Part shown: positions 1 through 64,000 of the stretch, one piece after another | Layout: every line of letters begins with the position of its first letter | How positions within the stretch are numbered: position 1 is the stretch's first letter | From: Minisyncoccota bacterium | Lineage (GTDB): Bacteria; Patescibacteriota; Minisyncoccia; JAHIHE01; JAGLIN01 | Assembly: GCA_023142595.1 (NCBI GenBank) | Contig: JAGLJF010000003.1 | Coordinates: 3,873 to 67,872, forward strand | Length of the DNA: 64,000 nucleotides | Direction of reading: 5' to 3' | Notes under the pieces: generated by a model | The model's database searches: none | Told to the model about the DNA's origin: nothing | The model's input: only the letters and a program-made list of their open reading frames with translations | Made by a program: the position numbers and the translations under genes

Positions 1-142
1 TCAGCCATTGTTTTGTCGTCACCCAATTTCTACCAATTTTCACTCCTTTCAATTTTTCCTGACGACAAAGCAAGCTAATATAATCCTGAGAATAATTTGT
101 CAACTTTGCTGCTTCAGAAAGAGAGATATAATTTTGATCCAT
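1..142 (-). CDS. Partial CDS (N-terminus only, continues beyond window) with HTH_17/excisionase-MerR-like helix-turn-helix
   Basis: Minus-strand ATG at 142. Translation MDQNYISLSEAAKLTNYSQDYISLLCRQEKLKGVKIGRNWVTTKQW is typical of HTH_17 DNA-binding domains. Confidence 0.4.
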   Translation of the reverse strand, partial: MDQNYISLSEAAKLTNYSQDYISLLCRQEKLKGVKIGRNWVTTKQWL

Positions 143-309
143 GATAATATTAATAGTTTATATTTTTGATTTATAATAATATTAAGTTCTACTTTATGCT
201 ATCTTAAAAATTTTAACTTTATAATTTTATTATACAACGAATTTAAATCTTAAACAATCCTGATTAATTTCTTGACTATTGAATTTTAACTTTCAAAATC
301 ATAAAAAAA

Positions 310-780
310 ATGCTACACTATATCTATAACTACTTACAAAACACAACGATGATTTATCCAATAGTACTTATACCAATAATTATTGGTATAACAACTCAAC
401 TCACAAAATTTTTACTTTCTATTATAAAACATAAAAAAATAGAACTCAAATACCTTCTAATTTCAGGACATATGCCTTCTGCGCATACTGCTTTTGTTGT
501 TTCAATTACGACAATCGTCGGCATTAGAGAAACTATATTCTCAACACTTTTTGCTATTACCTTTGTTTTCTCCTATATCGTAGTTTATGATGCTCTGAAA
601 ATAAGAATAAACATTGGCAAAAATGGCAAAATAATAAACAAACTTGTCAGAGAAATTTCTGGAATAAATGAGGATGATTATCCAATTCTCAGAGAAAGAG
701 TCGGGCACAAGCCTCTCGAAGTTTTGGTCGGCGGAATTTTTGGTTTTCTTATGACGATTTTATTAATTCAATTTTTTTAA
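310..780 (+). CDS. Divergent PAP2 family (DUF212, acid phosphatase/vanadium haloperoxidase-related) membrane protein
   Basis: Motif SGHMPSAHTAF resembles the DUF212 signature GGMPSSHSA. Multiple TM helices. Confidence 0.5.
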   Translation: MLHYIYNYLQNTTMIYPIVLIPIIIGITTQLTKFLLSIIKHKKIELKYLLISGHMPSAHTAFVVSITTIVGIRETIFSTLFAITFVFSYIVVYDALKIRINIGKNGKIINKLVREISGINEDDYPILRERVGHKPLEVLVGGIFGFLMTILLIQFF

Positions 781-893
781 TTGATATTTTGATTTTACCA
801 AAATACAATCTTTGGAGTTCAGACTTTAGTCTGTAGGCTGGATTTACAGGTTAAAACCTGGACTCCAGTTATTTTTTTCATAATATTTTTATT

Positions 894-2204
894 TTATCCT
901 CCAAGCCTTCTGACTTTTTTCAAAACCTGATATATATCATAACCAAATTTATCAATTGCCAAATCATAAGCGCCGATATAGCTTTTTTCTTCTCCTCCAA
1001 AACCTTTTTTGAATTTTGTAATTCCACGCCAAGTCTCCTTTTCTCCGTCAATTGTAATTCCCCAAAAATCATATTTTTTATATCTTGCATTTTTCGCATC
1101 TTGAATTTGTTTCCATTGCAAAAGATATGGCGCCATTAGATTTCTATGCTCATTAGACGATGCTCCATGAAGATAGATCGTCAAATCCCCAAAACACAAA
1201 ACGATATTAGCTGCAATAATTTTTTCCTCATATTCAGCAAGATATAATTTGGCAATTAAATTATAATTATTAATATATGCGCTGTCATTCTGAACTTGAT
1301 TCAGAATCTTTTTTGTATCGCCACTATTTCTTTTAATATTCCCCATGCCTTGTTTTGCGAATTGAAAATTAGATAAACCATCATCACGAACAGATTCTGA
1401 AATGAATTCAGAATGACAATTTGAATCTGTTTTACCGCAAAAACTCAAGTTTTTCAACATCTCCTGATAATAATTTTTATTATGAGAAATAATTTTATTC
1501 CGCTCTGAAGTTTCTTTCGTTAATTCCCAAAAAAATTCAAATTTTTTTCGAAACTCTTCCTGATTTATATCTCCTGATTTATATCTCCTGATCTGCACTC
1601 CCCTTTTTTCAGCCAATCGAATATTATAACGAGTTTTCTGTTTCATTTCTTTCAATAAATCTTCTTCTGATTTTTCAAGATTTAATATTAAAGTATCTTT
1701 TGGCTGAATTTCAGACGGTGATTTTTTTAAATTAGTAAAATGTTCATAATTCTTATGCTGGCTCCATAGTCCCTTTAGGGCTGTGAAGCCTGTTTGCAAA
1801 AGTCTTGCATTTGGGTTCCACAGCCCTTCGGGACTATGGAACCAGCGAGAAATCGGCGGATCAATTCTCAAAAATATACTTTTTTCTTTTCTGACAATTT
1901 TTTTAATTTCAACAAACAAGAAATCATAAACGCTTGATATTTGAGAATTAACGATTGTAATATTTATCACAGGACCACGCGGACAATATAAATAACTTTT
2001 TCCAAACGGAAGATTATGCTTTATTAAAAGAGCTACAGCCACCAACTTATCTTCATCTTTAACCCCAATTCTAAATATTTTTCTTCCTATAACTTTTTGA
2101 AATTCTCCCCACTGCCAAGACTGCAAAAAACTTTCTGAACTGTTGAAAACTATAAATTTATTCCAGTCCTCTTTTTGATTTTCTCCTATTTCAATTATTT
2201 TCAT
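894..2204 (-). CDS. FemAB-family peptidoglycan interpeptide bridge peptidyltransferase (MurM/FemX-like)
   Basis: Family-like N-terminus (WQW...YCPRGPV) and C-terminal region (FKKGFGGEE). Carries an in-frame palindromic element (see repeat 1761..1843). Confidence 0.55.
   Translation of the reverse strand: MKIIEIGENQKEDWNKFIVFNSSESFLQSWQWGEFQKVIGRKIFRIGVKDEDKLVAVALLIKHNLPFGKSYLYCPRGPVINITIVNSQISSVYDFLFVEIKKIVRKEKSIFLRIDPPISRWFHSPEGLWNPNARLLQTGFTALKGLWSQHKNYEHFTNLKKSPSEIQPKDTLILNLEKSEEDLLKEMKQKTRYNIRLAEKRGVQIRRYKSGDINQEEFRKKFEFFWELTKETSERNKIISHNKNYYQEMLKNLSFCGKTDSNCHSEFISESVRDDGLSNFQFAKQGMGNIKRNSGDTKKILNQVQNDSAYINNYNLIAKLYLAEYEEKIIAANIVLCFGDLTIYLHGASSNEHRNLMAPYLLQWKQIQDAKNARYKKYDFWGITIDGEKETWRGITKFKKGFGGEEKSYIGAYDLAIDKFGYDIYQVLKKVRRLGG
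1761..1843. repeat. ~83-bp compound palindromic element (CCATAGTCCC..GGGCTGTG / CACAGCCC..GGGACTATGG) inserted in-frame in the FemAB gene
   Basis: Two half-sites are reverse complements of each other. Solo half copies occur at 42444-42478 and 42855-42888. The insertion encodes ~WFHSPEGLWNPNARLLQTGFTALKGLWSQ. Confidence 0.7.
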
Positions 2205-2233
2205 AATAAATTTTATTATTTTTTATCCGGAGT

Positions 2234-2261
2234 GTTAAACGAAGAGATAACGAAGTTTAAC
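2234..2261. repeat. REP hairpin family A (GTTAAACgaagagataacgaagTTTAAC), copy 1, part of a ~95-bp REP-like unit
   Basis: Perfect palindromic arms. Three copies flank the RAYT gene at 2478..3014. Confidence 0.75.
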
Positions 2262-2387
2262 TGAAGTATCACATCTTTCCTGCACTCGGTAGAATTCCAT
2301 TTTATTACATTCTACACTCCCGTTTTTTTCGGAATGTTAAACGCGGAATTTATTGTTTGTTGAAATGTTAAAATTATTTTCTGGAGT

Positions 2388-2415
2388 GTTAAACGAAGAG
2401 ATAACGAAGTTTAAC
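2388..2415. repeat. REP hairpin family A, copy 2
   Basis: Same 28-bp palindrome. The surrounding ~95-bp unit is conserved with copies 1 and 3. Confidence 0.75.
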
Positions 2416-2477
2416 CGCAATATCATTTTATGCCCGTGTTTAGTAAAACTACATTTTATTTCATTATACGATTCCAT

Positions 2478-3014
2478 TTAATCATCTTCTTTAATTGTAA
2501 AATCATAAATCGAATATCTTTCAAAACAATCACTCATCCATTCTTCACCTTTTTCTTTAATTATTCTGCTATAACTACAAAATTTACAATTCAAAACTTC
2601 TTCCTGCTTATTAACATATTTATGTTTTACCAAATTATGATGAATATAATTCAAATGCAATAGAAAATCTTTTTCATCTCGAAGACAATAATCCCAATAT
2701 TGATACCATACTTTTCTGCCTTTTTTGTTTGACATTTTATTCAACTCTTTCGAAGAGAGCGCGTGAAAATCTTTAATGAGATATTTTAAATCATTTCCCT
2801 TGTTCGTTTTAATTATAATATGATAATGATTATCTAAAATCACAAAAGCATAAAGCAAGTATTTATATCTTTCAAGAACATTGTTTAAAGTCTTTATAAT
2901 CACTTTCTTTTTGTCCTCAGTGTTAAAAATTTTTACACTTTTAACAGTTCTTGCTGAAATAAAATAAAATGTATTATCTTGATAAATATGTAAAGGGCTG
3001 TGCTTTTTATACAT
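2478..3014 (-). mobile_element. REP-associated tyrosine transposase (RAYT, IS200/IS605-like HuH Y1 transposase)
   Basis: HuH motif NHYHIII. C-terminal tyrosine region VWYQYWDYCLRDEKDFLLHLNYIHHNLVKH. Flanked by cognate REP hairpins. Confidence 0.7.
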
Positions 3015-3052
3015 TTATTTTATATTAATAATTTTCGCTAAACCGCTGGAGC

Positions 3053-3080
3053 GTTAAACGAAGAGATAACGAAGTTTAAC
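3053..3080. repeat. REP hairpin family A, copy 3
   Basis: Same palindrome downstream of the RAYT gene. Confidence 0.75.
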
Positions 3081-3146
3081 TGCAGTATCACATCTTTTTC
3101 ATATTCGATAGAACTACATTTCATTTCGTTCTATACTCCAAAATTA

Positions 3147-4211
3147 TTATCTCAATTTCAAATTCGCATCTGCCTTTACGCTTTTCCAATTCTTAATCCC
3201 TTTATTTTTCTCAACATATTTATAAGCCGCAATGGCAATCATCAAAGCATTGTCTGATGTTAATTTTGACGTTGGGAAAGAAAAACCGCAAAGAGGTAAA
3301 TCTGATTTTATCGCTTCGGCTAATACTTTTTGCAATTTTTTATTTGCTGAAACCCCTCCTCCTAAAACAATGTTTTTTACTTTATGTTTTTGTGCCGCTT
3401 TGATGGTTTTAGAAACAAGCACATCAAAAGCCGCCTTCTGAAAAGATGCTACAACGTCTTGTTTATATTGGTCATTATAGAGACGCATAGATGCTGCATC
3501 TCTACAGCTTTGAACCTCATATAAAACCGCAGTTTTCAACCCTGAAAAAGAAAAATTATAATCGCCACTATTCATCATCGGTCGCGGAAATTTTATTTTT
3601 TCTTCATCTCCCTGTTTTGCCATTTTTTCAATAATAGGTCCCCCAGGATAACCGAGTTCCAAAAGCTTGGCAACCTTGTCAAAAGCTTCTCCCACCGCAT
3701 CATCCAAAGTTTCTCCAAGAACTTTATAATTCAAATCCTTTTTCATAAGAATGATTTGAGTGTGTCCACCAGAAACTGTCAGACAAAGAATCGGAAATTC
3801 TGCTTCCCATAATTTATTATTTTTTGCATCAGATTTCTTAAGCCAATTTGCATAAATATGTCCTTCAATGTGATGAATTCCAATTAATGGTTTCCCCAAA
3901 CCATAAGCAAGAGCTTTGGCAGCTCCAACACCAACCATCAAAGCAGGAATCAATCCAGGACCATTCGTCACGGCAACATAATCAATTTTTTTCTTGCTTA
4001 TTTTTGCATTACGAAAAGCTCTTTCCAAAATTGAAGTAATGTTTTTTAAATGCATTCTTGAAGCCAAAGACGGAACAACTCCACCAAATTTACTATGCAT
4101 TTTGACTTGAGAAGAAACTATATTTGCCAAAACCTTAGCACCTCCATTTTTAAATTCAACAATAGCAACCGCTGTTTCATCACAAGAAGTTTCAATCGAC
4201 AAAATAATCAT
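3147..4211 (-). CDS. tsaD: tRNA N6-adenosine threonylcarbamoyltransferase TsaD (Kae1/YgjD family)
   Basis: MIILSIETSCDETAVAIV start. HxxH metal site (GIHHIEGHIY). Full-length family similarity. Confidence 0.85.
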   Translation of the reverse strand: MIILSIETSCDETAVAIVEFKNGGAKVLANIVSSQVKMHSKFGGVVPSLASRMHLKNITSILERAFRNAKISKKKIDYVAVTNGPGLIPALMVGVGAAKALAYGLGKPLIGIHHIEGHIYANWLKKSDAKNNKLWEAEFPILCLTVSGGHTQIILMKKDLNYKVLGETLDDAVGEAFDKVAKLLELGYPGGPIIEKMAKQGDEEKIKFPRPMMNSGDYNFSFSGLKTAVLYEVQSCRDAASMRLYNDQYKQDVVASFQKAAFDVLVSKTIKAAQKHKVKNIVLGGGVSANKKLQKVLAEAIKSDLPLCGFSFPTSKLTSDNALMIAIAAYKYVEKNKGIKNWKSVKADANLKLR

Positions 4212-4300
4212 AAAACTGTTTTAAACAATTTAATCTACTAATATTCTAACATATATCGCAATAATCTCATAAAATTATACAAGTCTTATTAATATTTATT

Positions 4301-4329
4301 TTGACTTTTTTGCCCTAAAAAGCTAAACT
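4301..4329 (+). promoter_or_regulatory. Candidate sigma70-type promoter for clpB (TTGACT-17-TAAACT)
   Basis: Hexamers with 17-nt spacing about 40 nt upstream of the clpB start. Divergent from tsaD. Confidence 0.3.
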
Positions 4330-4366
4330 TAAGTAAAGAAATTTTTTATTATATAACAATAAATAT

Positions 4367-7012
4367 ATGATAAATCCAAATAAATTTACCACAAAATCAC
4401 AAGAAGCGATTGCTTCTGCGCATTCAATCGCATCTGAACATAATCAACAACAAGTTGACGCACTTCATCTTCTTCTTGCTCTTTTAACTCAAGAAGGTGG
4501 AGTTGTTCTATCAATTCTCAATAAGCTTGATGTACAGATAAATTTTATACAAGCCGAAATTGAAACTGGAATTGGAAATATTGAAAAAATTCAATCACCA
4601 CCTAAAGCAACAGGACAAGTATATCTCACTCCCTATCTTGGACAAATTCTTGAAAATTCACAAAAAGAAGCAGAGAAGCTTAAGGATGATTTTATCAGTA
4701 CAGAACATATTTTACTTTCCATGACTGAAACTAATGGTAATGTAAAAAATATTCTTGAAAAATTTAGCGTCACTTATGAAAATATTTTGAAAGTTCTTGT
4801 TGATGTCAGGGGCTCTCAAAGAGTGTCGGACAGCGAGCCTGAAAGTAAGTTTCAAGTTCTTGAAAAATATGCTCAAAATCTGACGAAACTCGCTAAAGAG
4901 GAAAAGCTTGATCCTGTTATCGGCAGAGATGAAGAAATCCGAAGGGTAATGCAAGTGATTTCCAGAAGAACAAAGAATAATCCAGTTCTAATTGGTGAAG
5001 CTGGAACTGGAAAAACCGCCATCGTCGAAGGACTAGCTCAAAGAATTGTAGCAGGTGATGTTCCTGAATCGTTAAAAAACAAAGATTTAATTGCTCTTGA
5101 TTTGGGCTCTTTGATTGCAGGCACAAAATTTAGAGGTGAGTTTGAAGAAAGACTAAAAGCAGTTCTCAAAGAAGTTGAACAATCCACGGGAAAAATAATT
5201 CTTTTTATTGATGAGCTTCATACCCTAGTTGGAGCTGGCGCTTCGGAAGGTTCAATGGACGCTTCTAACATGCTCAAACCACTTCTAGCTAGAGGGAAAT
5301 TACACACTATTGGAGCAACAACCCTCAAAGAATACCAAAAATATATTGAAAAAGACGCTGCGCTTGAAAGAAGATTCCAGCCTGTTTATGTAAAAGAACC
5401 AAGTATTGAAGACACCATTTCAATACTCAGAGGAATAAAAGAAAAATACGAAGTCCATCACGGAGTAAGAATTAAAGATTCTGCGCTTGTTAGCGCTGCA
5501 ACTTTATCTTCTCGATATGTTTCTGATAGATTTCTTCCAGACAAAGCCGTTGATTTAATCGACGAAGCGGCATCCTCTCTTCGAATGGAAATTGACAGCA
5601 TGCCAGCAGAACTTGATAAGATGAAAAGAGAAACTCGCAGATTTGAAATTGAAAAGAAAGCGCTCAAAAAAGAAAAGGATAGGGAATCAAAAGAAAGACT
5701 AGAAGAACTCGAAAAAACAATTGCAGATTTGAAAGAACAAAGTAAAGATATTGAAATTCAATGGAAAAATGAAAAAGAGATAATTTCAAAAATTCGAACA
5801 TCAACAAAAGAAATTGAAAAGCTCAGACAAGAAGCTGAGATTGCTGATCGAAACGCGCAACTTCAAAAAGTGGCTGAAATCAGATATGGCAAAATTCCCA
5901 ATCTTGAAAAAAACATCAAAAAAGAAAAGTCAAGACTTCAAAAAATCCAAGGCGAAAGACCAATTTTGAAAGAGGAAGTTGATGACGAAGATATTGCTAA
6001 AGTAGTTTCTCGTTGGACTGGTATTCCAGCGAATAGAATGATGCAAGAAGAATCTCAAAAACTTTCTCATATGGAAGAGGACTTATCTCAAAGAGTTATC
6101 GGACAAAAAAAAGCCATCAAAGTTGTTTCCAATGCAGTAAGAAGAAATCGTGCTGGAATTTCTGAAGAAAACAAACCAATTGGTTCATTTATTTTTATGG
6201 GACCGACTGGAGTTGGTAAAACTGAACTTGCAAAAGCGCTCGCCGAATTTATGTTTGAAAGTGAAGATGCAATTATCAGAATTGACATGAGCGAATATAT
6301 GGAACGCCATGCAGTTGCAAAAATGATTGGCTCCCCTCCTGGATATGTCGGATTTGAAGAAGGAGGACAACTTACTGAGCAAATTCGCAGAAGACCTTAT
6401 AGTGTGATTCTCTTTGATGAAATCGAAAAAGCTCATCCAGATGTTTTTAATATATTCTTGCAAATTTTAGATAATGGAAGGTTAACTGATGCGAAAGGAA
6501 GGGTCGTGAATTTCAAAAACTCAATTATCATTATGACATCGAATATTGGGAATGAAGTCATTGAAGAATATTCATCGCTTGGCTTTGTTAATCGCGATAG
6601 CAAAAAAACTATCGAAGAAAAAGAATTTGAAAATAAAATCAAAGGAGAATTAAAAAATCATTTTAAACCAGAATTTCTGAATCGTATTGACGAAACAGTA
6701 ATTTTCCATTCTCTGTCTAAAAAAGAAATATCTCGAATTGTTGACTTGCAACTTGAAATTGTTTCAAAAAGACTTGCCAAGCAAAATATCAAAATTCAAG
6801 TGACTGACAAAGCAAAAAAATTAATATCAAAAAATGGATATGAACCATCATTCGGCGCAAGACCCCTAAAAAGAGCTATTCAAAATGAAATTCTTGATGA
6901 ATTAGCGCTCCAAATTATTGAAGGAAAAATAAAAGAAGATGACACAATCGTCATTGATGTAAAGAAAGACAAAATTGTTTTCAATAATGAAAAAATTAAT
7001 GAAAAAAAATAA
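4367..7012 (+). CDS. clpB: ATP-dependent chaperone ClpB (two AAA+ modules with middle coiled-coil)
   Basis: Clp N domain. Walker A sites GEAGTGKTA and GPTGVGKTE. Long coiled-coil insertion between NBD1 and NBD2. 881 aa. Confidence 0.9.
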
Positions 7013-7799
7013 TCTTATCATTTTGAAAATCGGTGGATCTGTGATTACTGATAAAAAAAATGATAATAAAAAAATAAACAGAAAAATTCTCAGAAGAATA
7101 TCTCGCGAAATAGCTTGGGCTCAAAAAGAAAAAAACTTTGCGCTCATTATTGTTCATGGCGTTGGACCATTTGGACACAAATTGGCAAAAAAATTTAATC
7201 TCCACAAAGGATATAAAAATAATTTACAGATCAAAGCACTTTCTGAAATCTACGAAAGTCTTCAAAAACTAAACACAGAAATAGGCATCTATCTTAAAAA
7301 AGAAAAGGTAAATACAGTTAGTTTTAAACAATCTTCGGCATGGATGCTCGAAAATAAAAGACTTATCAATGCAGATTTATCAATAATTAAAAAACATTTA
7401 GACTTTGGCATTGTTCCAATTTTACACGGAGATGTTTTAATGGATACAAAACTTGGTTTCAGCGTTCTTTCTGGAGATCAAATCGTTTCCTATTTAGCAA
7501 AAAAATTAACAGCAAAAAAGGTCGTAGTTGGAACAGATGTTGATGGTGTTTTTAACAATGACCCAAAATTAGATAAACACGCCAAGATTATTAAAATGTT
7601 TAATTCTCAGCATAAAGATAAATTATCTCTAGGAGGATCAATTTCTACAGATGTCACTGGTGGAATGAAAGGTAAAATTGATGAGCTAATTGAACTTTCA
7701 AAATTCGGGATTGAATCAGAAATCATAAATATTGCAAAACCAAATATTTTAAAAAAATCCCTCTATGGAAAAAACGGTCTCGGAACAATCATAAAATAA
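6975..7799 (+). CDS. Isopentenyl phosphate kinase (amino-acid kinase fold; archaeal-type mevalonate pathway enzyme)
   Basis: Motifs [37 protein letters not shown] match the IPK family. The annotated start overlaps the clpB end; the true start is probably the M at 6990 or 6999. Confidence 0.65.
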
Positions 7800-7805
7800 A
7801 AATAA

Positions 7806-8669
7806 ATGAAACTACTCAAGCATCTAAAAATTATCATTCCCTCATTCATATTTTTTACAATGATGGAGATTTTTTTTGAAAACTCAGCATCATTTGATTC
7901 ATTAATAGTTCTTTTGCTAATATCAGTTCTCAGCGCTTTTTGGATAACAAAATATAAATTTCTTCCAATTATTTTAACCTCACTATTTTCTTTGGGAAGT
8001 ATTTTATTTTTGTTAATATTAGGAGATATATCCGAACCCTCTTTGTTGGGTTTTGAACGACTATTTCTTCAACAAGAAAATGCATTTCAACATTTTTATA
8101 TAATTTCATCTTCAATTATATTCGCCTTTTCATTAATTGGTCTTGAAAGATTTTTCTTACAGCAAGAAAAATGGATGGAACAAAAAGAAGTCAAACTAAA
8201 TCTCTTGGATTCAGGATATAATTTAAACCAGACAATAATGCTTATTTCGATTTTTCTAATATCATCGGGATCCTATGGTATATATATTATCCTTGACTTT
8301 CCAGCTTGGATTATTATGCTAATTATATTTTTATCCATTTTCTTTTCCACTCTGTATCTCACAAAAATCAATTTTATAAAAAGCAAAGCAAGCGGAATTC
8401 ATCTTAATTCAGCAAAAAACAAAACATTTAATTTATACTCTTTTCTACTCGGATTTATCATGTTAGAATTAGTTTGGGCATTAAGTTTTTGGCCAGCTAG
8501 TCACTTAGTAATCGGCTCTATAATTCTTTCTGCTTATTACTGTTTTTGGAATATACTCAAAATTTATCTCAAAAATGAATTTTCAAGAAAAACTGTTTTT
8601 TTAAATTTATCATTTTTTATTATATTTATCGGACTGATTATTTTAATTCAGGATTGGCAAATAAAATAA
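7806..8669 (+). CDS. Polytopic membrane protein, unknown function, with an internal ERLFLQQE/ERFFLQQE repeat
   Basis: Hydrophobic profile throughout. No recognisable catalytic motifs. Confidence 0.35.
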   Translation: MKLLKHLKIIIPSFIFFTMMEIFFENSASFDSLIVLLLISVLSAFWITKYKFLPIILTSLFSLGSILFLLILGDISEPSLLGFERLFLQQENAFQHFYIISSSIIFAFSLIGLERFFLQQEKWMEQKEVKLNLLDSGYNLNQTIMLISIFLISSGSYGIYIILDFPAWIIMLIIFLSIFFSTLYLTKINFIKSKASGIHLNSAKNKTFNLYSFLLGFIMLELVWALSFWPASHLVIGSIILSAYYCFWNILKIYLKNEFSRKTVFLNLSFFIIFIGLIILIQDWQIK

Positions 8670-8729
8670 ATAAATCCAATAATTAATATATGCAATAACA
8701 AAAATTAAATTATATCTAAGTAAAAATAA

Positions 8730-9665
8730 ATGAAAAATATTACTATAAAATCTCTGAGAGATAAACAGAACGAAAACGACGAAAATTCAGCAGAAACTTT
8801 TTTCAAAAAACCAAAAAATGAAATTAAAGAATTGGAAAAAAAATTGCCCAAGCCAAAAAGAGTTAATGCAATTTCAAAAACAATCCTTTCTGTTCTTTTC
8901 GTTCTAATTGTCGGAGGGATTGGAGGAATAACAATAGACAGATTCGCGCTACCATATTTATTATTTAAATATCCAGACCTAAATCAATACGAATTTCTCA
9001 AGAAAGTAAACGAGGGAACAACCGTCTGGGAAGTAATAAAAGAAATAAAAATTTCCCCAGACGAAGCTGTAACAGAGGCTATTAAAAAAGTTTCTCCTTC
9101 TGTAGTTGAGGTTATGGAATTCTCAAGTGAAGAAAGTTATTCATTCTATAAAGGATCAGGAATAATTCTGACTAACGACGGATATATAATAACTTCCATC
9201 GATAATATAACTCCGAAAGAAATAAATTCCGAAGATGAAAAAAGAAATATCATCAAGATAAAACTGAAAAATGAAAAAGTTTATGAAACAGAGCTAATCA
9301 AGGTTAATCTTCCTACTGGACTGGCAATCATCAAAATTGAGGAAAACAATCTTCCTGTTATTGCTTTAAGTGATTCAGAAAATCTTAAATTAGGAGAAAC
9401 AATCATCGTCATAGACAGCGCAGTTGTGACAGATATTGTTTCAAAATTTATTGATGATTATTCTTTAAAGGCAACGACAGAAGAAAATAAACTAATTTTA
9501 CAGAAAAGAATAAAGACTGTAAATTCTTTGAAAAACACATTTGACGGAGCGCCAGTACTGAATACTAAAGGAGAAATTATCGGTATCAGTCAAAGTGGAG
9601 ATTTATTTATCCCAACAAACGAAGTCAAGGATTTCATAGATAGCGTGATGGATAAGAATAATTAA
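8730..9665 (+). CDS. Membrane-anchored protein with a degenerate trypsin-like (HtrA/S1C-like) domain, probably catalytically inactive
   Basis: N-terminal TM. GSGIILTNDGYIITS and LPTGLAIIKIEENNLPVIALSDSENLKLGETIIVID resemble S1C protease segments, but the catalytic His of TNNHV is replaced. Confidence 0.3.
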   Translation: MKNITIKSLRDKQNENDENSAETFFKKPKNEIKELEKKLPKPKRVNAISKTILSVLFVLIVGGIGGITIDRFALPYLLFKYPDLNQYEFLKKVNEGTTVWEVIKEIKISPDEAVTEAIKKVSPSVVEVMEFSSEESYSFYKGSGIILTNDGYIITSIDNITPKEINSEDEKRNIIKIKLKNEKVYETELIKVNLPTGLAIIKIEENNLPVIALSDSENLKLGETIIVIDSAVVTDIVSKFIDDYSLKATTEENKLILQKRIKTVNSLKNTFDGAPVLNTKGEIIGISQSGDLFIPTNEVKDFIDSVMDKNN

Positions 9666-9800
9666 ACCAAATTTCTTATTTGTAAATGAAGAACCTCGCA
9701 GCAAGCTGCCGAGGTATCAAGAGGAAGAAATCCCTTTTGACAACTCCAACCAATGCAAGCATCGGGGAATTCTATCGATTAAAAAGTCTATATAATTAAT

Positions 9801-9835
9801 GACGAGCACCTGAAAAAGTGCCCGTCATTTTTCTG
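9801..9835 (+). terminator. Rho-independent terminator candidate (GACGAGCAC-loop-GTGCCCGTC + T-run)
   Basis: GC-rich 9-bp stem with one mismatch, followed by ATTTTTCTGTTTG. Confidence 0.45.
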
Positions 9836-9891
9836 TTTGTATAAAGCTTAACGACATTATATAATGTAATAAACAAATATAATTATAATAA

Positions 9892-11163
9892 ATGAATAAT
9901 AACAAAAAAACAACCTTCCTTTCTCTTGGCGCTGAATCTATAGGAAGATTTGCTGTTTATTCTGACGACAGTGTTTTTGTTTCCGAAAATTTTGGCGATT
10001 TACTGAATGAAAATAATTTCAAAAATTATGAGAAAGCCGTTCTAAAACAAATTAAAATAAAGAAGCCTAATGTGATTTTGACAGATTTGCATCCGCTTTA
10101 TGTTTCAACGGTTTTAGGAGAAGAATTATCAAAAAAACTTCAAATTCCACACATCAAAATTCAACATCATCTTGCCCATGTTTTCTCTGCAGTTGGGGAT
10201 AAATTTTGCCATTCTAACCCTAACAATTGTAATTCTGAGATTAATATTTGTCATCCTGAGCTTGTCGAAGGATTTCAGTCCGTTGAGACTACAAGAGATT
10301 CTTCGACTCCGCTCCGCTCCGCTCAGAATGACAGTAATAATTTTAGACTTGATATAAAATACTCTTTACCAAATACTTTCTACGGCATTGCTTCTGATGG
10401 CACGGGTTTAGGTTTTGATGGGAACATCTGTGGTGGAGAGGTTTTTGAATTTAAAAATACAAAATCTATAAAACAGCCTCTGCACCAAGTTCAAAATAGC
10501 AGTATAAAAAGAATTGGCTCGCTTGAAGAACAAACTATGCTTGGCGGAGATTTAGCAGTCAAAGAACCGGCTCGTATGCTCATTAGCATTCTTTCAAAAT
10601 TTCTGCCGAAAGAAAAAACATATGAAAATGTGGAAAAACATTATTCTAAAAACGAATTTGAACTTCTTTATAATCAACTTCAACAAGATTTCAATTGCCA
10701 AACAACAACAAGCACGGGAAGAATTTTAGATGCTGTTTCAGTTTTGCTTGACTTTGCAAAAAACGAACGAAAATCAAAACATGAAGCGACAAAACTTCTT
10801 GAAGAAAAATCTGCTATTCCGTATAAACTTAATCCAAAAATTACATTCGATAAAGATTATAACAGATATATTTTACAAACAACACCTCTTTTTGAATATT
10901 TATTAAAAAACATCAATAAAGATAAAAAAAGGCTTGCCACAACTGCACAATTATATCTTGCTCAAGGGTTTTTGGAAATTATCAATAAAAATTCAAATAA
11001 TCAAAACAGTAAAATCTTTTTCGCTGGCGGAATAGCGAATAATCAAATTATGTCCTCATATCTGGAAAATAATAATGTTTATACATCAAAAAAAATCCCT
11101 CGTGGAGACGAAGGACTTGCATTCGGTCAAATTATATATTATTTGTCTAACTATATAAATTAA
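9892..11163 (+). CDS. HypF C-terminal (Kae1/YgjD-like carbamoyltransferase) domain protein; lacks the acylphosphatase, Zn-finger and YrdC domains of full HypF
   Basis: LGAE..., DLHPLY and QHHLAHVFSA align with the HypF Kae1-like domain. Convergent with hypE, 7 nt apart. Contains an in-frame MITE (10250..10333). Confidence 0.55.
   Translation: MNNNKKTTFLSLGAESIGRFAVYSDDSVFVSENFGDLLNENNFKNYEKAVLKQIKIKKPNVILTDLHPLYVSTVLGEELSKKLQIPHIKIQHHLAHVFSAVGDKFCHSNPNNCNSEINICHPELVEGFQSVETTRDSSTPLRSAQNDSNNFRLDIKYSLPNTFYGIASDGTGLGFDGNICGGEVFEFKNTKSIKQPLHQVQNSSIKRIGSLEEQTMLGGDLAVKEPARMLISILSKFLPKEKTYENVEKHYSKNEFELLYNQLQQDFNCQTTTSTGRILDAVSVLLDFAKNERKSKHEATKLLEEKSAIPYKLNPKITFDKDYNRYILQTTPLFEYLLKNINKDKKRLATTAQLYLAQGFLEIINKNSNNQNSKIFFAGGIANNQIMSSYLENNNVYTSKKIPRGDEGLAFGQIIYYLSNYIN
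10250..10333. repeat. Family-3 MITE (gtcatcctgagcttgtcgaaggat...ctcagaatgaca) inserted in-frame within the hypF-Cterm CDS
   Basis: Same termini as the tandem copies at 58877-59096. Translated as ...ICHPELVEGFQSVETTRDSSTPLRSAQND... Confidence 0.7.
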
Positions 11164-11170
11164 TAAATCC

Positions 11171-12172
11171 CTAACAAATCCTCGGGATCAATTTTCCTTG
11201 TGGCATCTCAATCAGGCGTAAACCACCGATTGAAGTTTTCAAAAATACTCCTTTTCCTTTTTCTACTTCCCCAATAATTTTTGCTTCAGAATTAAACTTC
11301 TGAAGTTTTTTGACAACTTTGTCCGCATCTCTGGAGCTCACGCTCGCAATAAATCTTCCCTCAGACGGAAAGGCAAAAAGATTAATTCCTAAAAGCTCGC
11401 TAATTGCCACTACATCTTTTTTAAACGGTAGATTTTTTTCATCAAGAACAATTTTCACTTTTGATTTTTCAGCAATTTCATTCAAATTTTCTCCCAAACC
11501 TCCTCTCGTTGGATCTTTACAAACATGCAAAAATTTAGCCACACTTTGTACTTCCTTAACAAGTGGCTGACAATCGCTTTTTAATTTTGTTTTATAATTA
11601 AACCTCTCGCTCAAAATCACAGCACCGTGCTCTCCTAAATTTCCTGAAGCAATAATTTTGTCTCCTGGCTTTGCCTCACTATTTGAAATTATTTTTTTTG
11701 CCAGACCGACTCCGGAAGTTGTAATTTCAATTTTATCAATTTTTCCTTTTTCAGTTACTTTTGTATCCCCTGTCACAACTGGAACTTTTGCTTCACGCGA
11801 AACCTTATCAATTGATTTGATGATTTTTTCCAAATCTTTTGCTGGAAATCCTTCTTCGATCACAAAAGAAAGTGAAATTCCAATCGGCACTGCGCCCATT
11901 ACAGAAACATCATTAATCGTCCCACACATCGCAATTTTTCCAATATCACCACCTTTAAAAAATAAAGGGTCAATTATAAAAGCATCGGTCGTGAAAGCTA
12001 ATCTTTGATTTCCCAAATCATAAATCGCCGCATCATCTCCTGTATTTTTCCACTTCCCTGTATATTTCATAATTTTCCGCAAATCCTTGAAAAATTCCCA
12101 AGAAGCTTTTCCACCCGAACCAAGCTCAAGAGAAATTGATGAATTTTTATTGAATGATTTTGATGTTGACAT
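11171..12172 (-). CDS. hypE: Hydrogenase maturation protein HypE (AIR-synthase-related carbamoyl dehydratase)
   Basis: ISLELGSGGKA N-terminus. MCGTINDVSVMGA motif. Diagnostic C-terminal PRIC motif. Confidence 0.8.
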   Translation of the reverse strand: MSTSKSFNKNSSISLELGSGGKASWEFFKDLRKIMKYTGKWKNTGDDAAIYDLGNQRLAFTTDAFIIDPLFFKGGDIGKIAMCGTINDVSVMGAVPIGISLSFVIEEGFPAKDLEKIIKSIDKVSREAKVPVVTGDTKVTEKGKIDKIEITTSGVGLAKKIISNSEAKPGDKIIASGNLGEHGAVILSERFNYKTKLKSDCQPLVKEVQSVAKFLHVCKDPTRGGLGENLNEIAEKSKVKIVLDEKNLPFKKDVVAISELLGINLFAFPSEGRFIASVSSRDADKVVKKLQKFNSEAKIIGEVEKGKGVFLKTSIGGLRLIEMPQGKLIPRIC

Positions 12173-12238
12173 ATTTTTGGTTTTATGATAAATTAATTAG
12201 TCATATTTATGATTTGACACAAAATATGGAGGCTTAAT

Positions 12239-12550
12239 ATGGGAAATACAGAAATAATTGCTAATTTGGGAATTGATCAATATAAGAAACGGCTTGAAGA
12301 CTGCTTCAGAGGCATTACAAAAAAAATTGAAGATAAAATAGCAGATGCCCTCGCCGTCACAGAAGATATAAATAACTTAGTTGATTTGCCAGAACAAACG
12401 AGAAATCAACTCAAGTCAATATTATTTATTGAACTGGTTGCTCTGTATGAAAAAGAAAAATCATATGACAGCACTTATGAAATAATGGGCATCACCAAAG
12501 AACAGGGTTCTGACGCTCTAATGGATGTTCTATCGGGAAATTATGATTAA
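12239..12550 (+). CDS. Hypothetical small soluble protein
   Basis: 103-aa ORF with coding-like composition. No recognisable motif. Confidence 0.3.
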   Translation: MGNTEIIANLGIDQYKKRLEDCFRGITKKIEDKIADALAVTEDINNLVDLPEQTRNQLKSILFIELVALYEKEKSYDSTYEIMGITKEQGSDALMDVLSGNYD

Positions 12551-12945
12551 ATTTTGACAGATAAATCTGTCTCTGAAGATATCAACTTATCAACATAGGT
12601 TGCTCTGTCTTCTTTTTTTATCCCAAATATTTTAAGGAATCTTGATTATCTAAAAACCTATAACGATAAAGAACAGAATTCCTATTTCCTGTCATTTTGT
12701 GGGAGTAATAACGACGAGAAATCTGTGAATAGTATTAGTCTAAAATTAATTAGTTTTCAAACCCCCTAGCCCCCTTATCAGGGGGAACGAGACTTAATTG
12801 GTTTATAGATCTCTAAATTACTTCGCGCATTTCAATAATTCACAGCAATCAACTTCAAAGCGTCGCTCTTGACAAGAATCTCAATTCGTGTTAGGATTAG
12901 GTGTAAAAGTCTTTTGTAAGGCTTTTTTAATTATTAATTTAATAT

Positions 12946-13524
12946 ATGTGTAAACGCTTTTTAAGCAGCGTAAAGTCAAAGAAACATTCATTGATTATAA
13001 CAGTTATTGCTGTAGCAATCATAATCACCGGACTATTGTCCTCTCAACGTCTTACGGGAGCAGTGGTAGAACAAAAAACAAATAAAAATCAAAATAATTC
13101 TTGTAATATTAAAGAAGTAAAAGGTTTTTCTATGCCAGAACTATCTTTTCAAAAAGAAGATTTATCAAATAATGTTCCTGATTCAGAAGAAAAGGTTTTG
13201 GCCGTAATGACAGGGGCTAAAGAATCAATCGAAAGCTCAACAAAACAAAGAAAGCTTGTTCTTGTGACAGCATATTCTTCAACAATTGACCAAACTGACT
13301 CTACTCCATTTATCACAGCAAACGGAACTCATGTTTATGATGGAACAATCGCAGCCAACTTTCTCAAGTTTGGGACAAAAGTTAAATTCCCATCATTATA
13401 TGGAGATAAAATTTTCACAGTAGAAGACAGGATGAAGAGCGATTATAAAGTTGATATCTGGTTTCCTACTAGGCAAGAAGCTCTCAATTTTGGAGCGAAA
13501 AGAGTTGAAATCGAAATTCAGTAA
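12946..13524 (+). CDS. Membrane-anchored 3D-domain protein (MltA-like cell-wall binding/lytic domain)
   Basis: C-terminal YSSTIDQTDSTPFITANGTHV...DIWFPTRQEALNFGAKRVEIEI matches the 3D domain pattern. N-terminal TM. Confidence 0.5.
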   Translation: MCKRFLSSVKSKKHSLIITVIAVAIIITGLLSSQRLTGAVVEQKTNKNQNNSCNIKEVKGFSMPELSFQKEDLSNNVPDSEEKVLAVMTGAKESIESSTKQRKLVLVTAYSSTIDQTDSTPFITANGTHVYDGTIAANFLKFGTKVKFPSLYGDKIFTVEDRMKSDYKVDIWFPTRQEALNFGAKRVEIEIQ

Positions 13525-13651
13525 AATTATATAAATTTACAAAAAACTTTAAGAAGCTAATAAATTTTTCTCTTATAATTTATTTTTTGCTTTAATTCCT
13601 GGATTCCCTTCTTCAAGGGAATGACAAAAATAAACAGCCTTAACGGGTTGT

Positions 13652-14722
13652 TTATTTTTTATTAAAAACTTTTAACAAAAATTTGTGAATTTTGAGAAGT
13701 TGTTTTGGAGTCTCAATGCTAAAATCCCTAGAGAGTGTTTTAACACTAAAATAAATCAAAGATAAAAATCCGCATAAAACAAGGACAATATTAATAAGCC
13801 TAAAAATCAAACTAAAAGCAAACCCATCACTTTTGCCAAGATTCAAAAGATTAAATATAAATGTCAAAGATGCCTCGAAGCTTCCTAATGATCCAGGAAT
13901 TGGAATAAAATTAGCTAGGGTAGAAATAAAAAATATGGCCGCTGAATGTGTTAAATCAATTGTTTTTCCCAAAGACAGAACAATTACCCAAATCGTTATT
14001 AAATATAATAATATTTCAGCAAAGGCGAGAATGAAGGCTTTAGCAAATGTTGCAGTTTTGTTATTAAAAAATTGAGCAATAATTTTTTCCATTTTTTCGA
14101 AATTTTCTTCTTTTCTCTTGATAAATTTAATTTTGTCTAATCTAGTTGTTTTGAGAATAAATATAAAAAATCCATGACCATCAGAATTATCTCTAATAAG
14201 ACGAGAATAAAAAAGATGCAAAATAAATAATGCTGAAACTATTATAAATCCAAATCCATAAAAAACGCTAACCGGAAGAGAAAAATAATGAACCAAAAAA
14301 AGAAATCCAAAAATCATAAACAAGAAAAGTGAGAAAAAATAAATCACTTGATCAATAATCACTGAGGCAAATGATTTTTCCCAGCTATATCCAGACTCTT
14401 CCTTGATCATGTAAGCTCTCACTGGTTCTCCTCCAACCAAAACAGAAGGAGTGACGTAGCTTACAGCAAATCCAGCCAATTTTGCTCGCAGTAATTTTCC
14501 AAAACTTATTTTGTGACTATTTTGAGCCTCAATTATTATTTTCCAACGAAGAGTTCCAAAAATAAAAATTGCCACAAAATTTATCAAAAAAACAGCCACA
14601 ATAGCTGGTAGTGGGAAGATTTTGATAGTTTGAATTACGCTCTCAATTCCAGCTTGTTGTATCGCTCCTATAAAAAGAAACAAACCTAGAATCAAAGATA
14701 ATAAAAAAATAATTCTTTTCAT
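13652..14722 (-). CDS. UPF0104/LPG-synthase-TM-like flippase-like polytopic membrane protein
   Basis: About 8 TM helices. A GGEPVRAYMIKE motif resembles the family GGd.vR motif. Confidence 0.4.
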   Translation of the reverse strand: MKRIIFLLSLILGLFLFIGAIQQAGIESVIQTIKIFPLPAIVAVFLINFVAIFIFGTLRWKIIIEAQNSHKISFGKLLRAKLAGFAVSYVTPSVLVGGEPVRAYMIKEESGYSWEKSFASVIIDQVIYFFSLFLFMIFGFLFLVHYFSLPVSVFYGFGFIIVSALFILHLFYSRLIRDNSDGHGFFIFILKTTRLDKIKFIKRKEENFEKMEKIIAQFFNNKTATFAKAFILAFAEILLYLITIWVIVLSLGKTIDLTHSAAIFFISTLANFIPIPGSLGSFEASLTFIFNLLNLGKSDGFAFSLIFRLINIVLVLCGFLSLIYFSVKTLSRDFSIETPKQLLKIHKFLLKVFNKK

Positions 14723-14748
14723 TTTTTAATCAAATGGTTTATGTATTG

Positions 14749-14833
14749 TGCCGAGGGAGGGACTCGAACCCTCACGAAGTATAAGTTCAACGGATTTTAA
14801 GTCCGTCGCGTCTACCAATTCCGCCACCCCGGC
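14749..14833 (-). tRNA. tRNA-Leu (anticodon TAA), long variable arm
   Basis: Cloverleaf folded by hand. Anticodon loop CTTAAAA. 3' CCA not encoded. Confidence 0.8.
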
Positions 14834-14857
14834 AAGTTTTATATTGTGTTGTCAATT

Positions 14858-14931
14858 TGGAGGCCTGGGTCGGATTTGAACCGGCGTACACGGTTTTGCA
14901 GACCGCTACCTAACCACTCGGTCACCAGGCC
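14858..14931 (-). tRNA. tRNA-Cys (anticodon GCA), CCA encoded
   Basis: Acceptor GGCCTGG/CCAGGCC. Anticodon loop CTGCAAA. Terminal TCCA. T-stem has one mismatch in my hand fold. Confidence 0.7.
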
Positions 14932-14998
14932 ATATATTCAGATGTTTTGCATCCTTTAAACATAGTTAAAGTTAGCATAAAATCAAGCAGTGGTCAAA

Positions 14999-15577
14999 TC
15001 AAACCTCTGTAATTTCATCTTTATTATCTTTTTCAATTTCCTTGATAATTTTTGGAATTTTCTGAAAATCTTTTTGCAACTCTTCAAGCAATGATCTTTT
15101 ATATAAAGTCGCTGCTGGATGATAAACAGGATAATATATCCTGCCATTATATCTTTTCGGCTTTCCGTGATCGACTGAAATCTTTTGCCCAGGAAGAAAT
15201 CTATCCATTGAATGCCTGCCCAAAAGTACAATTAGTTTCGGTTTGATGATTTCAATTTGTTGATTAAGCCAATCTTTACACATCACAACTTCCTCTGGTT
15301 TCGGATCTCGATTTTCAGGAGGTCGACATTTGACAACATTCGCGATATAAACATCGTCTCTTTTTAATTTTATTGACTCAATCATTTCATCAAGAATTTT
15401 CCCTGCGCTACCAATAAAAGGAAGCCCCGCTTCATCTTCCTTTCTGCCTGGTGCTTCACCGACAAACATAATCTCCGCCTGATCACTACCCGAACCACAA
15501 ACAACATTGATGCGAGTCTTACAAAGCTCACACTTTTTACATTGAGATATTTTTTCGTTAAGTTTTTTGAGAGACAT
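14999..15577 (-). CDS. Uracil-DNA glycosylase, family 4
   Basis: GEAPGRKEDEAGLPFIGSAGKILD motif. Fe-S cysteines CKKCELC near the N-terminus. Confidence 0.8.
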   Translation of the reverse strand: MSLKKLNEKISQCKKCELCKTRINVVCGSGSDQAEIMFVGEAPGRKEDEAGLPFIGSAGKILDEMIESIKLKRDDVYIANVVKCRPPENRDPKPEEVVMCKDWLNQQIEIIKPKLIVLLGRHSMDRFLPGQKISVDHGKPKRYNGRIYYPVYHPAATLYKRSLLEELQKDFQKIPKIIKEIEKDNKDEITEV

Positions 15578-15609
15578 TTTTAAGTGTTGTTAAAATATTA
15601 AAATAATTT

Positions 15610-17052
15610 TTACCACCTCACTCCAATATCCAATTCATCTTCTGATTTTCCAATCAAACCAGAATCACTTTGCAGAAAATAATTTCCTTCAATTGAATTG
15701 GAAAATTGAGGATCTTCGGAAAAATTGTTGTCTTGCATTTCACACTCTCCGTAACAAACAAAATTATTTTTATTATTCCAAATATTATTATGACTGATTG
15801 AAATGCCTTTACTTTTGACATCAACATTAATTCCTGCACAAAGTTCACAAATTCCATTGTCTGAAATAATATTGTTTGTAATATCTGCGGAAGAATTGAT
15901 TGCATAAATTCCATAAGTCGCCCCAAGATAGGTTTTGTAGTGATTATTATAACTTATAGTATTATGATTTATCAATGCAGAGGAATTATATAAATCAATG
16001 CCGATTTTATTGTCCGTAATGAGATTATCTAATATAATTACTCGGTCAACTTTTAAAACACTGTTGGCTCCATACTCCTGTGTGGAGCCAATTTGTTTAT
16101 TATCCTCATCGTACAGTTTTTCTTCTTTTTGAAAATTATAAACCTGAATTCCTTTGCTTGCAAATTGTAAAGCATTTTTTTGAATAACAGGAGCTGAGCT
16201 TCCTTTAATATAAATATTAAACTTATTATCAGTCAAAATGTTATCGTGTATCCACGGAGAAGAATCTTCAATCAAAATTCCGCTCAAGTTTTTTCCAGAA
16301 TTTTTAATAATAAATCCAGATAATGAAGTCTTGCTGGAAATGCCATTTTTAAATGTCACAACATTACCACTGCCATTTCCATTAATTATAACATTAAGAT
16401 TTTCTTTTTGGGATGAAAGTTCGTCAATTGAATTTTCTTGTTCATCACAATCAGCTAGTTCTAAATTTTCATCAACTTCATCTGCAAAGCATTCAAAAGT
16501 CAAAGACGCCTCAGGAATTAGATTTACTTTGCCAGTTCCAACTAAGCTAACTCCTTCTTTCATTGCTATATTCTCTTGATATTCTCCTGGAGAAACTTCG
16601 ATCACATCTCCCTCTTTGGCATTTTCAATTGCTATTTGAATTGATTTATAATCTTCAGGAACTTTAATTATCGCTGGTTGATTTTGTCCCTCTATTGCAA
16701 CTTTGAGAAAAAACAAAGTTTCACTTTTTTTGAGTCCAAAAAAAATATTACCAGCTCTGACTAATTTATCGACATATTTTTCAATCAACAATTTTCTTTC
16801 CGCCTCCCTTTTTTCTTTTCTGCTTTTGATCAAGCTTATTTCACCTTCTTCGTAGTTATCGTTTAAATTTTTTATATCGACAATTTCCAGTTCCATTATT
16901 TTAATAATATTTTCTGATTCGAATTCATCAATTTTTGCAAATTGACTCTCGTTTCTATTATTTTCAAAATTATAACTTGCGTTTTGCCATGCAAAAACAA
17001 TACCAACCAAGGATATGAAAAAAATTAATATAAAAATTATTTTTTGTTTCAT
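15610..17052 (-). CDS. Secreted right-handed parallel beta-helix repeat protein (pectate-lyase-fold surface protein)
   Basis: Signal peptide/TM. IQIAIENAKEGDVIEVSPGEYQENI is typical of beta-helix proteins. Repetitive N/G/S-rich beta-helix rungs. Confidence 0.5.
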   Translation of the reverse strand: MKQKIIFILIFFISLVGIVFAWQNASYNFENNRNESQFAKIDEFESENIIKIMELEIVDIKNLNDNYEEGEISLIKSRKEKREAERKLLIEKYVDKLVRAGNIFFGLKKSETLFFLKVAIEGQNQPAIIKVPEDYKSIQIAIENAKEGDVIEVSPGEYQENIAMKEGVSLVGTGKVNLIPEASLTFECFADEVDENLELADCDEQENSIDELSSQKENLNVIINGNGSGNVVTFKNGISSKTSLSGFIIKNSGKNLSGILIEDSSPWIHDNILTDNKFNIYIKGSSAPVIQKNALQFASKGIQVYNFQKEEKLYDEDNKQIGSTQEYGANSVLKVDRVIILDNLITDNKIGIDLYNSSALINHNTISYNNHYKTYLGATYGIYAINSSADITNNIISDNGICELCAGINVDVKSKGISISHNNIWNNKNNFVCYGECEMQDNNFSEDPQFSNSIEGNYFLQSDSGLIGKSEDELDIGVRW

Positions 17053-17088
17053 TTTTCAATTGCCTAATATAAAAATACTTACTTGTAT

Positions 17089-17946
17089 TTATATCTTTCC
17101 TTTCAACTCCTTCAAAATCTCCAGCTCTTCTCCCGCTTTATTATTCGGAGTTTCAAGAATAAAGTCCATACTCTTTAATCTTTCATCTTGCAAAATTGCT
17201 TCAAACCCTTCTATCCCTATTTTACCATTTCCGATATTATCATGTCGATCTTTGTGCGAATCAAATTTTGCCATAGAATCATTGAGATGAACTAGCCCCA
17301 GTCTTTCAATCCCAATAATTTTATCAAATTTATCAAAAGTATTTTTTACCGCTTTCTCATTCCGCAAATCGTAGCCAGATGCAAAAGCATGAGCAGTATC
17401 AAAACACACTCCTAGTTTATTTTTCTTGATTTCTTTTTCAACTTCTTTGATAAAATATGCAATTTCTTCAAAATTATCTCCCATAATTTCTCCAGCACCT
17501 GCCGTGATTTCCAGAAGAAGCTTAGCGTTAAAATTTTTTTCAATATCGTTTTGCAAAAATATTTTTTTCAAACCAGCAACTAACTTTTCTTTGGCTTCTT
17601 TTTCTCCCAAGTCTTTAGCACTACCGAGATGCGTCACAACCGCTTTGGCTCCCAACAAATCTGCTTTTTGAAGCTCTTCTTTAATGGAAGAAATCGAACC
17701 ATAATAAATCCTACTGTTCGCGGAGGCAAGATTTATATAATATGGCGTATGGATATAATAATTTTGAAGATCATATTTTTTTGCTTCTGCTTGAAAATCA
17801 CTAGCAACTTTTTCGGTAATTTCCACAGACTTTCCTCCATGTGGTGATTTTGAGAAAATTTGAAAACACTCACAACCAATCTCGTGAGCTCTTTGAGGGG
17901 CTTTTTCGATACCTCCTGCAATTGAAATATGAGCGCCAAATTTCAT
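17089..17946 (-). CDS. nfo: Endonuclease IV (AP endonuclease family 2)
   Basis: MKFGAHISIAGG start. TIM-barrel AP-endonuclease motifs. Confidence 0.85.
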   Translation of the reverse strand: MKFGAHISIAGGIEKAPQRAHEIGCECFQIFSKSPHGGKSVEITEKVASDFQAEAKKYDLQNYYIHTPYYINLASANSRIYYGSISSIKEELQKADLLGAKAVVTHLGSAKDLGEKEAKEKLVAGLKKIFLQNDIEKNFNAKLLLEITAGAGEIMGDNFEEIAYFIKEVEKEIKKNKLGVCFDTAHAFASGYDLRNEKAVKNTFDKFDKIIGIERLGLVHLNDSMAKFDSHKDRHDNIGNGKIGIEGFEAILQDERLKSMDFILETPNNKAGEELEILKELKGKI

Positions 17947-18483
17947 TTATTGTTTTAGTTTTTTATATTTTTTAATAAGCTTATGAACAAGATCTCTTAT
18001 TTTTTCTGGATCTTTTTCGTCATCTGAAATTTGGATAAGTTCTTTAAAAAAAGAGTCTGCCTTAGGATAATTTCCATTACCGCTTTCTATATATTTCAAA
18101 TGACTTGTTTTATAATTGTTTATTCTTTTCATTGGAATTTCAGAAGGTTTTTCGTTATAGTACAAACACATTTTGAACATCCAAAATTCAAAAATATGAG
18201 ATTCCAATAATCCTTCCTTGAAAAATAAAAACTCATTCGTAAACAAATTCCAATATCGAAAATACCAAGTTTTAACTTTTTTCTGATTAACACATTCCAC
18301 GGCCTCAATTATTATAAAGTCATATTCTTTTGTAAAAGAATTCAAAACATTAATTTTATTTGCCTTTTGTCCAATATTAATTGATTTTGATATTTTTCTT
18401 ATTTGCAAATAGGAAAAAATAACTCCAACGGTAATCGCAACACTAGACATTATTTCCGCATAATATTTCAGAATTTCATTCAT
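17947..18483 (-). CDS. Hypothetical N-terminally membrane-anchored protein, tandem paralog A
   Basis: About 50% identical to paralog B (shared WYFRxWNLxTNEFxFF and EFWxFxxCLxYNEKPS). The probable start is the internal Met (MNEILKYY), giving 178 aa. Confidence 0.4.
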   Translation of the reverse strand: MNEILKYYAEIMSSVAITVGVIFSYLQIRKISKSINIGQKANKINVLNSFTKEYDFIIIEAVECVNQKKVKTWYFRYWNLFTNEFLFFKEGLLESHIFEFWMFKMCLYYNEKPSEIPMKRINNYKTSHLKYIESGNGNYPKADSFFKELIQISDDEKDPEKIRDLVHKLIKKYKKLKQ

Positions 18484-18496
18484 AAAATTTGTTAAT

Positions 18497-19030
18497 TTAT
18501 TTAGACTTTCTATATTTTTGAACAAGCTTATGAACACGATTTTCTATGTTTTCTTCATTTTTTTCTTCATCTGCAATTTTTATCAACTCATGATAGAAGG
18601 CATCCGTTCTAGGATAACTTTTTTCTCTGTTCTTCATATATTTTAAATGACTTTTTTTGTAACAAGGCGTTCTTTTCAAGCAAGCGTCAGATGGTTTTTC
18701 GTTATAGAATAAACATAATCTGAAAGCCCAAAATTCAAAAATTAACGGGTCAAGAATTCCTTGATAAAAAAATACAAATTCGTTTGTATATAAATTCCAA
18801 AGTCGAAAATACCAAACGTCAACTTTTTTTTGCGAATTACAATCTCCTATCTCAATCATCAAAGAATCATATTCTTTTGTAAAACGACCGAGAACTTTTA
18901 TAAAATTTGATTTTTTATTTATATCAATTGTTTTTGATATTTTTTTAATTTGCAAATAGGAAAATAATACTCCAAATATAATCGCTAAACTTGTCATAGC
19001 ATCTAGCACATCTTTCAAAATTTCATTCAT
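18497..19030 (-). CDS. Hypothetical N-terminally membrane-anchored protein, tandem paralog B
   Basis: 177 aa. Same architecture as paralog A. Confidence 0.4.
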   Translation of the reverse strand: MNEILKDVLDAMTSLAIIFGVLFSYLQIKKISKTIDINKKSNFIKVLGRFTKEYDSLMIEIGDCNSQKKVDVWYFRLWNLYTNEFVFFYQGILDPLIFEFWAFRLCLFYNEKPSDACLKRTPCYKKSHLKYMKNREKSYPRTDAFYHELIKIADEEKNEENIENRVHKLVQKYRKSK

Positions 19031-19039
19031 TTTTTTATT

Positions 19040-20020
19040 TTATAAATTATTTTTTAAGATAGCTTTTCTGATTTCTTCAACGCTTTTTGATGAATCTGTA
19101 TTATTTATTTCAAATCCTGAAGCAAGTTTGTGTCCTCCTCCTCCAAGACTTCTGGCTATTCTAGAAACATCAATGCCTTTATATTCCTCGCTACGAAGAC
19201 TTCCTTTTATTTTATTATTCATAGACTCGGTTAAAAGCAAGGAAAACTTTGCATCACTTATTGTGTTGATAACATTTACAAGTCCCATAAGTTCTTCTTC
19301 TTTAACTCCAAGATTATCCATATCAGATTTATTTATATAAGAAACAGCCATTCCATTTTCTGGATCAGTTTGAATTCTCTCCAATGCTATTCCCCATAGT
19401 TTTATTGCCGCTAAACTTTTGGTGCTAAAAATGTTCTTTGCAATTTTATCAACACGCGAACCTTTTTTCATAAATTCTGCAGCCGCCTGAAGTGATTCTG
19501 AATCCGTGTTGTTGTGTTGAAAACCTCCAGTATCCGTAAAAATTCCAGTCAATAAACAATTTGCAATATCTTTGGAAATATTTATCTTCATTTCTTTCAA
19601 TAAATTAAAAACCAAAACGGCAGTTGACGATGTCTTGTGGTCTATGATTTCAACACAATTTTTGACATTGTCACATTCTGTTTTATTTTTAGGATGATGG
19701 TCAATAATTAACAAATTATCAAAAGAAGAAACAATGTCTTCAATACCATCAATGCCCGTTCTGGAAAAAAGCGCGCAATCCAAAAGAACAATCAAATTTT
19801 GATGTTCTGGATTAATTTTATTTTTAATTTGTGAAACTTCTGGCAGAAAATCAAAGACGCTCGGCACAATATCTTTGGAAAAACATTTCACTTTTTTGCC
19901 AATAGATTTTAGTCCCTCGGCCGATCCAAGCATAGATCCAATGGCGTCTCCGTCTGGATTTTTGTGTGACAGAATAAGAATATTTTCACTAGATTGTATC
20001 AAGTTGATTGCCTGTTGCAT
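19040..20020 (-). CDS. nrnA: DHH/DHHA1 phosphoesterase (NrnA-like oligoribonuclease/pAp phosphatase)
   Basis: ILILSHKNPDGDAIGS DHH motif. DHHA1 GGGH near the C-terminus. Confidence 0.7.
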   Translation of the reverse strand: MQQAINLIQSSENILILSHKNPDGDAIGSMLGSAEGLKSIGKKVKCFSKDIVPSVFDFLPEVSQIKNKINPEHQNLIVLLDCALFSRTGIDGIEDIVSSFDNLLIIDHHPKNKTECDNVKNCVEIIDHKTSSTAVLVFNLLKEMKINISKDIANCLLTGIFTDTGGFQHNNTDSESLQAAAEFMKKGSRVDKIAKNIFSTKSLAAIKLWGIALERIQTDPENGMAVSYINKSDMDNLGVKEEELMGLVNVINTISDAKFSLLLTESMNNKIKGSLRSEEYKGIDVSRIARSLGGGGHKLASGFEINNTDSSKSVEEIRKAILKNNL

Positions 20021-20028
20021 ATGTTTTT

Positions 20029-20373
20029 TTATTTATCGTCTTTATGTATTTTTTTAATCAGTTCATCAATTTTTTTTACCTGTTCTCCTGTTTCATCAAT
20101 CTTAAAAACAATTCTTGGTAATGGATTCATAACAAGTTTTTTGTTGATCTTTTTTTGGATGAAATAAATATTTTCCCTAAGAGCTTCTTTGACTTCATTC
20201 TTTTTCTCAAATGGCAGAACACTAATAAAAACATCCGCATAACGGAGGTCTTTGGAAACGCTTGCGCTGATGATTGTCACCAAGATATCTAGAGGAAAAT
20301 TCATTTCAGAAAGAAGAGCTTTCCCCACTTCTTGTTTGATGAGTTCGTTAACTTTTTCAATTCTTTGACTCAC
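20029..20373 (-). CDS. rbfA: Ribosome-binding factor A
   Basis: Family-typical size and sequence (RIEKVNELIKQEV). Immediately downstream of infB. Confidence 0.8.
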   Translation of the reverse strand: MSQRIEKVNELIKQEVGKALLSEMNFPLDILVTIISASVSKDLRYADVFISVLPFEKKNEVKEALRENIYFIQKKINKKLVMNPLPRIVFKIDETGEQVKKIDELIKKIHKDDK

Positions 20374-20392
20374 AATATTATTCGATAAAAAA

Positions 20393-22213
20393 TTATAGTT
20401 TTCTTTTCACAAGTTCTTTTTTATAAAAATGCAGAACATCTTCTTCTTCGATAATAATATCTCCTTCATATGTTATTCCAGCATCATTTCCTTTTTTAAC
20501 TCCTTTCACTGCCTTCTTATTTGCCTGAAGTTCCTTGACAGTGCCTCCTCCGACAATCTCTTCATCTCTCAATACTTCAATTAATGCCCCTTTTTCAACT
20601 TTTCCGCTTTCCACTTTCGCCCCCACAATCATATCAACTTTTTTGGCCGATTTTTTGGCTGATTTAAAAATTGCAATTACTTTTCCAATTCCAAGATCTG
20701 TCCTAACTTCTTCTGGCTCAAGAATCAAGGTAAGTCCTTCTTTAATTTCATCAACAAGTTCATAAATAACTTTATAAATTTTTATTTCTACCTTTTCTTT
20801 TTCTGCAAATTTTTCTAAGACAGAGTTGGCATTAACATTAAATCCAATAATTTCTGCTCCTGAAGAATGACACATTTTGATGTCAGTTTCGGTTATATTT
20901 CCAACTCCCATTTTCAAAATCTGAACTGCTACGGTTTCGGATTCGATAGTTTCAAGAATTTGGACTATAGCTTCCAACGATCCTTTAGTGTCTGCTTTCA
21001 ACACAATATTCAATTTTTTTACTTTATGAGATTTTACAAGCTCTTTTATTTTAGCCGTACTGAGAACTTTGTCAGAAGGACCGTCCGACGACTGAAGTTT
21101 ATTAAATTCTTTTACTCTTGTTTCTGCAGCAAGCCGTCCCGATTCTTCAAGAAGAAATGAACCAACTTTTGGAACATCATTTAAACCTAAAATAGTAACT
21201 GGCATAGATGGAGTAGCTTTATGAACTCTTTTTCCGCTAAAATTTTCAATTCTCTTGATTCTTCCCCACATAGATCCAGCACTAATATAATCTCCTTCTT
21301 CCAGTGTTCCATTTTGTATCAAGACAATAGAGACTGGTCCTATTTGAGCATCCATATGAGATTCAATTACAAATCCCTCTGCAATGTCTGACGGATTTGC
21401 TTTAATTTCTTCCATATCAGCCGTCAAAATAATCATATCTAACAGCTCATCAATTCCTTCCCCAGTCTTTGCAGAAACATTAATGCAAATTGTTTTTCCA
21501 CCCCAATCTTCAGGAGCAAGGTCATTTTCTGCAAGCTCTTTTTTGACTTTTTCAATGTTTTTGTCAGCTTTATCGACTTTAGTAATAACAACTATAATCG
21601 GAACTTCAGCCTCTTTTGCAAACATGATAGCTTCTTTTGTTTGAGGCTTAACACCATCATCTGAAGCAACCACAATTACTGCCAAATCTGTAATATATGC
21701 CCCTCTTTCTCTCATAGAATAAAATGCTTCATGTCCAGGAGTATCGATAAAAGTTATGGTTTCCCCTTTTTTCTTAACTTGATAGGCACTAAAATTCTGA
21801 GTAATTCCACCGGACTCTCCGCTGGCTACATTTGTCTCAAGAATTTTATCCAAAAGAGTAGTCTTTCCATGATCAACATGTCCCATAATTACAACAACTG
21901 GAGGTCTTTTTTTGGCACCAGGCCCTGTATATTTTTTCATCTGTAATTTTCTCTTTTCGGCAATAGATTCTGATTTTTCCAACGTAAAATCAAAATGATC
22001 GGCAATAATTTCAGCAGTATCAAAATCAAGATATTCATTTATATTAGCAAAGATTCTGTTTTTAATAAGTTCTGAAATTAATTCAGTTGACTTTATTTCC
22101 ATTTTCTCAGCCAAATCCTTAACCATGATTTTTTCAGGCATCTGAAGAACCTTCTTGATATTTTCAGTTTTGGCATCTTCTTTTTCAATTTCTTCTTCTT
22201 GTTGCTTGACCAT
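20393..22213 (-). CDS. infB: Translation initiation factor IF-2
   Basis: G domain GHVDHGKTTLLD, DTPGH, TKVDK. C-terminal beta-barrel domains. Confidence 0.9.
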   Translation of the reverse strand: MVKQQEEEIEKEDAKTENIKKVLQMPEKIMVKDLAEKMEIKSTELISELIKNRIFANINEYLDFDTAEIIADHFDFTLEKSESIAEKRKLQMKKYTGPGAKKRPPVVVIMGHVDHGKTTLLDKILETNVASGESGGITQNFSAYQVKKKGETITFIDTPGHEAFYSMRERGAYITDLAVIVVASDDGVKPQTKEAIMFAKEAEVPIIVVITKVDKADKNIEKVKKELAENDLAPEDWGGKTICINVSAKTGEGIDELLDMIILTADMEEIKANPSDIAEGFVIESHMDAQIGPVSIVLIQNGTLEEGDYISAGSMWGRIKRIENFSGKRVHKATPSMPVTILGLNDVPKVGSFLLEESGRLAAETRVKEFNKLQSSDGPSDKVLSTAKIKELVKSHKVKKLNIVLKADTKGSLEAIVQILETIESETVAVQILKMGVGNITETDIKMCHSSGAEIIGFNVNANSVLEKFAEKEKVEIKIYKVIYELVDEIKEGLTLILEPEEVRTDLGIGKVIAIFKSAKKSAKKVDMIVGAKVESGKVEKGALIEVLRDEEIVGGGTVKELQANKKAVKGVKKGNDAGITYEGDIIIEEEDVLHFYKKELVKRKL

Positions 22214-22237
22214 TTTTATTTAAAATTATGTAATTTA

Positions 22238-22735
22238 TCAACTATTTGAGGCAATCGCTAGAGCCTTTTCTTCTTCTTCGCTAAGCTTATATTCAGACTT
22301 TCCTTCAATAATCTGCTTTGAATAAACCTTAACTCCATCTCTTGAATATAGACTAAGTATAATAACACCGCTCAACGAATTGTCAAGAAGTGCAATTGCA
22401 AAACTTTGGTTTCCACCGACATCTCCAAATGGATTAAATCTAACAACCCCTACTTTCTGAATACATTTTTTGATATTCTCTCGAATTTCTTCATTCTCTT
22501 TGTATATTTTGTCTATATTCTCGTTAATTTTGTTAGAATTTTTTATCTGATTATAGATAACTTCTTCAAGGTCTTTACTTTGCTTCCCAGTAAAAAAGCT
22601 TCTTGTCTTTTTCTTTATGTTTTTCAAACTCAAACTTAAATAAGTATTCCATGCAAATAAAAAAATCAAAATTGCAATTCCAACGATAATTACAGCTTCT
22701 TGATTATTATTAAAGATGTTTATAATTTCTGACAT
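22238..22735 (-). CDS. DUF4446 family protein (N-terminal TM)
   Basis: VGVVRFNPFGDVGGNQSFAIALLD matches the DUF4446 signature. Confidence 0.55.
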   Translation of the reverse strand: MSEIINIFNNNQEAVIIVGIAILIFLFAWNTYLSLSLKNIKKKTRSFFTGKQSKDLEEVIYNQIKNSNKINENIDKIYKENEEIRENIKKCIQKVGVVRFNPFGDVGGNQSFAIALLDNSLSGVIILSLYSRDGVKVYSKQIIEGKSEYKLSEEEEKALAIASNS

Positions 22736-23057
22736 TTATTTTATATAGATTAAAGATAAAACTAAAAAAGCTACTATGTAACTATACACATAATAGCTTT
22801 TGTGTCGTTATAAGTCAATGAAGAAATAAACAATTTTAAATTCAAAAAATGACGACCGAAGATCCTAAATGATACAAATCTAAACCTAGCGATTGAGGAG
22901 AGAGATTTTTCGCCTTATAGTTATTATAATGAACGAAAAACGCTATTTTTAGACCTGATTAGGACAACTTCAATCGCCCTTTTTTGAAAATAATTCTTCT
23001 TAATTTATTGCTTCCGATATATTATCAGAAGTTTTTTTAAACCTACCTTTTTGATTT

Positions 23058-23166
23058 TGTCATCCTGAACTTGTTTCAGGATCTTTCGTAATATTAGTAT
23101 CATTCTAATAATCTCACAAAACTAGAAGTTGCATACGACAGATTCTAAACTAAATTCAGAATGACA
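23058..23166. mobile_element. Family-1 MITE, short variant (TIRs TGTCATCCTGAA...TTCAGAATGACA, each a hairpin)
   Basis: Terminal inverted repeats and internal hairpins shared with copies at 24594, 31881, 42692, 44157, 44984, 50067. Confidence 0.7.
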
Positions 23167-23286
23167 ATTGTAAAAGATAAACTTAAAAAAATAGAAGGGA
23201 GATTTTAGATTTTTTTATCTAGGCATACATTTTTGTATGTTCTCCTGTTTGGTGTGTAACCAAACAACCCTGTGAGCAGATTAGGT

Positions 23287-24018
23287 CTACTCTTTCTCTT
23301 CTTTATGTACCCTTGTTACAGGGTGCCAATAATTTTTCTGAGAATGACGATGATAAAGAACATCGTCTTTCACCTTTCTCTCCTCCCCGTCAAACTTAGG
23401 AAGAAGAGCCTCAATTCCTCCGATAGGATCTGAACATTTTTCCTCTTCAAAGAGAGGAGAAAATTCATTTTCAATCTTTTCGTAAGCTTCACCTTTTCCT
23501 GGTGAAACTTCCCATGCCAAAGTGTAATCACTTTGACCTTCTTCGATAAAAACTGATAATGGCTTGAATCGAGCCATCAGTTCAACAGCTTTTATTGCTG
23601 CTTCCGCTGTGTTGGGATTACTATGACCCCAACTACTAGCATGAGTCACCAGCTGAGTAAATACTGTCGTGCTCGGAAGCACTATAGCATTTATTGGTCT
23701 CTTCAACTTTACAAGACCTTTATATTTTTGCCATGACATTCCTTGAATGCCATGAATTTCAGTAGTGAATACACTAGCACTGTATGTCCTTATTGACGGA
23801 CATACATTCACAAACCCAGCAGATTCCTGAGCTTTATATCCTTTCAAAGGAATAATTACAGGCATTTCAGGCTTGAATTTTTCCTCTTTAGTAATCTCAA
23901 TAAGATCACCAACTTCTCCTCCAAATCGGAGAACAAATGCCCCAGACTGTGTCTGGGTAACATCTACAACAGATACTGACAAGTTTCTATTGCCAGTATT
24001 AATATATAATGCATTCAT
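23287..24018 (-). CDS. Hypothetical protein with compositionally atypical (higher-GC) sequence; likely horizontally acquired
   Basis: 243-aa ORF with strong SD (GGAGAGGTGA). Its start overlaps (ATGA) the stop of an upstream 57-aa TM ORF. Embedded between MITEs. Confidence 0.45.
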   Translation of the reverse strand: MNALYINTGNRNLSVSVVDVTQTQSGAFVLRFGGEVGDLIEITKEEKFKPEMPVIIPLKGYKAQESAGFVNVCPSIRTYSASVFTTEIHGIQGMSWQKYKGLVKLKRPINAIVLPSTTVFTQLVTHASSWGHSNPNTAEAAIKAVELMARFKPLSVFIEEGQSDYTLAWEVSPGKGEAYEKIENEFSPLFEEEKCSDPIGGIEALLPKFDGEERKVKDDVLYHRHSQKNYWHPVTRVHKEEKE

Positions 24019-24188
24019 AATATCACCTCTCCCACTTCCTTTTCAGATAATTCCAAGAAGCGAGATTTTATATTTAGACTATAACAGTCAAAGCATTCAC
24101 CAAATCCGTTAGTAAATATTTTGACTATTATAATCAAGATGACAAACACAAAAAATTTTATGTTTTTTCTTCTTTTTTCAAAGAACAT
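24015..24188 (-). CDS. Small TM protein (57 aa; MFFEKRRKNIKFFVFVILIIIVKIF...), translationally coupled to the downstream 243-aa gene
   Basis: Perfect SD GGAGGTG 3 nt before ATG. Stop TGA overlaps the next ATG. Not in the supplied ORF track (<60 aa). Confidence 0.35.
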   Translation of the reverse strand: MFFEKRRKNIKFFVFVILIIIVKIFTNGFGECFDCYSLNIKSRFLELSEKEVGEVIL

Positions 24189-24593
24189 TTTCACCTCCGA
24201 TAATTTATCAGAAGCTTTTTCAAACCTACCTTTTTAATTTTGTCATCCTGAACTTGTTTCAGAATGACAATTGTAAAAGATAAACTTAAAAAAAGAAAAG
24301 AAGAAATATGTTAATTATTCTTTGGAGACATTATGTCATCTCCATTTGGATAATCACCTGCTGTCATTATGTTTCACCTCCGTGCAAATTATTTCTTCTT
24401 TTTTTGAGAATATTATTTTTTAATATCCTCCTTGTTAAATGTTTTTTCAACCCCTCTTTGCAAAACATAGAGGTTGATGTAAATGAGTCTGGGTATTGTT
24501 GGTTTAACGGGTCTATATGATTTTAGCCGTAACCTCAACTCTCTCCTCTTTTACATCAATCTATATGCTTTGTTTATTGCAGTGTGACTCAAG

Positions 24594-24703
24594 TGTCATC
24601 CTGAACTTGTTTCAGGATCTTTTGTTTTATGGGCAATGTTTCTAATAATTTCACAAAACTAGAAATTGCAATCGACAGATTCTGAAATAAATTCAGAATG
24701 ACA
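24594..24703. mobile_element. Family-1 MITE, short variant
   Basis: TGTCATCCTGAACTTGTTTCAGGATC ... GATTCTGAAATAAATTCAGAATGACA. Confidence 0.7.
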
Positions 24704-24991
24704 GCAAACAAACAAAAAACGGATAGGAATATTTCTTTGAAAAAGAGTGTCCTAACCGTTTTTTTATATAGAAAAGGTCAGTTGGTAAATTAAATCTATA
24801 TTTATAGATAAATATATGATTCAATAATTCTCTCCTCAAAAAATTAATAATCGCTATATTCAATTTTTAAATTACTGCACTTTCTTACCATAACAGAGTA
24901 TTTTAACATACTTTGCAAATCTTGTCAAGGGGTTAATATAAATCCATTTTAGAATATTTATAGACTTTAATTTATATGCTATAATGTCTTT

Positions 24992-27028
24992 ATGAATAAA
25001 ATCTTAGAAAACTTAAACGACAAACAAAAAGAGGCCGTGACTACAATTGAGGGGCCTGTTTTGGTTATTGCTGGTCCTGGTTCTGGAAAAACAAGAGTGC
25101 TCACGCATCGCGTGGTTTATGCTATTGCTCAAAAAAATATTCCCAAAGAGAGTATTCTAGCAGTCACTTTCACAAACAAGGCTGCCAAAGAAATGAAAAA
25201 CAGAATCGTGTCTTTGCTGGGAAGTATGAATGCGTTAGGTTCTGACAAAAAAGCATTTCACAAAGCAATCAATTCATATTCAACTTCTTTTGCAACAGAC
25301 TTTCCGACAATCTCAACTTTTCACAGTCTCTGCGTGAAAATTTTGCGAGACGAAGCTGAACACATCGGTTACAAAAGAGATTTTGTCATTTTTGATAGCG
25401 ATGACCAAAAATCCTTGATCAAAAAAATAATGAAAGAATTACAAATTGATACAGAAAGCTTTAATCCACGAACGATTTTGGCAGAAATTTCCAATGCCAA
25501 GAATGAACTTCGAAATCCAAAAACATATGAGGAGATGATTGACGGATATAAAGAGGAAACCGTAAGTAAAATTTATAATATATACCAAAAGAGACTCAAA
25601 GAAAATAACTCGATGGATTTTGATGATTTGATTATGCAAACTAGCATTTTGTTTTTCACAAATCCTAAAATTCTGGAAAAATATCAAGACAAGTTCAGAT
25701 ATATTATGGTTGATGAATATCAAGACACAAACCATGCTCAATATAAGCTGGTTAATCTTTTGAGTAAAAAACACAAAAATATTTTTGTAGTTGGTGATGA
25801 TTGGCAGAGTATTTATAAATGGCGTGGTGCTGATATCAAAAATATTTTGGAGTTTGAAAAAAGTTATGCTGGCGCAAAAACAATTCTTTTAGAACAAAAT
25901 TATCGCTCTACGCAAAAAATTCTTGATGCTTCGTATAGCATTATCGCCAAAAATGTAAATCGAAAAGAAAAAAGTCTTTGGAGCAAAAAAGAGTCTGGTT
26001 TTCCAATTACAGTTTATGAAGCAGCTAATGAAAAAGGAGAAGCAGAGTTTATTATTTCAGAAATTGCTAAAGCTAATACAAAAGACAACTTAAGGCTTAA
26101 TGAAATCGCGATTTTGTACAGAACGAACGCTCAATCTCGTTCGATCGAAGAAGCCTTTTTGCAATATAATGTTCCATATCGAATTATAGGTGGAATCAAA
26201 TTTTATATGAGAAAGGAAATCAAAGACATTATAGCCTACTTCAGGCTCATTCAAAATCCAACAGATTTAATGAGTTTTGAAAGAGTGGTCAATACTCCAA
26301 AAAGAGGACTTGGCAAATCAACATATGAAAAAATCATCTCGGAAAGTCGCAATCAAGGAAAAGGTATTGTAGAAATTATTTCGAATTACAACAAGGGAGA
26401 TATTTCTGCGAAAAGATTAGAAAGTTTGGTTGGCTTTGCAAAGATAATTGAGAATTGCAAAGAAAAAACAAAAACAATGAAAATCAAAGAGGTTTTGGAA
26501 TATCTTTTGACAAATATAAACTATGAATTATATATCAAAGACGGAACAGATGAAGGAGAATCGAGATGGGAAAATGTAAAAGAACTTTTCACGGCTGTTG
26601 AAAAATATGACGATTTTACAGCCGAAAAATCATTGAATCTTTTTTTGGAAGAAGTTGCCTTGGCGACCGATTTGGATAAAGTAGACGAAAAACAAGACGC
26701 GGTCACTTTAATGACATTGCATTCTGCAAAAGGGTTGGAATATGATACGGTTTTTATTATTGGATTGGAAGAGGGACTACTTCCTCATGCGATGAGTTTG
26801 AGCGATGAGTTTGAAATGGAAGAAGAAAGAAGATTGTGCTATGTTGGATTGACTCGAGCAAAAAACCGAGCTCATCTTGTTTTTGCCCGTGTACGAAGAA
26901 TTTTTGGCTCCACTCAATCAAACTATCCTTCTCGATTTATATCTGATATTCCCGATCATCTTGTTGATATGCAAAATCAGGGTTATAGTTATTTAGATAG
27001 TGATGAAAGTGAAGCAAATTACTTGTAA
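24992..27028 (+). CDS. pcrA: ATP-dependent DNA helicase PcrA/UvrD/Rep family
   Basis: Walker A AGPGSGKTRVL. UvrD helicase motifs throughout. 678 aa. Confidence 0.85.
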   Translation: MNKILENLNDKQKEAVTTIEGPVLVIAGPGSGKTRVLTHRVVYAIAQKNIPKESILAVTFTNKAAKEMKNRIVSLLGSMNALGSDKKAFHKAINSYSTSFATDFPTISTFHSLCVKILRDEAEHIGYKRDFVIFDSDDQKSLIKKIMKELQIDTESFNPRTILAEISNAKNELRNPKTYEEMIDGYKEETVSKIYNIYQKRLKENNSMDFDDLIMQTSILFFTNPKILEKYQDKFRYIMVDEYQDTNHAQYKLVNLLSKKHKNIFVVGDDWQSIYKWRGADIKNILEFEKSYAGAKTILLEQNYRSTQKILDASYSIIAKNVNRKEKSLWSKKESGFPITVYEAANEKGEAEFIISEIAKANTKDNLRLNEIAILYRTNAQSRSIEEAFLQYNVPYRIIGGIKFYMRKEIKDIIAYFRLIQNPTDLMSFERVVNTPKRGLGKSTYEKIISESRNQGKGIVEIISNYNKGDISAKRLESLVGFAKIIENCKEKTKTMKIKEVLEYLLTNINYELYIKDGTDEGESRWENVKELFTAVEKYDDFTAEKSLNLFLEEVALATDLDKVDEKQDAVTLMTLHSAKGLEYDTVFIIGLEEGLLPHAMSLSDEFEMEEERRLCYVGLTRAKNRAHLVFARVRRIFGSTQSNYPSRFISDIPDHLVDMQNQGYSYLDSDESEANYL

Positions 27029-27093
27029 TATAAAAAATAGAGATCAAGGACCCTTATATAGGTCTTCAATCTCTGCCCAGTAAAATGAAGCTT

Positions 27094-27495
27094 TTATTTT
27101 CTAATCAATCGGACTTTTCTTCCAGTCGATCTGAAATTTTCTTTTAGCAGGTCAATCGGATCTTCGGCATGAGTTAGTAAGCAGAAGTTTTCAATCAGAG
27201 CTTCTTCTGAGAAAACCTTAGTTTCTTCTTCGGTCGTTTTCAGCCAAGTTAAATGAAATTCACACAAAGAATCGCTATTTTGATGAACTCGTTTTTTTGT
27301 TATTTTTATTCCAAAACTATTTTCGGAGAAAATTTGCCACTCTGCATCGAACTTGATTGTGTCGATAACTTCCCGGATAAACTTTTTCAAATCCTGGATT
27401 TTCTTTCTTTCTTCTTCTTTTTCCACAATTTTTTTTCTCTCTTCCTCATCGAATCTCTCTTCTTCTGTCAATAACTCTGCTTTTATTGATTTCAT
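27094..27495 (-). CDS. Hypothetical acidic/coiled-coil protein
   Basis: Probable start at the internal Met (MKSIKAELL), preceded by AAGGTG. The annotated ORF extends to 27558. Confidence 0.3.
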   Translation of the reverse strand: MKSIKAELLTEEERFDEEERKKIVEKEEERKKIQDLKKFIREVIDTIKFDAEWQIFSENSFGIKITKKRVHQNSDSLCEFHLTWLKTTEEETKVFSEEALIENFCLLTHAEDPIDLLKENFRSTGRKVRLIRK

Positions 27496-27699
27496 TTTAT
27501 AGCACCTTAATTTTTTTGTATATTTATAATAAATGAATTTTTTGTTTCGTTTAGTCAAGATATTTCTTGCACATTCCTACATTTACAGGTAATATGTCTC
27601 AAGCAATCCTAGCGAGAGGATGAGAAACTAACTCGGAATACTATCATAGTATAATATATTTGTCAATAACCGCATAATAATATTTAATAAGCTAAAATT

Positions 27700-28536
27700 A
27701 TGCTTTCAAAAGAAGAAATTCAAAAAATATTCAAAACTCCAAACATGGCAATTCTCAAAAGCTTGGGACAGAATTTTTTGATTGACGAAACTGTTTTGAA
27801 AAATATAATTACTTGTTCAGATTTAAATAAAGATGGCGTTGTAATTGAGATTGGTCCAGGACTTGGAACTTTGACTGAAGAGCTTTCAAAAAAATGTAAA
27901 AAAGTTATTGCCATCGAAAAGGACAATGAGTTTGCGCAAATGCTTGAAGGAAAATTTGAAAATGTGGAAGTGATTAATGGTGATATTCTGCAAATGAATA
28001 TTAATGAGCTGGTTCATAAATATTCTCAAAACGGAAAATTCAAACTTGTTTCCAACATCCCCTATTATATTACCTCTCCAATTATAAAATTATTTCTAGA
28101 AAATGCCATCCAACCAGAAGTCATTGTTTTGTTGATGCAAAAAGAAGTGGCTCAAAGAATTTGTGAAAAACCAGGAAAACTGAGTATGATTGCGCTAGGC
28201 GTTCAAGTTTATGGAGAACCTGAAATTGTCGGTTTCGTTAAAAATACTTCTTTCTATCCAGCGCCAAAAGTTGATTCGGCAATTTTGAAAATAAAAAATA
28301 TAAAACGAGAATTTTCTGACGAATATTATCAAAAGTTATTTCGAATTATGAAAATTGGTTTTTCATCCAAAAGAAAAAAATTATTGAACAATCTTTCAGC
28401 AGGTTTGCAAATCGAAAAAAAGGAAGCAGAAAAATTTCTTAATCAGACAGAGATCGATTTGAAAGTCCGCGCGCAAGAATTGAGCATTGAACAATGGGAA
28501 AAATTAATGGAAGTTTACACGACCGTAGAGACGTAG
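27700..28536 (+). CDS. rsmA: 16S rRNA (adenine1518/1519-N6)-dimethyltransferase RsmA/KsgA
   Basis: LGQNFLID motif, SAM-binding VIEIGPGLGTLT, NIPYYI motif. The stop codon lies inside a REP-B hairpin. Confidence 0.85.
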   Translation: MLSKEEIQKIFKTPNMAILKSLGQNFLIDETVLKNIITCSDLNKDGVVIEIGPGLGTLTEELSKKCKKVIAIEKDNEFAQMLEGKFENVEVINGDILQMNINELVHKYSQNGKFKLVSNIPYYITSPIIKLFLENAIQPEVIVLLMQKEVAQRICEKPGKLSMIALGVQVYGEPEIVGFVKNTSFYPAPKVDSAILKIKNIKREFSDEYYQKLFRIMKIGFSSKRKKLLNNLSAGLQIEKKEAEKFLNQTEIDLKVRAQELSIEQWEKLMEVYTTVET

Positions 28537-28553
28537 CAATGCTGCGTCTCTAC
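28525..28553. repeat. REP hairpin family B (GTAGAGACGyAGCAATGCTGCGTCTCTAC), copy 1
   Basis: Near-perfect 29-bp palindrome. Three copies around/in the second RAYT. Confidence 0.75.
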
Positions 28554-28585
28554 AACAATAGATAATATAAATTAAAAATTTTGAT

Positions 28586-29203
28586 ATGTCTCGGCTATAT
28601 AAGAATAAATTCAAAACTGAATCAACGAGATTGAAAAAATGGGACTATTCACAGAATGGTTTTTATTTTGTGACGATTTGCACGAATAATCATCAGTTGT
28701 TTTTTGGTGATGTAAAAAAATCAGAATCAGAACATTGTCCAATTTTTGAAATGAAAAAATCGCCCATTGGCAAAATCGCCGAAAAATATTGGTTAGAAAT
28801 TCCAAAACATTTTTCAAATGTAAAATTAGATGTATTTGTAATTATGCCAAACCATTTACACGGGGTAATTGAAATTTGTGATGATATTGTGATTGATAAA
28901 AATAAACCGTGCAAACATGTAGAGACGCAGCAATGCTGCGTCTCTACAACAACAAATAATGAATCAAAAACATTTTATAGATTAATTCCAAAATCACTGC
29001 CTGTTATTATTCGCTCATTTAAATCAATTTGTACAAAAACAATAAATCAGAAATTTGATGATAGAAATTTTTCCTGGCAATCGAAATACTATGATCATAT
29101 TATTAGAGATGAAAAATCATTAGACGAAATCAGAAAATATATTATTGATAATCCCGCAAAATGGGATTTGGATAAGAATGTTGTTGAGAATTTTTATAAA
29201 TAG
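28586..29203 (+). mobile_element. Second REP-associated tyrosine transposase (RAYT, IS200-like) carrying its own REP hairpin in-frame
   Basis: HuH motif MPNHLHGVIEI. Catalytic tyrosine region WQSKYYDHIIRDEKSLDEIRKYIIDNP. REP-B copies at 28525, 28919 (inside ORF) and 29241. Confidence 0.65.
28919..28947. repeat. REP hairpin family B, copy 2, located in-frame inside the RAYT ORF (encodes HVETQQCCVSTT)
   Basis: Same palindrome. The ORF remains open through it. Confidence 0.7.
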
Positions 29204-29240
29204 CAAAATCCATCAGATTCAATTTGTGAAAATTTATATG

Positions 29241-29269
29241 GTAGAGACGTAGCAATGCTGCGCCTCTAC
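29241..29269. repeat. REP hairpin family B, copy 3
   Basis: GTAGAGACGTAGCAATGCTGCGCCTCTAC. Confidence 0.7.
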
Positions 29270-29288
29270 AAAGAATTTCTACTTGGGG

Positions 29289-29338
29289 TTGACATGTTTT
29301 TAATAGGGCTTGACAAGTTCTGTTTTTTTATGTACAAT
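29289..29338 (+). promoter_or_regulatory. Strong sigma70-like promoter (tandem TTGACA boxes; TTGACA-17-TACAAT) upstream of a ~265-nt leader
   Basis: CTTGACAagttctgtttttttatgTACAAT, with a second TTGACA 21 bp upstream. The first downstream long ORF starts at 29610 with SD AAGGAG. Confidence 0.45.
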
Positions 29339-29609
29339 GTAGAGTTCTAATGATGGGAAGTAGTACCTAAAATCTATTGAAGAACAAAGGGGAAATTGCA
29401 GATTATCGCTTAATTTACAAAACTTTATTTACCACTATTAGAACCTGTCGGTTTTGCAAAAACAAAACAGACAGATTTGTCGATAATTTCGGCAAAGGAT
29501 TGATCATTAATAAATAGCCAAAAAAGATTCGCAATGCGTAAAAGCGTAAAAGGAATTTTTGATGACTTAGAGAATAAAATATACAAAAAAAACTAAGGAG
29601 CGATGAAGA

Positions 29610-31064
29610 ATGGTATCAAATGAATATATCCCAGTAATTGTTTTTGTTGTTTTTGTTGTAATCTCTATAGCTTTTCTGTCTCGTTTGTACAAATGCTATG
29701 GAACAACTCAAAAATTAAAAGCAGAAAGAGAAAAAACGCAAGAAGAAAGAAGAGATATCGAAACCAACATTAGAAGGTCTCTGTCAGAAGGGATCGATAT
29801 TCGTCAGGAAAATGAAGATAACCGAAAGAGGCTTGCCGATCAAATAGATAAATTAAGAATAAAAGAAGTAGCTGAATGGAAAAAAATTATATTAGTAGGA
29901 ATAATAACCGCTTCATTTTTTGTTCTGTCGGTTGTGTTGTTAATTGAATTAATTTTATTTAGCAGCATAGGACAATACAGGCCTTTTATGTTTACATTAA
30001 CAGAAACGACGGTAATTCTGATAATTGTATGGATTATCTACAGAATTATTCTTAGTTCGACAAAAATCACATTAAAAAATAATGGGGTTGTTCTTTACTT
30101 TGATATACCAGACAAACAAGTGGGCGAAGGACCTATTTTTGCATGGTTTAAAGATGTGAGAATACCAGGAACAGATATCATAATTTCTAGAATAATAGAA
30201 ATTGAAAGAAAGGAAATTGTGTTCGATGTTCACAAAGATAAAACAATGTTGGCGGTCTCAGCTGATTCTACACAGCCCTTTTGGCTTGATGGTTATGTTA
30301 CATATAGAATAAAAGATATTGTCCAAACTATAATTACAACAGGAGAACATAGTCTTGATGGAATAAAGGACTATTTTGAAGGAAAAGAACAGGAGGCGTC
30401 TGTTGAAAATGAAGCCGGAGAAAAAGAAAAGATGAATATTAGAATGGGAGGTATTATAGATTTAACTTTCAGATCTTTTGTGAGAAATTTTTTCCGAGAA
30501 GCAGATAATTTTGGTATAAAAGATGGAGACACCGACGAAGTAGTAATCAATAAGGCGATTGGTGTGCAAGAACAACTTAGTAAGTCATTACACAGTCAGT
30601 TCGCATATCTTAAATATTTTGGAATAGAGCTTATGGCAACAGAAGCAACGGACATTAAGCCGTCTCAAGAAGTTGAAAATAGGCTCGTAAAAGCAAGAAC
30701 TAGCGCACAAGATATTGGCATAGCTACAAAAGAAAAAGATGCAGCTGTTGAAACAGGAAAAGTTGGACCTGAATTAATGAACATCTTTGAGAAAGATGCA
30801 AATTTTGTAATAACTCCAGAAATAAAAAGCGTTATAGCTCTCCTGACTATAAATGCTGATGCACTTAAAGGGGTTTTAGAGGGTTCGAACTTAAATATTG
30901 CATTGGTGCCAGCCATTAACAAACTTGCTGATGCAATTGGTGGCGGAAGTCCCACTTCTGCTGATACAAAAGACTTGGTGAATAAAGTTTTAAGCGAGAT
31001 TAAAAATGACCCACAAGGAATAAAAGCTGTTGTAGATCAAATAAAAAAAGCGAAAATGTTATAA
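29610..31064 (+). CDS. Membrane protein with SPFH/band-7-like domain (stomatin/prohibitin/flotillin superfamily), N-terminal coiled-coil and 3-4 TM helices
   Basis: FGIELMATEATDIKPSQEVENRLVKARTSAQDIGIATKEKDAAVETGK resembles the SPFH C-terminal helix region. An upstream beta-rich segment is SPFH-like. Confidence 0.45.
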   Translation: MVSNEYIPVIVFVVFVVISIAFLSRLYKCYGTTQKLKAEREKTQEERRDIETNIRRSLSEGIDIRQENEDNRKRLADQIDKLRIKEVAEWKKIILVGIITASFFVLSVVLLIELILFSSIGQYRPFMFTLTETTVILIIVWIIYRIILSSTKITLKNNGVVLYFDIPDKQVGEGPIFAWFKDVRIPGTDIIISRIIEIERKEIVFDVHKDKTMLAVSADSTQPFWLDGYVTYRIKDIVQTIITTGEHSLDGIKDYFEGKEQEASVENEAGEKEKMNIRMGGIIDLTFRSFVRNFFREADNFGIKDGDTDEVVINKAIGVQEQLSKSLHSQFAYLKYFGIELMATEATDIKPSQEVENRLVKARTSAQDIGIATKEKDAAVETGKVGPELMNIFEKDANFVITPEIKSVIALLTINADALKGVLEGSNLNIALVPAINKLADAIGGGSPTSADTKDLVNKVLSEIKNDPQGIKAVVDQIKKAKML

Positions 31065-31084
31065 ACTTTTGGGAGGCGTAAAAT

Positions 31085-31744
31085 ATGATAGCATTGGCTT
31101 TTGTGCTTGCTTTAATTGTTATAGTAAGTATAATAATATTTAAAAAATTGAAAACCAGAGCTTCATCAATGGCTTTGACTTCAATAACATCTCCAAAAGT
31201 CCCAAAAATAAAAATCACCGCGAGTAATTTATTCAAATTATTTGTTTACGGAACGGTGATTTTTATGTTAATAGCAATGATTTTATTTTCTTCATTGCTA
31301 GTTTATAGTACTTTTTGGGAAGGAGAGTCAGAGGCGGAAATTGAATATCTGCATCCGACGGAAACCAATCAATATATATTTTCTCCAGCAGGAACCGGCA
31401 ATCATAAAATCGGTCCCGCAACAGAGGATGTAGAGATTCATCTCGCATCTTATAATCTGGAAAATTTTGATTGGAAAAATATTTCTTTCGTCGTTACAGG
31501 AGGAGAGAAATATAAAACAAAAATCATCTTTGTCAAACATTACGACAAAGATGACAATGACAATGTTGTCGTTCCCGACAGATTTATTGAAGATATTGGC
31601 CCTTCGTCGGAAACAACGCAAAAAAAGTATCATCAGTCAGTATACTGCCCTGATGATGCAGAAGGATCTTTTATTCTTGTAGTTTATCTTAAAAAAGGTG
31701 GCTACATAGAGATTGAAGATCTACACATAGAAACTTGGGAATAA
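31085..31744 (+). CDS. Hypothetical membrane-anchored protein (2 TM + beta-rich ectodomain); possible NfeD-like partner of the preceding SPFH protein
   Basis: SD GGGAGG 8 nt upstream. Architecture only. Confidence 0.3.
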   Translation: MIALAFVLALIVIVSIIIFKKLKTRASSMALTSITSPKVPKIKITASNLFKLFVYGTVIFMLIAMILFSSLLVYSTFWEGESEAEIEYLHPTETNQYIFSPAGTGNHKIGPATEDVEIHLASYNLENFDWKNISFVVTGGEKYKTKIIFVKHYDKDDNDNVVVPDRFIEDIGPSSETTQKKYHQSVYCPDDAEGSFILVVYLKKGGYIEIEDLHIETWE

Positions 31745-31880
31745 CCAGGTTTCACGGGGAAGAATTATACCTTCCCTATTTTTTTGTTTATTTTTTTTAA
31801 AATATATTTCTGTAGCAATTCAATTATATAAATTACATCAGAGATACTACCTAATTCACAGGCAAAATTTACTTAACTCC

Positions 31881-32055
31881 TGTCATTCTGAACTTGATTC
31901 AGGATCTTCGTTAGGTTAGATTTTGACTTATACTATCTACACGATACTATTGTATAAAAAAATACAACTATGTTTTTTGTAATAATCTGGTTAGCGATTT
32001 ATAGGCTTGCTTTAATATATAAGAATAAAGATTCTGAACTAAATTCAGAATGACA
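31881..32055. mobile_element. Family-1 MITE, full-length (~175 bp)
   Basis: TIRs TGTCATTCTGAA / TTCAGAATGACA. Internal sequence about 80% identical to copies at 44157 and 44984. Confidence 0.75.
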
Positions 32056-32191
32056 ATTTTTTTATTAATGAATCATCTAACATACTTAAAAAAATTGTGC
32101 TTTGTTTGCGTTTTATGATATAATGAACTAAATTATTTTTATTTTATACTCAATAAATAAATTTAATTGTTATCATTATTTTTAAAAAAAT

Positions 32192-34492
32192 ATGAACAAA
32201 AAAACAAAAACTTTTCAAAAATTTGCTCTTTTATTTCTCGTTGTTTTAGTTGGAATTAGTTTTCCGCAAAATTATGCTAATGCTGGTGTTGCTGAATTAT
32301 GGGATATAGCGACTGACCCCCTTGGTGTTGGCAAGGCATTGTTAAATATTCTTCAATTGTTAATTTATGGAATAGGACTTCTTCTTCTTGGAATTGTGGC
32401 TATCTTTGTCGAAATTTCTGCTTGGCTTATTGATGTTTTTCTTGACCCCAAAATCTATGTTGGACAACCTGCTACTGCATTTGCTCCTGCTATCCCAGGT
32501 GTTCTAACTTCAAATTCAATTTTAATTGGTTGGACAGTTGTCAGAGATATTTGTAATATGTTTTTTATGTTCTTTCTTCTAATCGTTGCTTTTGGAACAA
32601 TGCTCAGAAGTAAGTCAATAAACATCAAGGCAATTTTGCCAAAAATCATCATTTCTCTATTTTTGATTAATTTCAGTATGGTTTTTGCTTATCTGATCAT
32701 TGACATTAGCCAATTTTTTATGATTGAAATCAGCTCTTGGATGACAGGAGGATTTGCTCTGGCAGCTCAATCTCTTAGTACTATTCCAAACGGATTTAAA
32801 TCAGGTTTTGCTATTTTTGAAAACATTGGTGCCGTGGATACCTTTATGATTGTGAATATCATATTTGCTATTATATTTTCTGTTTGTCTAGTCTTTGTCT
32901 ATCTTTTGCTCGTAGGTTTCTTGCTTATTCGTTTGGTATATTTTGCGGTTCTGATTGTTTTTTCTCCTGTTGCCTTTTTGGGAATTGCTTTTCCAGGTTT
33001 GTCAAAATATTCCTCTCAATGGTGGTCAGAAATTACAAAATGGGCAATTTTTGGTCCAATTTTTATTTTCTTTGTCTATCTTTCAACCACGATGGCAAAC
33101 GAATTAGTTGGAACTGTGTTTGCGGATGTTTCTCCTGCATTTGGCTTTTTTGACAAAATAGCTCTGCTTGTTATCCCAGCTGTAGTCCCGCTTGTAATTT
33201 TGCTAATGGCTCCAAAATATGCATCTGATTCTGGAGTAGCAGGAGCCCAACAACTCGTCGGTGGCAGAGGCGGTCTTGGAAATATTTCAATGGGGTCTTA
33301 TGGTGTGGCGAAATGGGGAGCTGGAAAAACGAAGCAGGCTGGTGCATGGGGTGGCAGAAGAATTGGATATGATTCAAGAAGGATTGGTGATTCAGTTCGT
33401 GGAGGAACAAAAGCATTAGCAGGTAAAATACCTATCAAGCGTGTTAGAGAAAGAATTCAAGGTAAGATAGCGATACAAGAAGTGAATAGAAAGGGCAAAG
33501 ACAGAAAAAATATCGAAGAAAAGAAGTCTGATTTTAAAGAGTTTAATGGCAAAGATGCTATTATTGCAGCAAAGGGAATTGAAGCAAAGAAATTACGAAA
33601 AGGAGAATCGTTAAGCAAGGAAGATGAATCGAAATTTATTGCTCTTATAGAACATGCGGCAGCAAAAGGAGAAAATCTTAGTACTAATTTCTCAGAAGCG
33701 CAACTTGAAATGGCAACCAAACGGGGTGCAGATGTTGATGAAATTGCAAAACATGATCCTGTTGCAGCTGGAACAATGAAACATTCAAAAGATGCTACTA
33801 AATCAGCAGAAGATCATACTGCTGAATATATGCAAGAACACGCTGAATCAGGAGACTGGAAAAAATATAGTGAACACACTAGACGAAATAACTTTGTAGA
33901 TATGGTAGAACATATTGATTCGAAAGATTTGCAAAATCATATCAAAGGTTCAGGTCCAAAAGCAAAGAAGGATTATGAAATTGGTGCTGATCAGATGATG
34001 CAAAAGTTAAAAGAAGAAATTACTGCTAATTTAACTAAAGGAACTCCAGCTGATATTGCGAAGGCTGCAGACTTAGGGAAAGAGCTTCAAAAAGCTCGAA
34101 AGAAAATCAGAAAAGTGACTGGTAATCTTGAAATTTCTGACGCAGAAAGAAATAGTGATGGATATAGAATGAGCGAAGATGCAAGCGGTACAACAACGCC
34201 ATTGGGCCATGGAGAGAAAGCGCCTACTGGTAGTAGTATTCAGTTAAATGCACCACTAATGCAAGAAGCAGTAAAAGTAACTGGAGGAGCTGACTTTAAA
34301 AAACTGACAAGCGAAAGTAAAGTTGCTTATGCGAAACATGCGAACGCAGATAATATTAATAGCTTACGATTGAAAGAGGAGGGTTCAGATGACTTGCAAG
34401 CAGTAGCAGATGAAATAAAGAAACGTCCAACTACCGATCCTGTACATATAGCAGCAGCTTCTCATGAAATATTAGGAAAATATATGACTTAA
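32192..34492 (+). CDS. VirB6/TrbL-like polytopic membrane protein of a type IV secretion-like system, with long K/E-rich hydrophilic C-terminal extension
   Basis: Signal peptide plus about 8 TM helices in the first ~350 aa. Located 1 kb upstream of PrgI-like and VirB4 genes. Confidence 0.4.
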   Translation: MNKKTKTFQKFALLFLVVLVGISFPQNYANAGVAELWDIATDPLGVGKALLNILQLLIYGIGLLLLGIVAIFVEISAWLIDVFLDPKIYVGQPATAFAPAIPGVLTSNSILIGWTVVRDICNMFFMFFLLIVAFGTMLRSKSINIKAILPKIIISLFLINFSMVFAYLIIDISQFFMIEISSWMTGGFALAAQSLSTIPNGFKSGFAIFENIGAVDTFMIVNIIFAIIFSVCLVFVYLLLVGFLLIRLVYFAVLIVFSPVAFLGIAFPGLSKYSSQWWSEITKWAIFGPIFIFFVYLSTTMANELVGTVFADVSPAFGFFDKIALLVIPAVVPLVILLMAPKYASDSGVAGAQQLVGGRGGLGNISMGSYGVAKWGAGKTKQAGAWGGRRIGYDSRRIGDSVRGGTKALAGKIPIKRVRERIQGKIAIQEVNRKGKDRKNIEEKKSDFKEFNGKDAIIAAKGIEAKKLRKGESLSKEDESKFIALIEHAAAKGENLSTNFSEAQLEMATKRGADVDEIAKHDPVAAGTMKHSKDATKSAEDHTAEYMQEHAESGDWKKYSEHTRRNNFVDMVEHIDSKDLQNHIKGSGPKAKKDYEIGADQMMQKLKEEITANLTKGTPADIAKAADLGKELQKARKKIRKVTGNLEISDAERNSDGYRMSEDASGTTTPLGHGEKAPTGSSIQLNAPLMQEAVKVTGGADFKKLTSESKVAYAKHANADNINSLRLKEEGSDDLQAVADEIKKRPTTDPVHIAAASHEILGKYMT

Positions 34493-34504
34493 AAAATTTA
34501 TTTT

Positions 34505-35329
34505 ATGTATAATATTAAGATAATGAGTGAAGAAAAAAACGAAAAAGATAAAAAAAATGATGAGATGATGCGAAAAGTCAGGCTTTTGCCAGATTTTGTT
34601 TATGATGCATTACTGATAAATGAGGGAATTTCAGCAAATTCAGAAATTATTGAAAAGTATGAATTAAATGATGAACAAAAAGACAAAATGTTAGATTTGA
34701 ATTTGAATATTATTTTCAAAGAACTTGCAATTGAAAATTTGTCTGATTCTATTGAACAAAATTTGAAAGTGAACAAAGAAACAGCTTCACAAATTACGCT
34801 TGATCTCTTTTTGAAGAAATTTTATCTAGCAGCCAGTTATTTTCCTGGAATTGAGGATGAGATTTTGAGACTTGGTGGGGAAATACCGAAGGAGAAGCCG
34901 AAAAAATTAGGGGAGCAACTTTTGAAAAGAGAAGAAGAGATGGATAGGATAAAAGAAGAAGAAAAACGAGCAGAAGCCGAAAGAATGGCGGATACGATTA
35001 TTTCAAAATCTGTTGATGAGTTATTGAAAGAATTTCCAATTGTTGGAAATCAACAAATTGGTTCTCAAGAATCAATCACCCTTAAAACAAAACCTGAACC
35101 AATGAAGCCGTTGATAAAATACTGGCTAGAAGATTACAAAGAAAAAATGGGTTATTACAATCATTCAAATATCGAAAGAGTTCAATATGTCTATCACGAC
35201 AAAAACACAAAAAATATGAATGAAGAAGAAAGAAGGCAGTTAAATTTGATTTTAAAATCAGCCGACGAAAAAATCCCCCTCCCATATTCCACAAAAAGCA
35301 AGAAAATTGATTTTTCAAGAATTGAATAA
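34505..35329 (+). CDS. Hypothetical soluble acidic/coiled-coil protein within T4SS-like locus
   Basis: No recognisable motifs. Co-directional, 12-nt gap from the VirB6-like gene. Confidence 0.3.
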   Translation: MYNIKIMSEEKNEKDKKNDEMMRKVRLLPDFVYDALLINEGISANSEIIEKYELNDEQKDKMLDLNLNIIFKELAIENLSDSIEQNLKVNKETASQITLDLFLKKFYLAASYFPGIEDEILRLGGEIPKEKPKKLGEQLLKREEEMDRIKEEEKRAEAERMADTIISKSVDELLKEFPIVGNQQIGSQESITLKTKPEPMKPLIKYWLEDYKEKMGYYNHSNIERVQYVYHDKNTKNMNEEERRQLNLILKSADEKIPLPYSTKSKKIDFSRIE

Positions 35330-35451
35330 ATTTTTAACCTGTCGTAAAGTAAATCATTCGTCTCTAAGAGCCTCTTAAAGGCTCTTAGAGACTGAAGCTA
35401 TCTTACAGCGGGGACAAATAAAACTCAATGATAATCACCTAACAACAACCC

Positions 35452-35895
35452 ATGCAATATAGTGTTCCTCAATTTTTAAACATTGAAGATAAAATTGTTG
35501 GTCCGTTCACGGGCAAACAAGTTCTTTTTCTGATTATGGGATTCGGAGTTCTACTGATTTCTTTTACTTTTTTTAATATGGCATTTTTTGCAATCATTGC
35601 TATTCTGGTTATTCCAATCACCTTAGCTTTTGCTTTTTGGAAACCAAAAGGAATGACAGTTTCACGCCTAATAACAAATATGATCAATTTTCATACCACC
35701 TCTCATCTTTATGTTTGGAGAAGAGAACCAAATCTGAGGATGTATAAAATGACTCAAAGAAAAGTAGCTAAAGATAGCATTGGAGAGAAAAAAGTTTCCA
35801 AAAGAAGAATCAGAGAATTAGCATGGCTGCTTGATACAAGTACTTCTATAGACACTCCTTTCGAAGCAAAAACAAGACCCGATGAGAATATTTAA
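35452..35895 (+). CDS. PrgI-family (VirB3-like) T4SS membrane protein
   Basis: N-terminus MQYSVPQFLNIEDKIVGPFTGKQVLFLIMG followed by two TM helices matches the PrgI/VirB3 pattern. Confidence 0.55.
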   Translation: MQYSVPQFLNIEDKIVGPFTGKQVLFLIMGFGVLLISFTFFNMAFFAIIAILVIPITLAFAFWKPKGMTVSRLITNMINFHTTSHLYVWRREPNLRMYKMTQRKVAKDSIGEKKVSKRRIRELAWLLDTSTSIDTPFEAKTRPDENI

Positions 35896-35985
35896 GCAAA
35901 TTGTTGAATTAAATGTATAAAAAATCTTCTTTATCTTTTTATAAAAATTACGAATAAAAAACTAACAATTTAACAATCTAATTAT

Positions 35986-36657
35986 ATGTCTACACCAGAT
36001 AAACAAAAGAAAAAAGGCTTAAGCACGCAAAAATATCTTGAAATTGCTGAAATAAAAGATGGCGTTGTTATTATGAAAAATGGAAGCATGAGAGCTGTCC
36101 TTATGGTTTCATCAATTAATTTTGCTTTAAAATCAATTGATGAACAAGACGCAACGATTTATCATTTTCAAAGTTTTTTAAATTCTCTTGATTTTTCAAT
36201 CCAAATTGTCGTAAATTCTCGAACCTTGAATCTTGATAATTATTTGCAAATTCTCAAAGATAACGAGAAAAGACAAATGAATGAACTTCTTCGCATGCAA
36301 ACGGCAAGCTACATTGAATATATTCAAGGGCTGGTGAAAATGGCAAATATTGTCAATAAAACATTTTATATAGTTGTTCCATTTTCAGTCTCAGAGTCAA
36401 AAGGAGGCACCATGAAAGCTTTAAAGGGGTCAATAAGTGCTCAAAAACTGATTTCTAACAGAGCTACATTCGAAAAATACAAAGATCAACTTTTTCAAAG
36501 AGTTGATCATGTTGTAGGAAATTTAGGTGGTTCAGGGCTAAAGATGACAATGTTGAATACACAAGAATTAATCGAGCTTTATTATAATTTATATAATCCA
36601 GAAAGTTCTGAAAAGAAAGCCTTGGCAGACATTGAAGACCTTGATTTGGCAATGTAA
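35986..36657 (+). CDS. VirB4/TrbE-family ATPase, N-terminal segment (split gene or pseudogene part 1)
   Basis: YLEIAEIKDGVVIMKNGSMRAVLMVSSINFALKSIDEQDATIYHFQSFLNSLDFSIQIVV matches the conserved VirB4/TrbE N-terminus (dgvv.tkdGsl.a.f.v.G..fe...). Stop, then 37 nt, then the next ORF. Confidence 0.55.
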   Translation: MSTPDKQKKKGLSTQKYLEIAEIKDGVVIMKNGSMRAVLMVSSINFALKSIDEQDATIYHFQSFLNSLDFSIQIVVNSRTLNLDNYLQILKDNEKRQMNELLRMQTASYIEYIQGLVKMANIVNKTFYIVVPFSVSESKGGTMKALKGSISAQKLISNRATFEKYKDQLFQRVDHVVGNLGGSGLKMTMLNTQELIELYYNLYNPESSEKKALADIEDLDLAM

Positions 36658-36696
36658 AAAATTTCTCTATACAAAGTAATTAATAATAAATTATAT

Positions 36697-38517
36697 ATGT
36701 TGAAAAATAAAATTACTAAAAAACAGAAAGTCCAAGCTCCAACTGACAAGTCTGCTCTTTTAGATTCTGAAAAAATGTACCAAAAGGGAATGGCGACTGT
36801 AAAAGATATTATTGCTCCATCAGCTTTCAAAATTGAAAGTGACCATGTGATGATTAATAAAAAACTAGCTACTACCTTTTTTGTTTATGCCTATCCTCGA
36901 TTTCTGCAAACAAATTGGTTTTCTCCAATTATTAATCTTGATACAACATTCGATATTGCAATGTTTATTCATCCACAAAAATCCGCTGATGTTTTGAAAA
37001 GTTTGCTGAAACTAGTTACTCAACTTCAATCTCAAATGTCTATCGAAGAAGAGAAAGGTATGGTTCGAAATCCAATGCTTGAGACTGCATATCAAGACGC
37101 TGAAGGTTTGAGAGACGATCTTCAACAAGGCGTTGAACATTTTTTTCAGTTTGGACTTTATGTGACAATTTATGGAGATACGAAAGAGGAATTGGAAAAA
37201 ATTGAAACAAGCATCGAATCTGTTCTGGAAGCAAAATTAATTTATATGAAATCAGCCATTATGCAAATGGAAGAAGGTTTCAACTCCACTCTTCCTCTTG
37301 GAAACGACAAGTTGATGATTGGAAATAATATGAATACTTCCCCACTCTCAACTGCATTTCCTTTTGTTTCCAGCGATCTGACATCCAATCAAGGAATTTT
37401 ATATGGAATTAATCGACATAATAATAGTTTGATTCTATTTGACAGATTTTCTATGGAAAATGCAAACATGGTCATTTTCGCCAAATCAGGTGCGGGAAAA
37501 AGTTATGCAGTCAAGCTTGAAATTTTGAGAAGTTTGATGATGGAATCTGATGTAATTGTAATTGATCCAGAAGATGAATATAAACATCTTTGTGACACAG
37601 TCGGAGGAACATTTATGAAAATTTCCCTGTCTTCCAGAAATCATATTAACCCTTTTGACTTACCAACTGCTATTGGAGACGAAACTCCAGCAGATGTTCT
37701 TCGAAAAGCCATTTCTGATGTTGCAGGACTTATTCGAGTTATGCTTGGTACAATTACTGCTGAAGAAGATTCAATTTTAGATCGAGCCATCGCAGAAACT
37801 TATGCAATCAAAGATATTACAGCAGAAGCTGATTTTTCAACCCTTGAACCTCCAACAATGTCAGATTTGCAAATGGTTTTGGAAAATATGAGTGGAGCAG
37901 AAAGTCTTTCAACAAGAATTAAAAAATATACCGAAGGAACTTTTGCAGGTTTTTTGAATCACAAAACAAATATTGATGTTGAGTCTGGAATGGTGGTCTT
38001 CAATATCAGGGATATGGAAGAAGAACTCAGGCCAGTTGCAATGTATTTGGTTTTACACTATATTTGGACACTGATTAGATCAAAAACAAAAAAGAGGGTG
38101 ATGGTTGTTGATGAAGCTTGGATTATGATGAAACATGAAGACGCAGCATCATTCCTTTTTGGAATCGCCAAAAGATGCAGAAAATATTATCTCGGGCTGA
38201 CAACAATTACTCAAGATGTGACAGATTTTATGAGTTCAAGATACGGAAAACCGATTGTGACAAACTCATCAATGCAACTTCTTTTGAAACAATCACCAGC
38301 TGCAATCAAGACTATTGTGGATACATTCTATCTTACCGACGAAGAAAAGTTTTTGCTTTTGGAAAGTAACATTGGAGAAGGAATTTTCTTTGCTGGTTCA
38401 AAAAGAGCGGCCATCAAAATTGTGGCTTCATATTCCGAGGATCAAATCATCACTTCCGACCCAGAGCAACTTCTGGAAATTGAAAAAGCAAAAAAAGAAC
38501 TTTCAGAAATGGCATAA
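36697..38517 (+). CDS. VirB4/TrbE/CagE-family T4SS ATPase, main body (Walker A/B)
   Basis: DIIAPSAFKIESDHVMINKKLATTFFVYAYP N-domain. Walker A FAKSGAGKSY. Walker B RVMVVDEAWIMM. Conserved TQ motif. Confidence 0.8.
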   Translation: MLKNKITKKQKVQAPTDKSALLDSEKMYQKGMATVKDIIAPSAFKIESDHVMINKKLATTFFVYAYPRFLQTNWFSPIINLDTTFDIAMFIHPQKSADVLKSLLKLVTQLQSQMSIEEEKGMVRNPMLETAYQDAEGLRDDLQQGVEHFFQFGLYVTIYGDTKEELEKIETSIESVLEAKLIYMKSAIMQMEEGFNSTLPLGNDKLMIGNNMNTSPLSTAFPFVSSDLTSNQGILYGINRHNNSLILFDRFSMENANMVIFAKSGAGKSYAVKLEILRSLMMESDVIVIDPEDEYKHLCDTVGGTFMKISLSSRNHINPFDLPTAIGDETPADVLRKAISDVAGLIRVMLGTITAEEDSILDRAIAETYAIKDITAEADFSTLEPPTMSDLQMVLENMSGAESLSTRIKKYTEGTFAGFLNHKTNIDVESGMVVFNIRDMEEELRPVAMYLVLHYIWTLIRSKTKKRVMVVDEAWIMMKHEDAASFLFGIAKRCRKYYLGLTTITQDVTDFMSSRYGKPIVTNSSMQLLLKQSPAAIKTIVDTFYLTDEEKFLLLESNIGEGIFFAGSKRAAIKIVASYSEDQIITSDPEQLLEIEKAKKELSEMA

Positions 38518-39272
38518 ACCTGAACTCTTATTATTTGTCATTCTGAATTCATTTCAGAATCTTAGTTAAATTAGATTTGAATCTATACTTTTTTACATAA
38601 TACTTTTATTTATAAAAAACATATATATTCTATAAATATCATACAGGTGCTAGTATATTCATCTGTCATCTCAGAATTTATTCCGAAACGATAGTGCAGG
38701 AATAAATGTCTGAGATCCAGTTTGTTTCGTTTATTAGAATCATTGTATAAACCGTTTTTGCATCATTAATTATTTTCTTTTCTTATAAAACCTTACAAAA
38801 TATATTATTTATTGAGACTTACTGGATTCCAGATAAATTTTTCTTTTGACTCTTAATTGTTAGATTGTCCAGCGTTGTATATACTTTTATAATTACCATT
38901 AGTATCAATTGTCATCCTCAGCTTGACTGAGGATCCAGAATAGACTGAGATAAATTTTAATTTAGGCTTGATACAGCCAAAAGATAATAATCCTAGATTC
39001 CCGCAGGAGTTTATGCTGAATTAATTTCAGTGCGGGAATGACAAATAAGTTTAATGTAATGTATATAACTATTTTTAAAAAGTATAGGAAGCGCTGAAAA
39101 ATCTTACATATTAATAGTAAAATTTTCTGAAATGACAATATTTTGCCACTAAATTAATAAACATTTATACTATAAATGGTTTATTAATTCACTGACGTAA
39201 TTTTATCAACAAATTAAGTACCATTTATAAAAATAGCAACCCAAAGATATTATATAAAAGCAAAAGAGCAAT

Positions 39273-40256
39273 ATGAGTGTTTCATCTAAAAACAATCAAG
39301 AAAACAAAAAGAGGAATAACAATTCTTCTTCTTTTGATAATGATATCTCAAACTCAAAAACGAAATCTGATTCGACTCAATCTAAAGATTCAAACAATAT
39401 ATTGAAGCAAAAATTAATCGAAAAAATAAAAAAAGGCGCAAAAGAAAAGATGGAAAAAATTGAAGATTCTGAAAAGGAAGATGATTATCAAGCTTTAAAT
39501 AAATCAGAATCTAAGAAATCTGGAGCTTCACGACTGGATTCTCCATCAAAATCAAATTTATTGCCTCAGAATCGGAGAGTTGACAATAATAAAGATAATG
39601 AACTAAACAGAATCAAAAATGAATCACAAAGCGATGTGCAAATAGAAAAAATAAGAAAAGAGGCGCAAGAAAAGTCTGAAAAAGAAGCTGAAGAGGCATT
39701 AAAAAATATTCAAGATAGAAAAGCAAGATTTATAATTAAACTAGCAGGAAAACATGCAGAACAAGCTGCTTATACTATTGCAGCAAAAATGGCAAAAATG
39801 GCAGATGATGGCGGTATGATGGCATTTTTTGTGATGGCATTGAGCCTATTTCTCGCTATTATAAAAGACATAATTGACATTGGCGAAGTAGGACTTTTAG
39901 CATTTCTTGCTACTATTGTGGCAATTCCCGTAGTGATAGCAATTGAGAGCGTTTTTTGGTTTATAAATTTTGGCATAACGCTAATAAATATATATTTTTG
40001 GACCATTCTTTTGGGAGGTAGTCATAAAAAATGGTTTTGGAAAAGAATCTATAAAACAATTCTATTGTCTGGACTTGATTTTCTGCCAGGCATTGATGCA
40101 ATTCCATTTATGACATTAATGGTTCTTTGGAATATTTCTGATTATTATAAAGCAAGAAAAGAAGCAAAAGCGGATTTGAAAAAATTTATGATTGATTATA
40201 AGAGTACGGGAAAAGTCAATAAAGCAACTGCTGAAAAATATGTTGGATCTATATAA
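39273..40256 (+). CDS. Hypothetical protein: S/N/K-rich low-complexity N-terminus, C-terminal multi-TM region
   Basis: ORF with TM cluster FFVMALSLFLAIIKDII...WFINFGITLINIYFWTILLGG. Within the T4SS-like neighbourhood. Confidence 0.3.
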   Translation: MSVSSKNNQENKKRNNNSSSFDNDISNSKTKSDSTQSKDSNNILKQKLIEKIKKGAKEKMEKIEDSEKEDDYQALNKSESKKSGASRLDSPSKSNLLPQNRRVDNNKDNELNRIKNESQSDVQIEKIRKEAQEKSEKEAEEALKNIQDRKARFIIKLAGKHAEQAAYTIAAKMAKMADDGGMMAFFVMALSLFLAIIKDIIDIGEVGLLAFLATIVAIPVVIAIESVFWFINFGITLINIYFWTILLGGSHKKWFWKRIYKTILLSGLDFLPGIDAIPFMTLMVLWNISDYYKARKEAKADLKKFMIDYKSTGKVNKATAEKYVGSI

Positions 40257-40470
40257 TAATTTGAAAATTATAATTTTATTTTCTACATAATTTATTTTGG
40301 TTTATTATTACTGTAGATTAGTATATAATAAAAATAAGTATGTTTAAAATAAAAGAGATTCTTATGACCAATTGTCATTCTGAGAGAACGCGATTGTCAT
40401 TCTGAGTGAAACGAAGAATCTCAAAATAAAGTTTATCAATAAATTTCAATAAACCATAATTTTTAAAAAT

Positions 40471-41565
40471 ATGAAAATAAAAAATTATTTAATTGGTGCA
40501 TTCCTCTTGGTGAGTTCTTTCGCTTTTGTCGGCATTGTTAGTGCTGCTACAACTTGGGATCCGCTAGTGAAAATTCCAGGAATTCCATCGACGGGAATTA
40601 ATCTCTCAACATATTTGGTTGGACTTTATAATTTTATGCTAAGCGTTGTCGGAATTGTAGCAGTGATGATGTTAATCGTAGCTGGTATGAGATATATCAC
40701 CGCAGCTGGAAATGCGACTTCGGTCACTGACGCCAAAAGCATCGCAGGAAATGCAGTTGTTGGATTGCTTCTGGCTTTGCTTTCTTTTGTTATCCTCAAA
40801 ACAATCAACCCAGATGTCTTATATCTCAAAAAACCAGGCAGTGGTTTCGCTGGTACTACTGGCACCCCAGTAGATTTGGGTAGTTGCGGTTCTTATGATA
40901 GCGCTGGTGTTTGTACCTGTGCTAACAATGAAATAATAACACCTGCTGTTGCTAATGCAGCTGCTTGCAACACTGCATGCGAAGCCTCTCCAGAGCTTTG
41001 TCGTGCCGCTCCAAAAAATGTTTGTTTACTAAAAGCATCAGAGCCTGGAGATACTAACTGCTATTGTATTAACAAAAACACAATTCCAATAGGAACAGCA
41101 ACTAATTGCCAAGATGCTTGTGCTGTAAGTGATTGTGTAGTGGCGGATTTAAGAGTAGGACCATCGCCTAATCCAAAAGATAAATCAGCTTCTGTTAAAA
41201 TAGATGAAAATGTCTATTTAGACGCAAGATCTTATTCAGTAGATTATTCCTATAATAATTTAAATAGATTTGTTGATTACGACGATCCTTCTTTTGACAA
41301 TGGAATTGATAGATATGAAATGTGTTTTGACGAAGAAAACCCTGCTGCTTGTATCACTTTAAATCACGGCTGCTCTGATGGTGCATCTTGTAGTTGGGTT
41401 ACAGGTGCTCTCGGTTGGATTGGTTCTACATTTCTTGCTTGGGCACCATGTGGAACAGATGTAACATCATATGGCGGTGGTGGTACAAAAAAAATAAAAC
41501 TTTATGTGAGATCAACAAATGGTTGTATTATAGCAACAGATGAAGTTATTGTGAATGTTAACTAA
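40471..41565 (+). CDS. TrbC/VirB2-like pilin domain fused to a ~250-aa cysteine-rich C-terminal extension
   Basis: Signal peptide, then two hydrophobic helices separated by TAAGNATSVTDAKS (classic VirB2/TrbC topology), then a domain with >20 Cys (CGSYDSAGVCTCANNE...CNTACEASPELCRAAPKNVC...). Confidence 0.5.
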   Translation: MKIKNYLIGAFLLVSSFAFVGIVSAATTWDPLVKIPGIPSTGINLSTYLVGLYNFMLSVVGIVAVMMLIVAGMRYITAAGNATSVTDAKSIAGNAVVGLLLALLSFVILKTINPDVLYLKKPGSGFAGTTGTPVDLGSCGSYDSAGVCTCANNEIITPAVANAAACNTACEASPELCRAAPKNVCLLKASEPGDTNCYCINKNTIPIGTATNCQDACAVSDCVVADLRVGPSPNPKDKSASVKIDENVYLDARSYSVDYSYNNLNRFVDYDDPSFDNGIDRYEMCFDEENPAACITLNHGCSDGASCSWVTGALGWIGSTFLAWAPCGTDVTSYGGGGTKKIKLYVRSTNGCIIATDEVIVNVN

Positions 41566-41592
41566 CAAAAAAATAAGAAGGTTTAATCCTTC

Positions 41593-42243
41593 TCATGTTA
41601 ATTTTACAACTAAAAAATTTATTTCTTTGGGATGTAAATTTGTTCGACTTGTTTGTGGATTATCTTTTCCAAAAACAAAATAAGTTCTTTCTGCTGGATT
41701 AACATTTAATCCGCCACTAGAAATACCTAATTTTGCTAATGTTCCTTCGTCTTTTAAGCCTTCTATACTTATTCCAATGTGAATAAGTCTTGATCCATGA
41801 TTTTCAGCATAACCTCTTATCCCAGTATCTTTATATTCCGTAATCGTAACATAGCATTCTTTATATAAAGGATGTTCAATTGTTTTCGGAAGTTCATTTA
41901 TCGCAACAAGACCATTTAACCCACCAAAACTGTCAACGATTTGCTTAAATCGGATACCTTGATTATAAAAATCAAGCTCTGACTGTGTTGTTATAGATAT
42001 AGTCGGATTTACAGAATCTGCATCTTCTGTTTTAGCCTCTTCTTTGTTAGCATTCAATTCTGGATTTAATCCCAATTTTTCGGTTTGCTGAACTTCTGAT
42101 TGTTCATCTCTTGTATCACTAGCAATTCCTATTAGCGTCATTGCTACAATTAAGATTATTGCAAGCATTAATCCAATTATAACAAATTTTGAACCTCCCC
42201 TTAAAGGATTATTTACATTTGCATTGTCTGGCATATCTATCAC
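41593..42243 (-). CDS. Hypothetical N-terminally membrane-anchored extracytoplasmic protein
   Basis: SD AAGGAGTGA. TM at residues ~20-42. Confidence 0.35.
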   Translation of the reverse strand: MIDMPDNANVNNPLRGGSKFVIIGLMLAIILIVAMTLIGIASDTRDEQSEVQQTEKLGLNPELNANKEEAKTEDADSVNPTISITTQSELDFYNQGIRFKQIVDSFGGLNGLVAINELPKTIEHPLYKECYVTITEYKDTGIRGYAENHGSRLIHIGISIEGLKDEGTLAKLGISSGGLNVNPAERTYFVFGKDNPQTSRTNLHPKEINFLVVKLT

Positions 42244-42691
42244 TCCTTAAAAATATTTTTTGTTTATCATCGTTTCTTGATTCACCTCCATCTGTTTGGG
42301 TGAACTTTTTTAACTATCTTTTTTTCATTGTTAGTCTCGAAATAACAAATATATTATATTGCGATTCAACACAAAATTAATCTGCTTACGGGATTCTTCA
42401 TTTCTCTCAAAATGACGCATAAGTATATTGCTAAAATTTTGCAATCTGGGATCCACAGCCCTACGGGACTATGGAACCCTCGAAATAATATTATAAAAGA
42501 TAATTACAAAAATTCACCCAAAAGAATAATCAAATTGCTGGAAAACAAAAGATAAACTTATGGCTATTTTGTTTTTTTAAAAGAACATTTTCAAAATCAA
42601 CATAAGTTGACCCTCTCTCCTTCTCTACTCCAAAACTAGCACAAATATTTGTTTTTGTCAAGGTGGCTGGATGTGGACAGATTTTAGAGAT

Positions 42692-42803
42692 TGTCATTCT
42701 GAACTTGTTTCAGAATCTGTCAGCGGTAAGGATTCATTTTGTTAATTTCGCAAGACAGGAAGTTATAGACAAAAGATTCTAAACTAAATTTAGAATGATG
42801 ACA
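42692..42803. mobile_element. Family-1 MITE, short variant, flanked by ~75-bp direct repeats that each contain a solo half of the FemAB-type palindrome
   Basis: TGTCATTCTGAACTTGTTTCAGAATC...TTTAGAATGATGACA. Flanking repeats at ~42410-42490 and ~42820-42900. Confidence 0.65.
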
Positions 42804-42970
42804 TATTTGTCATACTAAGAAGGAACGACAAAGTATACTGATAAAGTTTTGCAATCCGGGCTCCACAGCCCTACAGGACTATGGAGCCCTCAAACTAAAT
42901 TCAGAATAACAAAAATAAGACAACAAAAAACTGCCTCGCTTTTGCAAGACAGTTTTTCAAAAATTAATTT

Positions 42971-44038
42971 CTATTGAATCCCTTTGAACATCGGCATTCC
43001 ATTGTCAGGACTAGTCGGTACATAAATTGTTCCTTCTCTGTCTTTGAGTTCTCTGATATATAAGTAGTTCAAATATTCAGCAGTCAAACTTTCATTAATT
43101 GTCTTTTGAGCATCTCTTTGTCCTTCTGCCTCAATTCTTTTTCGATCTGCTTCTTTCTTTTCTTTTTCTAAAACAAAATCATACCTTTGACTTTCTTGCT
43201 GTGCTTGAAGTTTTTCTTGAATGCTGGCATCAAGCTTTTCTGGAAGAATTACATTTCGAAGAAGAACTTGCTCAATGGCAATTCCTCTTGGCTCAATGTT
43301 GTCTGCCATTTTTTGCCTAATGGTATTGATTATTTCATCTCTTTTGTCTGAGTAGATTGATTTTGAATCATATCCTGCTACAACTTCTCGAATTGCGCTT
43401 CTGATTTCAGGTCTAATGATTTTTTCCTGATAATTTATTCCCAATTCTTTATATACATCAGAAGCACTGTCTTCTACAAGATGATAAAAAACAGTAATAT
43501 CAAGTTTGACGGTTAGCCCTTCGCTTGTCAGAGCATCAATGGAATCGTCTCCAATTTTTTCGCCCTCTCCTTGTACAACACTCATAGTGTATTGTTCGGT
43601 TCTAATGCTTAGTTTTGTTATCTGAGCGAGAGGATTGATTATATGAAGTCCAGATTTTACTTCAGCATCTTTTACTTTCCCAAACAAATGATAAACCCCT
43701 GTTTCTCCTGCAGGAATAATGACAATGGAATTTGCAAGAACGATTAGAGATAAGATAATCACTATAACTGTACTTGTTGTTTTTTTATCCATAAATTTTG
43801 AATTTAGTTTATTAAAAAATTGATTTGAATTATTTGAAGAAAAAAATTGTTTGCCATCTTTCATTCCAGAAAAATTGAGATCAATCCCCTTTTTTCTCGA
43901 TTCTTCTTTAATGGCAAGAAATACAGGAAGAAGAAAAACTGCTCCAAAAATTAACCAGAAGATTAGTGATGGTTTGAATATTAATAAAAATATAAATATC
44001 CAAATTATTGTTTTTGTTAATTGTTCTTTGTTTTGCAT
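42971..44038 (-). CDS. SPFH/band-7 family protein (prohibitin/HflC-like), N-terminal TM
   Basis: Full-length SPFH similarity: IPAGETGVYHLFGKV..., EQVLLRNVILPEKLDASIQEKLQAQQESQR, coiled-coil tail. Confidence 0.8.
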   Translation of the reverse strand: MQNKEQLTKTIIWIFIFLLIFKPSLIFWLIFGAVFLLPVFLAIKEESRKKGIDLNFSGMKDGKQFFSSNNSNQFFNKLNSKFMDKKTTSTVIVIILSLIVLANSIVIIPAGETGVYHLFGKVKDAEVKSGLHIINPLAQITKLSIRTEQYTMSVVQGEGEKIGDDSIDALTSEGLTVKLDITVFYHLVEDSASDVYKELGINYQEKIIRPEIRSAIREVVAGYDSKSIYSDKRDEIINTIRQKMADNIEPRGIAIEQVLLRNVILPEKLDASIQEKLQAQQESQRYDFVLEKEKKEADRKRIEAEGQRDAQKTINESLTAEYLNYLYIRELKDREGTIYVPTSPDNGMPMFKGIQ

Positions 44039-44156
44039 TTGTTTATATTGGTAAATAAAGATATCGTCCTAAACAATGTTATATTTCATTTTCGAAAAAA
44101 TTATTTGTCATCCTTGTAGATGTTACCTAATTCGTTGACAGAATATGCTCAAGCTC

Positions 44157-44335
44157 TGTCATCCTGAACTTGTTTCAGGATCTTTGTTAAATTAGGTTTT
44201 GATTTGTATCATATACACAATACTATTGTATATATAGAATAAACACAATATATTTTCTTAATGATACAGTTAGTGATTTATAGACTAGCTTTAATATAGG
44301 AAAACGACAGATTCTGAACTAAATTCAGAATGACA
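44157..44335. mobile_element. Family-1 MITE, full-length (~179 bp)
   Basis: TIRs and internal sequence shared with 31881 and 44984. Confidence 0.75.
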
Positions 44336-44526
44336 AAAATATTGGTTTCATTTTCGAAAAGATTATTTGTCATTCTTGTAGATATTACCTAATTCGTTGA
44401 TAGAATATGTTCAAGCTCTGTCATCCTGAACTTGTTTCAAGATCTATCGTACTTTGCAATAAATGCTTCTATAAATCGTAAAATATTTTAGTCGGATTAT
44501 TTATTTCATCTAATATTTTTCAAGAA

Positions 44527-44811
44527 TTAATCTATATTCAAGTCAGCAAATCCAGGATTTTTACTTTTTATTAAGTTTATTTTCCACGCTCTGTGCCAAT
44601 TTTTAAGTTGTTTTTCTCTTTTAATTGCAGAAACAACATCACTTGTCTGTTCAAAATAAACTAATTTTTTTAAATTATATTTTTCAGAAAAACCTTTTAC
44701 TAGTTTATTTTTATGTTCATAAACTCTTCTTTTTAAATCATTTGTCACACCAATATACAGGGCTGTATCAGTAAAATTCATCATAATATACACATAATAC
44801 GATTTTGACAT
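44527..44811 (-). CDS. GIY-YIG nuclease-domain small protein
   Basis: YYVYIMMNFTDTALYIGVTNDLKRRVYEHK is a GIY-YIG motif. 94 aa. Sits in a nest of MITE copies. Confidence 0.7.
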   Translation of the reverse strand: MSKSYYVYIMMNFTDTALYIGVTNDLKRRVYEHKNKLVKGFSEKYNLKKLVYFEQTSDVVSAIKREKQLKNWHRAWKINLIKSKNPGFADLNID

Positions 44812-44983
44812 TTATTTGTTTTAAAAACATTAAAATCATAACCAACGACAGATTCTGAACTAAATTCAGAATGACAAAAAGTTTGTTTCATTTTCGAAAA
44901 GATTATTTGTCATTCTTAGGTTCTAAACTCAACCACACCTGTCATCCTGAACTAACCCAATGTCATCCTGAGCCAAACCCCTG

Positions 44984-45145
44984 TGTCATCCTGAACTTGT
45001 TTCAGGATCTTTAGTCAAATTAGGTTTTAATCTATATTTATATACACAACACTATCATATACAAAATGAACAAATACGGTTAGTGATTTATGGACTGGCT
45101 TCAATAGAACAGAACGACAGATTCTGAACTAAATTCAGAATGACA
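44984..45145. mobile_element. Family-1 MITE, full-length, preceded by two solo left-end TIR fragments (44940-44983)
   Basis: TGTCATCCTGAACTTGTTTCAGGATC...GATTCTGAACTAAATTCAGAATGACA. Confidence 0.75.
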
Positions 45146-45337
45146 ACTATTGTCGTTTTGTCTTTTGAAAATTTACATTAAATATTATGTAACTCAAGTA
45201 TACATTAATTTTCAATATAAGTGAAATTTTTGTTTATTGATTGACTGTTTCATCTAATATGATATTATTCTAATAGAAAATGAGTAACAATTCAGTAACC
45301 TAACCTTCAGACTTTTTGTTTGGAGTATGGTTTAAAT

Positions 45338-45442
45338 CCACTCGCGTAGAAACGGTCTTCTGATCGGTACTACGCGAGTGGTCTTTACCTGAAAGGGTAT
45401 TGGGCAATCCGAAAGGGTCGCCGCCGACGGAAGACCTTTTTT
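45338..45442 (+). ncRNA. Candidate structured RNA / cis-regulatory leader upstream of the secreted nuclease gene
   Basis: Perfect 12-bp stem (CCACTCGCGTAG...CTACGCGAGTGG). Its loop (GGTCTTC) is complementary to a 3' GAAGACC followed by a T-run, giving pseudoknot/terminator potential. Locally GC-rich in an AT-rich genome. Confidence 0.3.
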
Positions 45443-45477
45443 GTAAAATTTTATTTATTATTAACTAATCTAAAAAT

Positions 45478-46542
45478 ATGAAAATGAAAAAAATATTAAG
45501 TATTGTATTTTTGCTTTCACTGGTTGTAAGTTTTATTTCTATAACACCAAACATAAACGCAATGCAAATTCCAGAAGGAGCGATTATAAAAACTGATAAT
45601 AATCCTGATGTATATATTGTGAAATATAAAAACGGAAAACAATTTAAAAGGTTGGTTTTGAATCCTCAAGTTTTTGAAAGCTATAGTCATTTGAGATGGA
45701 GAGATATTTTGACCGTTAGTCAAATCGAAATGGATTCTTTTATTGTTTCTGATTTAGTGAAAGTAGATGCACAAACTGATATTTATCAGCTTGTGCCAAA
45801 TGGCGATATCGGAACTAAAGTTTTAATAGAATCAACTGTTGGCTATGATTTAGATTCAGCTTATACTATAAATTTAGTAGATTTTGGAAATTATGTAACG
45901 GGAGAAGTTAGGGGAATAATTGATACTGATAGTTATCCAAACGAGACCCAAAATAATATCTATACCGTGAATAGAGTTGTTGATGGTGATACTATAGAAG
46001 TTAATGTTAATAGTGTATTAGAAAAAGTCAGGTTGTTGGGTATAAATACACGAGAAACAGTTGATCCAAGAAAATCAGTTGAATGTTTTGGTATAGAGGC
46101 GTCCAATAAAGCAAAGATGGTTTTAATGGGTCAAAATATTGAACTTGTGGCGGATAACACTCAGGGCGATCGTGACAAATATAACCGTCTTCTCCGATAT
46201 GTTTTTCTGGAAGATGGAACTAATTTTAATAAAATGATGATTAGTGAAGGATATGCTTATGAATATACATACAATACATCATATAAATATCAAGTCGAAT
46301 TTAAACAGGCAGAAAAAGTAGCTATGGAAGCAAAAAGAGGTCTTTGGGCAACTAGTGTATGTGATTCACAATCCGCTCCTGTATCTGATCAATATAATTG
46401 CTCTAGTAATGTTTATAACTGTACGGATTTTTCTACTCACGCTGAAGCTCAATCTGCTTTTGAATCCTGCGGTGGGACAGCTAATGATATCCATAGACTT
46501 GATGGCGATAATAATGGTATTGCGTGTGAATCATTACAATAA
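45478..46542 (+). CDS. Secreted thermonuclease (SNase-like) with N-terminal unknown domain and C-terminal Excalibur Ca-binding domain
   Basis: Signal peptide. SNase motifs (VVDGDTIEV...RLLGINTRE...YNRLLRYV...RGLW). Excalibur tail CTDFSTHAEAQSAFESCGGTANDIHRLDGDNNGIACE. Confidence 0.7.
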   Translation: MKMKKILSIVFLLSLVVSFISITPNINAMQIPEGAIIKTDNNPDVYIVKYKNGKQFKRLVLNPQVFESYSHLRWRDILTVSQIEMDSFIVSDLVKVDAQTDIYQLVPNGDIGTKVLIESTVGYDLDSAYTINLVDFGNYVTGEVRGIIDTDSYPNETQNNIYTVNRVVDGDTIEVNVNSVLEKVRLLGINTRETVDPRKSVECFGIEASNKAKMVLMGQNIELVADNTQGDRDKYNRLLRYVFLEDGTNFNKMMISEGYAYEYTYNTSYKYQVEFKQAEKVAMEAKRGLWATSVCDSQSAPVSDQYNCSSNVYNCTDFSTHAEAQSAFESCGGTANDIHRLDGDNNGIACESLQ

Positions 46543-46570
46543 TATTAAATTAATTTTTTAACATAAATAT

Positions 46571-47092
46571 ATGAGCAAAGGAAAAACAATTCTTAAAATA
46601 ATTTGTGGATTAGTGATTTTAACGCTGGTATTCTTTTTTGGATTGATAGCATTAACGCTAATTGATCCAAATCTTGATGACAACTCAGCATTAAATCAAG
46701 AAAAAATTTATGAAGAATCCGAAAACCAAATAATTAATTCTGTAATAAATTTTGATAAATTAAGAGAGTGGAACCCAGATGATGATATTCATGCTATCGG
46801 TTTAGAAATTTTAGTATCCAAAGATGATGTAACAGAAGAAAATATTGTTAAATTAGCAGAATCCATTGCTTCCAATACACAAAAAGCTGTGGTTAAAATT
46901 TATCAAAATAGACAAGCTTGGGAAGAAGAACAATCTAGAAATTATACAGATGTTTATAATCAAGATTATTTGGCTTTTTATGTTAAAAATCTTACAAATA
47001 GTAACGCATATAGAGGTTTCAATGAAATCAGATGGATGCAAGAAAAAGGAGATTTGCAAGATTTGTTTGGTACTAAAACTAAGCTGAAATAA
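46571..47092 (+). CDS. Hypothetical N-terminally membrane-anchored protein (possible nuclease-associated/immunity-like cassette gene)
   Basis: 173-aa ORF. Preceded by the same ~40-bp junction sequence that also precedes the gene at 47281. Confidence 0.35.
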   Translation: MSKGKTILKIICGLVILTLVFFFGLIALTLIDPNLDDNSALNQEKIYEESENQIINSVINFDKLREWNPDDDIHAIGLEILVSKDDVTEENIVKLAESIASNTQKAVVKIYQNRQAWEEEQSRNYTDVYNQDYLAFYVKNLTNSNAYRGFNEIRWMQEKGDLQDLFGTKTKLK

Positions 47093-47258
47093 AAAAGTAC
47101 CAAAATTTTCTGATGTTTCCCAAGCAAACTCTGATTTTGGAAATCAAGCAGATGCTCAAAGAATTTTTAATGTTTGTGGTGGAATCAATAATGATATTCA
47201 TAAACTTGATAGCAATAATAATGATGTTCCGTGTGAATCGTCATCGTGGTCATATTAA
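47088..47258 (+). pseudogene. Orphan Excalibur-domain C-terminal remnant (no start codon), duplicate of the thermonuclease tail plus downstream junction
   Basis: Translates to SDFGNQADAQRIFNVCGGINNDIHKLDSNNNDVPCESSSWSY, aligning with the nuclease C-terminus. Followed by TATTAAATTAATTTTTTAACATAAACATATG, identical to the junction after 46542. Confidence 0.55.
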
Positions 47259-47280
47259 ATTAATTTTTTAACATAAACAT

Positions 47281-48099
47281 ATGCGAAAAGAACAAGAACA
47301 AGCTAAATATAAAAAGTGGTATAAAAAATGGTGGGGAATTTTAATCATACTTATATTTTTACCCTTTGTAGCTATTTGGTATATTTGGAAAAAAACAAAC
47401 TGGGATAAATCTGTTAAGATTATATTAACGATTTTAATTTTCTTTTTTGTGATAATTTTATTAAAATCAAATGATGAAACAATTAAACAAATAGAACAAT
47501 TAGAATCTCAAAAAATTACACAAATACAGAAACAGGAAAATGACGAAAAAAATATAGAAATTTTAAAGTCCATTAATTATGAATTAGTAGAGTCTAAAGA
47601 TATTTCTTTTAATGATCCTAATAGCGGAATTGTAAAAAGATTTAATACGCGGGTTTTAATTGAAAATAATCCAGTAACTAAAAAACAAATAGAGATTTTA
47701 AGTGAAAAAATAATAAAAGACTATCAGCAACAAAAAGCAGATGCTATCTCAATTTTTTATTATTTTAATAGAAGCCAAGTCAATGGAGCATACACGCTTG
47801 CTCAAGCTGAATGGGCTCCAAATGGAAAATGGGAAGAAGCTAATTTAAAACAAAATCAAAAAACAACTTATAAGTTTACAGAATTTATTGATAAAAAAAG
47901 AACAGACGGACCAACTGAATTAGAAAGAGAAATAAATACCGCCATGAGAGATTTATGGTATGAAATGATGGAAACACAAGATATGGTCACAGATGAAGAA
48001 ACTGCAAAAATCTTAGCTCCCAAATATGGAAAAACAGTTGAAGAAATGCTTGAAATTAGACGCAAAGTAATCGATTATGATTTAGGTTTAACACAATAA
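47281..48099 (+). CDS. Hypothetical N-terminally membrane-anchored protein (second cassette gene)
   Basis: 272-aa ORF after the Excalibur remnant. A further tiny remnant (PDVSQA, CTGATGTTTCCCAAGCA) follows at ~48187. Confidence 0.35.
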   Translation: MRKEQEQAKYKKWYKKWWGILIILIFLPFVAIWYIWKKTNWDKSVKIILTILIFFFVIILLKSNDETIKQIEQLESQKITQIQKQENDEKNIEILKSINYELVESKDISFNDPNSGIVKRFNTRVLIENNPVTKKQIEILSEKIIKDYQQQKADAISIFYYFNRSQVNGAYTLAQAEWAPNGKWEEANLKQNQKTTYKFTEFIDKKRTDGPTELEREINTAMRDLWYEMMETQDMVTDEETAKILAPKYGKTVEEMLEIRRKVIDYDLGLTQ

Positions 48100-48401
48100 A
48101 CAAATCTTAAAAATTTCTACGCAACCATAACCTGCCATAACCAAAGCAGGTTTTAAATTGGGAAATTCTCGCGGGAACTGATTTGTAATCAGTTCCTGAT
48201 GTTTCCCAAGCATTAAAAACATAAAACGATAAAATAAAAATTATTGAGACTTCAAAATAAAAGAAACTGTTTACAAAACAGTTCCTGCGATAAAACAATT
48301 TTTTCTGAAATCGCAAAAGACTCCATACGGAGTATGGAGCCAACGGGGAAATAATACAAAATCGTCATCAACACACCACTGACCCCTCTCAAGAGGGGAA
48401 T

Positions 48402-48507
48402 TGTCATCTCGAAATAAGAGGAACGATTGAGAGATCTGAGAACTAAATAAATTTCACTATATAATATCATTCACAGATTTCTCACCCTATCGGGATTCGA
48501 AATGACA
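48402..48507. mobile_element. Family-2 MITE (TIRs TGTCATCTCGAAAT...ATTTCGAATC-like/GAAATGACA)
   Basis: Shares termini and internal blocks with the copy at 52691-52795. A partial copy lies at ~12700-12750. Confidence 0.65.
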
Positions 48508-48514
48508 AATATAT

Positions 48515-49858
48515 TTATTCCCAAACAACACAAACCTGAAGATCACAAACATTTGTTCCTGTGCCGTTTCCCATGGAGATTAATCCGTTTGTTTTTTTCA
48601 AGAAATCGTAGCTTCTGTGATTTTCTAGATATTTATCAATATCTATTTTTTTATTTTTAATAATATCAAAAGTTTTGTAATCAACAATTCCTCCGGCAAC
48701 GCCATCTATAAAATCTGTGCCATCACTTGCGCAAGAAATAAATGCCCATTTTTTATCAAATCTTGTCATTTCTTTTAAAAACGCTAAAGCAAATTCTTGA
48801 TTTCTTCCGCCTTTAGCATCTTTGTTTTTTATAGTAACTGTAGTTTCACCACTGAAAATGAAAGTTTTGTATTCTTTATTTTTTAATTTCTTTTTTGAGA
48901 TTAACCTTATAATCTTTTTAGCATATTTTTCTGCTTGAATTTTTGTTTCGCCTGTTACTTTTCTGTTTAAAATAACGGAGGTGTAGTTTAAGTCTTCACA
49001 TTTTTTTTCTGCAGAATCTACAAGATTATTTGTATCTGTAATAATTATATTTTTTACTTTTGGAAAAGCTTTTTTTGTAGAAAAATCTTGTTGCAATTTT
49101 TCTTTTACTATTTTCGATATCTTATTTTCCAGTTTATATTTTTTTATTATTAAGTAGGCGGATCTAACATGCTTTATGTTTACAGTTGGTCCAGAAGCAA
49201 TTGTTTTCAGGTCATTGCCAATGACATCCGAAATAATCAAAGAATAAATTTTTGCTGGAAAAAAATGTCTTGCCAGTCCTCCGCCCTTTACTTGAGATAA
49301 TTTTTGTCTTACTGCATTTATTTCATTTATATTTGCTCCGGAATAAAGAAGCGCTTTGGTGGTTTTTTGCATATCCCGTAAAGTGATTCCGCTAATTGGA
49401 TATTCCATTAATGCTGAGCCTCCTCCAGAAATCAAGCAAAAAATTATATCACCACTTCCTATTTCAAATTCTTCCTTAAGTTTCAAAATTTCTCTCGTTC
49501 CTTCGATGCTTGATTTATTTGGCAGAGGATGTCCTGCCAATACAGTTTTGATTTTTTTAGTTTTTGGTTTATATCCTTTGTAATTTATTCTGCCAGCGGT
49601 AATATTTTTTACTCCGATAATCTTTTCAAAATTTTCTGCCATTATACCTGTTGCTTTTCCTGCGCCAATCACAAAAATTCTATTCTTTTTCAAATCAGCC
49701 GCTTTTTGATCGTTGATAAATATTTCATCTTTAATTCTTTTTAAAGAATTTTTCAAGACAAATTGTGGAGTTGAATGAGAAATCGAATAGTCAACGATTT
49801 TCAATAAATCTCTTTTTTGTTTAGTGTTGGCAATTGATTTAAAATTTTTTACAAGCAT
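48515..49858 (-). CDS. Glycerate 2-kinase (MOFRL/GckA-TtuD family)
   Basis: DUF4147+MOFRL pattern: FVIGAGKATG, LISGGGSALME, KGGGLARHF, ISDVIGNDL. Confidence 0.7.
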   Translation of the reverse strand: MLVKNFKSIANTKQKRDLLKIVDYSISHSTPQFVLKNSLKRIKDEIFINDQKAADLKKNRIFVIGAGKATGIMAENFEKIIGVKNITAGRINYKGYKPKTKKIKTVLAGHPLPNKSSIEGTREILKLKEEFEIGSGDIIFCLISGGGSALMEYPISGITLRDMQKTTKALLYSGANINEINAVRQKLSQVKGGGLARHFFPAKIYSLIISDVIGNDLKTIASGPTVNIKHVRSAYLIIKKYKLENKISKIVKEKLQQDFSTKKAFPKVKNIIITDTNNLVDSAEKKCEDLNYTSVILNRKVTGETKIQAEKYAKKIIRLISKKKLKNKEYKTFIFSGETTVTIKNKDAKGGRNQEFALAFLKEMTRFDKKWAFISCASDGTDFIDGVAGGIVDYKTFDIIKNKKIDIDKYLENHRSYDFLKKTNGLISMGNGTGTNVCDLQVCVVWE

Positions 49859-50066
49859 GGAGAATGATTTTAATATCTAAATATCTTAATAAATAGGTCT
49901 GCTGATTTACTTCTGGTTCCCCCTGATAAGGGGGTTGGGGGGTTTGAAAAATGGCTAAGAAAAACTGAATTATTTTTTTAAGATTGTGAAATTTTATCTC
50001 TTTTTATAAAAATTAGATGAAAATCAGCAGCCACTAGATATAACAAAATTAATATATTATCAGATA

Positions 50067-50248
50067 TGTCATCCTGAATAATGTCATGCTGAATTTATTT
50101 CAGTATTATTTCAGGATCTTCTGTTTTTTTAAATCTAAATTTTACTACAAAACACAATTCTTTTGTATATGACAAACCAATATTAGATGATTTATAGTTT
50201 ATGTTTATTGTAATATTCAACAGATTCTGAAATAAATTCAGAATGACA
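50067..50248. mobile_element. Family-1 MITE, full-length (~182 bp)
   Basis: TGTCATCCTGAATAATGTCATGCTGAA... ...GATTCTGAAATAAATTCAGAATGACA. Confidence 0.7.
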
Positions 50249-50286
50249 AGATGTGTTTTTTAAAAAATAAATAATATTAACAGAGC

Positions 50287-51480
50287 TTATTTATATTTAT
50301 CAAGAAAATAATTTCTATCATTCCAAAATATTTTTGCTTGATTCGTAATTTTCTTTTCACATGATTCAGATGAACATTCTAGTGTTTTTCTAAAAAAACT
50401 GATAAAACGTCCAAAATATAACGACCTCAACGCCTCTATTAAACTAGAATTAATATCTGTTTTATCATAAGCATAAATAGCATCATAAACTATTTTGTGC
50501 CAGAGAGTGTCATTTATCGCAATATTGTCGTTATCATACATATTTTTGATTTCGACAAAAACATCTTTACTTAAGAATTCTTTTAGTACGCTTTCGTTAC
50601 TTTGAAAATCAAAGATCGAAGTTGTTTTCATCCCCTTATAGTCAATACTTAGTGTTTGTGGTTGGTCAAACTCTTTTTTACCAAAAAAAGGTATCTTGGT
50701 TTTTGTATCGACATCCATCCATTTCTCCTTGTTTTCACAAATATCTTTAAATAGAGTGCCTACTACTTGAGAAAACATAGGGCCCAATTTTGGCGCGCTT
50801 GGTTTATGAATTTTTGCGCCCAATCCAACTTGTGCTATTTTAAATCCTCCTAGAATAGCGTTCATTGTCATGAAAATATCAATACCATATTGTCTGGTTG
50901 TTTTGTGCCATTTACATTTTAGCCAATGTTCGGCTAGTCGTGGTGAAAAGGAAAAATCGCCTCCAATTGGTTGTCTAATATCATATCCCAATAATCCATA
51001 GATTAAGGGATAACAGATGTGATTAGTTATAGATCCATCATATTCTGATCTTGAATATAAAGGAGTGGCATAATCATATCCAGCTAAAATAGGCTCAAAA
51101 AGCCATTTAACCCAATCCCCTGTGATACTTTTTATGTCTGCATCAATTACGGCAATGGCGGTTGAGTCTAGTTTTAAAACTTGATTAAATAAATTACAAA
51201 AATTATTTCCTTTTCCAACAACTCCTGGCAATGTTGAAATATAGATTTTTGGTGTTTTCGTTTTAACATTTAAAAATGCTTCTCTTGTTCCATCAGCTGA
51301 ATTATTATCGACATTAATAATGACAGCTGAATGTTTGCTGAAATTTTTAACCAAGCCTTTATCTATTTGTTTGACAACATTAGCAATATTGTCAGCTTCG
51401 TTATAAGATGGAATGCCGACAACTAAATCCGCCTGAATTATTTTATTCGGATTAATTATTTTGTTTTTAATGCTTTGCAT
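50287..51480 (-). CDS. GT2-family glycosyltransferase, glucosyl/mannosyl-3-phosphoglycerate synthase-like
   Basis: VVGIPSYNEADNI, VIDADI (DxD), and QPIGGDFSFSPRLAEHWL resembling the GpgS family acceptor loop. About 100-aa C-terminal extension. Confidence 0.5.
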   Translation of the reverse strand: MQSIKNKIINPNKIIQADLVVGIPSYNEADNIANVVKQIDKGLVKNFSKHSAVIINVDNNSADGTREAFLNVKTKTPKIYISTLPGVVGKGNNFCNLFNQVLKLDSTAIAVIDADIKSITGDWVKWLFEPILAGYDYATPLYSRSEYDGSITNHICYPLIYGLLGYDIRQPIGGDFSFSPRLAEHWLKCKWHKTTRQYGIDIFMTMNAILGGFKIAQVGLGAKIHKPSAPKLGPMFSQVVGTLFKDICENKEKWMDVDTKTKIPFFGKKEFDQPQTLSIDYKGMKTTSIFDFQSNESVLKEFLSKDVFVEIKNMYDNDNIAINDTLWHKIVYDAIYAYDKTDINSSLIEALRSLYFGRFISFFRKTLECSSESCEKKITNQAKIFWNDRNYFLDKYK

Positions 51481-51637
51481 AGTTTTCAGTTATTGACTCA
51501 ACCTATATTACTCTCTTAAAATAAATTCGTGTGTTTATAATAAATTGATTTAAAATGTATTCCCCTCTTGAGAGGGGAATTTGTTTGGTGTTATTATTCA
51601 TCAACTGCGAATAATTTGAATTTAAAAATTATCTGTA

Positions 51638-52588
51638 TTATTTACAATCCGCTGCTCTTTTTTGAATTCTCGCAAACTCGTTGTCGTAGTGTTCTTGAAT
51701 TTCTTGCACAAGTCCTGCATTTTCAGGCTTGAGAAGATGTTTGAATCTTTTTTGTGACTTAAACCACTCGAGAATTGATGTCTTTTTTTTCGGTGTATAG
51801 TTTAAAGTGAACTTGCCATGATCAACTTCATAAAGTGGCCAATAGTTTGATTGAACTGCCAACTCACAAATTCGTACTGTTTCAGATGGATCAAACCCCC
51901 AACTTCTTTGACAAGGACTAATCAAGTTTATAAACGATGGTCCCTCAACTTCAAGCGCTCGTTTTGCTTTTTTTATTAAGTCTGCAAAATTTGAAATTGA
52001 AGCTTGAGCGACATAATTAATGTGATGTCCTTCAATGATAGCAGTCAAATCTTTTCGAAATTCGTTTTTTCCTTGCTGAACTTTTCCCGCTGGCGAAGTT
52101 GTCGTGTGCGACCCGCGTGGAGTTGCTCCTGATCTTTGATTTCCAGTGTTCATATAAGCACCGTTGTCATAGCAAACATAAAGAAATTGATGTCCTCGTT
52201 CGAGAGCTCCAGAAAGACTTTGAAGTCCGATGTCATATGTTCCACCATCACCACCAATAACCAAAAATTTCACATTATCAGGAAGATCTTTGGCCCATTT
52301 TGGTCTGTCTTTCGGCTTCTTTTTCAAAATTACTTTATATGACTCAATTATTCCGCTAGCAGTTGCAGAAGCATTTTCAAAAGCATTATGTATCCAAGGA
52401 GTTTTCCAAGCCGTGTAAGGATAAATTGTGGTGGCAACTTCAAGACAGCTTGTGGCATTAATAATCACAACTGGCTCATCAATAGCCGCTAAAATTAACT
52501 TAATATTAATCGGTTCTGCACACCCTGCACAAAGACGATGCCCTGAAGTCAATCGCTCTTCTTTTTGAGATAGCTCTACAAGATTCAT
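51638..52588 (-). CDS. 2-oxoacid:ferredoxin oxidoreductase beta subunit (TPP-binding; PorB/KorB-like), apparently orphan
   Basis: CAGCAEP N-terminus. TPP motif GGDGGTYDIG. No alpha/gamma/delta partner on either side within the window. Confidence 0.7.
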   Translation of the reverse strand: MNLVELSQKEERLTSGHRLCAGCAEPINIKLILAAIDEPVVIINATSCLEVATTIYPYTAWKTPWIHNAFENASATASGIIESYKVILKKKPKDRPKWAKDLPDNVKFLVIGGDGGTYDIGLQSLSGALERGHQFLYVCYDNGAYMNTGNQRSGATPRGSHTTTSPAGKVQQGKNEFRKDLTAIIEGHHINYVAQASISNFADLIKKAKRALEVEGPSFINLISPCQRSWGFDPSETVRICELAVQSNYWPLYEVDHGKFTLNYTPKKKTSILEWFKSQKRFKHLLKPENAGLVQEIQEHYDNEFARIQKRAADCK

Positions 52589-52690
52589 ATTTTTTAATTT
52601 ATATTTTTATTTATTGTTTTTATTATAGCAGAGTTTAAGGGAAAATAAAAACTTATAGATTGTTTTTTAAATTACAAAACAATATTAAAA

Positions 52691-52795
52691 TGTCATCTCG
52701 AAATGAGTAGAACGATTGAGAAATCTAAAAATAGCAACAAATGAACTAAATTATATTTATAGATATCTCGTCGTTATTACTCCCACGAAATGACA
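52691..52795. mobile_element. Family-2 MITE
   Basis: TGTCATCTCGAAATGAGTAGAACGATTGAGAAATCT...CCCACGAAATGACA. Confidence 0.65.
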
Positions 52796-52871
52796 AATTA
52801 TTTTTTGTGATTCAAAATATATAATGTCGCTTACTAAAATACTTAATCGCACTATACAAAAAAACAATTTC

Positions 52872-53618
52872 TTATTCTGATATTAGACTAGAAAGTGATA
52901 CAATGACAATTACTCCTAATAATAACATCAGAGATTGAACAATGATTATTCTTTTATTTTTTTCTTTATGAATTTCGGGAATTAGATCAGCAGTAGCAAT
53001 ATATATAAATCCACCTCCAGCAATTGCCAAAATAATTGGCACAAGTCCTTCAACTTTTTTTGCAAAGAAAAAGATTGCAAAAACTCCCAAAAAAGAAGTT
53101 AAAGAAGAAAGAAAATTAAAAATAAGCGCCTTTTTACGAGAAAATCCTCCATGAACCAAGACAGCAAAGTCTCCAACTTCTTGTGGAATTTCATGCATCA
53201 CAATTGCAAAGGAAGTCATAACTCCTGTTGGAATATTAATTAGAAAAGCGGCGGCAATTAAGGCTCCATCAATAAAATTATGAAAAGCATCTCCAACCAA
53301 ATTCAAATATGTAAATGGACGATGATATGTTTCGCAACTTTCATCGTGGCAATGATGCCAATTAATATATGTTTCCAAAACAAAAAATAGCATCATACCA
53401 ACAAGCACATAAATCATCACATTTCCTCCCGCCTTCTCAATCGCTTCAGGCAAAATATTAAAAAAAGCTGCTCCCAAAAACGAACCAGTCGCAAAAGCAA
53501 CTAGCGCTGGTATAATTTTATTAAGTAACTCTTTTTTGATGGAAATTGTAAAAATCCCAATCAGTGAAATTACACTAATCGTAAAAACGGCAATCAGTGC
53601 GTAGATAAATTCATTCAT
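52872..53618 (-). CDS. ZIP-family metal (Zn/Fe) transporter, ZupT-like
   Basis: HEIPQEVGDFAVL motif. 8 TM helices. Confidence 0.8.
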   Translation of the reverse strand: MNEFIYALIAVFTISVISLIGIFTISIKKELLNKIIPALVAFATGSFLGAAFFNILPEAIEKAGGNVMIYVLVGMMLFFVLETYINWHHCHDESCETYHRPFTYLNLVGDAFHNFIDGALIAAAFLINIPTGVMTSFAIVMHEIPQEVGDFAVLVHGGFSRKKALIFNFLSSLTSFLGVFAIFFFAKKVEGLVPIILAIAGGGFIYIATADLIPEIHKEKNKRIIIVQSLMLLLGVIVIVSLSSLISE

Positions 53619-53645
53619 TTTGTTTTTTTAATATTAATAAATTAT

Positions 53646-54884
53646 TTATGCTTCAGAAATTATGTCGAATACCCCAGCCTTTGCACTTCCTGTAATTGTG
53701 AGAGCATATACCCTTTGCGCTATATTTTGGGAAACAATCTTTTTTGCTGTCTCATTAAGTGTCGATCCTGAACCAGTTACATCATCTATAAGTAGAATAT
53801 TTTTATATTGTTTCTTACTAGATACAACAATTGTCTTTTTAGCATTTAATATTCTATCTTCTACTTTTTTTAAACTTTTTTGTTGAATAGGAACGAGAGT
53901 TTTTTCTTTTGAAAAAGCAATTTTATCGCAAGAAGTTCTTAATTGTTGAGCAATAAATGTCATAAGCTGTGTTTTTCTCGCAACCGTTGGAGGAATAAAT
54001 GCCACACAATCGATTTTATATTGTTGAACAATTTTATCAATACTTTTTTGTATTTTATCAACAATCACTTTCATCAATACTTTATTTGTATGACCTGACT
54101 TTGCAGTCCTAACTATCTGGCTCAAGGCAGTTTTACCAAAAACTGGCAAAGCATCAAAGTCTTGATGAAATAATTTTTCTATATATACATTATCGCCAAA
54201 AATATGGTGCAACTTCTCCGTAGCATCAATCATCAGCACTCCAATCTGATTGTTGTAATATTTTTTTCGTATGCTTATATATTCTTCTGCGAGTTTTTTA
54301 ATGTCCGATCTGCCAGATCGATTTTTTGCCCAATATTCAAAGCCCTTAATACCTTTCAACAAGCGTCCTTCTGGCGTTGTATAGACATAATATTTTTCAA
54401 TAGCCTCTTTTTGCTCAGGCGAAAAAATATTTTTATCTTTTTGAAAATTATATGAATAGATAATCTTTTTCGGTGGCGAGCCAAACTTACCGAGAGTGCC
54501 ATCATCTACAAACCTTTTTACATATTTTTTTGCTGAACCTACACTAACATTCCAAACGCATGCAAAATCGTCTATAGTCATTTGTTCGACATATTCAAAG
54601 AGAAATTCAAGTGCTTTATTATTCACGACGAGTTTGTATTTTACATTCGCACCTTTATTGACAGTTTTTCTCAAAATTTCATCTTCAACAAGCTTCCGAA
54701 GTATTTTTCCAATACCTTCACGAGAGAGTGTACTACCTTTCTTAATATCAGAAACAGCAAATACACCAGTGTCTACTAGATTATTAATAATTATTTTATG
54801 TTGTTTGTTTTTATCTTCCATATCACTCATTGTACTATAGAAAGAATGCTTTGTCAATGTTAATTTAATAGCTAATTTAAGCAA
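53646..54884 (-). CDS. Winged-HTH + phosphoribosyltransferase-domain protein (ComF/GntX-like PRTase C-terminus)
   Basis: C-terminal ILLIDDVTGSGSTLNETAKKI PRPP-binding motif. N-terminal wHTH-like segments (ILRKLVEDEILRK). The real start is probably an internal Met (MSDMEDKNK). Confidence 0.45.
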   Translation of the reverse strand: MLKLAIKLTLTKHSFYSTMSDMEDKNKQHKIIINNLVDTGVFAVSDIKKGSTLSREGIGKILRKLVEDEILRKTVNKGANVKYKLVVNNKALEFLFEYVEQMTIDDFACVWNVSVGSAKKYVKRFVDDGTLGKFGSPPKKIIYSYNFQKDKNIFSPEQKEAIEKYYVYTTPEGRLLKGIKGFEYWAKNRSGRSDIKKLAEEYISIRKKYYNNQIGVLMIDATEKLHHIFGDNVYIEKLFHQDFDALPVFGKTALSQIVRTAKSGHTNKVLMKVIVDKIQKSIDKIVQQYKIDCVAFIPPTVARKTQLMTFIAQQLRTSCDKIAFSKEKTLVPIQQKSLKKVEDRILNAKKTIVVSSKKQYKNILLIDDVTGSGSTLNETAKKIVSQNIAQRVYALTITGSAKAGVFDIISEA

Positions 54885-55043
54885 TATTATATAGTACGCA
54901 TTATACTATAGAAATAATAAGTTAAAAATACTTGTTTTTTGGCTAATTTAAGTAATAATCCATAGTACTTATTATACTGTGGATAAATGATATAAAGAAA
55001 GAAAATGATTAACAAATAGTTATAATCCTCTTTTAAGAATTTA

Positions 55044-55361
55044 TTATTCCAAATTTACTAAAACAAGCCCAATTGTGATTGCTCCGATGCCGATAAATTG
55101 AATAGGTGTTATATTTTCTTTGAAAACAAAATAACCAATTATTGTCATGGCAATAATTGAAAGTGAAATCCAGAGGATGTTTGTAATTGCCATTCCTTCA
55201 TATGCTAGTGATTTGGCAAAAAGAAAACCAGCTCCGCCAAAAAATAAAAAAGTAGCAAAAAGAAATAGTGAATTTTTATTAACACTATAAAGCTTAGCAC
55301 ATAATGTGCCAGATATATCTAATACTATAATTGCTGTGATGTATAGCGCAAATATGCTCAT
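55044..55361 (-). CDS. SMR-family small multidrug resistance efflux protein (EmrE/QacE-like)
   Basis: 105 aa, 4 TM. Conserved Glu in TM1 region (...LCAKLYS...). Family-typical size. Confidence 0.7.
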   Translation of the reverse strand: MSIFALYITAIIVLDISGTLCAKLYSVNKNSLFLFATFLFFGGAGFLFAKSLAYEGMAITNILWISLSIIAMTIIGYFVFKENITPIQFIGIGAITIGLVLVNLE

Positions 55362-55566
55362 ACTAATTTGTTTATATTGTCTAAATGTCTATTTTATTAT
55401 ATTGTATATATAATACGGCTGATTGGCAAATGAGTTTGTGGCGATTGATAAAAAATATAAGAATTTAAATATAACCAAGTAAATGCAACACTCACGAATG
55501 TCACCTTCAATCTCGTAATAACATTTCATTCTTAATAAGCTGTGGACAAGTGAATATAAAAACTTT

Positions 55567-56517
55567 ATGAATCTAACGAAAATAACCAAAATTACAACAG
55601 AATCAAGCCAAAAAGGGCAAAGAATTGATAAATTTTTGTCTGATTTTGATTCTACGATTTCTCGGTCAAAATGGCAAAAAATCATCAAAGAGGGACAAAT
55701 TTTGACTAATAATAAAGAAGTTAAAGCAGATTATGTTTTAAAGGAAAATGATGTAATTCAAATTTTACCAGCAAAAAAAGAGATAAAGAAAAAAAAGAAG
55801 ATTCCTGATGTCAAAATCATTTATGAGGATGATGCTGTTATCGTACTAGACAAGCCTGCAGGCGTTCTTTCTCAAGATGCACCTTCAAGTCCGAGTCCTA
55901 GTCTTACAGACTTTCTTTTGAATTATTATCCACCGATTAAAAATGTTGGAGAGAGTGAAGATCGTTGTGGAATTGTACATCGATTAGACAAAGACACTTC
56001 AGGAATTATTATTGTCGCTAAAAATGAAAAAAGTTTTTTGTTTTTGAAAAATCAATTTCAAAATAGAGAAGTACAAAAAACATATATGGCTCTCGTCTAT
56101 GGCAATATAAAAGAAAAAGAAGGTAAGATTGAATTGAAAATCGGCAGGTCAAAATCAAAACCAAATATGCAAACCGTAATAGATAGTAAAAGAAAAAAGG
56201 AAATTAAATCAAGAGAAGCATTAACATTTTATAAAGTTCAAAAAACTTTTCCAAATTATACTTTGCTTGCAGTATTTCCAAAAACAGGAAGAATGCATCA
56301 AATTCGAGTTCATTTAAAGTCTATTGGACATCCAATAGTTGGAGATCAAAAATATTTTTTCAAAAAAAACGTAGAAATCAAGCCAAAATTAAACCGACAA
56401 TTTTTGCATGCAAGTGAATTAGAAATCAAATTACCAAACGGAAAAACAAAGATTTTTGAATCAAGCCCTGCCAATGATTTAAATGATTTTCTTCTTAAAA
56501 TAAGTAGTCTTGACTAA
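55567..56517 (+). CDS. rluD: 23S rRNA pseudouridine synthase, RluD/RluA family with S4 domain
   Basis: S4 domain RIDKFLSD. Catalytic HRLDKDTSG motif. Confidence 0.8.
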   Translation: MNLTKITKITTESSQKGQRIDKFLSDFDSTISRSKWQKIIKEGQILTNNKEVKADYVLKENDVIQILPAKKEIKKKKKIPDVKIIYEDDAVIVLDKPAGVLSQDAPSSPSPSLTDFLLNYYPPIKNVGESEDRCGIVHRLDKDTSGIIIVAKNEKSFLFLKNQFQNREVQKTYMALVYGNIKEKEGKIELKIGRSKSKPNMQTVIDSKRKKEIKSREALTFYKVQKTFPNYTLLAVFPKTGRMHQIRVHLKSIGHPIVGDQKYFFKKNVEIKPKLNRQFLHASELEIKLPNGKTKIFESSPANDLNDFLLKISSLD

Positions 56518-56618
56518 TTCTAGTTTATACAGTAGTATGAAGTAGTCTAAATAATAGATTTGTCTTTTTTATTGCAGAGAGCCTAAGACCTAATTTAATT
56601 TAAAAAGTAATTAAAAAT

Positions 56619-57188
56619 ATGACAGTAACACTACAAGAATTTAATCATAGTCGTACCCGCGCGGACATGCCGAACATTAAACCTGGACATGTTGTGAAAG
56701 TTTATCAAAAAATTGTTGAAACAAAGGGGGTCGGAAAAAAAGCTGAAACAAAAGAAAGAGTTCAGATTTTTGAAGGTCTTGTTTTGGGCAGAAAGGGAGG
56801 AGATGGAATTAACGCAACTATTACTGTTCGAAAAATTTCTGGTGGAATTGGAGTTGAAAGAATTTTCCCAATAAATGCTCCAACTATTGAAAAAATTGAG
56901 CTAGTTAAGATTACAAAAGCAAGAAGAGCAAAATTGAATTTTATGAGGGATAGAATTGGAAAAGCAACAAAGCCAAAAGGAGAACTTATTGATCCAAAAG
57001 AAAATATAGTTGGCATAAAAGAAGAAATTTCCGAAGAAGATAAAAATGCAGAAACAAAGACCGATGATACAGAAATTAAAGGAAAAGAAGAAATGAAAGA
57101 ATCATCAAAGGAAAAAGAAGAAGATGTTGCAGTTGAAAAAGAAGAAAAGGTTGCGAAAGATAAAAAAGAGGTTACAGAAGAAAAATAG
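56619..57188 (+). CDS. rplS: 50S ribosomal protein L19 with ~70-aa K/E-rich C-terminal extension
   Basis: Aligns with L19 (PNIKPGHVVKVYQKIVE...RVQIFEGLVLGRKG...ITVRKIS). Acidic/basic tail. Confidence 0.85.
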   Translation: MTVTLQEFNHSRTRADMPNIKPGHVVKVYQKIVETKGVGKKAETKERVQIFEGLVLGRKGGDGINATITVRKISGGIGVERIFPINAPTIEKIELVKITKARRAKLNFMRDRIGKATKPKGELIDPKENIVGIKEEISEEDKNAETKTDDTEIKGKEEMKESSKEKEEDVAVEKEEKVAKDKKEVTEEK

Positions 57189-57213
57189 ATATACAGTTTG
57201 TTAATTTTATTCA

Positions 57214-57296
57214 GCCGAGGTGGCGGAATTGGTATACGCAGCAGGTTGAGGGCCTGTGTCCAATCGGGCGTGAGGGTTCAAGTCCCTCTCTCGGCA
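57214..57296 (+). tRNA. tRNA-Leu (anticodon GAG)
   Basis: Hand-folded cloverleaf. Anticodon loop TTGAGGG. Long variable arm. Confidence 0.8.
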
Positions 57297-57323
57297 CAGA
57301 CTAAAATTAATATAATTGATTAA

Positions 57324-57397
57324 GGGCGATTAGCTCAGTTGGCTAGAGCACCTCGTTTACACCGAGGGGGTCGGGGGTTCGAATCCCTCATCGCCCA
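57324..57397 (+). tRNA. tRNA-Val (anticodon TAC)
   Basis: GGGCGATTAGCTCAGTTGG... Anticodon loop TTTACAC. T-loop GGTTCGAATCC. Confidence 0.8.
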
Positions 57398-57479
57398 CCC
57401 CTTGTCATTCTGAATTTTATTCAGAATATTCTTAATAAAACTTATATTTGTTGTTTATATATAATTTTAGCCGAGGTAG

Positions 57480-57552
57480 CTCAGTTGGTAGAGCAAAGGA
57501 CTGAAAATCCTTGTGTCGGCAGTTCAAGTCTGCCTCTCGGCACAAATAAAAA
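57480..57552 (+). tRNA. tRNA-Phe (anticodon GAA)
   Basis: GCCGAGGTAGCTCAGTTGG... Anticodon loop CTGAAAA. Confidence 0.8.
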
Positions 57553-57556
57553 AATA

Positions 57557-57588
57557 CTAGCTAGACTAGTATTTTTTGTTTGGAGCGG
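57557..57588. terminator. Bidirectional terminator hairpin between convergent tRNA-Phe and tRNA-Gly
   Basis: AAAAATACTAG-ctaga-CTAGTATTTTT: stem flanked by A-run and T-run. Confidence 0.4.
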
Positions 57589-57590
57589 AT

Positions 57591-57666
57591 GACCGGAGTC
57601 GAACCGGCGACCTTCTCCTTGGCAAGGAGACGTTCTAGCCACTGAACTACATCCGCAATCTACCTA
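57591..57666 (-). tRNA. tRNA-Gly (anticodon GCC), CCA encoded
   Basis: rc GCGGATGTAGTTCAGTGG... Anticodon loop TTGCCAA. Ends ...CCGCTCCA. Confidence 0.8.
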
Positions 57667-57764
57667 CACAGAATACCATAAATTTATAATTTTGCAATAC
57701 TTACACTGTAAATTTTAGATTACTTTAAATAACATTTCACAATTTAAAAAAATAAACCTTAACT

Positions 57765-58829
57765 TTATAAATATTTAGCTTCAATACCACAAGCTCCTTC
57801 AGAAGAAACCATGCAGGCACCAATTGGATTCTCAGAAGTGCATTTTTTGTTAAACAGCTTGCAATCTTTTGGCTGCTTGAGCCCACGAAGAATGGCCCCA
57901 CAAATACATCCAGTGCTCTCAAGAGATTCTTCGACAAGTTCAGAATGACAAGATAAAATATTTTTATATTTTACCTTCGCATCATACTTTGAATATTTTT
58001 CTCTAATTTTTAAACCTGAATTAGGAATATTTCCAAGTCCTCGCCAAAATGCATCTCCATTTTCAAAAACTTCATCAACTAATTTTCTGGCGACAGGATT
58101 TCCTTCTGGACGAACACATCTGGTATATTCATTTTCAACTTCTTCTCTTCTCTCTGCAATCTGTTTCAAAAGCATATAAATTCCAAGCAAAACATCTTCT
58201 CCGCTAAAACCAGTAATAACCTGAGAAAGTTTGAATTTTTGATATAGTTCTGTTCCAATGATAGCTGAAACATGTCCAGGATTCAAGAAGCCGTCAATTT
58301 TCAAAGTTGGAGTATCAACCAATACTTGCATCGCTGGAATAAAAAGTTTGTGAGATGAATAAACAGTCAAGCCTTTTTTAATTGCATCTGCCGTCATTGG
58401 AGTTGTTGTTTCAAATCCCAGTCCAAAAAAAACTAAATCCTTTTTTTCTTTTTGTAATTTTAAAGCATCTTCAGTTGAATAAACTTCATTAACATCAGCA
58501 CCAAGTTCGCGCGCTTTATTGAGAGATAATTTTTGTTTTTGTTTATCAGCTTTTAAAACTAAATTTCCTGGCACTCTGAGAACATCTCCATAACAAGCAA
58601 TTGGAACATCATTTAAAGCTAATTTAATTATTGCATCAACATCTTTTTGGTCTGTCACACAAACTGGACACCCAGGTCCCGAAAGAAGCTTCACATTTTT
58701 CGGCAAAATCTTCTTGATACCGTTTTTTGCAACAGCTTCAGTATGCGTCCCACAAAGCTCCATAATCACAACATCGCGATTAATTTCTTTTGCAAGAATT
58801 TCAATTTTTTTTATTATATTTAATGTCAT
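57765..58829 (-). CDS. hypD: Hydrogenase maturation factor HypD
   Basis: Diagnostic motifs CGTHTE (CGxH), GPGCPVCV, C-terminal CxxC...CxxC. Contains a 28-bp MITE right-end fragment in-frame (57923..57950). Confidence 0.8.
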   Translation of the reverse strand: MTLNIIKKIEILAKEINRDVVIMELCGTHTEAVAKNGIKKILPKNVKLLSGPGCPVCVTDQKDVDAIIKLALNDVPIACYGDVLRVPGNLVLKADKQKQKLSLNKARELGADVNEVYSTEDALKLQKEKKDLVFFGLGFETTTPMTADAIKKGLTVYSSHKLFIPAMQVLVDTPTLKIDGFLNPGHVSAIIGTELYQKFKLSQVITGFSGEDVLLGIYMLLKQIAERREEVENEYTRCVRPEGNPVARKLVDEVFENGDAFWRGLGNIPNSGLKIREKYSKYDAKVKYKNILSCHSELVEESLESTGCICGAILRGLKQPKDCKLFNKKCTSENPIGACMVSSEGACGIEAKYL

Positions 58830-58876
58830 TTTTTAATAACCTAATTCGATTTAAACCGCTAACAAACACAAATGAT

Positions 58877-59096
58877 TGTCATCCTGAGTGAAACGAAGGA
58901 TCCCGTTATTAGTTTCATGAGGTGTTTTATAACGACTTGATGTACATAATCTCGGGATTCTTTACTACTATTCAGAATAACTGGATACACTATCATTCTG
59001 GGCTTGTCGAAGGATTCCACTGTTAGTTTTGTATAATATTTTATGACGATTTGATGTGCATAGTCGCGAGATTCTTCACTACCGTTCAGAATGACA
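58877..59096. mobile_element. Two tandem family-3 MITEs (~105 bp each; GTCATyCTGAGyG...GAAGGATyCC ... GGGATTCTT...TTCAGAATGACA) between hypD and hypC
   Basis: Copy 1 58877-58982, copy 2 58992-59096. Same family as the in-frame copy in hypF-Cterm and the partial copies at ~40370-40430. Confidence 0.7.
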
Positions 59097-59099
59097 ATA

Positions 59100-59309
59100 T
59101 TATTTCCCCTCCAACAAATCAGAAATTTCCTTTGCATCTTTGCTTGTTAATTTTTGAATTGCGAAACCAGCATGCACAATCGCATAATCCCCTTTTTTCA
59201 CATCAACTAAAGAAACATTCACCTCTCGTTCAATCCCGTCAAAATCAACCAACGCAACGTTGGTTTTTTTATCAACCGATTTTATTCTCCCCGGAATTGC
59301 TAAACACAT
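59100..59309 (-). CDS. hypC: Hydrogenase maturation factor HypC (HupF/HybG family)
   Basis: Starts MCLAIPGRI (canonical MC(L/I)(A/G)(I/V)P). 69 aa. Confidence 0.75.
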   Translation of the reverse strand: MCLAIPGRIKSVDKKTNVALVDFDGIEREVNVSLVDVKKGDYAIVHAGFAIQKLTSKDAKEISDLLEGK

Positions 59310-59336
59310 TATTATAAGTTTAAAATTTAATAATCA

Positions 59337-60371
59337 TTATTTATTTTTAATATATTTCCCTTTTGTCTCAGGAAATAAAATATTAATAATTTCCTTGGCC
59401 ACATTTCTTGATTTTCCAATTGCGGGAAAATGATGCATACGCAAACCAGGCGACGGGTTTAATTCAATTATTACGTAACTATTTTTTGTCGGTTTTTCTG
59501 AAATATCTTTATTAATCATTATATCAATTCCTCCATAAGCAAGTCCTGGTATTGCTTGAATTGTCTTCACGGCAATCATTTTTAGTTCAGGATGAACTTG
59601 ATCTGTAACGTCAATACTATCTCCACCTGTCGAAAGATTTGAATTTTTTCTAAGATAAATTTTTTTGTCAAAGGGTAGAATACTTTCCATTTCCTTTTTT
59701 TGCTCCTTGAGATATTGTTTTATTCTGTTATCTATTTTAATTTTTGTTAAAGGACACATATGCCCTTCACCTCTTCTTGGGTCTTGATTTTTGATTTTTA
59801 TCAATTCTCTAATCGAATGTATCCCATTTCCAACAACATTAGCAGGATCTCTTTGTGCTACTGCGAATACTTTGTTTCGCCCAGCAATAAATCTAAACTC
59901 TTTTCCACTAAATTCCTTTTCCACTAAAACATAATTATTTTTTTTCAAAATACAATTAATCGCCTTTTCGCAATTGTTTTTGTTGTTTATTCCAATAAAA
60001 ACTAAATCCCCATGAACACCATCAAAAGGTTTTATTACTATTGGATATTTAATTTTATCTATAAATTTATATACGTCTTCAATGTTTTTTTTGTTAAAAA
60101 GTTTTCCTTTGACGACACTTATTTTTACTCGTGTTAATAATTTTTTTGTCAGAGATTTGTTTTCCACTGCATAAGTCGCGCAAACTGTTGATTTCGAAAT
60201 ATTTGACCCCAAAATATATTCATAATGATTTTTATAAATTAATTCCAGAAAAGCCATCTCCTTTTGATAATTGTTAATATGATTTATTTTTATACCCCTG
60301 CTTATCGCTTCTTCAGCAAGAATCTTACTACTAATCATATTTATGGTTTTTGGTATTTTGGTATTTTTCAT
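59337..60371 (-). CDS. ATP-grasp ligase, cyanophycin-synthetase N-terminal-domain-like (standalone), paralog 1
   Basis: C-terminal IIELNPSPGLRMHHFPAIGKSRNVAKEIINILF resembles the CphA ATP-grasp tail (PGLRMH...G.PR.VA). No Mur-ligase domain. Confidence 0.55.
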   Translation of the reverse strand: MKNTKIPKTINMISSKILAEEAISRGIKINHINNYQKEMAFLELIYKNHYEYILGSNISKSTVCATYAVENKSLTKKLLTRVKISVVKGKLFNKKNIEDVYKFIDKIKYPIVIKPFDGVHGDLVFIGINNKNNCEKAINCILKKNNYVLVEKEFSGKEFRFIAGRNKVFAVAQRDPANVVGNGIHSIRELIKIKNQDPRRGEGHMCPLTKIKIDNRIKQYLKEQKKEMESILPFDKKIYLRKNSNLSTGGDSIDVTDQVHPELKMIAVKTIQAIPGLAYGGIDIMINKDISEKPTKNSYVIIELNPSPGLRMHHFPAIGKSRNVAKEIINILFPETKGKYIKNK

Positions 60372-60391
60372 AAAATTAAAATTACTTTATA

Positions 60392-61411
60392 TTATTTTGT
60401 TTCAGGAAATAATAAGTCAAATATTCCCTTTGCCACATCCCTAGGTTTTCCTTTGTATGGAAAATGTTGCATATCAAACCCAGGAGAACAATTCAATTCA
60501 ATAATTATATAACTCTTTTTTGTCGGTTTTTTTGAGATATCTTGACTAGAAAGCAGATCCACTCCTGCATATCCAAGTCCTGGAATGGCTCGTACTGACT
60601 TAATCACAATCTTTTTTAATTCTGGATGAACTTCGTCGGTGACATCAACGCTGTCACCACCAGTTGAAATGTTTGATTCTTTTTTAAGATAGATCTTTTC
60701 TTCTTTGGAAGGAGTATAATTTAAATCTATTTTTTGCTCATCTAAATTCTGCTTTACAAATTTATCTATTTTTATTTTTTGGTGAGGCTTTTCATAGTTT
60801 TCTCCTCTGTTTGAGTCGCAGTTCTTTATTTTTATCAATTCTCTAATCGTATGAATCCCATCTCCAACAACATTGGCAGGATCTCTATTTGCCACAGCAA
60901 AAATTTTATTACGACTTGCTAAAAACCTATGTTCTTTTCCATTAAACTCCTTTTCTATTAAAGCATACTTATGTTTCTTGAACACGATTCCAATCGCCTC
61001 CTTACATTTTTTTTCAGAATCAAGACCCATAAAAACCGACTCTCCATGACACCCATCAAATGGTTTTATCACAACGGGGTAACCTATTTTTTTTGCAAAT
61101 TCTAATGATTTTTCTAAATCTCCTTTACAAAATATAGAACCTTTTGCAACGCTTATGTTAGACCTTAGAAGAAGACTTCTTGTTATAGCCTTATTCTCCG
61201 TTGCATAAAATGCAGGGAATGATGTTTTTGAACTATTTTGTCCTTTAATATATTCAAAATGATTTTTGTATGAAAGCTCAAGAAAAGACATTTCTCTTTG
61301 ATTATTATTAATATGACTAACTTTTATCCCTCTTCTGATTGCTTCTTCAACAAGAAGAATCGTACTAAATGATTGAATGTTCTTTGTTATTTTTGTACTA
61401 TAATTTTTCAT
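60392..61411 (-). CDS. ATP-grasp ligase, cyanophycin-synthetase N-terminal-domain-like, paralog 2
   Basis: About 45% identical to paralog 1 (IIELNCSPGFDMQHFPYKGKPRDVAKGIFDLLF). 20-nt gap to the next gene. Confidence 0.55.
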   Translation of the reverse strand: MKNYSTKITKNIQSFSTILLVEEAIRRGIKVSHINNNQREMSFLELSYKNHFEYIKGQNSSKTSFPAFYATENKAITRSLLLRSNISVAKGSIFCKGDLEKSLEFAKKIGYPVVIKPFDGCHGESVFMGLDSEKKCKEAIGIVFKKHKYALIEKEFNGKEHRFLASRNKIFAVANRDPANVVGDGIHTIRELIKIKNCDSNRGENYEKPHQKIKIDKFVKQNLDEQKIDLNYTPSKEEKIYLKKESNISTGGDSVDVTDEVHPELKKIVIKSVRAIPGLGYAGVDLLSSQDISKKPTKKSYIIIELNCSPGFDMQHFPYKGKPRDVAKGIFDLLFPETK

Positions 61412-61414
61412 AAT

Positions 61415-62338
61415 TTAGTCAATATCTTTTAAAAACTTTATAATTTCTTTGTAATATATTTTTAAATATTTTTTATTTTCCAAATGAAGGCTTGGTGGCG
61501 AATTAATCTCTAAAACATAAGGATTCTGCTTTTTATCAAAAATAAAATCTATGCTATAGAATGTATTATTAAATATTTTTAATTTTTTCAAAATAGATTC
61601 TAATTTTATTTGCAATTTTGTTGGCATTAAATTAAGATCAACCATTGTTCTTTTTCCTCCTAAGGATACATTTGCCACCAAAAATCCCTTAATAGGCTCT
61701 CTCACATAAGATATTATCGGTTTATGATTTATAAATATTATTCTTAAATCATGAGTGCTTTTTGCTATTTTACCAAGACCTGAACTACTATCTATAAAAT
61801 CCTGAATAATAACAGGGTAATTGCCTACTTCCTTTACAATATTTTTTATTTCTTTTTTATCTAATATTCTTATATTCTTTCCGCCGAACCCTCTATCTGG
61901 CTTTAAAACTATTTTTGACTTAAATAATTTTGTCTTATTTATTAAATCTCTTTTATTATACGCAATGAAAGTTTTCGACATATAATCATTCAATATAGAA
62001 TAAGTCAAATACTTGCTTCCAAATATAAAATCAAAGTATGAATCATTTACTATTCTAATGTTTTTTGCTATTTCCTCTTTTTTTATTTTTATATATTTAT
62101 TTCTGCTATCACAAAAATCAAAAACTATATCTGGATATATTTCTTTTTCTTCTATCCATTTTTCATTTTTATAAGTAAAAGCCTTTTTAAAAAGTTTTCC
62201 ATAATTATATTTAATATGTGCTCGATAAAACTTTATACCTTTCTGAGCTCCCATTTCATATAATAATTCATAATTTTTTCTCTTATTTTCATCTTTTATT
62301 ATATCGCTATCACTGTATAAAATTAATACTTTTTTCAT
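61415..62338 (-). CDS. ATP-grasp ligase, RimK/GshB/LysX-like
   Basis: KPDRGFGGKNIRIL (P-loop-like ATP-grasp motif). YVLEINSPPSL. 3-nt gap to the downstream gene. Confidence 0.5.
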   Translation of the reverse strand: MKKVLILYSDSDIIKDENKRKNYELLYEMGAQKGIKFYRAHIKYNYGKLFKKAFTYKNEKWIEEKEIYPDIVFDFCDSRNKYIKIKKEEIAKNIRIVNDSYFDFIFGSKYLTYSILNDYMSKTFIAYNKRDLINKTKLFKSKIVLKPDRGFGGKNIRILDKKEIKNIVKEVGNYPVIIQDFIDSSSGLGKIAKSTHDLRIIFINHKPIISYVREPIKGFLVANVSLGGKRTMVDLNLMPTKLQIKLESILKKLKIFNNTFYSIDFIFDKKQNPYVLEINSPPSLHLENKKYLKIYYKEIIKFLKDID

Positions 62339-62366
62339 AATTATGTAATTAATAAAAAAATTTCTT

Positions 62367-63800
62367 TTAGGCTTTAATATATTTATTTTTTTGTTCCTTC
62401 CAAATTTGTATCGCTACATTTTTTATCTCATTTATTTCTTTCTTATATGCATTACAATTATTATATATTCCCAATCTAAGCAAATTAGGCATTAATTCTG
62501 GATCAACCTTTGACATATAAATATATCTATCAACACCAGCTTCTTTCATTTTTTTTGCCTCAATTTCACCCTTAAAATAACTTAGGTCTTTTGAAAAATA
62601 TATTCCTATTTCCCCATTATTATTTGGATCAAAACCTCTAAATATTCTTCTACAAGTTGACTCCGTTCTAAAAATAGCCCTTTTTTTACTAGTTTTAACA
62701 CTATTGCCTAGTGCTCTTTCTTCTTTATGTTTTAAATCAAAAATATAATCGTAAATTTCAGAAAAATTATAACCTTTTTTTGCCTTATTCATTGCCAGAA
62801 CAAAATATGGTAATGCCTTTATTTTAAAGTCTGTTACACCTAATATTTTTCCTCTGAGTTCTGTTTCATTTAGCAAGGCGATGCCTTCATGAACTGATTC
62901 CCAATTTTTACCAATAGACAGTCCCTTCAAACCTAATTTATCATTATAATAGTTTGACATTGCGTGAGCTCCAATTTCATGAGCTATAAGCTCAAGCATT
63001 TTAAGCAAGGATACTTTTCTTCCTTTTGGAACAAGAATGACGGGATATTTATATCTAGAGTCATTATATCGTACGTCTATAGCTCTAACCTCTTTAGTAA
63101 GAATAACCTTAAAATTACTACTTTTAAATCTAGCTTTTTCTAGAGCAATCTCAAAATATTCCTTTATTTCTTTATCATTGAGATAGGTTTTTTCTAAAAA
63201 TTCAATCCCTTCGTTCTTCTTTTTTAAATTTTTTTGATAATTCTTAAAAAATTCTATTTTTTCTGCATAACATTTTTCAGCGATTTTTACCAATTCTTCA
63301 TCAATATCTCCATAAGCGATTTTCATATAATCAAACGCTTTTTCTAAATTATTGTTTTTTAATTCTACAAGAATATTTATTTTTGCTATATAATTCTCGA
63401 TAACTTTGCAAACAACAATTTTAATATCTTTATTTTTTTCCTTGATAACTATTTTTTTTATATCTTCTAATTTTTTTATATCTTCTTCTAGCCTTTTTTT
63501 ACTTATTTTTTTCAATTTTGGATATGTAAAAGTAGGACAATATTTATTTTTTATATTTTTATTTTCATTTTTTCGTTTTTCAAGAAATAAATCAAATTCT
63601 TCTTTAAATGTTCTACCATCAGCTCCACTAGGTTCAAAATAATCATAAACCATTTCATAATTACCCCCAATTCTATCAATTTCAGTTAAGTGCTTAATTA
63701 ATTTCTTTTTTTGATACAAATTGATTTTTTTTGATTTTGATTTTTCTTCCGCCTTCTTAATCTCTAAAATAATCTTTTTAATTTTTTTATCGGTTTTCAT
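62367..63800 (-). CDS. Zincin-like metallopeptidase (HExxH) with QEGLA-like motif, DUF1704-like
   Basis: HEIGAH (HExxH) followed ~25 aa later by VHEGIALLNE (QEGLA-motif variant). 477 aa. First gene of the ATP-grasp operon. Confidence 0.45.
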   Translation of the reverse strand: MKTDKKIKKIILEIKKAEEKSKSKKINLYQKKKLIKHLTEIDRIGGNYEMVYDYFEPSGADGRTFKEEFDLFLEKRKNENKNIKNKYCPTFTYPKLKKISKKRLEEDIKKLEDIKKIVIKEKNKDIKIVVCKVIENYIAKINILVELKNNNLEKAFDYMKIAYGDIDEELVKIAEKCYAEKIEFFKNYQKNLKKKNEGIEFLEKTYLNDKEIKEYFEIALEKARFKSSNFKVILTKEVRAIDVRYNDSRYKYPVILVPKGRKVSLLKMLELIAHEIGAHAMSNYYNDKLGLKGLSIGKNWESVHEGIALLNETELRGKILGVTDFKIKALPYFVLAMNKAKKGYNFSEIYDYIFDLKHKEERALGNSVKTSKKRAIFRTESTCRRIFRGFDPNNNGEIGIYFSKDLSYFKGEIEAKKMKEAGVDRYIYMSKVDPELMPNLLRLGIYNNCNAYKKEINEIKNVAIQIWKEQKNKYIKA

Positions 63801-63851
63801 GGTCCTGAATTAATTTGAAACTGCTCTTTTTATTTTTTAAATAATAACTTA

Positions 63852-64000
63852 TGCTCCAAAAACCGTCTTCGCCTTCTTGCTTGGATCAACTAAAAATTTT
63901 CCCAAACTTCTTCTACCAATAATCACTGGGAATTCAAGATTGCTTCTGTCCGTAATAGACATTTTTGAAACAACTTCCACTCCAGACAAGACAATATTCA
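63852..64000 (-). CDS. Partial CDS (C-terminus only), unknown; upstream neighbour of the peptidase/ATP-grasp operon
   Basis: Open frame ...NIVLSGVEVVSKMSITDRSNLEFPVIIGRRSLGKFLVDPSKKAKTVFGA*. Runs off the window end. Confidence 0.3.

Follow-up and report, generated by a model that had tools for sequence, protein, structure and literature searches.

Type IV secretion systems (T4SSs) of Patescibacteria have been catalogued in 2,407 assemblies (Quinonero-Coronel et al. 2025, Microb Genom, PMC12102498). These systems derive from MPF-FATA machinery, combine TrsD and VirB4 with PrgI, VirB6 and PF18895 pilins, rarely include relaxases and often reside near ksgA (PMC10633639; PMC12102498). In Southlakia epibionticum, so far the only species with such evidence, Tn-seq has established that epibiotic growth requires this same T4SS with its peculiarities (Wang et al. 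2023, Cell, PMC10633639).

The window analysed here, a stretch of 64 kb, carries a chromosomal type IV secretion gene cluster at positions 32192-41565 of the + strand, in an ultra-small 'Pacebacteria' (CPR) genome. All open reading frames are found where the earlier note placed them, and the T4SS-like gene set that it claimed is borne out: a VirB6-like protein, PrgI/VirB3, a two-gene VirB4 and a VirB2-like pilin are all encoded on the + strand. Nothing sets the locus apart from the system without relaxase that publications of 2023-2025 describe throughout Patescibacteria, of which it is a usual representative. Taken as a whole, it very probably corresponds to the Patescibacteria T4SS already described, which derives from monoderm (MPF-FATA) conjugation machinery. 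The earlier reading is thus supported yet not new, because all features match the published Patescibacteria-clade T4SS (PMC10633639; PMC12102498).

Homology and synteny show a membrane translocon module in which VirB4, encoded by two conserved genes, is combined with a PrgI/VirB3 anchor and a channel protein of an extended VirB6-like form. On the same grounds, the VirB2-like pilin is assigned to the system, and a soluble two-domain protein after VirB6 and a small polytopic membrane protein are its lineage-specific partners. Possibly, an upstream SPFH protein is a further one. The comparison of gene order that the earlier note had suggested recovers the same arrangement in many Patescibacteria, with the series VirB6, soluble partner, PrgI, TrsD-like and VirB4 repeated in dozens of species.

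The cluster is embedded among housekeeping genes (PcrA, KsgA and IF-2) that lie on both sides of it, and PcrA/KsgA are syntenic upstream in four related loci (L005, L008, L009 and L070). Because these housekeeping neighbours are syntenic in related species, the locus is not an ICE. GC content is uniform along the window, without an anomaly at the locus, and neither an integrase gene nor a tRNA gene is found flanking it. Together with the recurring gene order and the lack of relaxase, coupling protein and integrase genes described below, these observations support the view, already expressed from the letters of the sequence, that the T4SS-like module is part of the chromosome and does not serve plasmid or ICE transfer. 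Two other genes occur in the neighbourhood. A Y1-transposase-like open reading frame is located near the locus at 28586-29203, and a secreted SNase/Excalibur nuclease is encoded 4 kb downstream.

A Pfam scan of all window open reading frames of at least 100 aa finds no VirD4/T4CP, relaxase, VirB11, VirB1-like hydrolase or integrase, and no lysozyme, CHAP, SLT or M23 domain. The absence of coupling protein, relaxase, VirB11 and VirB1-like hydrolase that had been claimed for the window therefore holds. A further ~18 kb of flanking contig sequence is likewise free of genes for T4CP, relaxase, VirB11, VirB1-like hydrolase and integrase. With the window, it makes up ~82 kb of the 99.8-kb contig, and it is for this portion that the lack of a coupling protein holds. 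Nor do the 219-aa, 216-aa and 327-aa proteins described below have sequence or profile similarity to PrgL (VirB8-like). Since no VirB8-like or VirB1-like component is found by these comparisons, the architecture appears incomplete next to studied monoderm systems.

These absences bear on whether the locus might be a true conjugation system, with a relaxase and a coupling protein that lie elsewhere in the genome or have diverged beyond recognition. Such an arrangement is very improbable. The Patescibacteria survey does place VirD4-like homologues in most genomes, far from virB4 (PMC12102498), and the absence of T4CP and relaxase established here covers only the portion of the contig given above. 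However, the same survey records relaxases in no more than 103 genomes out of 3,035 from Patescibacteria, describes the distant T4CP homologue of S. epibionticum as non-essential where the T4SS is essential, and reports that VirB4 tracks class phylogeny with rare transfer between classes (PMC12102498). The location of the locus in conserved chromosomal synteny also argues against a conjugative role.

The VirB4 ATPase (36697-38517, + strand) is a TrsE-like short form of 606 aa. It scores 365 bits against NCBIfam conju_CD1110 (NF045971; cut-off 325) and 93 bits against the Pfam TraG P-loop family, matches the VirB4 domain of PDB 4AG5 (E 2.9e-43) and has intact Walker A (AKSGAGKS) and Walker B (VVDEAW) motifs. 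Between aa 37 and 575, it shares 26% of its residues with TrsE of plasmid pSK41 (E 5e-46). With orthologues from distant Patescibacteria the median identity reaches 58%, and Patescibacteria VirB4 orthologues match the window protein at E about 1e-235 to 1e-285. By similarity ranking, this is a VirB4 of the MPF-FATA type that is most closely related to the VirB4 proteins of other Patescibacteria.

The preceding gene (35986-36657, + strand) encodes a TrsD-like protein of 223 aa that corresponds to the initial portion of the VirB4 N-terminal domain. This protein aligns with VirB4 models in their N-terminal region (E 7e-11 for positions 96-284 of NF045975), covers the full length of the TrsD/TraD model (E 5e-7, under that model's cut-off) and has a precomputed PF26593 TraC-like match. 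It matches pSK41 TrsD in pairwise comparison with E 8e-4, and its family profile matches TrsD with 83% probability (E 8.6e-6). The TrsD-like gene is separate in 40 loci, where its product is always 221-238 aa, and distant Patescibacteria have versions with a median identity of 48%.

What had been called a split VirB4 does consist of two open reading frames, which share a frame in the window and are separated by TAA and 39 nt. Rather than a broken gene, however, they are a conserved pair of TrsD-like and TrsE-like VirB4 genes, present as two genes in pSK41 and in every one of the 34 related Patescibacteria loci with a VirB4. The geometry of the junction differs among species, such that the two genes can be in the same frame, in shifted frames or overlapping. 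Strong conservation of both pieces combined with variable junctions indicates independent genes and not a nonsense mutation. The TrsD-like gene plus VirB4 gene is an ancestral two-gene arrangement.

The shared frame of the two genes, along with the Y1-transposase-like open reading frame and REP-like hairpins in and around the locus, could be taken as signs of a decaying or domesticated ICE remnant in which the in-frame TAA has turned VirB4 into a pseudogene. This is scarcely conceivable. The split recurs in 34/34 loci with constant piece sizes and species-specific junctions, the ATPase motifs and sequences of both pieces are maintained, and pSK41, a functional conjugative plasmid, carries the same split. 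Moreover, an identical locus is recovered from independent assemblies of five samples, and the hallmarks of integration sought around it (integrase, flanking tRNA, GC anomaly) are missing. The pseudogene or ICE remnant reading is effectively refuted.

Upstream of the VirB4 pair is a small membrane protein of the PrgI/VirB3 type (35452-35895, + strand, 147 aa), which matches PF12666 with 37.8 bits (gathering score 27) and has a hydrophobic hairpin at aa 18-66 by hydropathy. A PrgI gene is found directly 5' of the TrsD-like gene in 42 loci. In searches with T4SS profiles, VirB4 and PrgI exceed their cut-offs, whereas the VirB6-like protein and the pilin themselves fall below Pfam thresholds. The identification of the latter two therefore relies on transitive and profile evidence.

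The VirB6-like protein (32192-34492, + strand) is an extended, VirB6/TrbL-like polytopic membrane protein of 766 aa. It has no direct Pfam or NCBIfam match and no PDB sequence match. One relative (P0019, E 4e-47 to the window protein) carries PF04610, and three others (P0020, P0021 and P0023) carry PF19590. TrbL is matched by 4 of 18 family members (best E 1.2e-5), and the family profile aligns by hhalign with TrsL of pSK41, a TrbL-family protein, with E 4.9e-5 and a probability of 68%, WW motif included. A signal-like N-terminus and at least six hydrophobic segments extend to about aa 345, followed by a tail of 416 aa that is 32% charged. The motif V-R-D-x-C-N-M-F-F is invariant in this family, which has relatives in 347 GTDB species. 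With moderate confidence, this profile evidence, the polytopic topology and the position beside VirB3 and VirB4 suggest a VirB6/TrbL homologue.

The gene that follows (34505-35329, + strand) encodes a soluble two-domain protein, for which a start at 34523 is likely and would yield 268 aa. Its family, which has no annotation, is represented after the VirB6-like gene in most related loci. The earlier note had counted it among several membrane-anchored hypothetical proteins of the locus. Hydrophobic segments are indeed present in the proteins encoded from 29610, 31085 and 39273, but the 34505 protein has none and so is not membrane-anchored.

A long VirB2-like (T4SS_pilin) protein of 364 aa is encoded at 40471-41565 on the + strand. 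It scores 23.1 bits against PF18895, slightly below the gathering score of 26.6. More than 100 homologues are found (E down to 1e-103), nearly all of which carry PF18895 and several of which are called 'pilin' by NCBI. A two-helix hydrophobic hairpin at aa 45-111 precedes an extension of ~250 aa with 18 Cys, and the AF2 model comprises a signal peptide and a two-helix hairpin. Fold searches with this model return only generic helical-hairpin or weak Ig-like matches. Homologues and model together support a VirB2-like pilin near virB4. A profile search of all six frames finds one pilin gene only in the window.

Additional genes surround this core. An SPFH/Band_7-like membrane protein of 484 aa (29610-31064, + strand) scores 23.3 bits for Band_7 against a gathering score of 23.6, and hydropathy reveals an N-terminal segment and internal hydrophobic segments. 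In all four of the related loci L005, L006, L008 and L009, a gene between ksgA and the VirB6-like gene encodes a Band_7 protein above the gathering score; BLAST detects none of these positional counterparts as a relative of the window protein. The conserved position in four related species lends modest support to the earlier suggestion of an accessory part, and the SPFH protein is possibly a lineage-specific accessory. Next to it, a protein of 219 aa (31085-31744, + strand) combines two hydrophobic segments with a C-terminal domain rich in beta structure and has no Pfam or NCBIfam family match. A homologue with 77% identity occupies the equivalent position in L006, and L008 has a weak match. 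The 29610 and 31085 genes probably form a separate transcription unit; a terminator-like hairpin (31756-31777) lies 3' of the second gene.

Between VirB4 and the pilin, a non-coding spacer of 755 bp (38518-39272), without any open reading frame of 25 aa or more on the + strand, contains four REP-like hairpins (at 38537, 38665, 38911 and 38997). In L006 there is no such spacer, and the next gene begins ~100 bp past virB4. A membrane protein of 327 aa follows (39273-40256, + strand), whose N-terminal half is of low complexity and whose hydrophobic domain is C-terminal. By hhalign it matches two families (fam18, 97% probability; fam95, 91%), and its relatives are small membrane proteins adjoining VirB6 or pilin genes in other Patescibacteria. 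A homologue with 77% identity is located at the same position in L006, and no relation to pilin or PrgI is detected. Past the pilin, a convergent gene (41593-42243, - strand) encodes a bitopic protein of 216 aa with one N-terminal hydrophobic segment. Its similarity to the same-position neighbour in L006 is confined to the N-terminus, and its membership of the system is uncertain. Three small extras of the locus are the positionally conserved SPFH gene, the widespread unannotated soluble VirB6 partner and the pilin with a Cys-rich extension.

In the machine that these parts might form, the TrsD-like protein, VirB4 and PrgI would assemble at the cell membrane by docking on VirB6. VirB4 would hydrolyse ATP to drive pilin extraction and polymerisation into a surface filament, with the Cys-rich C-terminal domains of the pilin presumably facing outwards. 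Filament and channel could then serve exchange with a host cell upon contact rather than the transfer of plasmids; the locus comes with neither a relaxase nor a coupling protein, and oriT-type functions are likewise absent from it. Attachment as the function is a guess.

The same machine might instead operate as an importer, with the T4SS and its pilus taking up host DNA, RNA or other macromolecules for a cell unable to make nucleotides, by analogy with Helicobacter ComB or the archaeal Ced system. This is unlikely, though it has some points in its favour. One VirB4 piece weakly matches the CedB model (NF041017; E 1.4e-12), but its 47 bits are far under that model's cut-off of 700. The secreted nuclease downstream and the PcrA helicase upstream would suit such a role, but both are linked to the locus by position and not by shown co-regulation. 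T4SS loci of class ABY1 often adjoin comF, recG and radA (PMC12102498), a review speculates on the pilus as an uptake conduit (PMC12857230), and a 2026 preprint describes tubular structures where parasite and host meet and reports that host RNA is fed upon. On the other side, the locus contains no CedA-like, ComEC-like or DNA-processing genes, and S. epibionticum remained viable, though no longer competent, when comEC was lost, while it cannot do without the T4SS.

The locus can be set against several known systems. Archaeal Ced and Helicobacter ComB are also driven by VirB4/HerA-type ATPases and free of relaxases, but the window has no CedA-type or ComB-specific partners. Enterococcal pCF10 Prg/Pcf shares the order PrgH(VirB6)-PrgI(VirB3)-PrgJ(VirB4), and its PrgI and its CD1110-type VirB4 belong to the families found in the window. 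PrgJ, however, is a single full-length VirB4, unlike the window pair, and pCF10 adds PrgK (hydrolase), PrgL (VirB8-like), PcfC (T4CP), a relaxase and surface adhesins in place of a pilin. None of its accessory proteins matches the unassigned proteins of the window.

Staphylococcal pSK41/pGO1 Trs (MPF-FATA, pGO1 subclass) has in common with the window the order TrsC(VirB3)-TrsD-TrsE(VirB4), with VirB4 as two genes, and its TrsL is a TrbL-family VirB6, the counterpart of the VirB6-like protein. Identity between the proteins is only 21-26%, and the CagC-family TrsB has no similarity to the window pilin. Unlike the window, pSK41 is a plasmid and encodes the VirD4-like TrsK, relaxases, the CHAP hydrolase TrsG and topoisomerase III.

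The Patescibacteria-clade T4SS differs in smaller ways. It has a peptidase or lysozyme gene downstream of virB4, unlike the window, and Saccharimonadia and Microgenomatia carry arrays of 2-11 short pilins in place of one long pilin with a Cys-rich extension. The upstream SPFH gene and small two-TM gene of the window's Paceibacteria sub-lineage find no mention in the accessible parts of the published Patescibacteria T4SS text. Otherwise, both are chromosomal, with ksgA nearby and neither relaxase nor T4CP at the locus, and both are of the monoderm type without an outer-membrane core. As in the S. epibionticum locus (SEML1_0006-0019), a TrsD-like gene beside virB4 is accompanied by PrgI/VirB3, VirB6 and a PF18895 pilin.

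The locus comprises ten ORFs on the + strand (29610-41565), with coordinates exactly matching those in an earlier note that had read the core of the stretch as a type IV secretion-like system. It lies on a 99.8 kb scaffold, of which the window takes up about 64 kb, and GC content within the window is low from end to end (about 0.29-0.35). Identical copies of the locus are found in assemblies from several samples within one ENA project, and the NCBI entry for its 766-aa VirB6-like protein is a hypothetical protein from a 'Candidatus Pacebacteria bacterium' MAG. Housekeeping genes for IF-2, RbfA, PcrA/UvrD and KsgA are located upstream, and genes for a second SPFH protein, a secreted nuclease, ribosomal protein L19 and tRNAs are located downstream. 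PcrA and KsgA also lie ahead of the locus in other species (related loci L005, L008, L009 and L070). A promoter and terminator scan gave counts no higher than chance, apart from two terminator-like hairpins at 31756 and 41573-41596.

The gene at 36697-38517 (+) is unambiguously predicted to encode a VirB4 ATPase. Its product scores 365 bits against the NCBIfam model conju_CD1110 (cut-off 325) and 93 bits against the Pfam TraG P-loop model, aligns to the crystallised VirB4 domain 4AG5 (E 2.9e-43), and carries intact Walker A and Walker B motifs. The adjacent TrsD-like gene at 35986-36657 (+), or N piece, gives a match to the N-terminal part of VirB4 models. It aligns end to end with the TrsD/TraD model, with an E of 5e-7 that falls under that model's cut-off, and has a precomputed TraC-like Pfam match. 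The two genes share one reading frame and are separated by a TAA codon and 39 nt. A nonsense mutation was considered as the cause of this split and rejected after the junction was checked and 34 related loci were compared.

A profile of the VirB6-like family, run against one genome per GTDB species, recovered relatives in 347 species, almost all of them Patescibacteria. Among the 80 loci retrieved, many of which are cut off by contig ends, PrgI is present in 42, the N piece in 40 and the ATPase piece in 34. Every retrieved locus that has VirB4 (n = 34) encodes it as a pair of genes, one for a product of 221-238 aa and one for a product of 606-656 aa. The junction between them varies by species and may be in the same frame, in a shifted frame or an overlapping ATGA. 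Compared with distant classes, the N piece has a median identity of 48% and the ATPase one of 58%. The same arrangement is found in the staphylococcal conjugative plasmid pSK41, an MPF-FATA system with the order TrsC-TrsD-TrsE, where TrsD and TrsE are colinear with the two window genes. Because all 34 VirB4-bearing loci have two genes with variable junctions and conserved pieces, and pSK41 is arranged alike, the split is an ancestral two-gene form of VirB4 and does not indicate decay. Both ORFs and their VirB4 homology stand as first described, and 'split VirB4' is better read as a TrsD-like gene plus a VirB4 gene.

The other core components are recognised with different degrees of directness. 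The product of 35452-35895 (+) exceeds the PrgI gathering score, as expected of the PrgI/VirB3-like protein named in the earlier note. The VirB6/TrbL-like call at 32192-34492 (+), a polytopic protein with a 416-aa charged tail, is moderately well supported. This assignment is indirect, since a search for a direct family match to the protein found none. Distant members of its family have PF04610 or PF19590, 4 of 18 members match TrbL, and the family profile aligns with TrsL of pSK41, a TrbL family protein (E 4.9e-5). Searches of PDB sequences with this profile returned just chance matches to the charged tail. The VirB2-like pilin at 40471-41565 (+) also holds up, although its PF18895 match falls just short of the gathering score: its family numbers more than 100 members, 330-560 aa long, of which nearly all have PF18895 and several are called 'pilin' by NCBI. 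The predicted model of the window protein has a signal helix, a two-helix hairpin and then two small Cys-rich modules, with a poorly predicted C-terminus.

A Pfam scan of all window ORFs of at least 100 aa found no VirD4/T4CP, relaxase, VirB11, VirB1-like hydrolase or integrase, in keeping with the earlier note, and neither precomputed annotations nor a scan of about 18 kb of further contig revealed such components. An integrative conjugative element (ICE) was considered: integrase, flanking tRNAs, a GC anomaly, relaxase and T4CP were all looked for in the DNA covered, and this candidate was rejected. The PcrA/KsgA synteny and uniform GC argue against an ICE, and the view that this is not a plasmid or ICE transfer module is upheld.

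Among the accessory genes, the 34505-35329 protein (274 aa, but likely 268 aa) has no hydrophobic segment, and therefore its description as membrane-anchored was wrong. In 69 of the 80 loci, a member of its unannotated family is encoded directly 3' of the VirB6-like gene, often as two copies; the protein and bears no resemblance to accessory proteins of pSK41 or the enterococcal plasmid pCF10. Using hhalign, the 219-aa (31085-31744), 216-aa (41593-42243, -), 274-aa and 327-aa (39273-40256) proteins were aligned against one another, against the pilin, PrgI and families of ABY1-type loci, and against PrgD/E/F/G/L/M and PcfA of pCF10 and TrsA/B/F/H/J of pSK41. Nothing emerged beyond one link: in other Patescibacteria, small proteins encoded beside VirB6 or pilin genes have a membrane domain in common with the 327-aa protein.

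The SPFH protein (29610), suggested earlier to be an accessory part, scores slightly below the Band_7 gathering score. A gene at the same position exceeds that score in each of four related species, with sequences that have diverged past BLAST detection, which gives modest support for an association with the T4SS in this sub-lineage. The terminator-like hairpin after 31744 suggests that the SPFH gene is transcribed as a separate unit with the small gene after it. Another SPFH/Band_7 protein, a canonical one scoring 114 bits, is encoded on the opposite strand at 42971-44038 (-), 1.4 kb beyond the pilin gene, so that an SPFH gene stands on either side of the locus. ABY1-type loci differ in their accessories, which include a Cys-rich, CBM-domain protein of about 2,500 aa, a small membrane protein, a bitopic 205-aa protein 3' of VirB4 and a DsbA-like protein. 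ABY1/Falkowbacteria-type loci (L010, L014, L015, L024, L039, L059, L066 and others) also encode a giant Cys-rich secreted protein of about 1,500-3,100 aa with a CBM_4_9 domain upstream of the VirB6-like gene, and a DsbA-like thioredoxin after VirB4. Both echo the Cys-rich extension of the window pilin.

Several other features of the window are worth recording. A 24-nt REP-like hairpin, GTCATYCTGAAYTTRWTTCAGRATC, occurs at about 20 intergenic sites in both orientations (for example, 1284, 1394, 23059, 24595, 24679, 32031, 38537, 42693, 44158, 44311, 44852, 44985, 45121, 50224 and 57404), with longer variants at 38665, 38911, 38997 and 50068. Two IS200/Y1-transposase-like ORFs, at 2478-3014 (-) and 28586-29203 (+), could be REP-associated transposases. 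The 755-bp spacer between virB4 and the next gene (38518-39272) has no ORF and four hairpin repeats, compared to a spacer of ~100 bp in the close relative L006. A small GIY-YIG nuclease ORF (44527-44811, -) lies inside a 1.4-kb repeat-rich intergenic region. A LOOT RNA motif (45297-45422, +; Rfam RF03000, gathering score 46.4, scored here at 67.3 bits) is directly 5' of a gene for a secreted SNase and Excalibur nuclease (45478-46542). At 59337-63800 and on the contig beyond the window (L085 7816-14464), four to five clustered ATP-grasp (RimK-like) genes with a MATCAP-like peptidase and a 7TM_transglut protein look like a peptide-ligation or modification module. Hydrogenase-maturation-type genes (HypD, HypC, HypF C-terminal domains and a HypE-like AIRS protein) are dispersed at 57765-58829, 9892-11163, 11171-12172 and L085 14492-14701 in a lineage that should have no need of them, and the window showed no hydrogenase gene. 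In a ~970-bp intergenic region (24019-24991), gene orientation and GC skew switch sign. Neither a DnaA-box cluster nor dnaA was found near 24.5 kb, so no origin is claimed there; the skew just tracks gene orientation.

Apart from the Patescibacteria T4SS, no T4SS is known to be essential for the growth of the organism that carries it, and the Patescibacteria system may be the conduit by which these ultra-small epibionts exploit their hosts. For the window locus, the analysis directly establishes homology, gene order, conservation and chromosomal context. By analogy with established T4SS biology, the TrsD-like protein, VirB4 and PrgI would assemble on VirB6, VirB4 would drive extraction and polymerisation of the pilin, and the resulting filament and channel would permit contact-dependent exchange with the host. 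An alternative, in which the T4SS imports host nucleic acids, is less probable but still a live one; a 2025 review (PMC12857230) and a 2026 preprint both discuss whether material from the host might be taken up through the pilus. A further reading is speculative and, as a whole, unlikely. Here, the T4SS of this Paceibacteria sub-lineage would have been remodelled as a feeding tube for host macromolecules. Its single VirB2-like pilin would be fused to a disulfide-rich ectodomain of ~250 aa that would coat the filament and present a host-recognition surface, and an SPFH membrane scaffold and a Patescibacteria-specific soluble two-domain protein would take the organising and substrate-gating roles held elsewhere by the coupling protein and VirB8.

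The window locus introduces no new principle and is one further Paceibacteria instance, valuable as a clean example from a low-GC marine or sediment MAG. As far as checked, three minor points are new: a sole pilin that is long and Cys-rich, a widespread soluble VirB6 partner and a positionally conserved SPFH gene. The near ubiquity of the unannotated partner, the large pilin ectodomain and the SPFH gene could guide structural work. An essential T4SS resembling Gram-positive conjugative systems, with pilins and without a recognisable coupling protein or relaxase, has been described in Southlakia epibionticum (Wang et al. 2023, PMC10633639). A broader survey (Quinonero-Coronel et al. 2025, PMC12102498) reports VirB4 in 2,417 of 3,035 Patescibacteria assemblies, as a monophyletic clade nested in MPF-FATA. 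There, TrsD is the commonest partner and mostly adjoins virB4, PrgI/VirB3, VirB6 and PF18895/PF04956 pilins are nearby, and ksgA is one of the frequent neighbours; relaxases are reported from only 103 Patescibacteria genomes, and T4CP homologues are mainly distant from virB4. The original observation is thus confirmed and its interpretation supported, as a re-discovery of an already known system: the window locus has all the sequence-level features of the Patescibacteria-clade T4SS tested here, and it lacks those that define a conjugative module.

Follow-up and report, generated by a model that had tools for sequence, protein, structure and literature searches.

The question raised by this locus is why the ATPase motor of a type IV secretion system (T4SS) is encoded there by two consecutive reading frames. 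In the window, that is, the whole stretch of 64,000 nucleotides analysed here (GC 31.6%), a VirB4 had been predicted from two ORFs of the forward strand, ORF1 at 35986–36657 (223 aa) and ORF2 at 36697–38517 (606 aa), and re-derivation of the frames returned exactly these coordinates and lengths. The proteins are deposited as MCK5412821.1 and MCK5412822.1 from a Ca. Paceibacterota metagenome-assembled genome, annotated as 'hypothetical protein' and 'DUF87 domain-containing protein', respectively. Three explanations had been offered for the pair, namely a genuine split gene, a programmed recoding site, or a recent pseudogene. We conclude, with a probability of about 0.9, that the pair is the standard two-gene VirB4 motor of Patescibacteria T4SSs, which arose by an ancient gene fission and whose two polypeptides would be translated independently and reassembled non-covalently.

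ORF1 and ORF2 share one reading frame, in which the translation of 35986–38517 meets a single internal stop, the TAA at 36655–36657 that ends ORF1. Thirteen sense codons separate this stop from the ORF2 ATG, giving an AT-rich intercistronic spacer of 39 nt (36658–36696, forward strand) where the original prediction had counted 37 nt, a trivial discrepancy. The VirB4 motifs quoted in that prediction were all located: the N-terminal signature EIKDGVV...DEQDA (36049–36153) and FQSFLNSL (36166–36189) in ORF1, and DIIAPS (36805–36822), the Walker A motif GAGKS (aa 265, 37489–37503) and the Walker B motif VVDEAW (aa 470, 38104–38121) in ORF2, all on the forward strand.

ORF2 is a VirB4-type ATPase. 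Its Walker A and B motifs lie in a domain of the P-loop TraG/DUF87 type, with Pfam matches to P-loop_TraG (93 bits against a cutoff of 25.8), DUF87 and AAA_10, and it scores 365.4 bits against the NCBIfam model NF045971 (VirB4-like, CD1110 family), above the curated family cutoff of 325. The C-terminal ATPase domain occupies aa 226–586, a segment that matches the C-terminal domain of Thermoanaerobacter VirB4 (PDB 4AG5) with an E value of 2.9e-43, and aa 257–553 match residues 446–735 of R388 TrwK. The preceding aa 1–225 correspond to the second part of the N-terminal domain. A complete N-terminal domain was not found on the ORF2 polypeptide when it was aligned with four full-length models: the alignment covers positions 173–730 of 752 in the CD1110 model and 282–893 of 894 in VirB4_plasma, and starts at position 226 of 800 in TraC and at 248 of 792 in VirB4_CagE. 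With alignments that start only at model positions 173–282, ORF2 is missing the beginning of the N-terminal domain, the first ~170–280 positions of the family.

The original prediction had assigned this first part to ORF1, and several lines of evidence agree with it. ORF1 matches VirB4_plasma at positions 96–284 (E 7e-11), the CD1110 VirB4 model at positions 11–118 and the VirB4 model PRK13853 at positions 11–66. A local Pfam scan of ORF1 returned nothing meaningful even at E <= 10, and its sequence search against the PDB gave a chance match only; its database homologues carry the precomputed family PF26593. An AlphaFold2 model of moderate confidence (pLDDT 65.7, pTM 0.51) was built from 45 homologues, across which 50 columns of ORF1 are invariant. 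The 14 best PDB fold matches of this model are all R388 TrwK/VirB4 chains (Foldseek probability ~1.0), with modest TM-scores of up to 0.46, and no PDB fold other than TrwK/VirB4 came close to it in the Foldseek search. We also considered that the 223-aa protein might be a separate family unrelated to VirB4 N-termini; the model alignments, the alignment to the N-termini of naturally fused relatives (see below) and the predicted fold show homology instead. What the original prediction did not recognize is that ORF1 belongs with the TrsD/TraD proteins and that the two-gene arrangement is lineage-wide and already published. ORF1 resembles that family in being a stand-alone protein of ~200 aa, homologous to VirB4 N-termini, whose gene lies between a VirB3-like gene and virB4, directly upstream of the latter. 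This order recurs in ten Patescibacteria loci and in two Bacillota plasmids (L013 and L014). It aligns with positions 21–200 of 201 in the TrsD/TraD model NF041427 (E 5.4e-7), at 29.6 bits against a curated cutoff of 200. It is thus a distant homologue of the staphylococcal TrsD prototype and a non-member by the strict NCBI criterion.

The two proteins tile one normal-length VirB4 collinearly, with no residues lost. On VirB4_plasma, ORF1 covers positions 96–284 and ORF2 takes over at 282–893; on the CD1110 model the corresponding segments are 11–118 and 173–730. Nature provides the undivided form in two fused relatives, P0269 (797 aa, Ca. Colwellbacteria) and P0232 (898 aa). In P0269, residues 8–233 align with aa 14–219 of ORF1 and residues 226–791 with aa 31–595 of ORF2. 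The position of the break coincides with a variable linker, which P0269 all but lacks and which in P0232 extends over ~100 Pro/Ala-rich residues. Tiling of the models together with the collinearity of P0269 therefore indicates that ORF1 and ORF2 make up one VirB4 with nothing missing at the junction, as the predicted normal length of ~829 aa had implied; the combined 829 aa are close to the 823 aa of TrwK. These alignments also bear on the idea that ORF1 might be a paralogue with an accessory role, duplicating the N-domain of a VirB4 that is short but complete in ORF2. Some Gram-positive VirB4s are indeed short, such as TraE of pIP501 (~650 aa), and ORF2 alone passes the CD1110 cutoff (365 vs 325 bits). 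However, what ORF2 lacks is exactly the region matched by ORF1, the fused relatives hold each segment once and in the same order, and the genes for the short Bacillota VirB4s that we examined are likewise directly preceded by one for a TrsD-like protein. We therefore regard a paralogue as improbable.

If the split were recent, it should be peculiar to this genome, and it is not. For ORF1, our search of 5.8 billion proteins returned 6769 homologues. The top 120 of them share 58–96% identity with ORF1 and are all shorter than 270 aa (median 224 aa), and stand-alone homologues of ~220 aa number thousands, down to 36% identity. An exhaustive HMMER search of representatives clustered at 50% identity gave 2244 matches. 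Among the best 150 of these, 148 are stand-alone proteins (99 of less than 270 aa and 49 of 270–450 aa) and 2 are fused; in the six longer homologues that were inspected, the additional length is a disordered P/Q/A-rich C-terminal tail. The homologues of ORF1 and ORF2 are separate genes in all ten GTDB loci that hold both, so that the same split predicted for the window recurs throughout the related genomes inspected. Moreover, both genes are under strong purifying selection, with dN/dS values of 0.03 (ORF1) and 0.02 (ORF2) against the relative L001. It could still be argued that a nonsense mutation or an assembly error has recently turned an intact gene into a VirB4 pseudogene in this genome, especially in view of the full-length fused relatives P0269 and P0232. 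But the identical pair occurs on several independent contigs (8 for the ORF1 protein, 5 for the ORF2 protein), and ORF1 has 50 invariant columns across 45 homologues. We reject a recent pseudogene, whose probability we consider negligible, because thousands of homologues are split and because dN/dS is as low as ~0.02–0.03.

The shared frame in the window calls for a different explanation to be weighed, namely that readthrough or another programmed recoding of the TAA at 36655–36657 yields a single VirB4 of ~843 aa. In its favour, a single stop and 13 sense codons are all that separates the two ORFs, and one relative (L007) is likewise in frame with a single stop. The other loci argue against it. 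Across the ten loci the spacers measure 1, 2, 10, 30, 42, 214, 296, 321, 393 and 457 nt, and relative frame offsets of 0, 1 and 2 are all found. The closely related locus L001 (96% identical) has a 214-nt spacer and a different frame; in L009 (94% identical) the ORF1 homologue ends in the tandem stop TAATAA; in L003, L004, L010, L011 and L012 the two homologues are out of frame, and the spacer of L004 holds a complete gene for a four-helix-bundle protein (TIGR02436, E 2e-37). L005 and L008 are in frame with long spacers (393 and 321 nt, respectively), and there the frame is closed until ~6–21 nt before the ORF2 start. The original prediction had advised looking for a readthrough-prone stop context, and none was found: TAA ends all seven genes of the cluster, and the TAAA context of ORF1 is an ordinary one that three other cluster genes have as well. 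Compared with shuffled sequence, the junction RNA shows no excess of folding (z = -0.23), which leaves recoding without a stimulatory structure, and ORF2 has its own ATG behind an AT-rich leader that is also present in relatives. No Shine-Dalgarno sequence was found before any of the seven cluster genes. Recoding is rejected because the in-frame relation is not conserved among relatives, and we hold it to be very improbable; that the two ORFs share a frame in the window is coincidental, as is expected by chance in one of three cases. Among the three explanations first offered, the genuine split gene is thus the one that stands, whereas recoding fails on the variable frame and the recent pseudogene on the wide occurrence of the split and the low dN/dS.

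The pair lies within a putative T4SS operon that extends over 32192–41565. Its first gene (32192–34492, forward strand) encodes a polytopic membrane protein of 766 aa with no Pfam or NCBIfam match, which may be VirB6-like to judge from its position and hydrophobic repeats. It is followed by a gene for a 274-aa protein (34505–35329) and, directly upstream of ORF1, by a gene for a small membrane protein of 147 aa (35452–35895, forward strand) of the PrgI family, which is VirB3-like (PF12666, E 2.8e-9, 37.8 bits against a cutoff of 27). ORF2 is followed by ~750 nt of repeat-bearing non-coding DNA, a gene for a membrane protein of 327 aa (39273–40256) and the last gene of the cluster (40471–41565, forward strand), whose 364-aa product has an N-terminal segment resembling T4SS pilins (PF18895, E 7.6e-5, 23.1 bits, under the cutoff of 26.6). 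Terminator-like sites flank the cluster upstream (31756–31777) and downstream (a hairpin at 41576–41593). Between ORF1 and ORF2 there is no terminator and no promoter above chance, in scans that performed no better than on shuffled sequences and are weak in a genome of 32% GC. The cluster sits in a chromosomal region among housekeeping genes such as those for IF-2, a UvrD/Rep-type helicase, KsgA and tRNAs, and the part of the window that was scanned, about 19–55 kb, showed neither a relaxase nor a coupling protein. The IF-2 gene (20393–22213) happens to be an ORF of 606 aa, the same length as ORF2, which is a coincidence.

Taken together, it seems that an ancient fission occurred in a flexible linker inside the N-terminal domain of VirB4 and gave rise to a TrsD/TraD protein of ~220 aa and an ATPase protein of ~600 aa. 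The absence of consensus terminator and promoter sites suggests that ORF1 and ORF2 are co-transcribed in one cluster with the PrgI gene just upstream. The two ORFs would then be translated independently, and the structure of the R388 protein together with the synteny points to a non-covalent reassembly of both polypeptides that would rebuild the VirB4 N-terminal domain. This domain reportedly has a docking role. By analogy with the inner-membrane complex of R388 TrwK (PDB 7O41, 8RTB), the TrsD-like piece may supply the surface by which the ATPase docks to VirB3 and the membrane complex.

The history of the linker comprises more than one event. When a neighbour-joining tree was computed from 591 columns of the ATPase part and rooted on the two Bacillota plasmid sequences, both fused proteins fell inside the split forms of Patescibacteria. 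The bipartition that separates L011, L012 and the Bacillota sequences from the rest was recovered in 99 of 100 bootstraps. The fused forms nest among split ones and were grouped together in only 8 of 100 bootstraps, so that fission or fusion must have taken place at this linker more than once. Parsimony on the ATPase tree does not tell the direction, nor two re-fusions from one fusion and one re-fission. One may also ask whether the break in the N-terminal domain is functional and not neutral, with the TrsD-like piece serving as an exchangeable adaptor and the linker as a recurrent hinge of fission and fusion. The observations cited for the hinge idea are the occurrence of fused among split forms, the long disordered tails in a third of the representatives and the mobile DNA found repeatedly in the spacer. 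We consider a functional break rather unlikely. Were it true, the adaptor would dock only some of the ATPase subunits to PrgI/VirB3, or would do so only at certain times, and Patescibacteria and pGO1-type systems would gain a control of T4SS assembly that is absent from single-chain VirB4.

With regard to annotation, the standard two-gene motor means that a 'hypothetical protein' followed by a 'DUF87 domain-containing protein' should be read as TrsD-like protein plus VirB4, that is, as one T4SS motor, and that automated annotation should refrain from marking pairs of this kind as pseudogenes or as candidates for recoding. The collinear tiling also offers a concrete hypothesis for the function of TrsD/TraD, which would be the missing N-terminal subdomain of VirB4.

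The two-gene arrangement is an ordinary one, already published in Patescibacteria and in some Gram-positive plasmids. In the single-chain VirB4 of R388, TrwK (PDB 7O41, 8RTB), the parts that the window encodes as two polypeptides are joined; TrwK and the C-terminal domain of Thermoanaerobacter VirB4 (4AG5) share with the window the sequence match to ORF2, and TrwK also the fold of ORF1. A further set of known systems comprises TrsD-TrsE of pGO1/pSK41, TraD-TraE of pIP501 and related T4SSs of Bacillota plasmids (MPF_FATA, pGO1 subclass), where a stand-alone protein of ~200 aa is encoded immediately upstream of a VirB4 of ~650 aa. A tblastn search with ORF1 found such relatives at 25–33% identity in 145 Bacillota plasmids, 79 of them typed as conjugative. 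The two plasmids that were inspected (L013 and L014) carry, in this order, a pilin gene (CagC/VirB2), a small unnamed gene, a gene for ~210–240 aa, which is annotated trsD in one of them, and a DUF87/VirB4 gene for ~650 aa; a lytic transglycosylase is encoded one or two genes beyond the last of these. The small hypothetical gene is presumed to be VirB3-like, so that TrsD/TraD in these plasmids lies downstream of a small gene at the VirB3 position, as ORF1 does in the window. In sequence, ORF1 is distant from the plasmid family NF041427, as its score against that model indicates, and the systems differ in their setting: the plasmid T4SSs are conjugative, with a relaxase and a type IV coupling protein, whereas that of Patescibacteria is encoded on the chromosome, and a role in the epibiotic lifestyle is presumed for it.

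The closest known counterpart is the TrsD and VirB4 pair of Patescibacteria themselves. TrsD homologues are the commonest T4SS component in this group, with 2,272 homologues of which 1,664 adjoin virB4 (Quiñonero-Coronel et al. 2025, Microb Genom, PMC12102498), and the same study describes a 'remote homology' of TrsD to the N-terminus of VirB4. The main text of Guglielmini et al. 2014 (PMC4027160), which is cited for the homology between TrsD and VirB4, contains no mention of TrsD. Patescibacteria T4SSs, which are also treated in a 2025 review (PMC12857230), are reported to be essential for epibiotic growth (PMC12102498, PMC12857230), and PMC12102498, with reference to Wang et al. 2023, quotes TrsD as essential in Ca. 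Southlakia epibionticum. The published systems resemble the window in host lineage, in the gene pair itself, in the PrgI/VirB3 neighbour and in the nearby pilin-like gene, and nothing substantive sets the two apart. The one distinction lies in the reading of the pair, for TrsD has been treated as a separate component (PMC12102498), whereas the pair in the window explicitly tiles a full-length VirB4 that rare relatives encode as a fused protein.

A HMMER search with ORF1, the TrsD-like gene product, matched 2244 of the 50%-identity cluster representatives; among the best 150 of these members of the TrsD-like family, about one-third (49/150) were 270–450 aa in length. The long C-terminal tails of all six homologues inspected (P0132, P0140, P0141, P0154, P0170, and P0172) come after the conserved domain of ~220 aa and are low-complexity sequences rich in Pro, Gln, and Ala. 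The ~100-aa linker of P0232, a fused TrsD-VirB4 relative, resembles these tails, suggesting that the fusion arose through loss of the stop codon in a long-tailed TrsD-like form.

With regard to translation, none of the seven genes of the T4SS cluster (window 32192–41565) is preceded by a Shine-Dalgarno sequence, all seven end in TAA, and their starts follow AT-rich leaders, several of them with ...TTATATATG or ...AATTATATG. Taken together, these findings suggest that initiation in this lineage is SD-independent. The cluster is flanked, at window 28586–29203, 29610–31064, and 42971–44038, by one ORF weakly matching an IS200-like Y1 transposase (E 1e-4) and two SPFH/Band-7 proteins. Further along, a secreted-nuclease-like gene with SNase and Excalibur domains (45478–46542) is directly preceded by a LOOT RNA at 45297–45422 on the + strand, which scores 67.3 bits on Rfam RF03000 (gathering score 46.4).

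Downstream of the VirB4 gene, the ~750 nt up to the start of the following gene (window 38518–39272) contain no credible ORF, which is unusual given that the genome is compact. A search of this stretch for Rfam families and tRNAs found none; it contains several short hairpin units, including TTGTCATCCTCAGCTTGACTGAGGATCCAGAATAGACTG at 38909–38947 and CCCGCAGGAG...CAGTGCGGGAATGACAA at about 39000–39045.

In one relative (L004), a complete gene for a 125-aa 'four helix bundle protein' (5716–6093 in locus coordinates; TIGR02436, E 2e-37; the DGR Avd family is matched less strongly) is inserted between the TrsD-like and VirB4 genes. Small repeat-bearing inserts also recur in this spacer in other related loci. 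The L001 insert (5670–5886) carries a unit akin to the window 38909–38947 element, reading …GTCGTCCTCAACC…ATCCAGAATAGACTG…GGGAATGACAT; L003 (5670–5968) and L008 (582–905) have in common an insert of ~300 nt with the ends ATTGTCATTGCGAG / CTCGCAATGACAAT; and that of L005 (5670–6065) has inverted arms of 63 nt. These inserts look like MITE-like elements of Patescibacteria.

What the first reader, a model, noticed from the sequence alone, without database searches (positions are those of the whole stretch)
40471..41565. VirB2/TrbC-like pilin fused to a large cysteine-rich ectodomain
After a signal peptide the first ~110 aa have the classic two-helix VirB2/TrbC pilin topology. The remaining ~250 aa contain more than 20 cysteines in CxC/CxxC-rich arrangements (CGSYDSAGVCTCANNE…CNTACEASPELCRAAPKNVCLL…CYCINKN…CQDACAVSDC…). 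A pilin subunit carrying a disulfide-rich adhesin-like module is unusual and could be the tip or adhesin of the T4SS-like pilus.
Basis: seen in the sequence. Interest (0 to 1): 0.6.

Follow-up and report, generated by a model that had tools for sequence, protein, structure and literature searches.

The report
T4SS pilin fused to cysteine-rich ectodomain
This is a real, conserved gene at the end of the type IV secretion operon of an ultrasmall (Patescibacteria) bacterium: a pilin-type membrane hairpin joined to a fast-evolving, cysteine-rich, Ig-like surface domain, which makes it a candidate for the so-far missing host-contact part of that machine.

Summary
The ORF 40471-41565 (+, 364 aa) is real and identical to a "hypothetical protein" of a Ca. 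Pacebacteria MAG. It has 18 cysteines, not more than 20. They form CxC and CxxxC motifs, not CxxC, and all lie at residues 139-352.

Residues 1-125 are a signal peptide plus a two-helix hairpin. The hairpin belongs to Pfam PF18895 (T4SS_pilin), the Patescibacteria "VirB2-like" pilin family. Homology to classical TrbC/VirB2 was tested and not shown.

The ectodomain has two homologous six-Cys modules (139-177, 185-222). They have no Pfam match and no match to a solved structure. In 1.84 billion representative proteins they occur only fused to this pilin module. A PKD/Ig-like beta-sandwich follows (227-364).

More than 100 homologues keep this architecture, so it is not an assembly artefact. In at least 17 loci from related genomes the gene follows VirB6-like, 274-aa, PrgI, TrsD, VirB4 and usually a 327-aa-type membrane protein. 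The pilin module is 69% conserved, the Cys modules 27% and the distal domain 21%. The distal domain is swapped between near-identical operons.

Most likely it is a modular T4SS pilin that displays an adhesin, which is inferred, not shown. It is a new variant of a known kind; interest 0.55.

The parts
40471..41565 (+). Whole gene: modular (long) T4SS pilin, 364 aa plus stop codon
   Evidence: ORF list. 100% identical to NCBI MAG protein KAI57_00430, Ca. Pacebacteria.
40471..40545 (+). Sec-type signal peptide, residues 1-25 (MKIKNYLIGAFLLVSSFAFVGIVSA|A)
   Evidence: Hydropathy and the VSA motif read from the sequence. Modelled as helix 4-22. No lipobox Cys and no type IV prepilin G|F motif.
40546..40608 (+). 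Conserved extracellular N-terminal segment of the mature protein, residues 26-46 (PLVxIPG motif)
   Evidence: P31, V33, P36 and G37 are invariant or nearly invariant in the family.
40609..40800 (+). Pilin hairpin, residues 47-110: TM helix 1, short loop (RYITAAGN...DAK), TM helix 2. This is the PF18895 T4SS_pilin region.
   Evidence: Pfam match to residues 46-111. AF2 helices 45-77 and 82-111 with pLDDT 83-89. HMM of five short pilins gives E 4e-13. hhalign to short pilins gives 98.7% probability.
40801..40851 (+). Neck, residues 111-127: invariant N113-P114-D115-x-L117 and P122 (KTINPDVLYLKKPGSGF), then a flexible linker
   Evidence: Invariant columns. The same INPD motif closes 101 of 120 short PF18895 pilins, which then end after a median of 16 residues. 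pLDDT is below 50 at residues 117-126.
40885..41001 (+). Six-Cys module 1, residues 139-177: C-x8-CxC-x15-CxxxC-x6-C
   Evidence: Cys positions. pLDDT 80-94, with a strand-strand-helix unit. Cys columns are invariant.
41023..41136 (+). Six-Cys module 2, residues 185-222: C-x11-CxC-x13-CxxxC-x4-C. It is homologous to module 1.
   Evidence: hhalign of module 1 against module 2 gives 96% probability, E 4.5e-9. Five Cys are invariant and the sixth is variable.
41149..41562 (+). Distal beta-sandwich (PKD/Ig-like), residues 227-364, with a poorly modelled Cys-bearing insert at 291-329
   Evidence: AF2 strands. Best Foldseek match is the ColG PKD domain 2y72, E 3e-3, TM(target) 0.67. BLAST relatives are only P0118 and P0055, not the closest homologues.
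41573..41596 (.). Hairpin between the convergent stop codons; a possible bidirectional terminator
   Evidence: Terminator-like scan. The number of such sites is no more than chance predicts, so this is weak.
39273..40256 (+). Conserved upstream neighbour, 327 aa: low-complexity N-terminal half and a polytopic membrane C-terminal half. Function unknown.
   Evidence: Homologues lie at the same position in most related loci, at 25-76% identity. No Pfam or PDB match.
36697..38517 (+). VirB4-type ATPase
   Evidence: NCBIfam conju_CD1110 E 5.8e-109; Pfam P-loop_TraG.
35986..36657 (+). TrsD/TraC-like protein (VirB4 N-terminal domain encoded as a separate gene)
   Evidence: NCBIfam TrsD and VirB4_plasma. 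PF26593 TraC-like in the orthologues.
35452..35895 (+). PrgI / VirB3-like protein
   Evidence: Pfam PF12666, E 2.8e-9.
34505..35329 (+). Conserved 274-aa protein of the cassette; function unknown
   Evidence: 43-77% identical orthologues at the same position.
32192..34492 (+). Polytopic membrane protein, 766 aa. Its position and topology match the VirB6-like component of the Patescibacteria T4SS.
   Evidence: Conserved first gene of the cassette. Many hydrophobic segments in the sequence. No Pfam hit, so the VirB6 assignment is by position and by the literature (PMC12102498), not tested here.

Best explanation
The gene encodes a modular T4SS pilin.

Shown here: a Sec signal peptide, a PF18895 two-helix pilin hairpin, and a conserved INPDVLY neck. 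After the neck come two tandem six-cysteine modules that occur only in this family, then a PKD/Ig-like beta-sandwich. The gene is the last in a conserved chromosomal Patescibacteria (Paceibacteria) T4SS cassette: VirB6-like, 274-aa protein, PrgI/VirB3, TrsD, VirB4, 327-aa membrane protein, long pilin.

Inferred:
1. After Sec export and signal-peptide cleavage, the hairpin sits in the membrane with both ends outside. The 240-aa C-terminal part is therefore extracytoplasmic.
2. Each six-Cys module is stapled by about three disulfides, with the CxC strand bonded to the CxxxC helix and a third bond closing the module. The two modules form a stiff stalk.
3. The hairpin is recruited by the VirB6/VirB4 platform in the way VirB2-type pilins are. 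The ectodomain then ends up on the outside of the T4SS surface structure.
4. The variable distal beta-sandwich binds the host cell surface.

Several observations point to a low-copy nucleating or tip subunit, filling the place that VirB5 holds in diderm systems, rather than the bulk subunit. It is single-copy and encoded in the operon. Its hairpin is far more conserved than the short pilins. Some relatives also carry arrays of 4-5 short pilins.
For: Architecture and reality:
- The ORF is real and matches a database entry exactly.
- More than 100 homologues from independent assemblies keep the same contiguous architecture.

Pilin module:
- PF18895 is hit by the query (E 7.6e-5) and by 109 of 109 relatives (best 5.6e-13).
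- An HMM of five short pilins gives E 4e-13, and hhalign gives 98.7% probability.
- 1023 mostly short PF18895 relatives were found.
- The INPD motif marks the normal C-terminal end of short pilins, so the ectodomain is a C-terminal accretion at an external end.

Context:
- The same gene order occurs in at least 17 loci from related genomes.
- Short-pilin arrays lie about 8 kb away in L003, L004 and L005.

Ectodomain:
- 18 Cys, P = 3e-12; 11 Cys columns are invariant.
- The two modules are homologous.
- The module profile finds only 55 clusters in 1.84e9 proteins. All 55 are pilin fusions or N-terminally truncated fragments.
- The distal domain is PKD/Ig-like.
- Relatives insert Big_5 or Big_3_5 Ig domains into the stalk.

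Evolutionary pattern typical of host-contact proteins:
- Mean pairwise identity is 69% for the pilin module, 27% for the Cys modules and 21% for the distal domain.
- In L014 VirB4 is 97% and the pilin module 95% identical to the window's, yet the distal domain is unrelated. The query's distal domain recurs instead in P0055, whose pilin module is only 51% identical.

Literature:
- Patescibacteria T4SS have VirB2-like pilins. No adhesin was detected in the genomic survey, and VirB5 is not among the components listed.
- The T4SS and its pilin array are essential in S. epibionticum, and their function is unknown (PMC12102498, PMC12857230, PMC11665869).
Against: - No PF18895 protein has been shown to polymerise, so 'pilus' is itself a hypothesis in the field (PMC12857230).
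- Homology to true VirB2/TrbC is not demonstrable for this protein.
- The query's PF18895 score (23.1 bits) is below Pfam's gathering cut-off (26.6).
- No short pilin gene lies in this 64-kb window. In this genome the long pilin may therefore be the only pilin, which would argue against a tip-only role.
- No disulfide-forming enzyme was identified in the window; only CxxC motifs were screened.
- The distal-domain model is weak at residues 291-329, and the best Foldseek E-value is only 3e-3.
- Binding to a host is pure inference.
Confidence: 0.5

Rival explanations
1. It is a non-polymerising, membrane-anchored T4SS surface component. The pilin-like hairpin only anchors the protein in the membrane, perhaps docked on the VirB6-like protein or on the 327-aa neighbour. 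The Cys-rich/Ig ectodomain spans the thin cell wall as a fixed adhesin or channel cap. This would be functionally like the cell-wall-anchored adhesins (PrgB type) of monoderm conjugation systems.
For: - Monoderm MPF-FATA systems, from which the Patescibacteria T4SS derives, have no pilus and rely on surface adhesins (PMC12102498).
- VirB2 homology is not demonstrable.
- The hairpin is very strongly conserved (69%), which would fit a fixed protein-protein contact in the membrane.
- No short pilins occur in the window.
Against: - The hairpin is clearly homologous to the short 100-185-aa proteins that occur in hypervariable arrays and have no other domain. A mere anchor would not need that family.
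- There is no LPXTG or other wall-anchor motif in the sequence.
Confidence: 0.25
2. It is the major, bulk subunit of a decorated filament. Every subunit carries the 240-aa ectodomain, giving a thick, sheathed pilus.
For: - It is the only pilin gene in the operon and in the 64-kb window.
- In most related loci no short pilin lies within +/-10 kb.
- The C-terminus of VirB2-type pilins lies on the outer surface of the filament (established for F and T pili; my own knowledge, not tested here), so a C-terminal domain is topologically allowed.
Against: - A 25-kDa domain on every subunit of a tightly packed VirB2-type lattice is sterically demanding (my own estimate, not computed).
- Relatives with the same operon also keep arrays of short pilins, which would more naturally be the bulk subunits.
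Confidence: 0.12
3. It is a propilin. The invariant INPDVLY-x-K-x-PG neck is a processing site. Cleavage there would leave a roughly 90-100-aa mature pilin and release a soluble Cys-rich protein. The analogy is the C-terminal trimming of RP4 TrbC before cyclisation.
For: - The neck is invariant across the family.
- The neck coincides with the natural C-terminal end of short pilins.
- C-terminal processing of TrbC-type propilins is established (my own knowledge).
Against: - The INPD motif is equally conserved in short pilins, which have only 5-25 residues after it. It is therefore more likely structural than a cleavage signal.
- No TraF-like or other dedicated peptidase was found among the cassette genes.
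- A 240-aa disulfide-rich, domain-shuffled module is not a typical propeptide.
Confidence: 0.1
4. It is an artefact: two genes (a short pilin and a secreted Cys-rich protein) joined by a sequencing or assembly error.
For: None beyond the general possibility in MAG assemblies.
Against: - The same uninterrupted architecture is seen in more than 100 sequence clusters from NCBI, ENA, JGI and Logan assemblies.
- It is also seen in 20 GTDB species representatives.
- The Cys module never occurs without the pilin module, apart from N-terminally truncated fragments.
Confidence: 0.01

Closest known systems
Patescibacteria 'VirB2-like' T4SS pilins (Pfam PF18895 T4SS_pilin), e.g. the essential pilin array of Southlakia epibionticum ML1 (PMC12102498, PMC12857230)
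   Same: - The same family of signal peptide plus two-helix hairpin.
- The same loop motif Y-I/L-T-A-A-G-N...A-K, and the same INPD end as many short members.
- Encoded next to virB4 in a chromosomal MPF-FATA-like cluster.
   Different: - Typical members are 100-185 aa with no further domain; this one carries a 240-aa ectodomain.
- It is single-copy in the operon rather than in an array.
- Its hairpin is 69% conserved, whereas arrayed pilins average about 25% identity (PMC12102498).
Classical VirB2/TrbC/TraA conjugative pilins of diderm T4SS (Pfam PF04956)
   Same: - Size and topology of the pilin module, and cleavable signal peptide.
- Association with VirB3, VirB4 and VirB6 homologues.
- A few Patescibacteria short pilins hit both PF04956 and PF18895.
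   Different: - No significant sequence or profile similarity for this protein.
- I know of no classical VirB2 with a folded C-terminal ectodomain (my own knowledge, plus no hit in the literature searches).
- The host here is a monoderm.
VirB5/TraC-type pilus-tip adhesins of diderm T4SS
   Same: The proposed role: the first subunit on the VirB6 platform, exposed at the distal end, mediating contact (model summarised in PMC12857230).
   Different: - No sequence similarity; no VirB5 family appeared in the Pfam or NCBIfam scans.
- VirB5 is a soluble helical protein, not a pilin fusion.
- The analogy is functional only and is untested.
Modular type IV pilins of type IV pili, i.e. a pilin module fused to a functional module (e.g. 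Streptococcus sanguinis PilB with a vWA-like module; my own knowledge)
   Same: The design principle: a polymerisable N-terminal pilin module carrying a C-terminal adhesive module on the filament surface.
   Different: - An unrelated machinery (T4P, not T4SS) and an unrelated pilin fold.
- No class III prepilin signal here; the sequence has a Sec AXA site.
PKD / bacterial Ig-like domains of surface proteins (e.g. ColG PKD domain, PDB 2y72)
   Same: The distal domain is predicted as a beta-sandwich with its best structural matches to PKD domains. Relatives carry Big_5 or Big_3_5 inserts.
   Different: - No Pfam PKD or Big hit for the query itself.
- It contains 6 Cys and a roughly 40-residue low-confidence insert.

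Membership tests
Pfam PF18895 T4SS_pilin (Patescibacteria VirB2-like pilins) | Match to the family HMM at or above the curated cut-off | tested here: inconclusive
   The query scores 23.1 bits, E 7.6e-5, below the gathering score of 26.6. All 109 aligned relatives match at E <= 0.01, best 5.6e-13. Divergent modular relatives score 30-46 bits, above the cut-off.
Pfam PF18895 T4SS_pilin (Patescibacteria VirB2-like pilins) | Homology to bona fide short members of the family | tested here: met
   An HMM of five short pilins from L003 against the query gives E 4e-13. hhalign of the long family against short pilins gives 98.7% probability, E 2e-16, over 78 columns. A profile search returns 1023 relatives, most with PF18895 on record.
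Pfam PF18895 T4SS_pilin (Patescibacteria VirB2-like pilins) | Signal peptide followed by two transmembrane helices joined by a short loop | tested here: met
   Hydropathy profile; AF2 helices 4-22, 45-77 and 82-111.
Pfam PF18895 T4SS_pilin (Patescibacteria VirB2-like pilins) | Encoded near virB4 and other T4SS genes | tested here: met
   The gene lies two genes downstream of VirB4 in the window and in at least 17 related loci.
TrbC/VirB2 pilins (Pfam PF04956) | Match to the TrbC/VirB2 HMM or profile | tested here: not met
   No PF04956 hit for the query at E <= 1. Only 1 of 109 relatives hits it, at E 1.1e-3. hhalign against a profile of 7 genuine VirB2/TrbC proteins (L007-L013) gives 1% probability, E 0.05.
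TrbC/VirB2 pilins (Pfam PF04956) | Assembly into an extracellular helical filament with bound phospholipid | not testable with these tools
   This needs cryo-EM or biochemistry. It has not been shown for any PF18895 protein (PMC12857230).
VirB5-type tip adhesin | Sequence membership in the VirB5/TraC family | tested here: not met
   No such family appears among the Pfam or NCBIfam hits of the protein or its neighbours.
PKD / Ig-like beta-sandwich domains | Beta-sandwich fold superposable on PKD or Ig domains | tested here: inconclusive
   Best Foldseek hit is 2y72 (ColG PKD), E 3e-3, TM(target) 0.67; there were no hits at E <= 1e-3. Model pLDDT is 60-90, with residues 291-329 below 50. No Pfam hit.
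Known small disulfide-rich domains (EGF, LDL-A, CS-alpha/beta defensin-like, Dickkopf and others) | HMM match or fold match of the six-Cys modules | tested here: not met
Type IV pilins (T4P, class III signal peptide) | Prepilin-peptidase site (G|F/M) followed by a hydrophobic N-terminal helix | tested here: not met
   The sequence shows a Sec-type AXA site (VSA|A) and no G|F motif.

The most novel reading that the evidence does not exclude
The long pilin is the first modular VirB2-class pilin. It would nucleate the Patescibacteria T4SS filament on the VirB6-like platform and remain at its tip, replacing the missing VirB5. Its cassette-shuffled distal domain would be the determinant of which host cell the epibiont can attach to and exploit. 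The six-Cys module would be a new disulfide-stapled stalk fold found only in this context.
Probability: 0.25. Interest if true: 0.75.

Novelty: new variant of a known kind. Interest (0 to 1): 0.55.

Why it matters
The T4SS of Patescibacteria is widespread and chromosomal. It is essential for epibiotic growth in the one species tested, and its function is unknown (PMC11665869, PMC12857230). The published genomic survey found VirB2-like pilins but explicitly no adhesin, and VirB5 is not among the components it lists (PMC12102498).

This gene is a conserved, operon-encoded pilin that carries a fast-evolving, domain-shuffled, disulfide-rich ectodomain. That makes it a concrete candidate for the host-recognition element.

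It would give a protein handle for testing three things:
- whether these monoderm T4SS build a surface filament (antibodies or tags);
- what such a filament touches (recombinant ectodomain binding);
- whether distal-domain type predicts host range.

It also shows that PF18895 pilins tolerate large C-terminal, and in other lineages N-terminal, cargo domains. This is a design principle so far described for type IV pili but not for T4SS pilins.

Tried and rejected
1. Homology of the hairpin to classical VirB2. I fetched seven annotated VirB2/TrbC genes from plasmids and ran hhalign. The result was not significant, so I do not file the protein under PF04956.

2. Sequence search of PDB with the family profile. 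There were no hits at E <= 10.

4. Single-sequence search with the ectodomain alone. It returned only 4 hits, because the word index needs shared 5-mers. It was superseded by the profile search.

5. The search for related loci with the Cys-module alignment (A3) and the broad pilin alignment (A4). It worked with the narrower alignment A5.

6. Search for other pilin genes in the window. None was found with the long-family HMM or the short-pilin HMM.

7. Function of the 327-aa and 766-aa neighbours. Pfam, NCBIfam and PDB sequence searches gave nothing informative.

8. The CPR 'Pam' pilus paper. It describes an unrelated Ig-fold donor-strand system and is not relevant here.

9. Fusion artefact. 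Rejected.

10. CS-alpha/beta-like reading of the CxC/CxxxC motifs. I considered it, but the motif order is reversed and there is no fold match, so it remains only a remark on the likely disulfide stapling.
Full report
**1. Observation**

The window holds an ATG-initiated ORF at 40471..41565 (+) of 364 aa. It is 100% identical to NCBI protein KAI57_00430, a 'hypothetical protein' of a Candidatus Pacebacteria MAG.

The N-terminus is a Sec-type signal peptide, residues 1-25, ending VSA|A. Two hydrophobic helices follow at about 47-72 and 91-110. AlphaFold2 models them as a hairpin, helices 45-77 and 82-111, with pLDDT 83-89.

The protein has 18 cysteines, not more than 20. All lie between residues 139 and 352. 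The local motifs are two CxC and two CxxxC; there is no CxxC. Cysteine makes up 7.5% of the ectodomain, against 0.82% in the other 55 ORFs of the window (binomial P = 3e-12).

**2. The pilin module**

*Family membership.* Pfam gives PF18895 (T4SS_pilin) for residues 46-111 at E 7.6e-5. The score is 23.1 bits, just below the 26.6-bit gathering score. All 109 aligned relatives hit PF18895, best 5.6e-13.

Related genomes carry arrays of short pilins of 103-122 aa. An HMM of five of them finds the query at E 4e-13. A profile-profile comparison of the long family with the short pilins gives 98.7% probability and E 2e-16. A profile of the hairpin retrieves 1023 proteins. The 120 listed are 101-185 aa long, and most are on record as PF18895.

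*The INPD neck.* The invariant motif I-N-P-D-V-L just after helix 2 is also present in 101 of those 120 short pilins. These then end after a median of 16 further residues. The long protein is therefore an INPD-type pilin with a large accretion at its external C-terminus.

*Relation to classical VirB2.* This was tested and not shown:
- There is no PF04956 hit for the query.
- Only 1 of 109 relatives hits PF04956, at E 1.1e-3.
- hhalign against seven genuine VirB2/TrbC proteins fetched from plasmids gives 1% probability.

'VirB2-like' therefore rests on topology, size, context and the naming used in the literature (PMC12102498).

**3. The ectodomain**

*Two six-Cys modules.* Residues 139-177 and 185-222 each follow the pattern C-x(8-11)-CxC-x(13-15)-CxxxC-x(4-6)-C. 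The family consensus is C..G..CxCxDG...CNxxC...C. The two modules are homologous to each other (hhalign local alignment, 96% probability, E 4.5e-9). Eleven of the twelve Cys columns are invariant. Relatives carry one, two or three such modules.

AF2 predicts each module as a strand-strand-helix unit. pLDDT is 80-94 in the full model and 70 in the isolated model.

*No known relative of the module.*
- No Pfam family covers it in any member.
- No PDB sequence matches the family profile.
- A profile of the module, searched against 1.84 billion representative proteins, finds only 55 clusters.
- Every one of those is a pilin fusion or an N-terminally truncated fragment of one.

*Distal domain.* Residues 227-364 fold as a beta-sandwich. 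The best structural matches are PKD domains (2y72, E 3e-3, TM 0.67). Residues 291-329 form a low-confidence insert that carries Cys.

**4. Context**

The gene is the last of a cassette:
- a 766-aa polytopic membrane protein, VirB6-like by position;
- a 274-aa protein;
- PrgI/VirB3;
- TrsD/TraC-like protein;
- VirB4;
- a 327-aa membrane protein;
- the long pilin.

The same order, with orthologous proteins, is found in four loci fetched through homologues. It is also found in GTDB species representatives. In all, at least 17 loci have VirB4 upstream of the long pilin.

KsgA (RrnaAD) lies upstream in the window and in L005, as reported for Patescibacteria T4SS regions (PMC12102498).

In L003, L004 and L005 an array of 4-5 short pilins lies about 8 kb downstream, next to a XerC-like integrase and a DUF4012 protein. 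No short pilin lies in this 64-kb window.

**5. Evolutionary pattern**

Mean pairwise identity within the family is:

| Region | Mean pairwise identity |
|---|---|
| Pilin module | 69% |
| Cys modules | 27% |
| Distal domain | 21% |

The closest genome is L014. Its identities to the window are:

| Component | Identity to window |
|---|---|
| VirB4 | 97% |
| TrsD | 95% |
| PrgI | 91% |
| Pilin module | 95% |
| 327-aa protein | 76% |
| VirB6-like protein | 54% |

Yet its distal domain is unrelated to the window's. The query's distal domain recurs at 38% identity in P0055. The pilin module of P0055 is only 51% identical to the query's, and it has a Big_5 Ig domain inserted in its stalk.

A conserved machine-facing module, a stalk of variable length and a shuffled distal domain are the signature of host-contact proteins.

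**6. Broader phenomenon**

Other PF18895 proteins carry different cargo:
- P0110 and P0111 have Cys-rich domains on both sides of the hairpin.
- P0113 to P0116 have an unclassified C-terminal domain of about 250 aa, and P0116 also has an N-terminal Cys-rich domain.
- P0117 has yet another C-terminal domain.
- P0085 has an N-terminal Ig-like domain.

The pilin hairpin thus behaves as a carrier module.

**7. Mechanism**

What is shown: the architecture, family membership, operon membership and evolutionary pattern.

What is inferred:
- Sec export and an N-out/C-out topology, so that the ectodomain is extracytoplasmic.
- Three disulfides per module, with the CxC strand stapled to the CxxxC helix.
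- Recruitment of the hairpin by the VirB6/VirB4 platform.
- Display of the distal domain for host binding.

I favour a low-copy nucleating or tip role analogous to VirB5. VirB5 is not among the components reported for these systems, and no adhesin was detected (PMC12102498, PMC12857230). The reasons are that the gene is single-copy, is encoded in the operon and has a conserved hairpin, and that relatives also keep short-pilin arrays.

The rivals are:
- a fixed membrane-anchored adhesin;
- the bulk subunit of a decorated filament;
- a propilin cleaved at the neck.

The artefact reading is excluded.

**8. Novelty**

Known: PF18895 pilins and their link to Patescibacteria T4SS. NCBI already labels a few long family members 'pilin'.

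Apparently not described: a pilin fused to a cysteine-rich or Ig-like ectodomain. I found no paper describing one. The main survey treated VirB2 homologues as small proteins and reported no adhesins. The literature tool covers open-access papers only, so this is absence in what I could search, not proof.

I rate it a new variant of a known kind, with a family-specific new Cys module.

Interest is moderate to fairly high. It bears on an open question, namely what the essential Patescibacteria T4SS does and what it touches. But function is wholly inferred, and the lineage is largely uncultivated.

Noticed in passing
window, 24 sites, e.g. 1283, 23155, 24258, 31881, 32044, 38536, 40373, 40395, 42692, 44324, 44865, 45134, 50237, 57403: A dispersed intergenic hairpin repeat, TGTCATTCTGAA-n5-TTCAGAATCT(GTCG), occurs 24 times at <= 1 mismatch in the 12-mer, against 0.48 expected. 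Two variant copies lie in the 214-bp spacer just upstream of the pilin gene. It looks like a REP-type element.
   Followed up: partly
window 28586-29203 (+) and 2478-3014 (-): The 205-aa ORF has a weak IS200-like Y1 transposase match (PF01797, E 1e-4). The 178-aa ORF was not scanned against any family library; its opening residues merely looked similar by eye. Together with the hairpin repeats this suggests REP-associated tyrosine transposases (RAYT). This was not tested further.
   Followed up: no
window 38518-39272, 40257-40470 and 44527-44811 (-); L001 7736-7930 and 9675-9869; L006 4955-5245: The spacers inside the T4SS cassette are unusually long here (755 bp and 214 bp, against about 25 bp in L003 and L005). 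In relatives the equivalent spacers hold small GIY-YIG ORFs. A 94-aa ORF whose start resembles GIY-YIG proteins by eye (not scanned) lies at 44527-44811. This suggests repeated invasion of the cassette spacers by small mobile elements.
   Followed up: no
L003 19127-20956, L004 17784-19598, L005 18952-20444: Arrays of 4-5 short (103-122 aa) PF18895 pilins, some also weakly hitting TrbC, lie about 8 kb downstream of the long pilin. They sit between a XerC-like integrase and a DUF4012 protein. No such array is present in the window.
   Followed up: partly
P0110, P0111, P0113-P0117, P0085 (proteins): Other modular PF18895 pilins exist with different cargo. These include Cys-rich domains on both sides of the hairpin (one with a weak Dickkopf_N-like hit), unclassified C-terminal domains of about 250 aa, and N-terminal Ig-like domains. 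Some are labelled Saccharibacteria.
   Followed up: partly
L014 (JAGLSJ010000007.1) versus window 32192-41565: Within one near-identical operon pair there is a steep identity gradient: VirB4 97%, TrsD 95%, PrgI 91%, 327-aa protein 76%, VirB6-like 54%. The pilin's distal domain is replaced outright. The exposed parts of the machine evolve much faster than the cytoplasmic ones.
   Followed up: partly
window 29610-31064 (+) and 42971-44038 (-): Two SPFH/Band-7 membrane proteins flank the T4SS cassette, one weak (E 7.6e-5) and one strong (E 6.9e-33). In the four loci compared with the window's proteins by BLAST (L001, L003, L005, L006) neither found a match within 10 kb, so the pairing may be coincidental.
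   Followed up: no
window 35986-36657 and 36697-38517: VirB4 is split. The N-terminal TrsD/TraC-like domain is a separate 223-aa ORF ahead of the 606-aa ATPase. The split is conserved in all relatives, and TrsD is reported alongside VirB4 in the Patescibacteria T4SS (PMC12102498).
   Followed up: yes
window 17947-18483 / 18497-19030 (-) and 59337-60371 / 60392-61411 (-): Two pairs of adjacent, similar-length ORFs. The first pair has similar N-termini (MNEILK...), which suggests tandem paralogues. They were not examined.
   Followed up: no
L016 (labelled Omnitrophota), L029 (labelled Methanosarcinaceae archaeon), P0138 (labelled Ca. Methanoperedens): Long or short Patescibacteria-type pilin genes sit on contigs binned to unrelated organisms. 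This is probably mis-binning, though an association with archaeal hosts cannot be excluded.
   Followed up: no

Follow-up and report, generated by a model that had tools for sequence, protein, structure and literature searches.

An operon of ATP-grasp ligases, a retropepsin fusion, and a MATCAP-like peptidase in a CPR bacterium, with a possible role in extending and trimming a glutamate-rich peptide

Introduction

What would a member of the CPR/Patescibacteria, near Paceibacterota, build with several ATP-grasp ligases and trim with a metallopeptidase encoded beside them? The question is raised by a locus at the end of the window, the 64,000-nt stretch of DNA analyzed here, for which a preliminary description had proposed an uncharacterized system that builds and trims peptides or amino acid polymers. 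The core of that reading holds, but it missed a Rlo/Rim-type context upstream because the window ends there, and work on Pseudomonas in 2025 characterized parts of this type of module by genetics and biochemistry (PMC12239564, PMC11957791).

Results and Discussion

Operon layout

The four packed minus-strand genes described before are all present as open reading frames, with gaps of 28, 3, and 20 nt from the peptidase gene to the R-class ligase gene (Table 1), for which gene callers pick a start giving 333 residues. They are not the whole operon. Positions 63801 to 64000 contain a 48-nt spacer followed by the end of a co-directional gene with its stop codon at 63849 to 63851, and since this reading frame continues across the window edge, the operon extends past the window. 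On the source contig, L001, two more co-directional genes lie upstream, the 7TM gene overlapping the start of the fusion gene by 17 nt. The full operon of six genes has the order 7TM protein, RloC-type ATP-grasp-retropepsin fusion, MATCAP-like peptidase, RimK/GshB-like ligase, and two CphA-G-type ATP-grasp ligases.

The gaps of 3 to 28 nt leave no room for a precursor-peptide gene, and the small open reading frames in the clusters of relatives are fragments of MATCAP-like genes. Profile searches confirmed the identities of hypC and hypD downstream, but the suggested link of hypC to the operon is not conserved, hypC/hypD following the cluster only in the window's lineage.

Table 1. Features of the operon and its surroundings (window positions unless the source contig is named)
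Feature	Coordinates	Strand	Description
7TM gene (RloB C-terminal-like)	L001:7816-8466, outside the window		216 aa; directly upstream of the fusion gene
Full fusion gene	L001:8450-9952 (source contig)		500 aa; RloC-type ATP-grasp plus C-terminal RimB/RloA-type retropepsin
RloC-type ATP-grasp (TIGR02291)-retropepsin fusion, 3' end	63849-64000	minus	Final 50 codons and the stop; the rest of the gene lies beyond the window
MATCAP/DUF1704-family metallopeptidase gene	62367-63800	minus	477 aa; predicted cytoplasmic carboxypeptidase
RimK/GshB-like ATP-grasp ligase gene	61415-62338	minus	307 aa
D-class stand-alone CphA G-domain/GshF C-terminal-type ligase gene	60392-61411	minus	339 aa
R-class stand-alone CphA G-domain-type ligase gene	59337-60371	minus	344 aa
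hypC	59100-59309		27 nt beyond the R-class ligase gene

Upstream fusion and 7TM protein

The fusion protein matches PF14397 (6.5e-76), PF05618 (2.4e-9), and RloA models (about 1e-9). Its ATP-grasp part matches the RloC model TIGR02291 over the full ATP-grasp length with 297.2 bits, just under the threshold of 314.2. The retropepsin part, which has no signal peptide, retains an intact DTGA motif and aligns to the RimB-type structure (PDB ID 9G59), and the motifs of the fusion are conserved across 7 loci. The 7TM protein matches PF14402 (3.4e-30) and covers only positions 313 to 507 of the 508 of the RloB model, the RloB transglutaminase ectodomain being absent in the profile search. It matched 718 homologue clusters, and among the 120 listed, all are about 216 aa long.

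The component types of the RloABC system of Pseudomonas aeruginosa (PMC12239564) and the RimB-RimK/RimBK systems have counterparts here: a membrane protein of the 7TM_transglut family, an ATP-grasp of the TIGR02291/RimK type (just under the RloC threshold in the CPR fusion), and a retropepsin of the RimB/RloA type with the catalytic DTG. Ligase-protease fusions are known and active there, and what is shared suggests poly-alpha-glutamate chemistry. The RimB/RloA retropepsins cut poly-Glu, RimB promotes the synthesis of free poly-alpha-Glu by RimK, and RimB-RimK hybrids are active (PMC11957791, PMC12239564). The CPR version differs in several respects: the 7TM protein does not carry the inactive transglutaminase ectodomain of RloB, the retropepsin is C-terminally fused to a cytoplasmic ligase, whereas RloA is secreted and stands alone and the protease of RimBK is N-terminal, and the cluster adds to the rlo/rim operons a predicted carboxypeptidase of the MATCAP type, a GshB/RimK-like ligase, and CphA-G-type ligases.

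MATCAP-like peptidase

The 477-aa protein matches the MATCAP/DUF1704 family (Pfam ID PF08014) at residues 84 to 423 with an E value of 1.2e-16 and 61.1 bits, compared with a gathering score of 27. Against the QEGLA model TIGR02421, it scores 46.1 bits (4e-12) and does not reach the equivalog cutoff of 338.65, whereas the QEGLA protein of Aminobacter scores 354; judged by these scores, the window peptidase is a distant subfamily of the proteobacterial TIGR02421 proteins and not an orthologue. A zincin with the QEGLA arrangement of DUF1704 had been anticipated, which the family, the fold, and the HEGIA motif bear out, but the metal motif is HExxxH (H274-E275-I-G-A-H279; HEIGAH) and not HExxH. 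E305 of HEGIA, the equivalent of QEGLA/EEG, supplies the third metal ligand, and the motif definition for MATCAP/TMCP is this atypical HExxxH plus xEG (PMC10499314). This zincin core is conserved, with H274, E275, H279, E305, G306, R385, R388, G389, and F402 invariant in 24 homologues of 36 to 77% identity.

The AF2 model (pLDDT of 90.7) predicts a MATCAP fold. The sole significant Foldseek matches in the PDB, filling the top four places, are human MATCAP structures (PDB ID 7Z5G and 7Z6S; probability of 1.00, E = 3e-5 to 7e-5), with a TM of 0.50 to 0.53 and 14 to 15% identity, and the next match has an E value of 0.075. The MATCAP/TMCP enzymes (KIAA0895L and KIAA0895), which share the fold and the metal site, are processive carboxypeptidases on acidic tails (PMC10499314), and with TTL/TTLL, they show the same arrangement, in which ATP-grasp enzymes write and a carboxypeptidase erases at an acidic C-terminus.

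The resemblance brings up an alternative in which a poly-Glu tail with capping residues is added C-terminally to a specific protein and erased by the retropepsin and the MATCAP-like enzyme, forming a reversible regulatory mark. Writer/eraser enzyme pairs are typical of such marks, the MATCAP members whose fold is matched here are protein-tail carboxypeptidases (PMC10499314), and TTL/TTLL with MATCAP/CCP on tubulin provide the parallel. The window peptidase is, in contrast, bacterial and without tubulin or microtubule-binding elements, and its substrate is probably not a protein.

RimK/GshB-like ligase

The third ATP-grasp protein was correctly described as RimK/GshB-like, matching RimK (8e-12), ATP-grasp_3 (1e-10), and GSH-S_ATP (2e-10), as well as NF009110 (8.7e-9), with the ATP-grasp motifs IVLKPDRGFGGKNI, DLRIIF, SIDFIF, and LEINSPP intact. 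It scores 55 bits against TIGR00768 (cutoff of 143), does not match the PRK10446 model, and found nothing in a PDB sequence search. We rejected its assignment as the RimK S6 ligase, the scores being under the RimK family cutoffs.

The idea of a protein tail gains from the activity of RimK and RimB on S6 (PMC11957791) and from a TTL-family Pfam match (3.2e-7) in the 307-aa ligase and its orthologues, which was faint in another listing. A search of the window and L001 turned up no homologue of ribosomal S6, which is a weak test with an approximate query sequence and divergent CPR proteins.

The 307-aa ligase is 24% identical to the ATP-grasp adjoining the QEGLA gene in Aminobacter and is a distant relative of the proteobacterial PRK12458 GshB-like ATP-grasp. 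On Aminobacter aminovorans pAA02, the genes for an N-formylglutamate amidohydrolase, the TIGR02421 QEGLA protein, and the PRK12458 GshB-like ATP-grasp are adjacent in one direction. Unlike the CPR operon, this neighborhood has an FGase-type amidohydrolase and no 7TM, retropepsin, or CphA-G-type ligase gene; by analogy, it also points to small Glu-peptide chemistry, and the presence of a small-molecule amidohydrolase speaks against a protein tail.

Stand-alone CphA-G-type ligases

The remaining two ligases, 60% identical to each other, are CphA-type ATP-grasp paralogues without the Mur-ligase half, as the preliminary description had stated. Against the cyanophycin synthetase model TIGR02068, the 339-aa protein (2.8e-85) matches only positions 158 to 474 and the 344-aa protein (4.9e-92) only positions 160 to 477 of 862, with 287 to 309 bits compared with a cutoff of 850. 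The 344-aa R-class ligase shares 83% identity with the orthologue at the same position in L004. The alignment of the 339-aa ligase to the G domain of CphA1 (PDB ID 7LGN and 7WAC) and to GshF (C-terminal domain; PDB ID 3LN7) runs over its full length, and both window proteins align to the G domain alone. The G-type ligases have about 40% identity to these domains over the whole ATP-grasp module.

The residues K261, H267, R309, D431, E450, and N452 (TeCphA1 numbering) are conserved in both window proteins, and K261, R309, R323, N394, D431, E450, and N452 are invariant in G-type ligases. All four ligases of the operon and their orthologues keep the ATP-binding Lys, the Gly-rich loop, and the Mg-binding D...E-x-N. 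The chemistry is presumably shared with CphA1 G and GshF, i.e., the formation of an acyl-phosphate on the C-terminal carboxylate of a peptide and the subsequent attack by an amino acid; these characterized relatives (CphA1 G, PMC9427784; GshF) add one residue to that carboxylate.

The features specific to cyanophycin synthesis are lost. The N (anchoring) and M (Arg-adding Mur-ligase, MurE-like) domains of CphA1 are missing, and TeCphA1 Glu215, which binds the cyanophycin primer through its Arg side chain (PMC9427784), is replaced by Tyr in both window ligases, with Tyr in 74, Trp in 22, and Glu in 10 of 116 CPR homologues. The incoming-substrate contact R458 is hypervariable in the same set (34 Tyr, 29 Ser, 19 Arg, 17 Phe, and 13 Asp), its variants forming about five clades, although variation at a single contact residue is no proof of differing amino acid specificities. 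The window has one R-class copy, which keeps CphA1's own PGLRMH, and one D-class copy, with PGFDMQ where TeCphA1 has G456-H460.

We rejected cyanophycin synthetase for these proteins, since the G domain stands alone and the Arg-binding Glu is replaced, and also GshF, since only the C-terminal approximately 325 model residues are matched, the GshA domain is missing, the cluster has no GCS gene, and the P-loop residue is His, as in CphA, and not the Phe/Tyr of GshF. The earlier view that the ATP-grasp proteins are not ordinary Ddl or RimK orthologues stands for all ligases and extends to CphA and GshF, with scores far under the curated cutoffs.

Given that CphA, GshF, and NAGGN synthetase are the best family matches of the G-type ligases, the operon might also make a small solute or storage compound, such as a di- or tripeptide resembling glutathione or NAGGN, or a polymer similar to cyanophycin, mobilized by the peptidases. 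In favor of this, Rlo has a link with osmotic stress (PMC12239564), and low salinity induces a Photobacterium QEGLA gene 27-fold (PMC10308900). We consider this improbable in view of the missing CphA domains, the substituted Glu215, the lack of a GshA/GCS gene, the P-loop His, and the lack of a GNAT domain, unlike in NAGGN synthetase. In addition, the non-CPR stand-alone G-like ligases encoded beside a GCS2 (Glu-Cys ligase) gene are a separate group without Rlo or MATCAP partners, and a simple solute would not need four to seven ligases, two peptidases, and a 7TM partner.

Conservation in related lineages

The neighborhood evidence is mostly metagenomic, taken from contigs of related lineages that a few studies sampled. 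In all 15 loci with a readable upstream side, the MATCAP-like gene comes after the 7TM and fusion genes, and in all 13 with a readable downstream side, at least one CphA-G-like ligase gene follows it, at 1 to 4 copies per operon. Three relatives (L009, L013, and P0288) encode ATPgrasp_ST, retropepsin, and MATCAP in a single protein, and in P0289, the retropepsin and MATCAP parts are fused. The operon as such is kept in related ultra-small Patescibacteria, but the co-conservation expected of the four window genes is only partial: neither the MATCAP-like nor the RimK-like gene is universal in the wider family, though both are frequent, the former being absent in L015 and L016 and the RimK-like slot being filled in about half of the relatives by subfamilies only 23 to 28% identical to each other. 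With the MATCAP-like gene missing from some clusters and this slot variable, the four genes are not an obligatory unit.

No acceptor-protein candidate is encoded in or beside any of about 20 clusters, the C-terminus of the 7TM protein is not acidic, and the characterized relatives of the G-type ligases use small peptides or polymers and not proteins. A mark on a protein tail is therefore unlikely in our view, though it is the strongest of the alternatives; a protein acceptor could be encoded elsewhere.

Some neighbors suggest the cell envelope instead, where the ligases would build or remodel a peptide on a wall or lipid precursor (compare the peptidoglycan/pseudomurein stem), with the 7TM protein as flippase or acceptor. 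A MurL-family gene adjoins the RimK-like gene within the cluster in L006 and L008, MurL being an ATP-dependent epimerase of the C-terminal L-Glu of a peptide (PMC8788868), but this homologue is far under the equivalog cutoff (202 versus 700 bits). In L006, L007, and L010, glycosyltransferase genes come after the cluster, but neither neighbor is conserved, and the window has hypC/hypD instead. There are weak matches to an archaeal pseudomurein ATP-grasp model, and Pseudomonas rlo mutants show cell-shape and cell-wall-antibiotic phenotypes (PMC12239564), while the cluster has no Mur-ligase, MraY-type, or undecaprenyl-related gene. We rate an envelope peptide as somewhat less likely than a protein tail and a little more likely than a solute.

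Proposed function

We favor, with a probability of about 0.5, a membrane-coupled cytoplasmic system for the non-ribosomal, stepwise C-terminal extension and trimming of a Glu-rich alpha-peptide. We infer the following scheme, including which substrate is used, in which order the steps occur, which reaction each paralogue catalyzes, and what the 7TM protein does. All enzymes would be cytoplasmic and work at the C-terminal carboxylate of the growing glutamate-rich alpha-peptide, most likely a free peptide and not one carried by a protein. The RloC-type ligase would make an oligo-alpha-glutamate stem, like RimK, and the fused retropepsin may limit the stem length or stimulate stem synthesis, like RimB on RimK. 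The CphA-G-type ligases would then phosphorylate the peptide C-terminal carboxylate and add one residue each, like CphA1 G and GshF, with the R, D, S, Y, and F clades possibly adding different residues. The RimK/GshB-like ligase would add a further residue, probably Glu, and in some relatives, a MurL-family enzyme may then epimerize the C-terminal Glu. The MATCAP-like enzyme is predicted to remove C-terminal residues for proofreading, maturation, or recycling of the product.

The operon is most likely related to the Rlo/Rim systems of Pseudomonas, themselves only partly characterized, and its extremely conserved 7TM protein may anchor the machinery or export the product to the cell envelope.

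The operon and its extension beyond the window

The minus strand between 59337 and 63800 carries four ORFs of 477, 307, 339, and 344 residues, separated by gaps of 28, 3, and 20 nt, and simple scans of the four-gene block showed no promoter or terminator above the shuffled background. The closely spaced, co-directional genes reported in the preliminary description are confirmed with corrections, and its family calls are borne out by profile searches of each ORF. The 477-residue protein matches the MATCAP/DUF1704 family (Pfam ID PF08014) with 1.2e-16, above the curated threshold, and gives a weak match to the QEGLA model TIGR02421 (46 bits, cutoff 338.65). The 307-residue protein matches RimK, ATP-grasp_3, and GSH-S_ATP, with every score far under the equivalog cutoffs. 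Both proteins of about 340 residues match cyanophycin synthetase (3e-85 and 5e-92), as well as GshF and NAGGN synthetase, the matches being confined to the ATP-grasp module (about positions 160 to 477 of the 862 model positions).

A further co-directional gene reaches into the window with its 3' end, which takes up the last 152 bases; the encoded protein terminates in ...EFPVIIGRRSLGKFLVDPSKKAKTVFGA at the stop codon. The source contig, found by an exact-sequence look-up, is a 99.8-kb metagenome scaffold, on which two further genes lie directly upstream of the four-gene block, preceded by YebC and RuvC genes. One encodes a 216-residue membrane protein with the Pfam domain 7TM_transglut (3.4e-30), whose match to the RloB model is limited to the C-terminal 7TM part. 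The other, whose start overlaps the 7TM gene by 17 nt, encodes a 500-residue fusion protein. Its N-terminal 290 residues are an RloC-type ATP-grasp (TIGR02291, 297 bits versus a cutoff of 314; PF14397, 6.5e-76), and its C-terminal region of about 135 residues is a RimB/RloA-type retropepsin, in which the catalytic D-T-G-A is intact and which can be aligned with the RimB-type structure 9G59. The earlier reading of the block as a ligase-peptidase operon is partly supported, and is substantially widened by these upstream genes outside the window.

Features of the window, of related loci, and of fused proteins
Feature	Sequence	Coordinates	Strand	Remark
Fusion gene, 3' end	window	63849-64000	-	
MATCAP-like peptidase	window	62367-63800	-	
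RimK/GshB-like ligase	window	61415-62338	-	
D-class G-type ligase	window	60392-61411	-	
R-class G-type ligase	window	59337-60371	-	
hypC	window	59100-59309	-	
92-aa ORF	window	58859-59137		
Spacer element, two copies	window	58872-59096	-	
hypD	window	57765-58829	-	HypD 8e-124
Ribosomal protein L19	window	56619-57188	+	
YebC/TACO1-family and RuvC	L001 (source contig)	6117-7750		
MurL-family gene	L006	7618-8952		
MurL-family gene	L008	8188-8949		
Second MATCAP-like paralogue	L004	15886-17631		
Second MATCAP-like paralogue	L012	13185-14945		
Second MATCAP-like paralogue	L013	10586-12256		
GalT/HIT-like and IQCH-like genes	L017	2131-4836		
G-like ligase and GCS2	L035	9971-12557		
ATPgrasp_ST + retropepsin + MATCAP, single protein	L009, L013, P0288			916-961 aa
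Retropepsin + MATCAP fusion	P0289			

Conservation of the cluster in relatives

The neighborhood was examined in about 20 independent loci of relatives and is co-conserved in CPR. The 7TM gene and the ATP-grasp-retropepsin gene precede the MATCAP-like gene in all loci with a readable upstream side (15/15), and the cluster includes at least one CphA-G-type ligase in all loci with a readable downstream side (13/13), with one to four copies per cluster and the maximum in L004. A RimK/GshB-like ligase is found in about half of the relatives' clusters, where the versions in this slot are only 23 to 28% identical between sub-groups. With the ligase as the anchor of the search, six of nine CPR/DPANN loci showed the 7TM and fusion genes and four of nine the peptidase, so the conserved core consists of the 7TM protein, the RloC-retropepsin fusion, and the G-type ligase, which the MATCAP-like peptidase joins very frequently. 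A functional tie between the peptidase and the upstream genes is given by three independent gene fusions.

The taxon-named homologues of the peptidase, the G-type ligase, and the 7TM protein are, with one exception, from Patescibacteria, with Paceibacterota, Parcubacteria, Andersenbacteria, and Moraniibacteriota among the labels. For the 7TM protein, at least 718 protein clusters were found, of which the closest 120 show 57 to 92% identity. Scanning genomes with the ligase alignment returned mostly GshF genes, and a metagenome scan added only 4 loci. Nearly all clusters sit just after YebC-RuvC, which represents a conserved synteny. The two genes occupy the same place in L004-L007, L010-L018, L093, and L094 (in L018 on the strand opposite to the cluster), and this unusually stable arrangement spans CPR lineages with MATCAP-like proteins down to 34% identity to that of the window.

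Some clusters carry additional genes. In several relatives (L004, L012, and L013) a second MATCAP-like paralogue ends the cluster, being longer (557 to 587 residues) and more divergent; those of L004 and L012, the two tested, match the Pfam model with about 1e-6 to 2e-7. A single MATCAP-like copy is present in the window operon. In the CPR relative L017, the stretch between RuvC and two G-type ligases lacks the 7TM and fusion genes and instead holds a GalT/HIT-like gene and a gene for a 559-residue IQCH-like ATP-grasp (PF24923, 2.4e-25) on the opposite strand.

The gene hypC begins 27 nt downstream of the last ligase ORF and is followed by a 270-nt spacer and hypD. It had been noted as possibly lying in the same transcript, but hypC and hypD are found behind the cluster in the window lineage alone (L001-L003), their place being taken elsewhere by unrelated TPR, glycosyltransferase, MFS, or NUDIX genes, and both were rejected as members of the system. 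That a Patescibacteria genome carries genes for [NiFe]-hydrogenase maturation may deserve separate attention. The spacer holds two diverged tandem copies (about 70% identity by eye) of an element of about 111 to 114 nt with the terminal inverted repeats GUCAUUCUGAAC...CAGAAUGAU, these being the only two copies within the window. Each folds into a hairpin closed by its own ends (dG -20.3, z -1.2 and dG -24.8, z -2.65). The spacer has no Rfam match, and a repeat search also missed the two diverged copies; the element may be MITE/REP-like or a structured RNA, and the overlapping 92-aa ORF is probably just its translation. Further along, ribosomal protein L19 has a Lys/Glu-rich C-terminal extension of about 70 residues (...KEEISEEDKNAETKTDDTEIKGKEEMKESSKEKEEDVAVEKEEKVAKDKKEVTEEK).

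The MATCAP-like peptidase

The 477-residue protein had been described with an HExxH motif, but its HEIGAH sequence is HExxxH instead. MATCAP/TMCPs are defined by this unusual spacing and by a Glu further downstream within an "EEG" motif (PMC10499314), and the counterpart of the latter motif in the window peptidase is "HEGIA". Residues H274, E275, H279, E305, G306, R385, R388, G389, and F402 are invariant in 24 homologues, which are 36 to 77% identical to the window protein. AlphaFold2 gave a confident model (pLDDT 90.7), and the only significant matches in a fold search of the PDB are the human MATCAP structures 7Z5G and 7Z6S (probability 1.00, TM about 0.5; 14 to 15% identity), followed at a distance by other gluzincins, such as ACE2. 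A sequence search of the PDB with the peptidase, as a single sequence or as a 24-sequence profile, did not find MATCAP. Neither a signal peptide nor a hydrophobic N-terminus was detected, which points to a cytoplasmic enzyme. An exhaustive profile search of 1.84 billion representatives gave only 921 relatives with E ≤ 1e-3, of which 67 reach E ≤ 1e-30, and the subfamily is therefore small and specialized. One protein of the representative library (P0304, 879 residues) shows an unexpected architecture, in which an RVT_1 reverse-transcriptase domain (3.6e-14, residues 64-243) is joined to a MATCAP-like domain at about residues 414-828.

The ligases and a MurL-like enzyme

Over their full length, the G-type ligases align with the G domain of CphA1 and the C-terminal domain of GshF. 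We compared 127 CPR sequences with two CphA1, 12 GshF, and 15 non-CPR stand-alone relatives, using the residue roles set for Trichodesmium CphA1 (PMC9427784). K261, R309, R323, N394, D431, E450, and N452 are invariant, or nearly so, in all groups. The P-loop residue of the CPR ligases is His, like in CphA1, while GshF has Phe or Tyr. Tyr or Trp occupies the position of Glu215, the CphA1 residue to which the Arg side chain of the cyanophycin primer is bound, and the position of Arg458, which holds the alpha-carboxylate of the incoming aspartate (PMC9427784), is hypervariable (Y34, S29, R19, F17, and D13 among 116 database homologues). The variants do not represent noise; a neighbor-joining tree groups them in coherent clades, marked by the signatures GLRMH, GIYPQ, GIS(M/L)(H/Q), GID(I/P)(H/Q) with GFDMQ, and GIFMH. 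The window carries one D-class and one R-class copy, and the latter shares 83% identity with the orthologue at the corresponding position in L004. ATP-grasp motifs are intact and conserved in the RloC-type and RimK/GshB-like ligases.

A product of the cyanophycin, glutathione, or NAGGN type, as the names of the matching families would have it, is very unlikely, with domains missing and residues changed; cyanophycin synthesis and glutathione synthesis were ruled out on these domain and residue grounds. More generally, the defining features of the CphA, GshF, RimK, and TIGR02421 families were tested and do not apply, so the system is not a strict member of any of them. The likeness to these families would lie at the level of the individual reactions.

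Outside CPR, the stand-alone G-like ligases of Bacteroidales and some Firmicutes are solitary, without Rlo or MATCAP partners. In at least one case, the Bacteroidales locus L035, a G-like ligase of about 340 residues has a GCS2 glutamate-cysteine ligase as its neighbor, which appears to be a glutathione pathway of split GshF type; similar solitary loci are L028-L085.

In L006 and L008, a MurL-family gene (NF041275, 1.4e-59, full length, under the equivalog cutoff) lies inside the cluster next to the RimK-like ligase; the window cluster has none. ATP-dependent epimerization by MurL turns the L-Glu at the C-terminus of a peptide into D-Glu (PMC8788868), and the embedded gene hints at a D-Glu-containing product. 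Such a gene, the glycosyltransferases downstream in some relatives, and the rlo phenotypes of Pseudomonas (PMC12239564) would also fit a peptide of the cell envelope that is assembled on a wall or lipid precursor. We regard this as decidedly unlikely, the MurL-like and glycosyltransferase neighbors not being conserved.

Proposed function

RimK makes poly-alpha-L-glutamate and glutamylates S6, RimB cleaves such poly-Glu tails and raises free poly-Glu synthesis by RimK about fourfold, and active RimB-RimK hybrids occur (PMC11957791). In Pseudomonas, the loss of secreted RloA retropepsins causes osmotic, biofilm, and shape defects, which are suppressed by mutations in rloB or rloC, implying an RloB/RloC product that the protease has to remove (PMC12239564). 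The CphA1 G domain activates the C-terminal carboxylate of a peptide and adds one amino acid (PMC9427784), as GshF likewise does, and MATCAP/TMCPs sequentially remove C-terminal residues from acidic tails (PMC10499314). Based on these published activities, the cluster most likely encodes enzymes that build and trim a Glu-rich peptide at its C-terminus, in the cytoplasm. An oligo-Glu stem would be made and sized by the RloC-retropepsin fusion, with further residues added by the G-type ligases, a different one per clade, and one more by the RimK/GshB-like ligase. In some lineages, the MurL-like enzyme may epimerize the terminal Glu. The MATCAP-like enzyme would trim or proofread the product, and the 7TM partner may anchor the enzymes or export the product.

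The same activities could serve a reversible code on protein tails, similar to RimK/S6 or to tubulin. This is unlikely, as no cluster examined includes an acceptor gene; a search for an S6 homologue in the window and in L001 found none, which is a weak test given the approximate query and the divergent CPR proteins. Four points lead us to favor a free peptide over a protein tail: acceptor genes are never part of the cluster, a precursor gene would not fit into it, small peptides are the substrates of the nearest relatives of the G-type ligases, and a proteobacterial peptidase-ligase pair adjoins a small-molecule amidohydrolase. On Aminobacter plasmid pAA02, genes for an N-formylglutamate amidohydrolase, a QEGLA protein (a true TIGR02421 member, 354 bits), and a PRK12458 GshB-like ATP-grasp are adjacent, the latter being 24% identical to the 307-residue window ligase. 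A precursor-peptide gene was ruled out; the window gaps span 3 to 28 nt, and ORFs of 71 and 30 residues in L007 and L009 are pieces of MATCAP-like genes. A defense role has no support, PADLOC giving zero matches for the six operon proteins.

Relation to known systems and significance

A comparative genomics study of amidoligases from 2009 (Iyer et al.) reportedly predicted ATP-grasp amidoligases that, together with peptidases, write and erase peptide tags or make small peptides. The ligase-peptidase module is within this conceptual class, which specialists already anticipate, and the Rlo/Rim-type module is of a known kind and only partly characterized. Experimental work on the Rlo and RimB components appeared in 2025 (PMC12239564, PMC11957791). 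Full-text searches found no literature combining ATP-grasp with DUF1704, and those for MATCAP with ATP-grasp and for Patescibacteria with ATP-grasp found none describing this cluster; as far as these searches show, its composition is CPR-specific and undescribed. Compared to Pseudomonas RloB, the CPR form consists of the 7TM part only, and compared to RimBK, the order of ligase and retropepsin is reversed. The cluster furthermore adds a MATCAP-like carboxypeptidase and an array of stand-alone CphA-G-type ligases, diversified into candidate specificity clades.

CPR/Patescibacteria represent a large share of bacterial diversity and have tiny genomes that lack many biosynthetic pathways, and many of them still retain this ATP-costly cluster of 5 to 10 genes at a fixed genomic position. 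This retention and the conservation of the 7TM protein imply an important function. The cluster joins three hitherto unconnected lines of recent work, on the Rlo/Rim poly-glutamate systems, on MATCAP carboxypeptidases, and on the G domain of cyanophycin synthetase. Its soluble enzymes are tractable for identifying the product, which makes the function of a widely retained, costly module in a major uncultured radiation directly testable and could also reveal the Pseudomonas RloBC product, and the clade-specific substitutions of the G-type ligases at the residue contacting the incoming substrate are ready candidate specificity variants for enzymology and peptide-ligase engineering.

A bolder version, possible although the odds are against it, is a template-free "ATP-grasp assembly line", in which every ligase clade contributes its own defined residue at the growing C-terminus, the two peptidases edit, and the 7TM protein hands the product over to the cell surface. 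If true, the product would be a defined hetero-oligopeptide, possibly with D-Glu, and would play an important part in the envelope of these ultra-small cells or in their episymbiotic lifestyle. The cluster would then represent a third non-ribosomal peptide route beside NRPS and Mur-type ligases, and a prokaryotic counterpart, possibly the evolutionary source, of the eukaryotic TTL/TTLL-MATCAP tail-editing logic.
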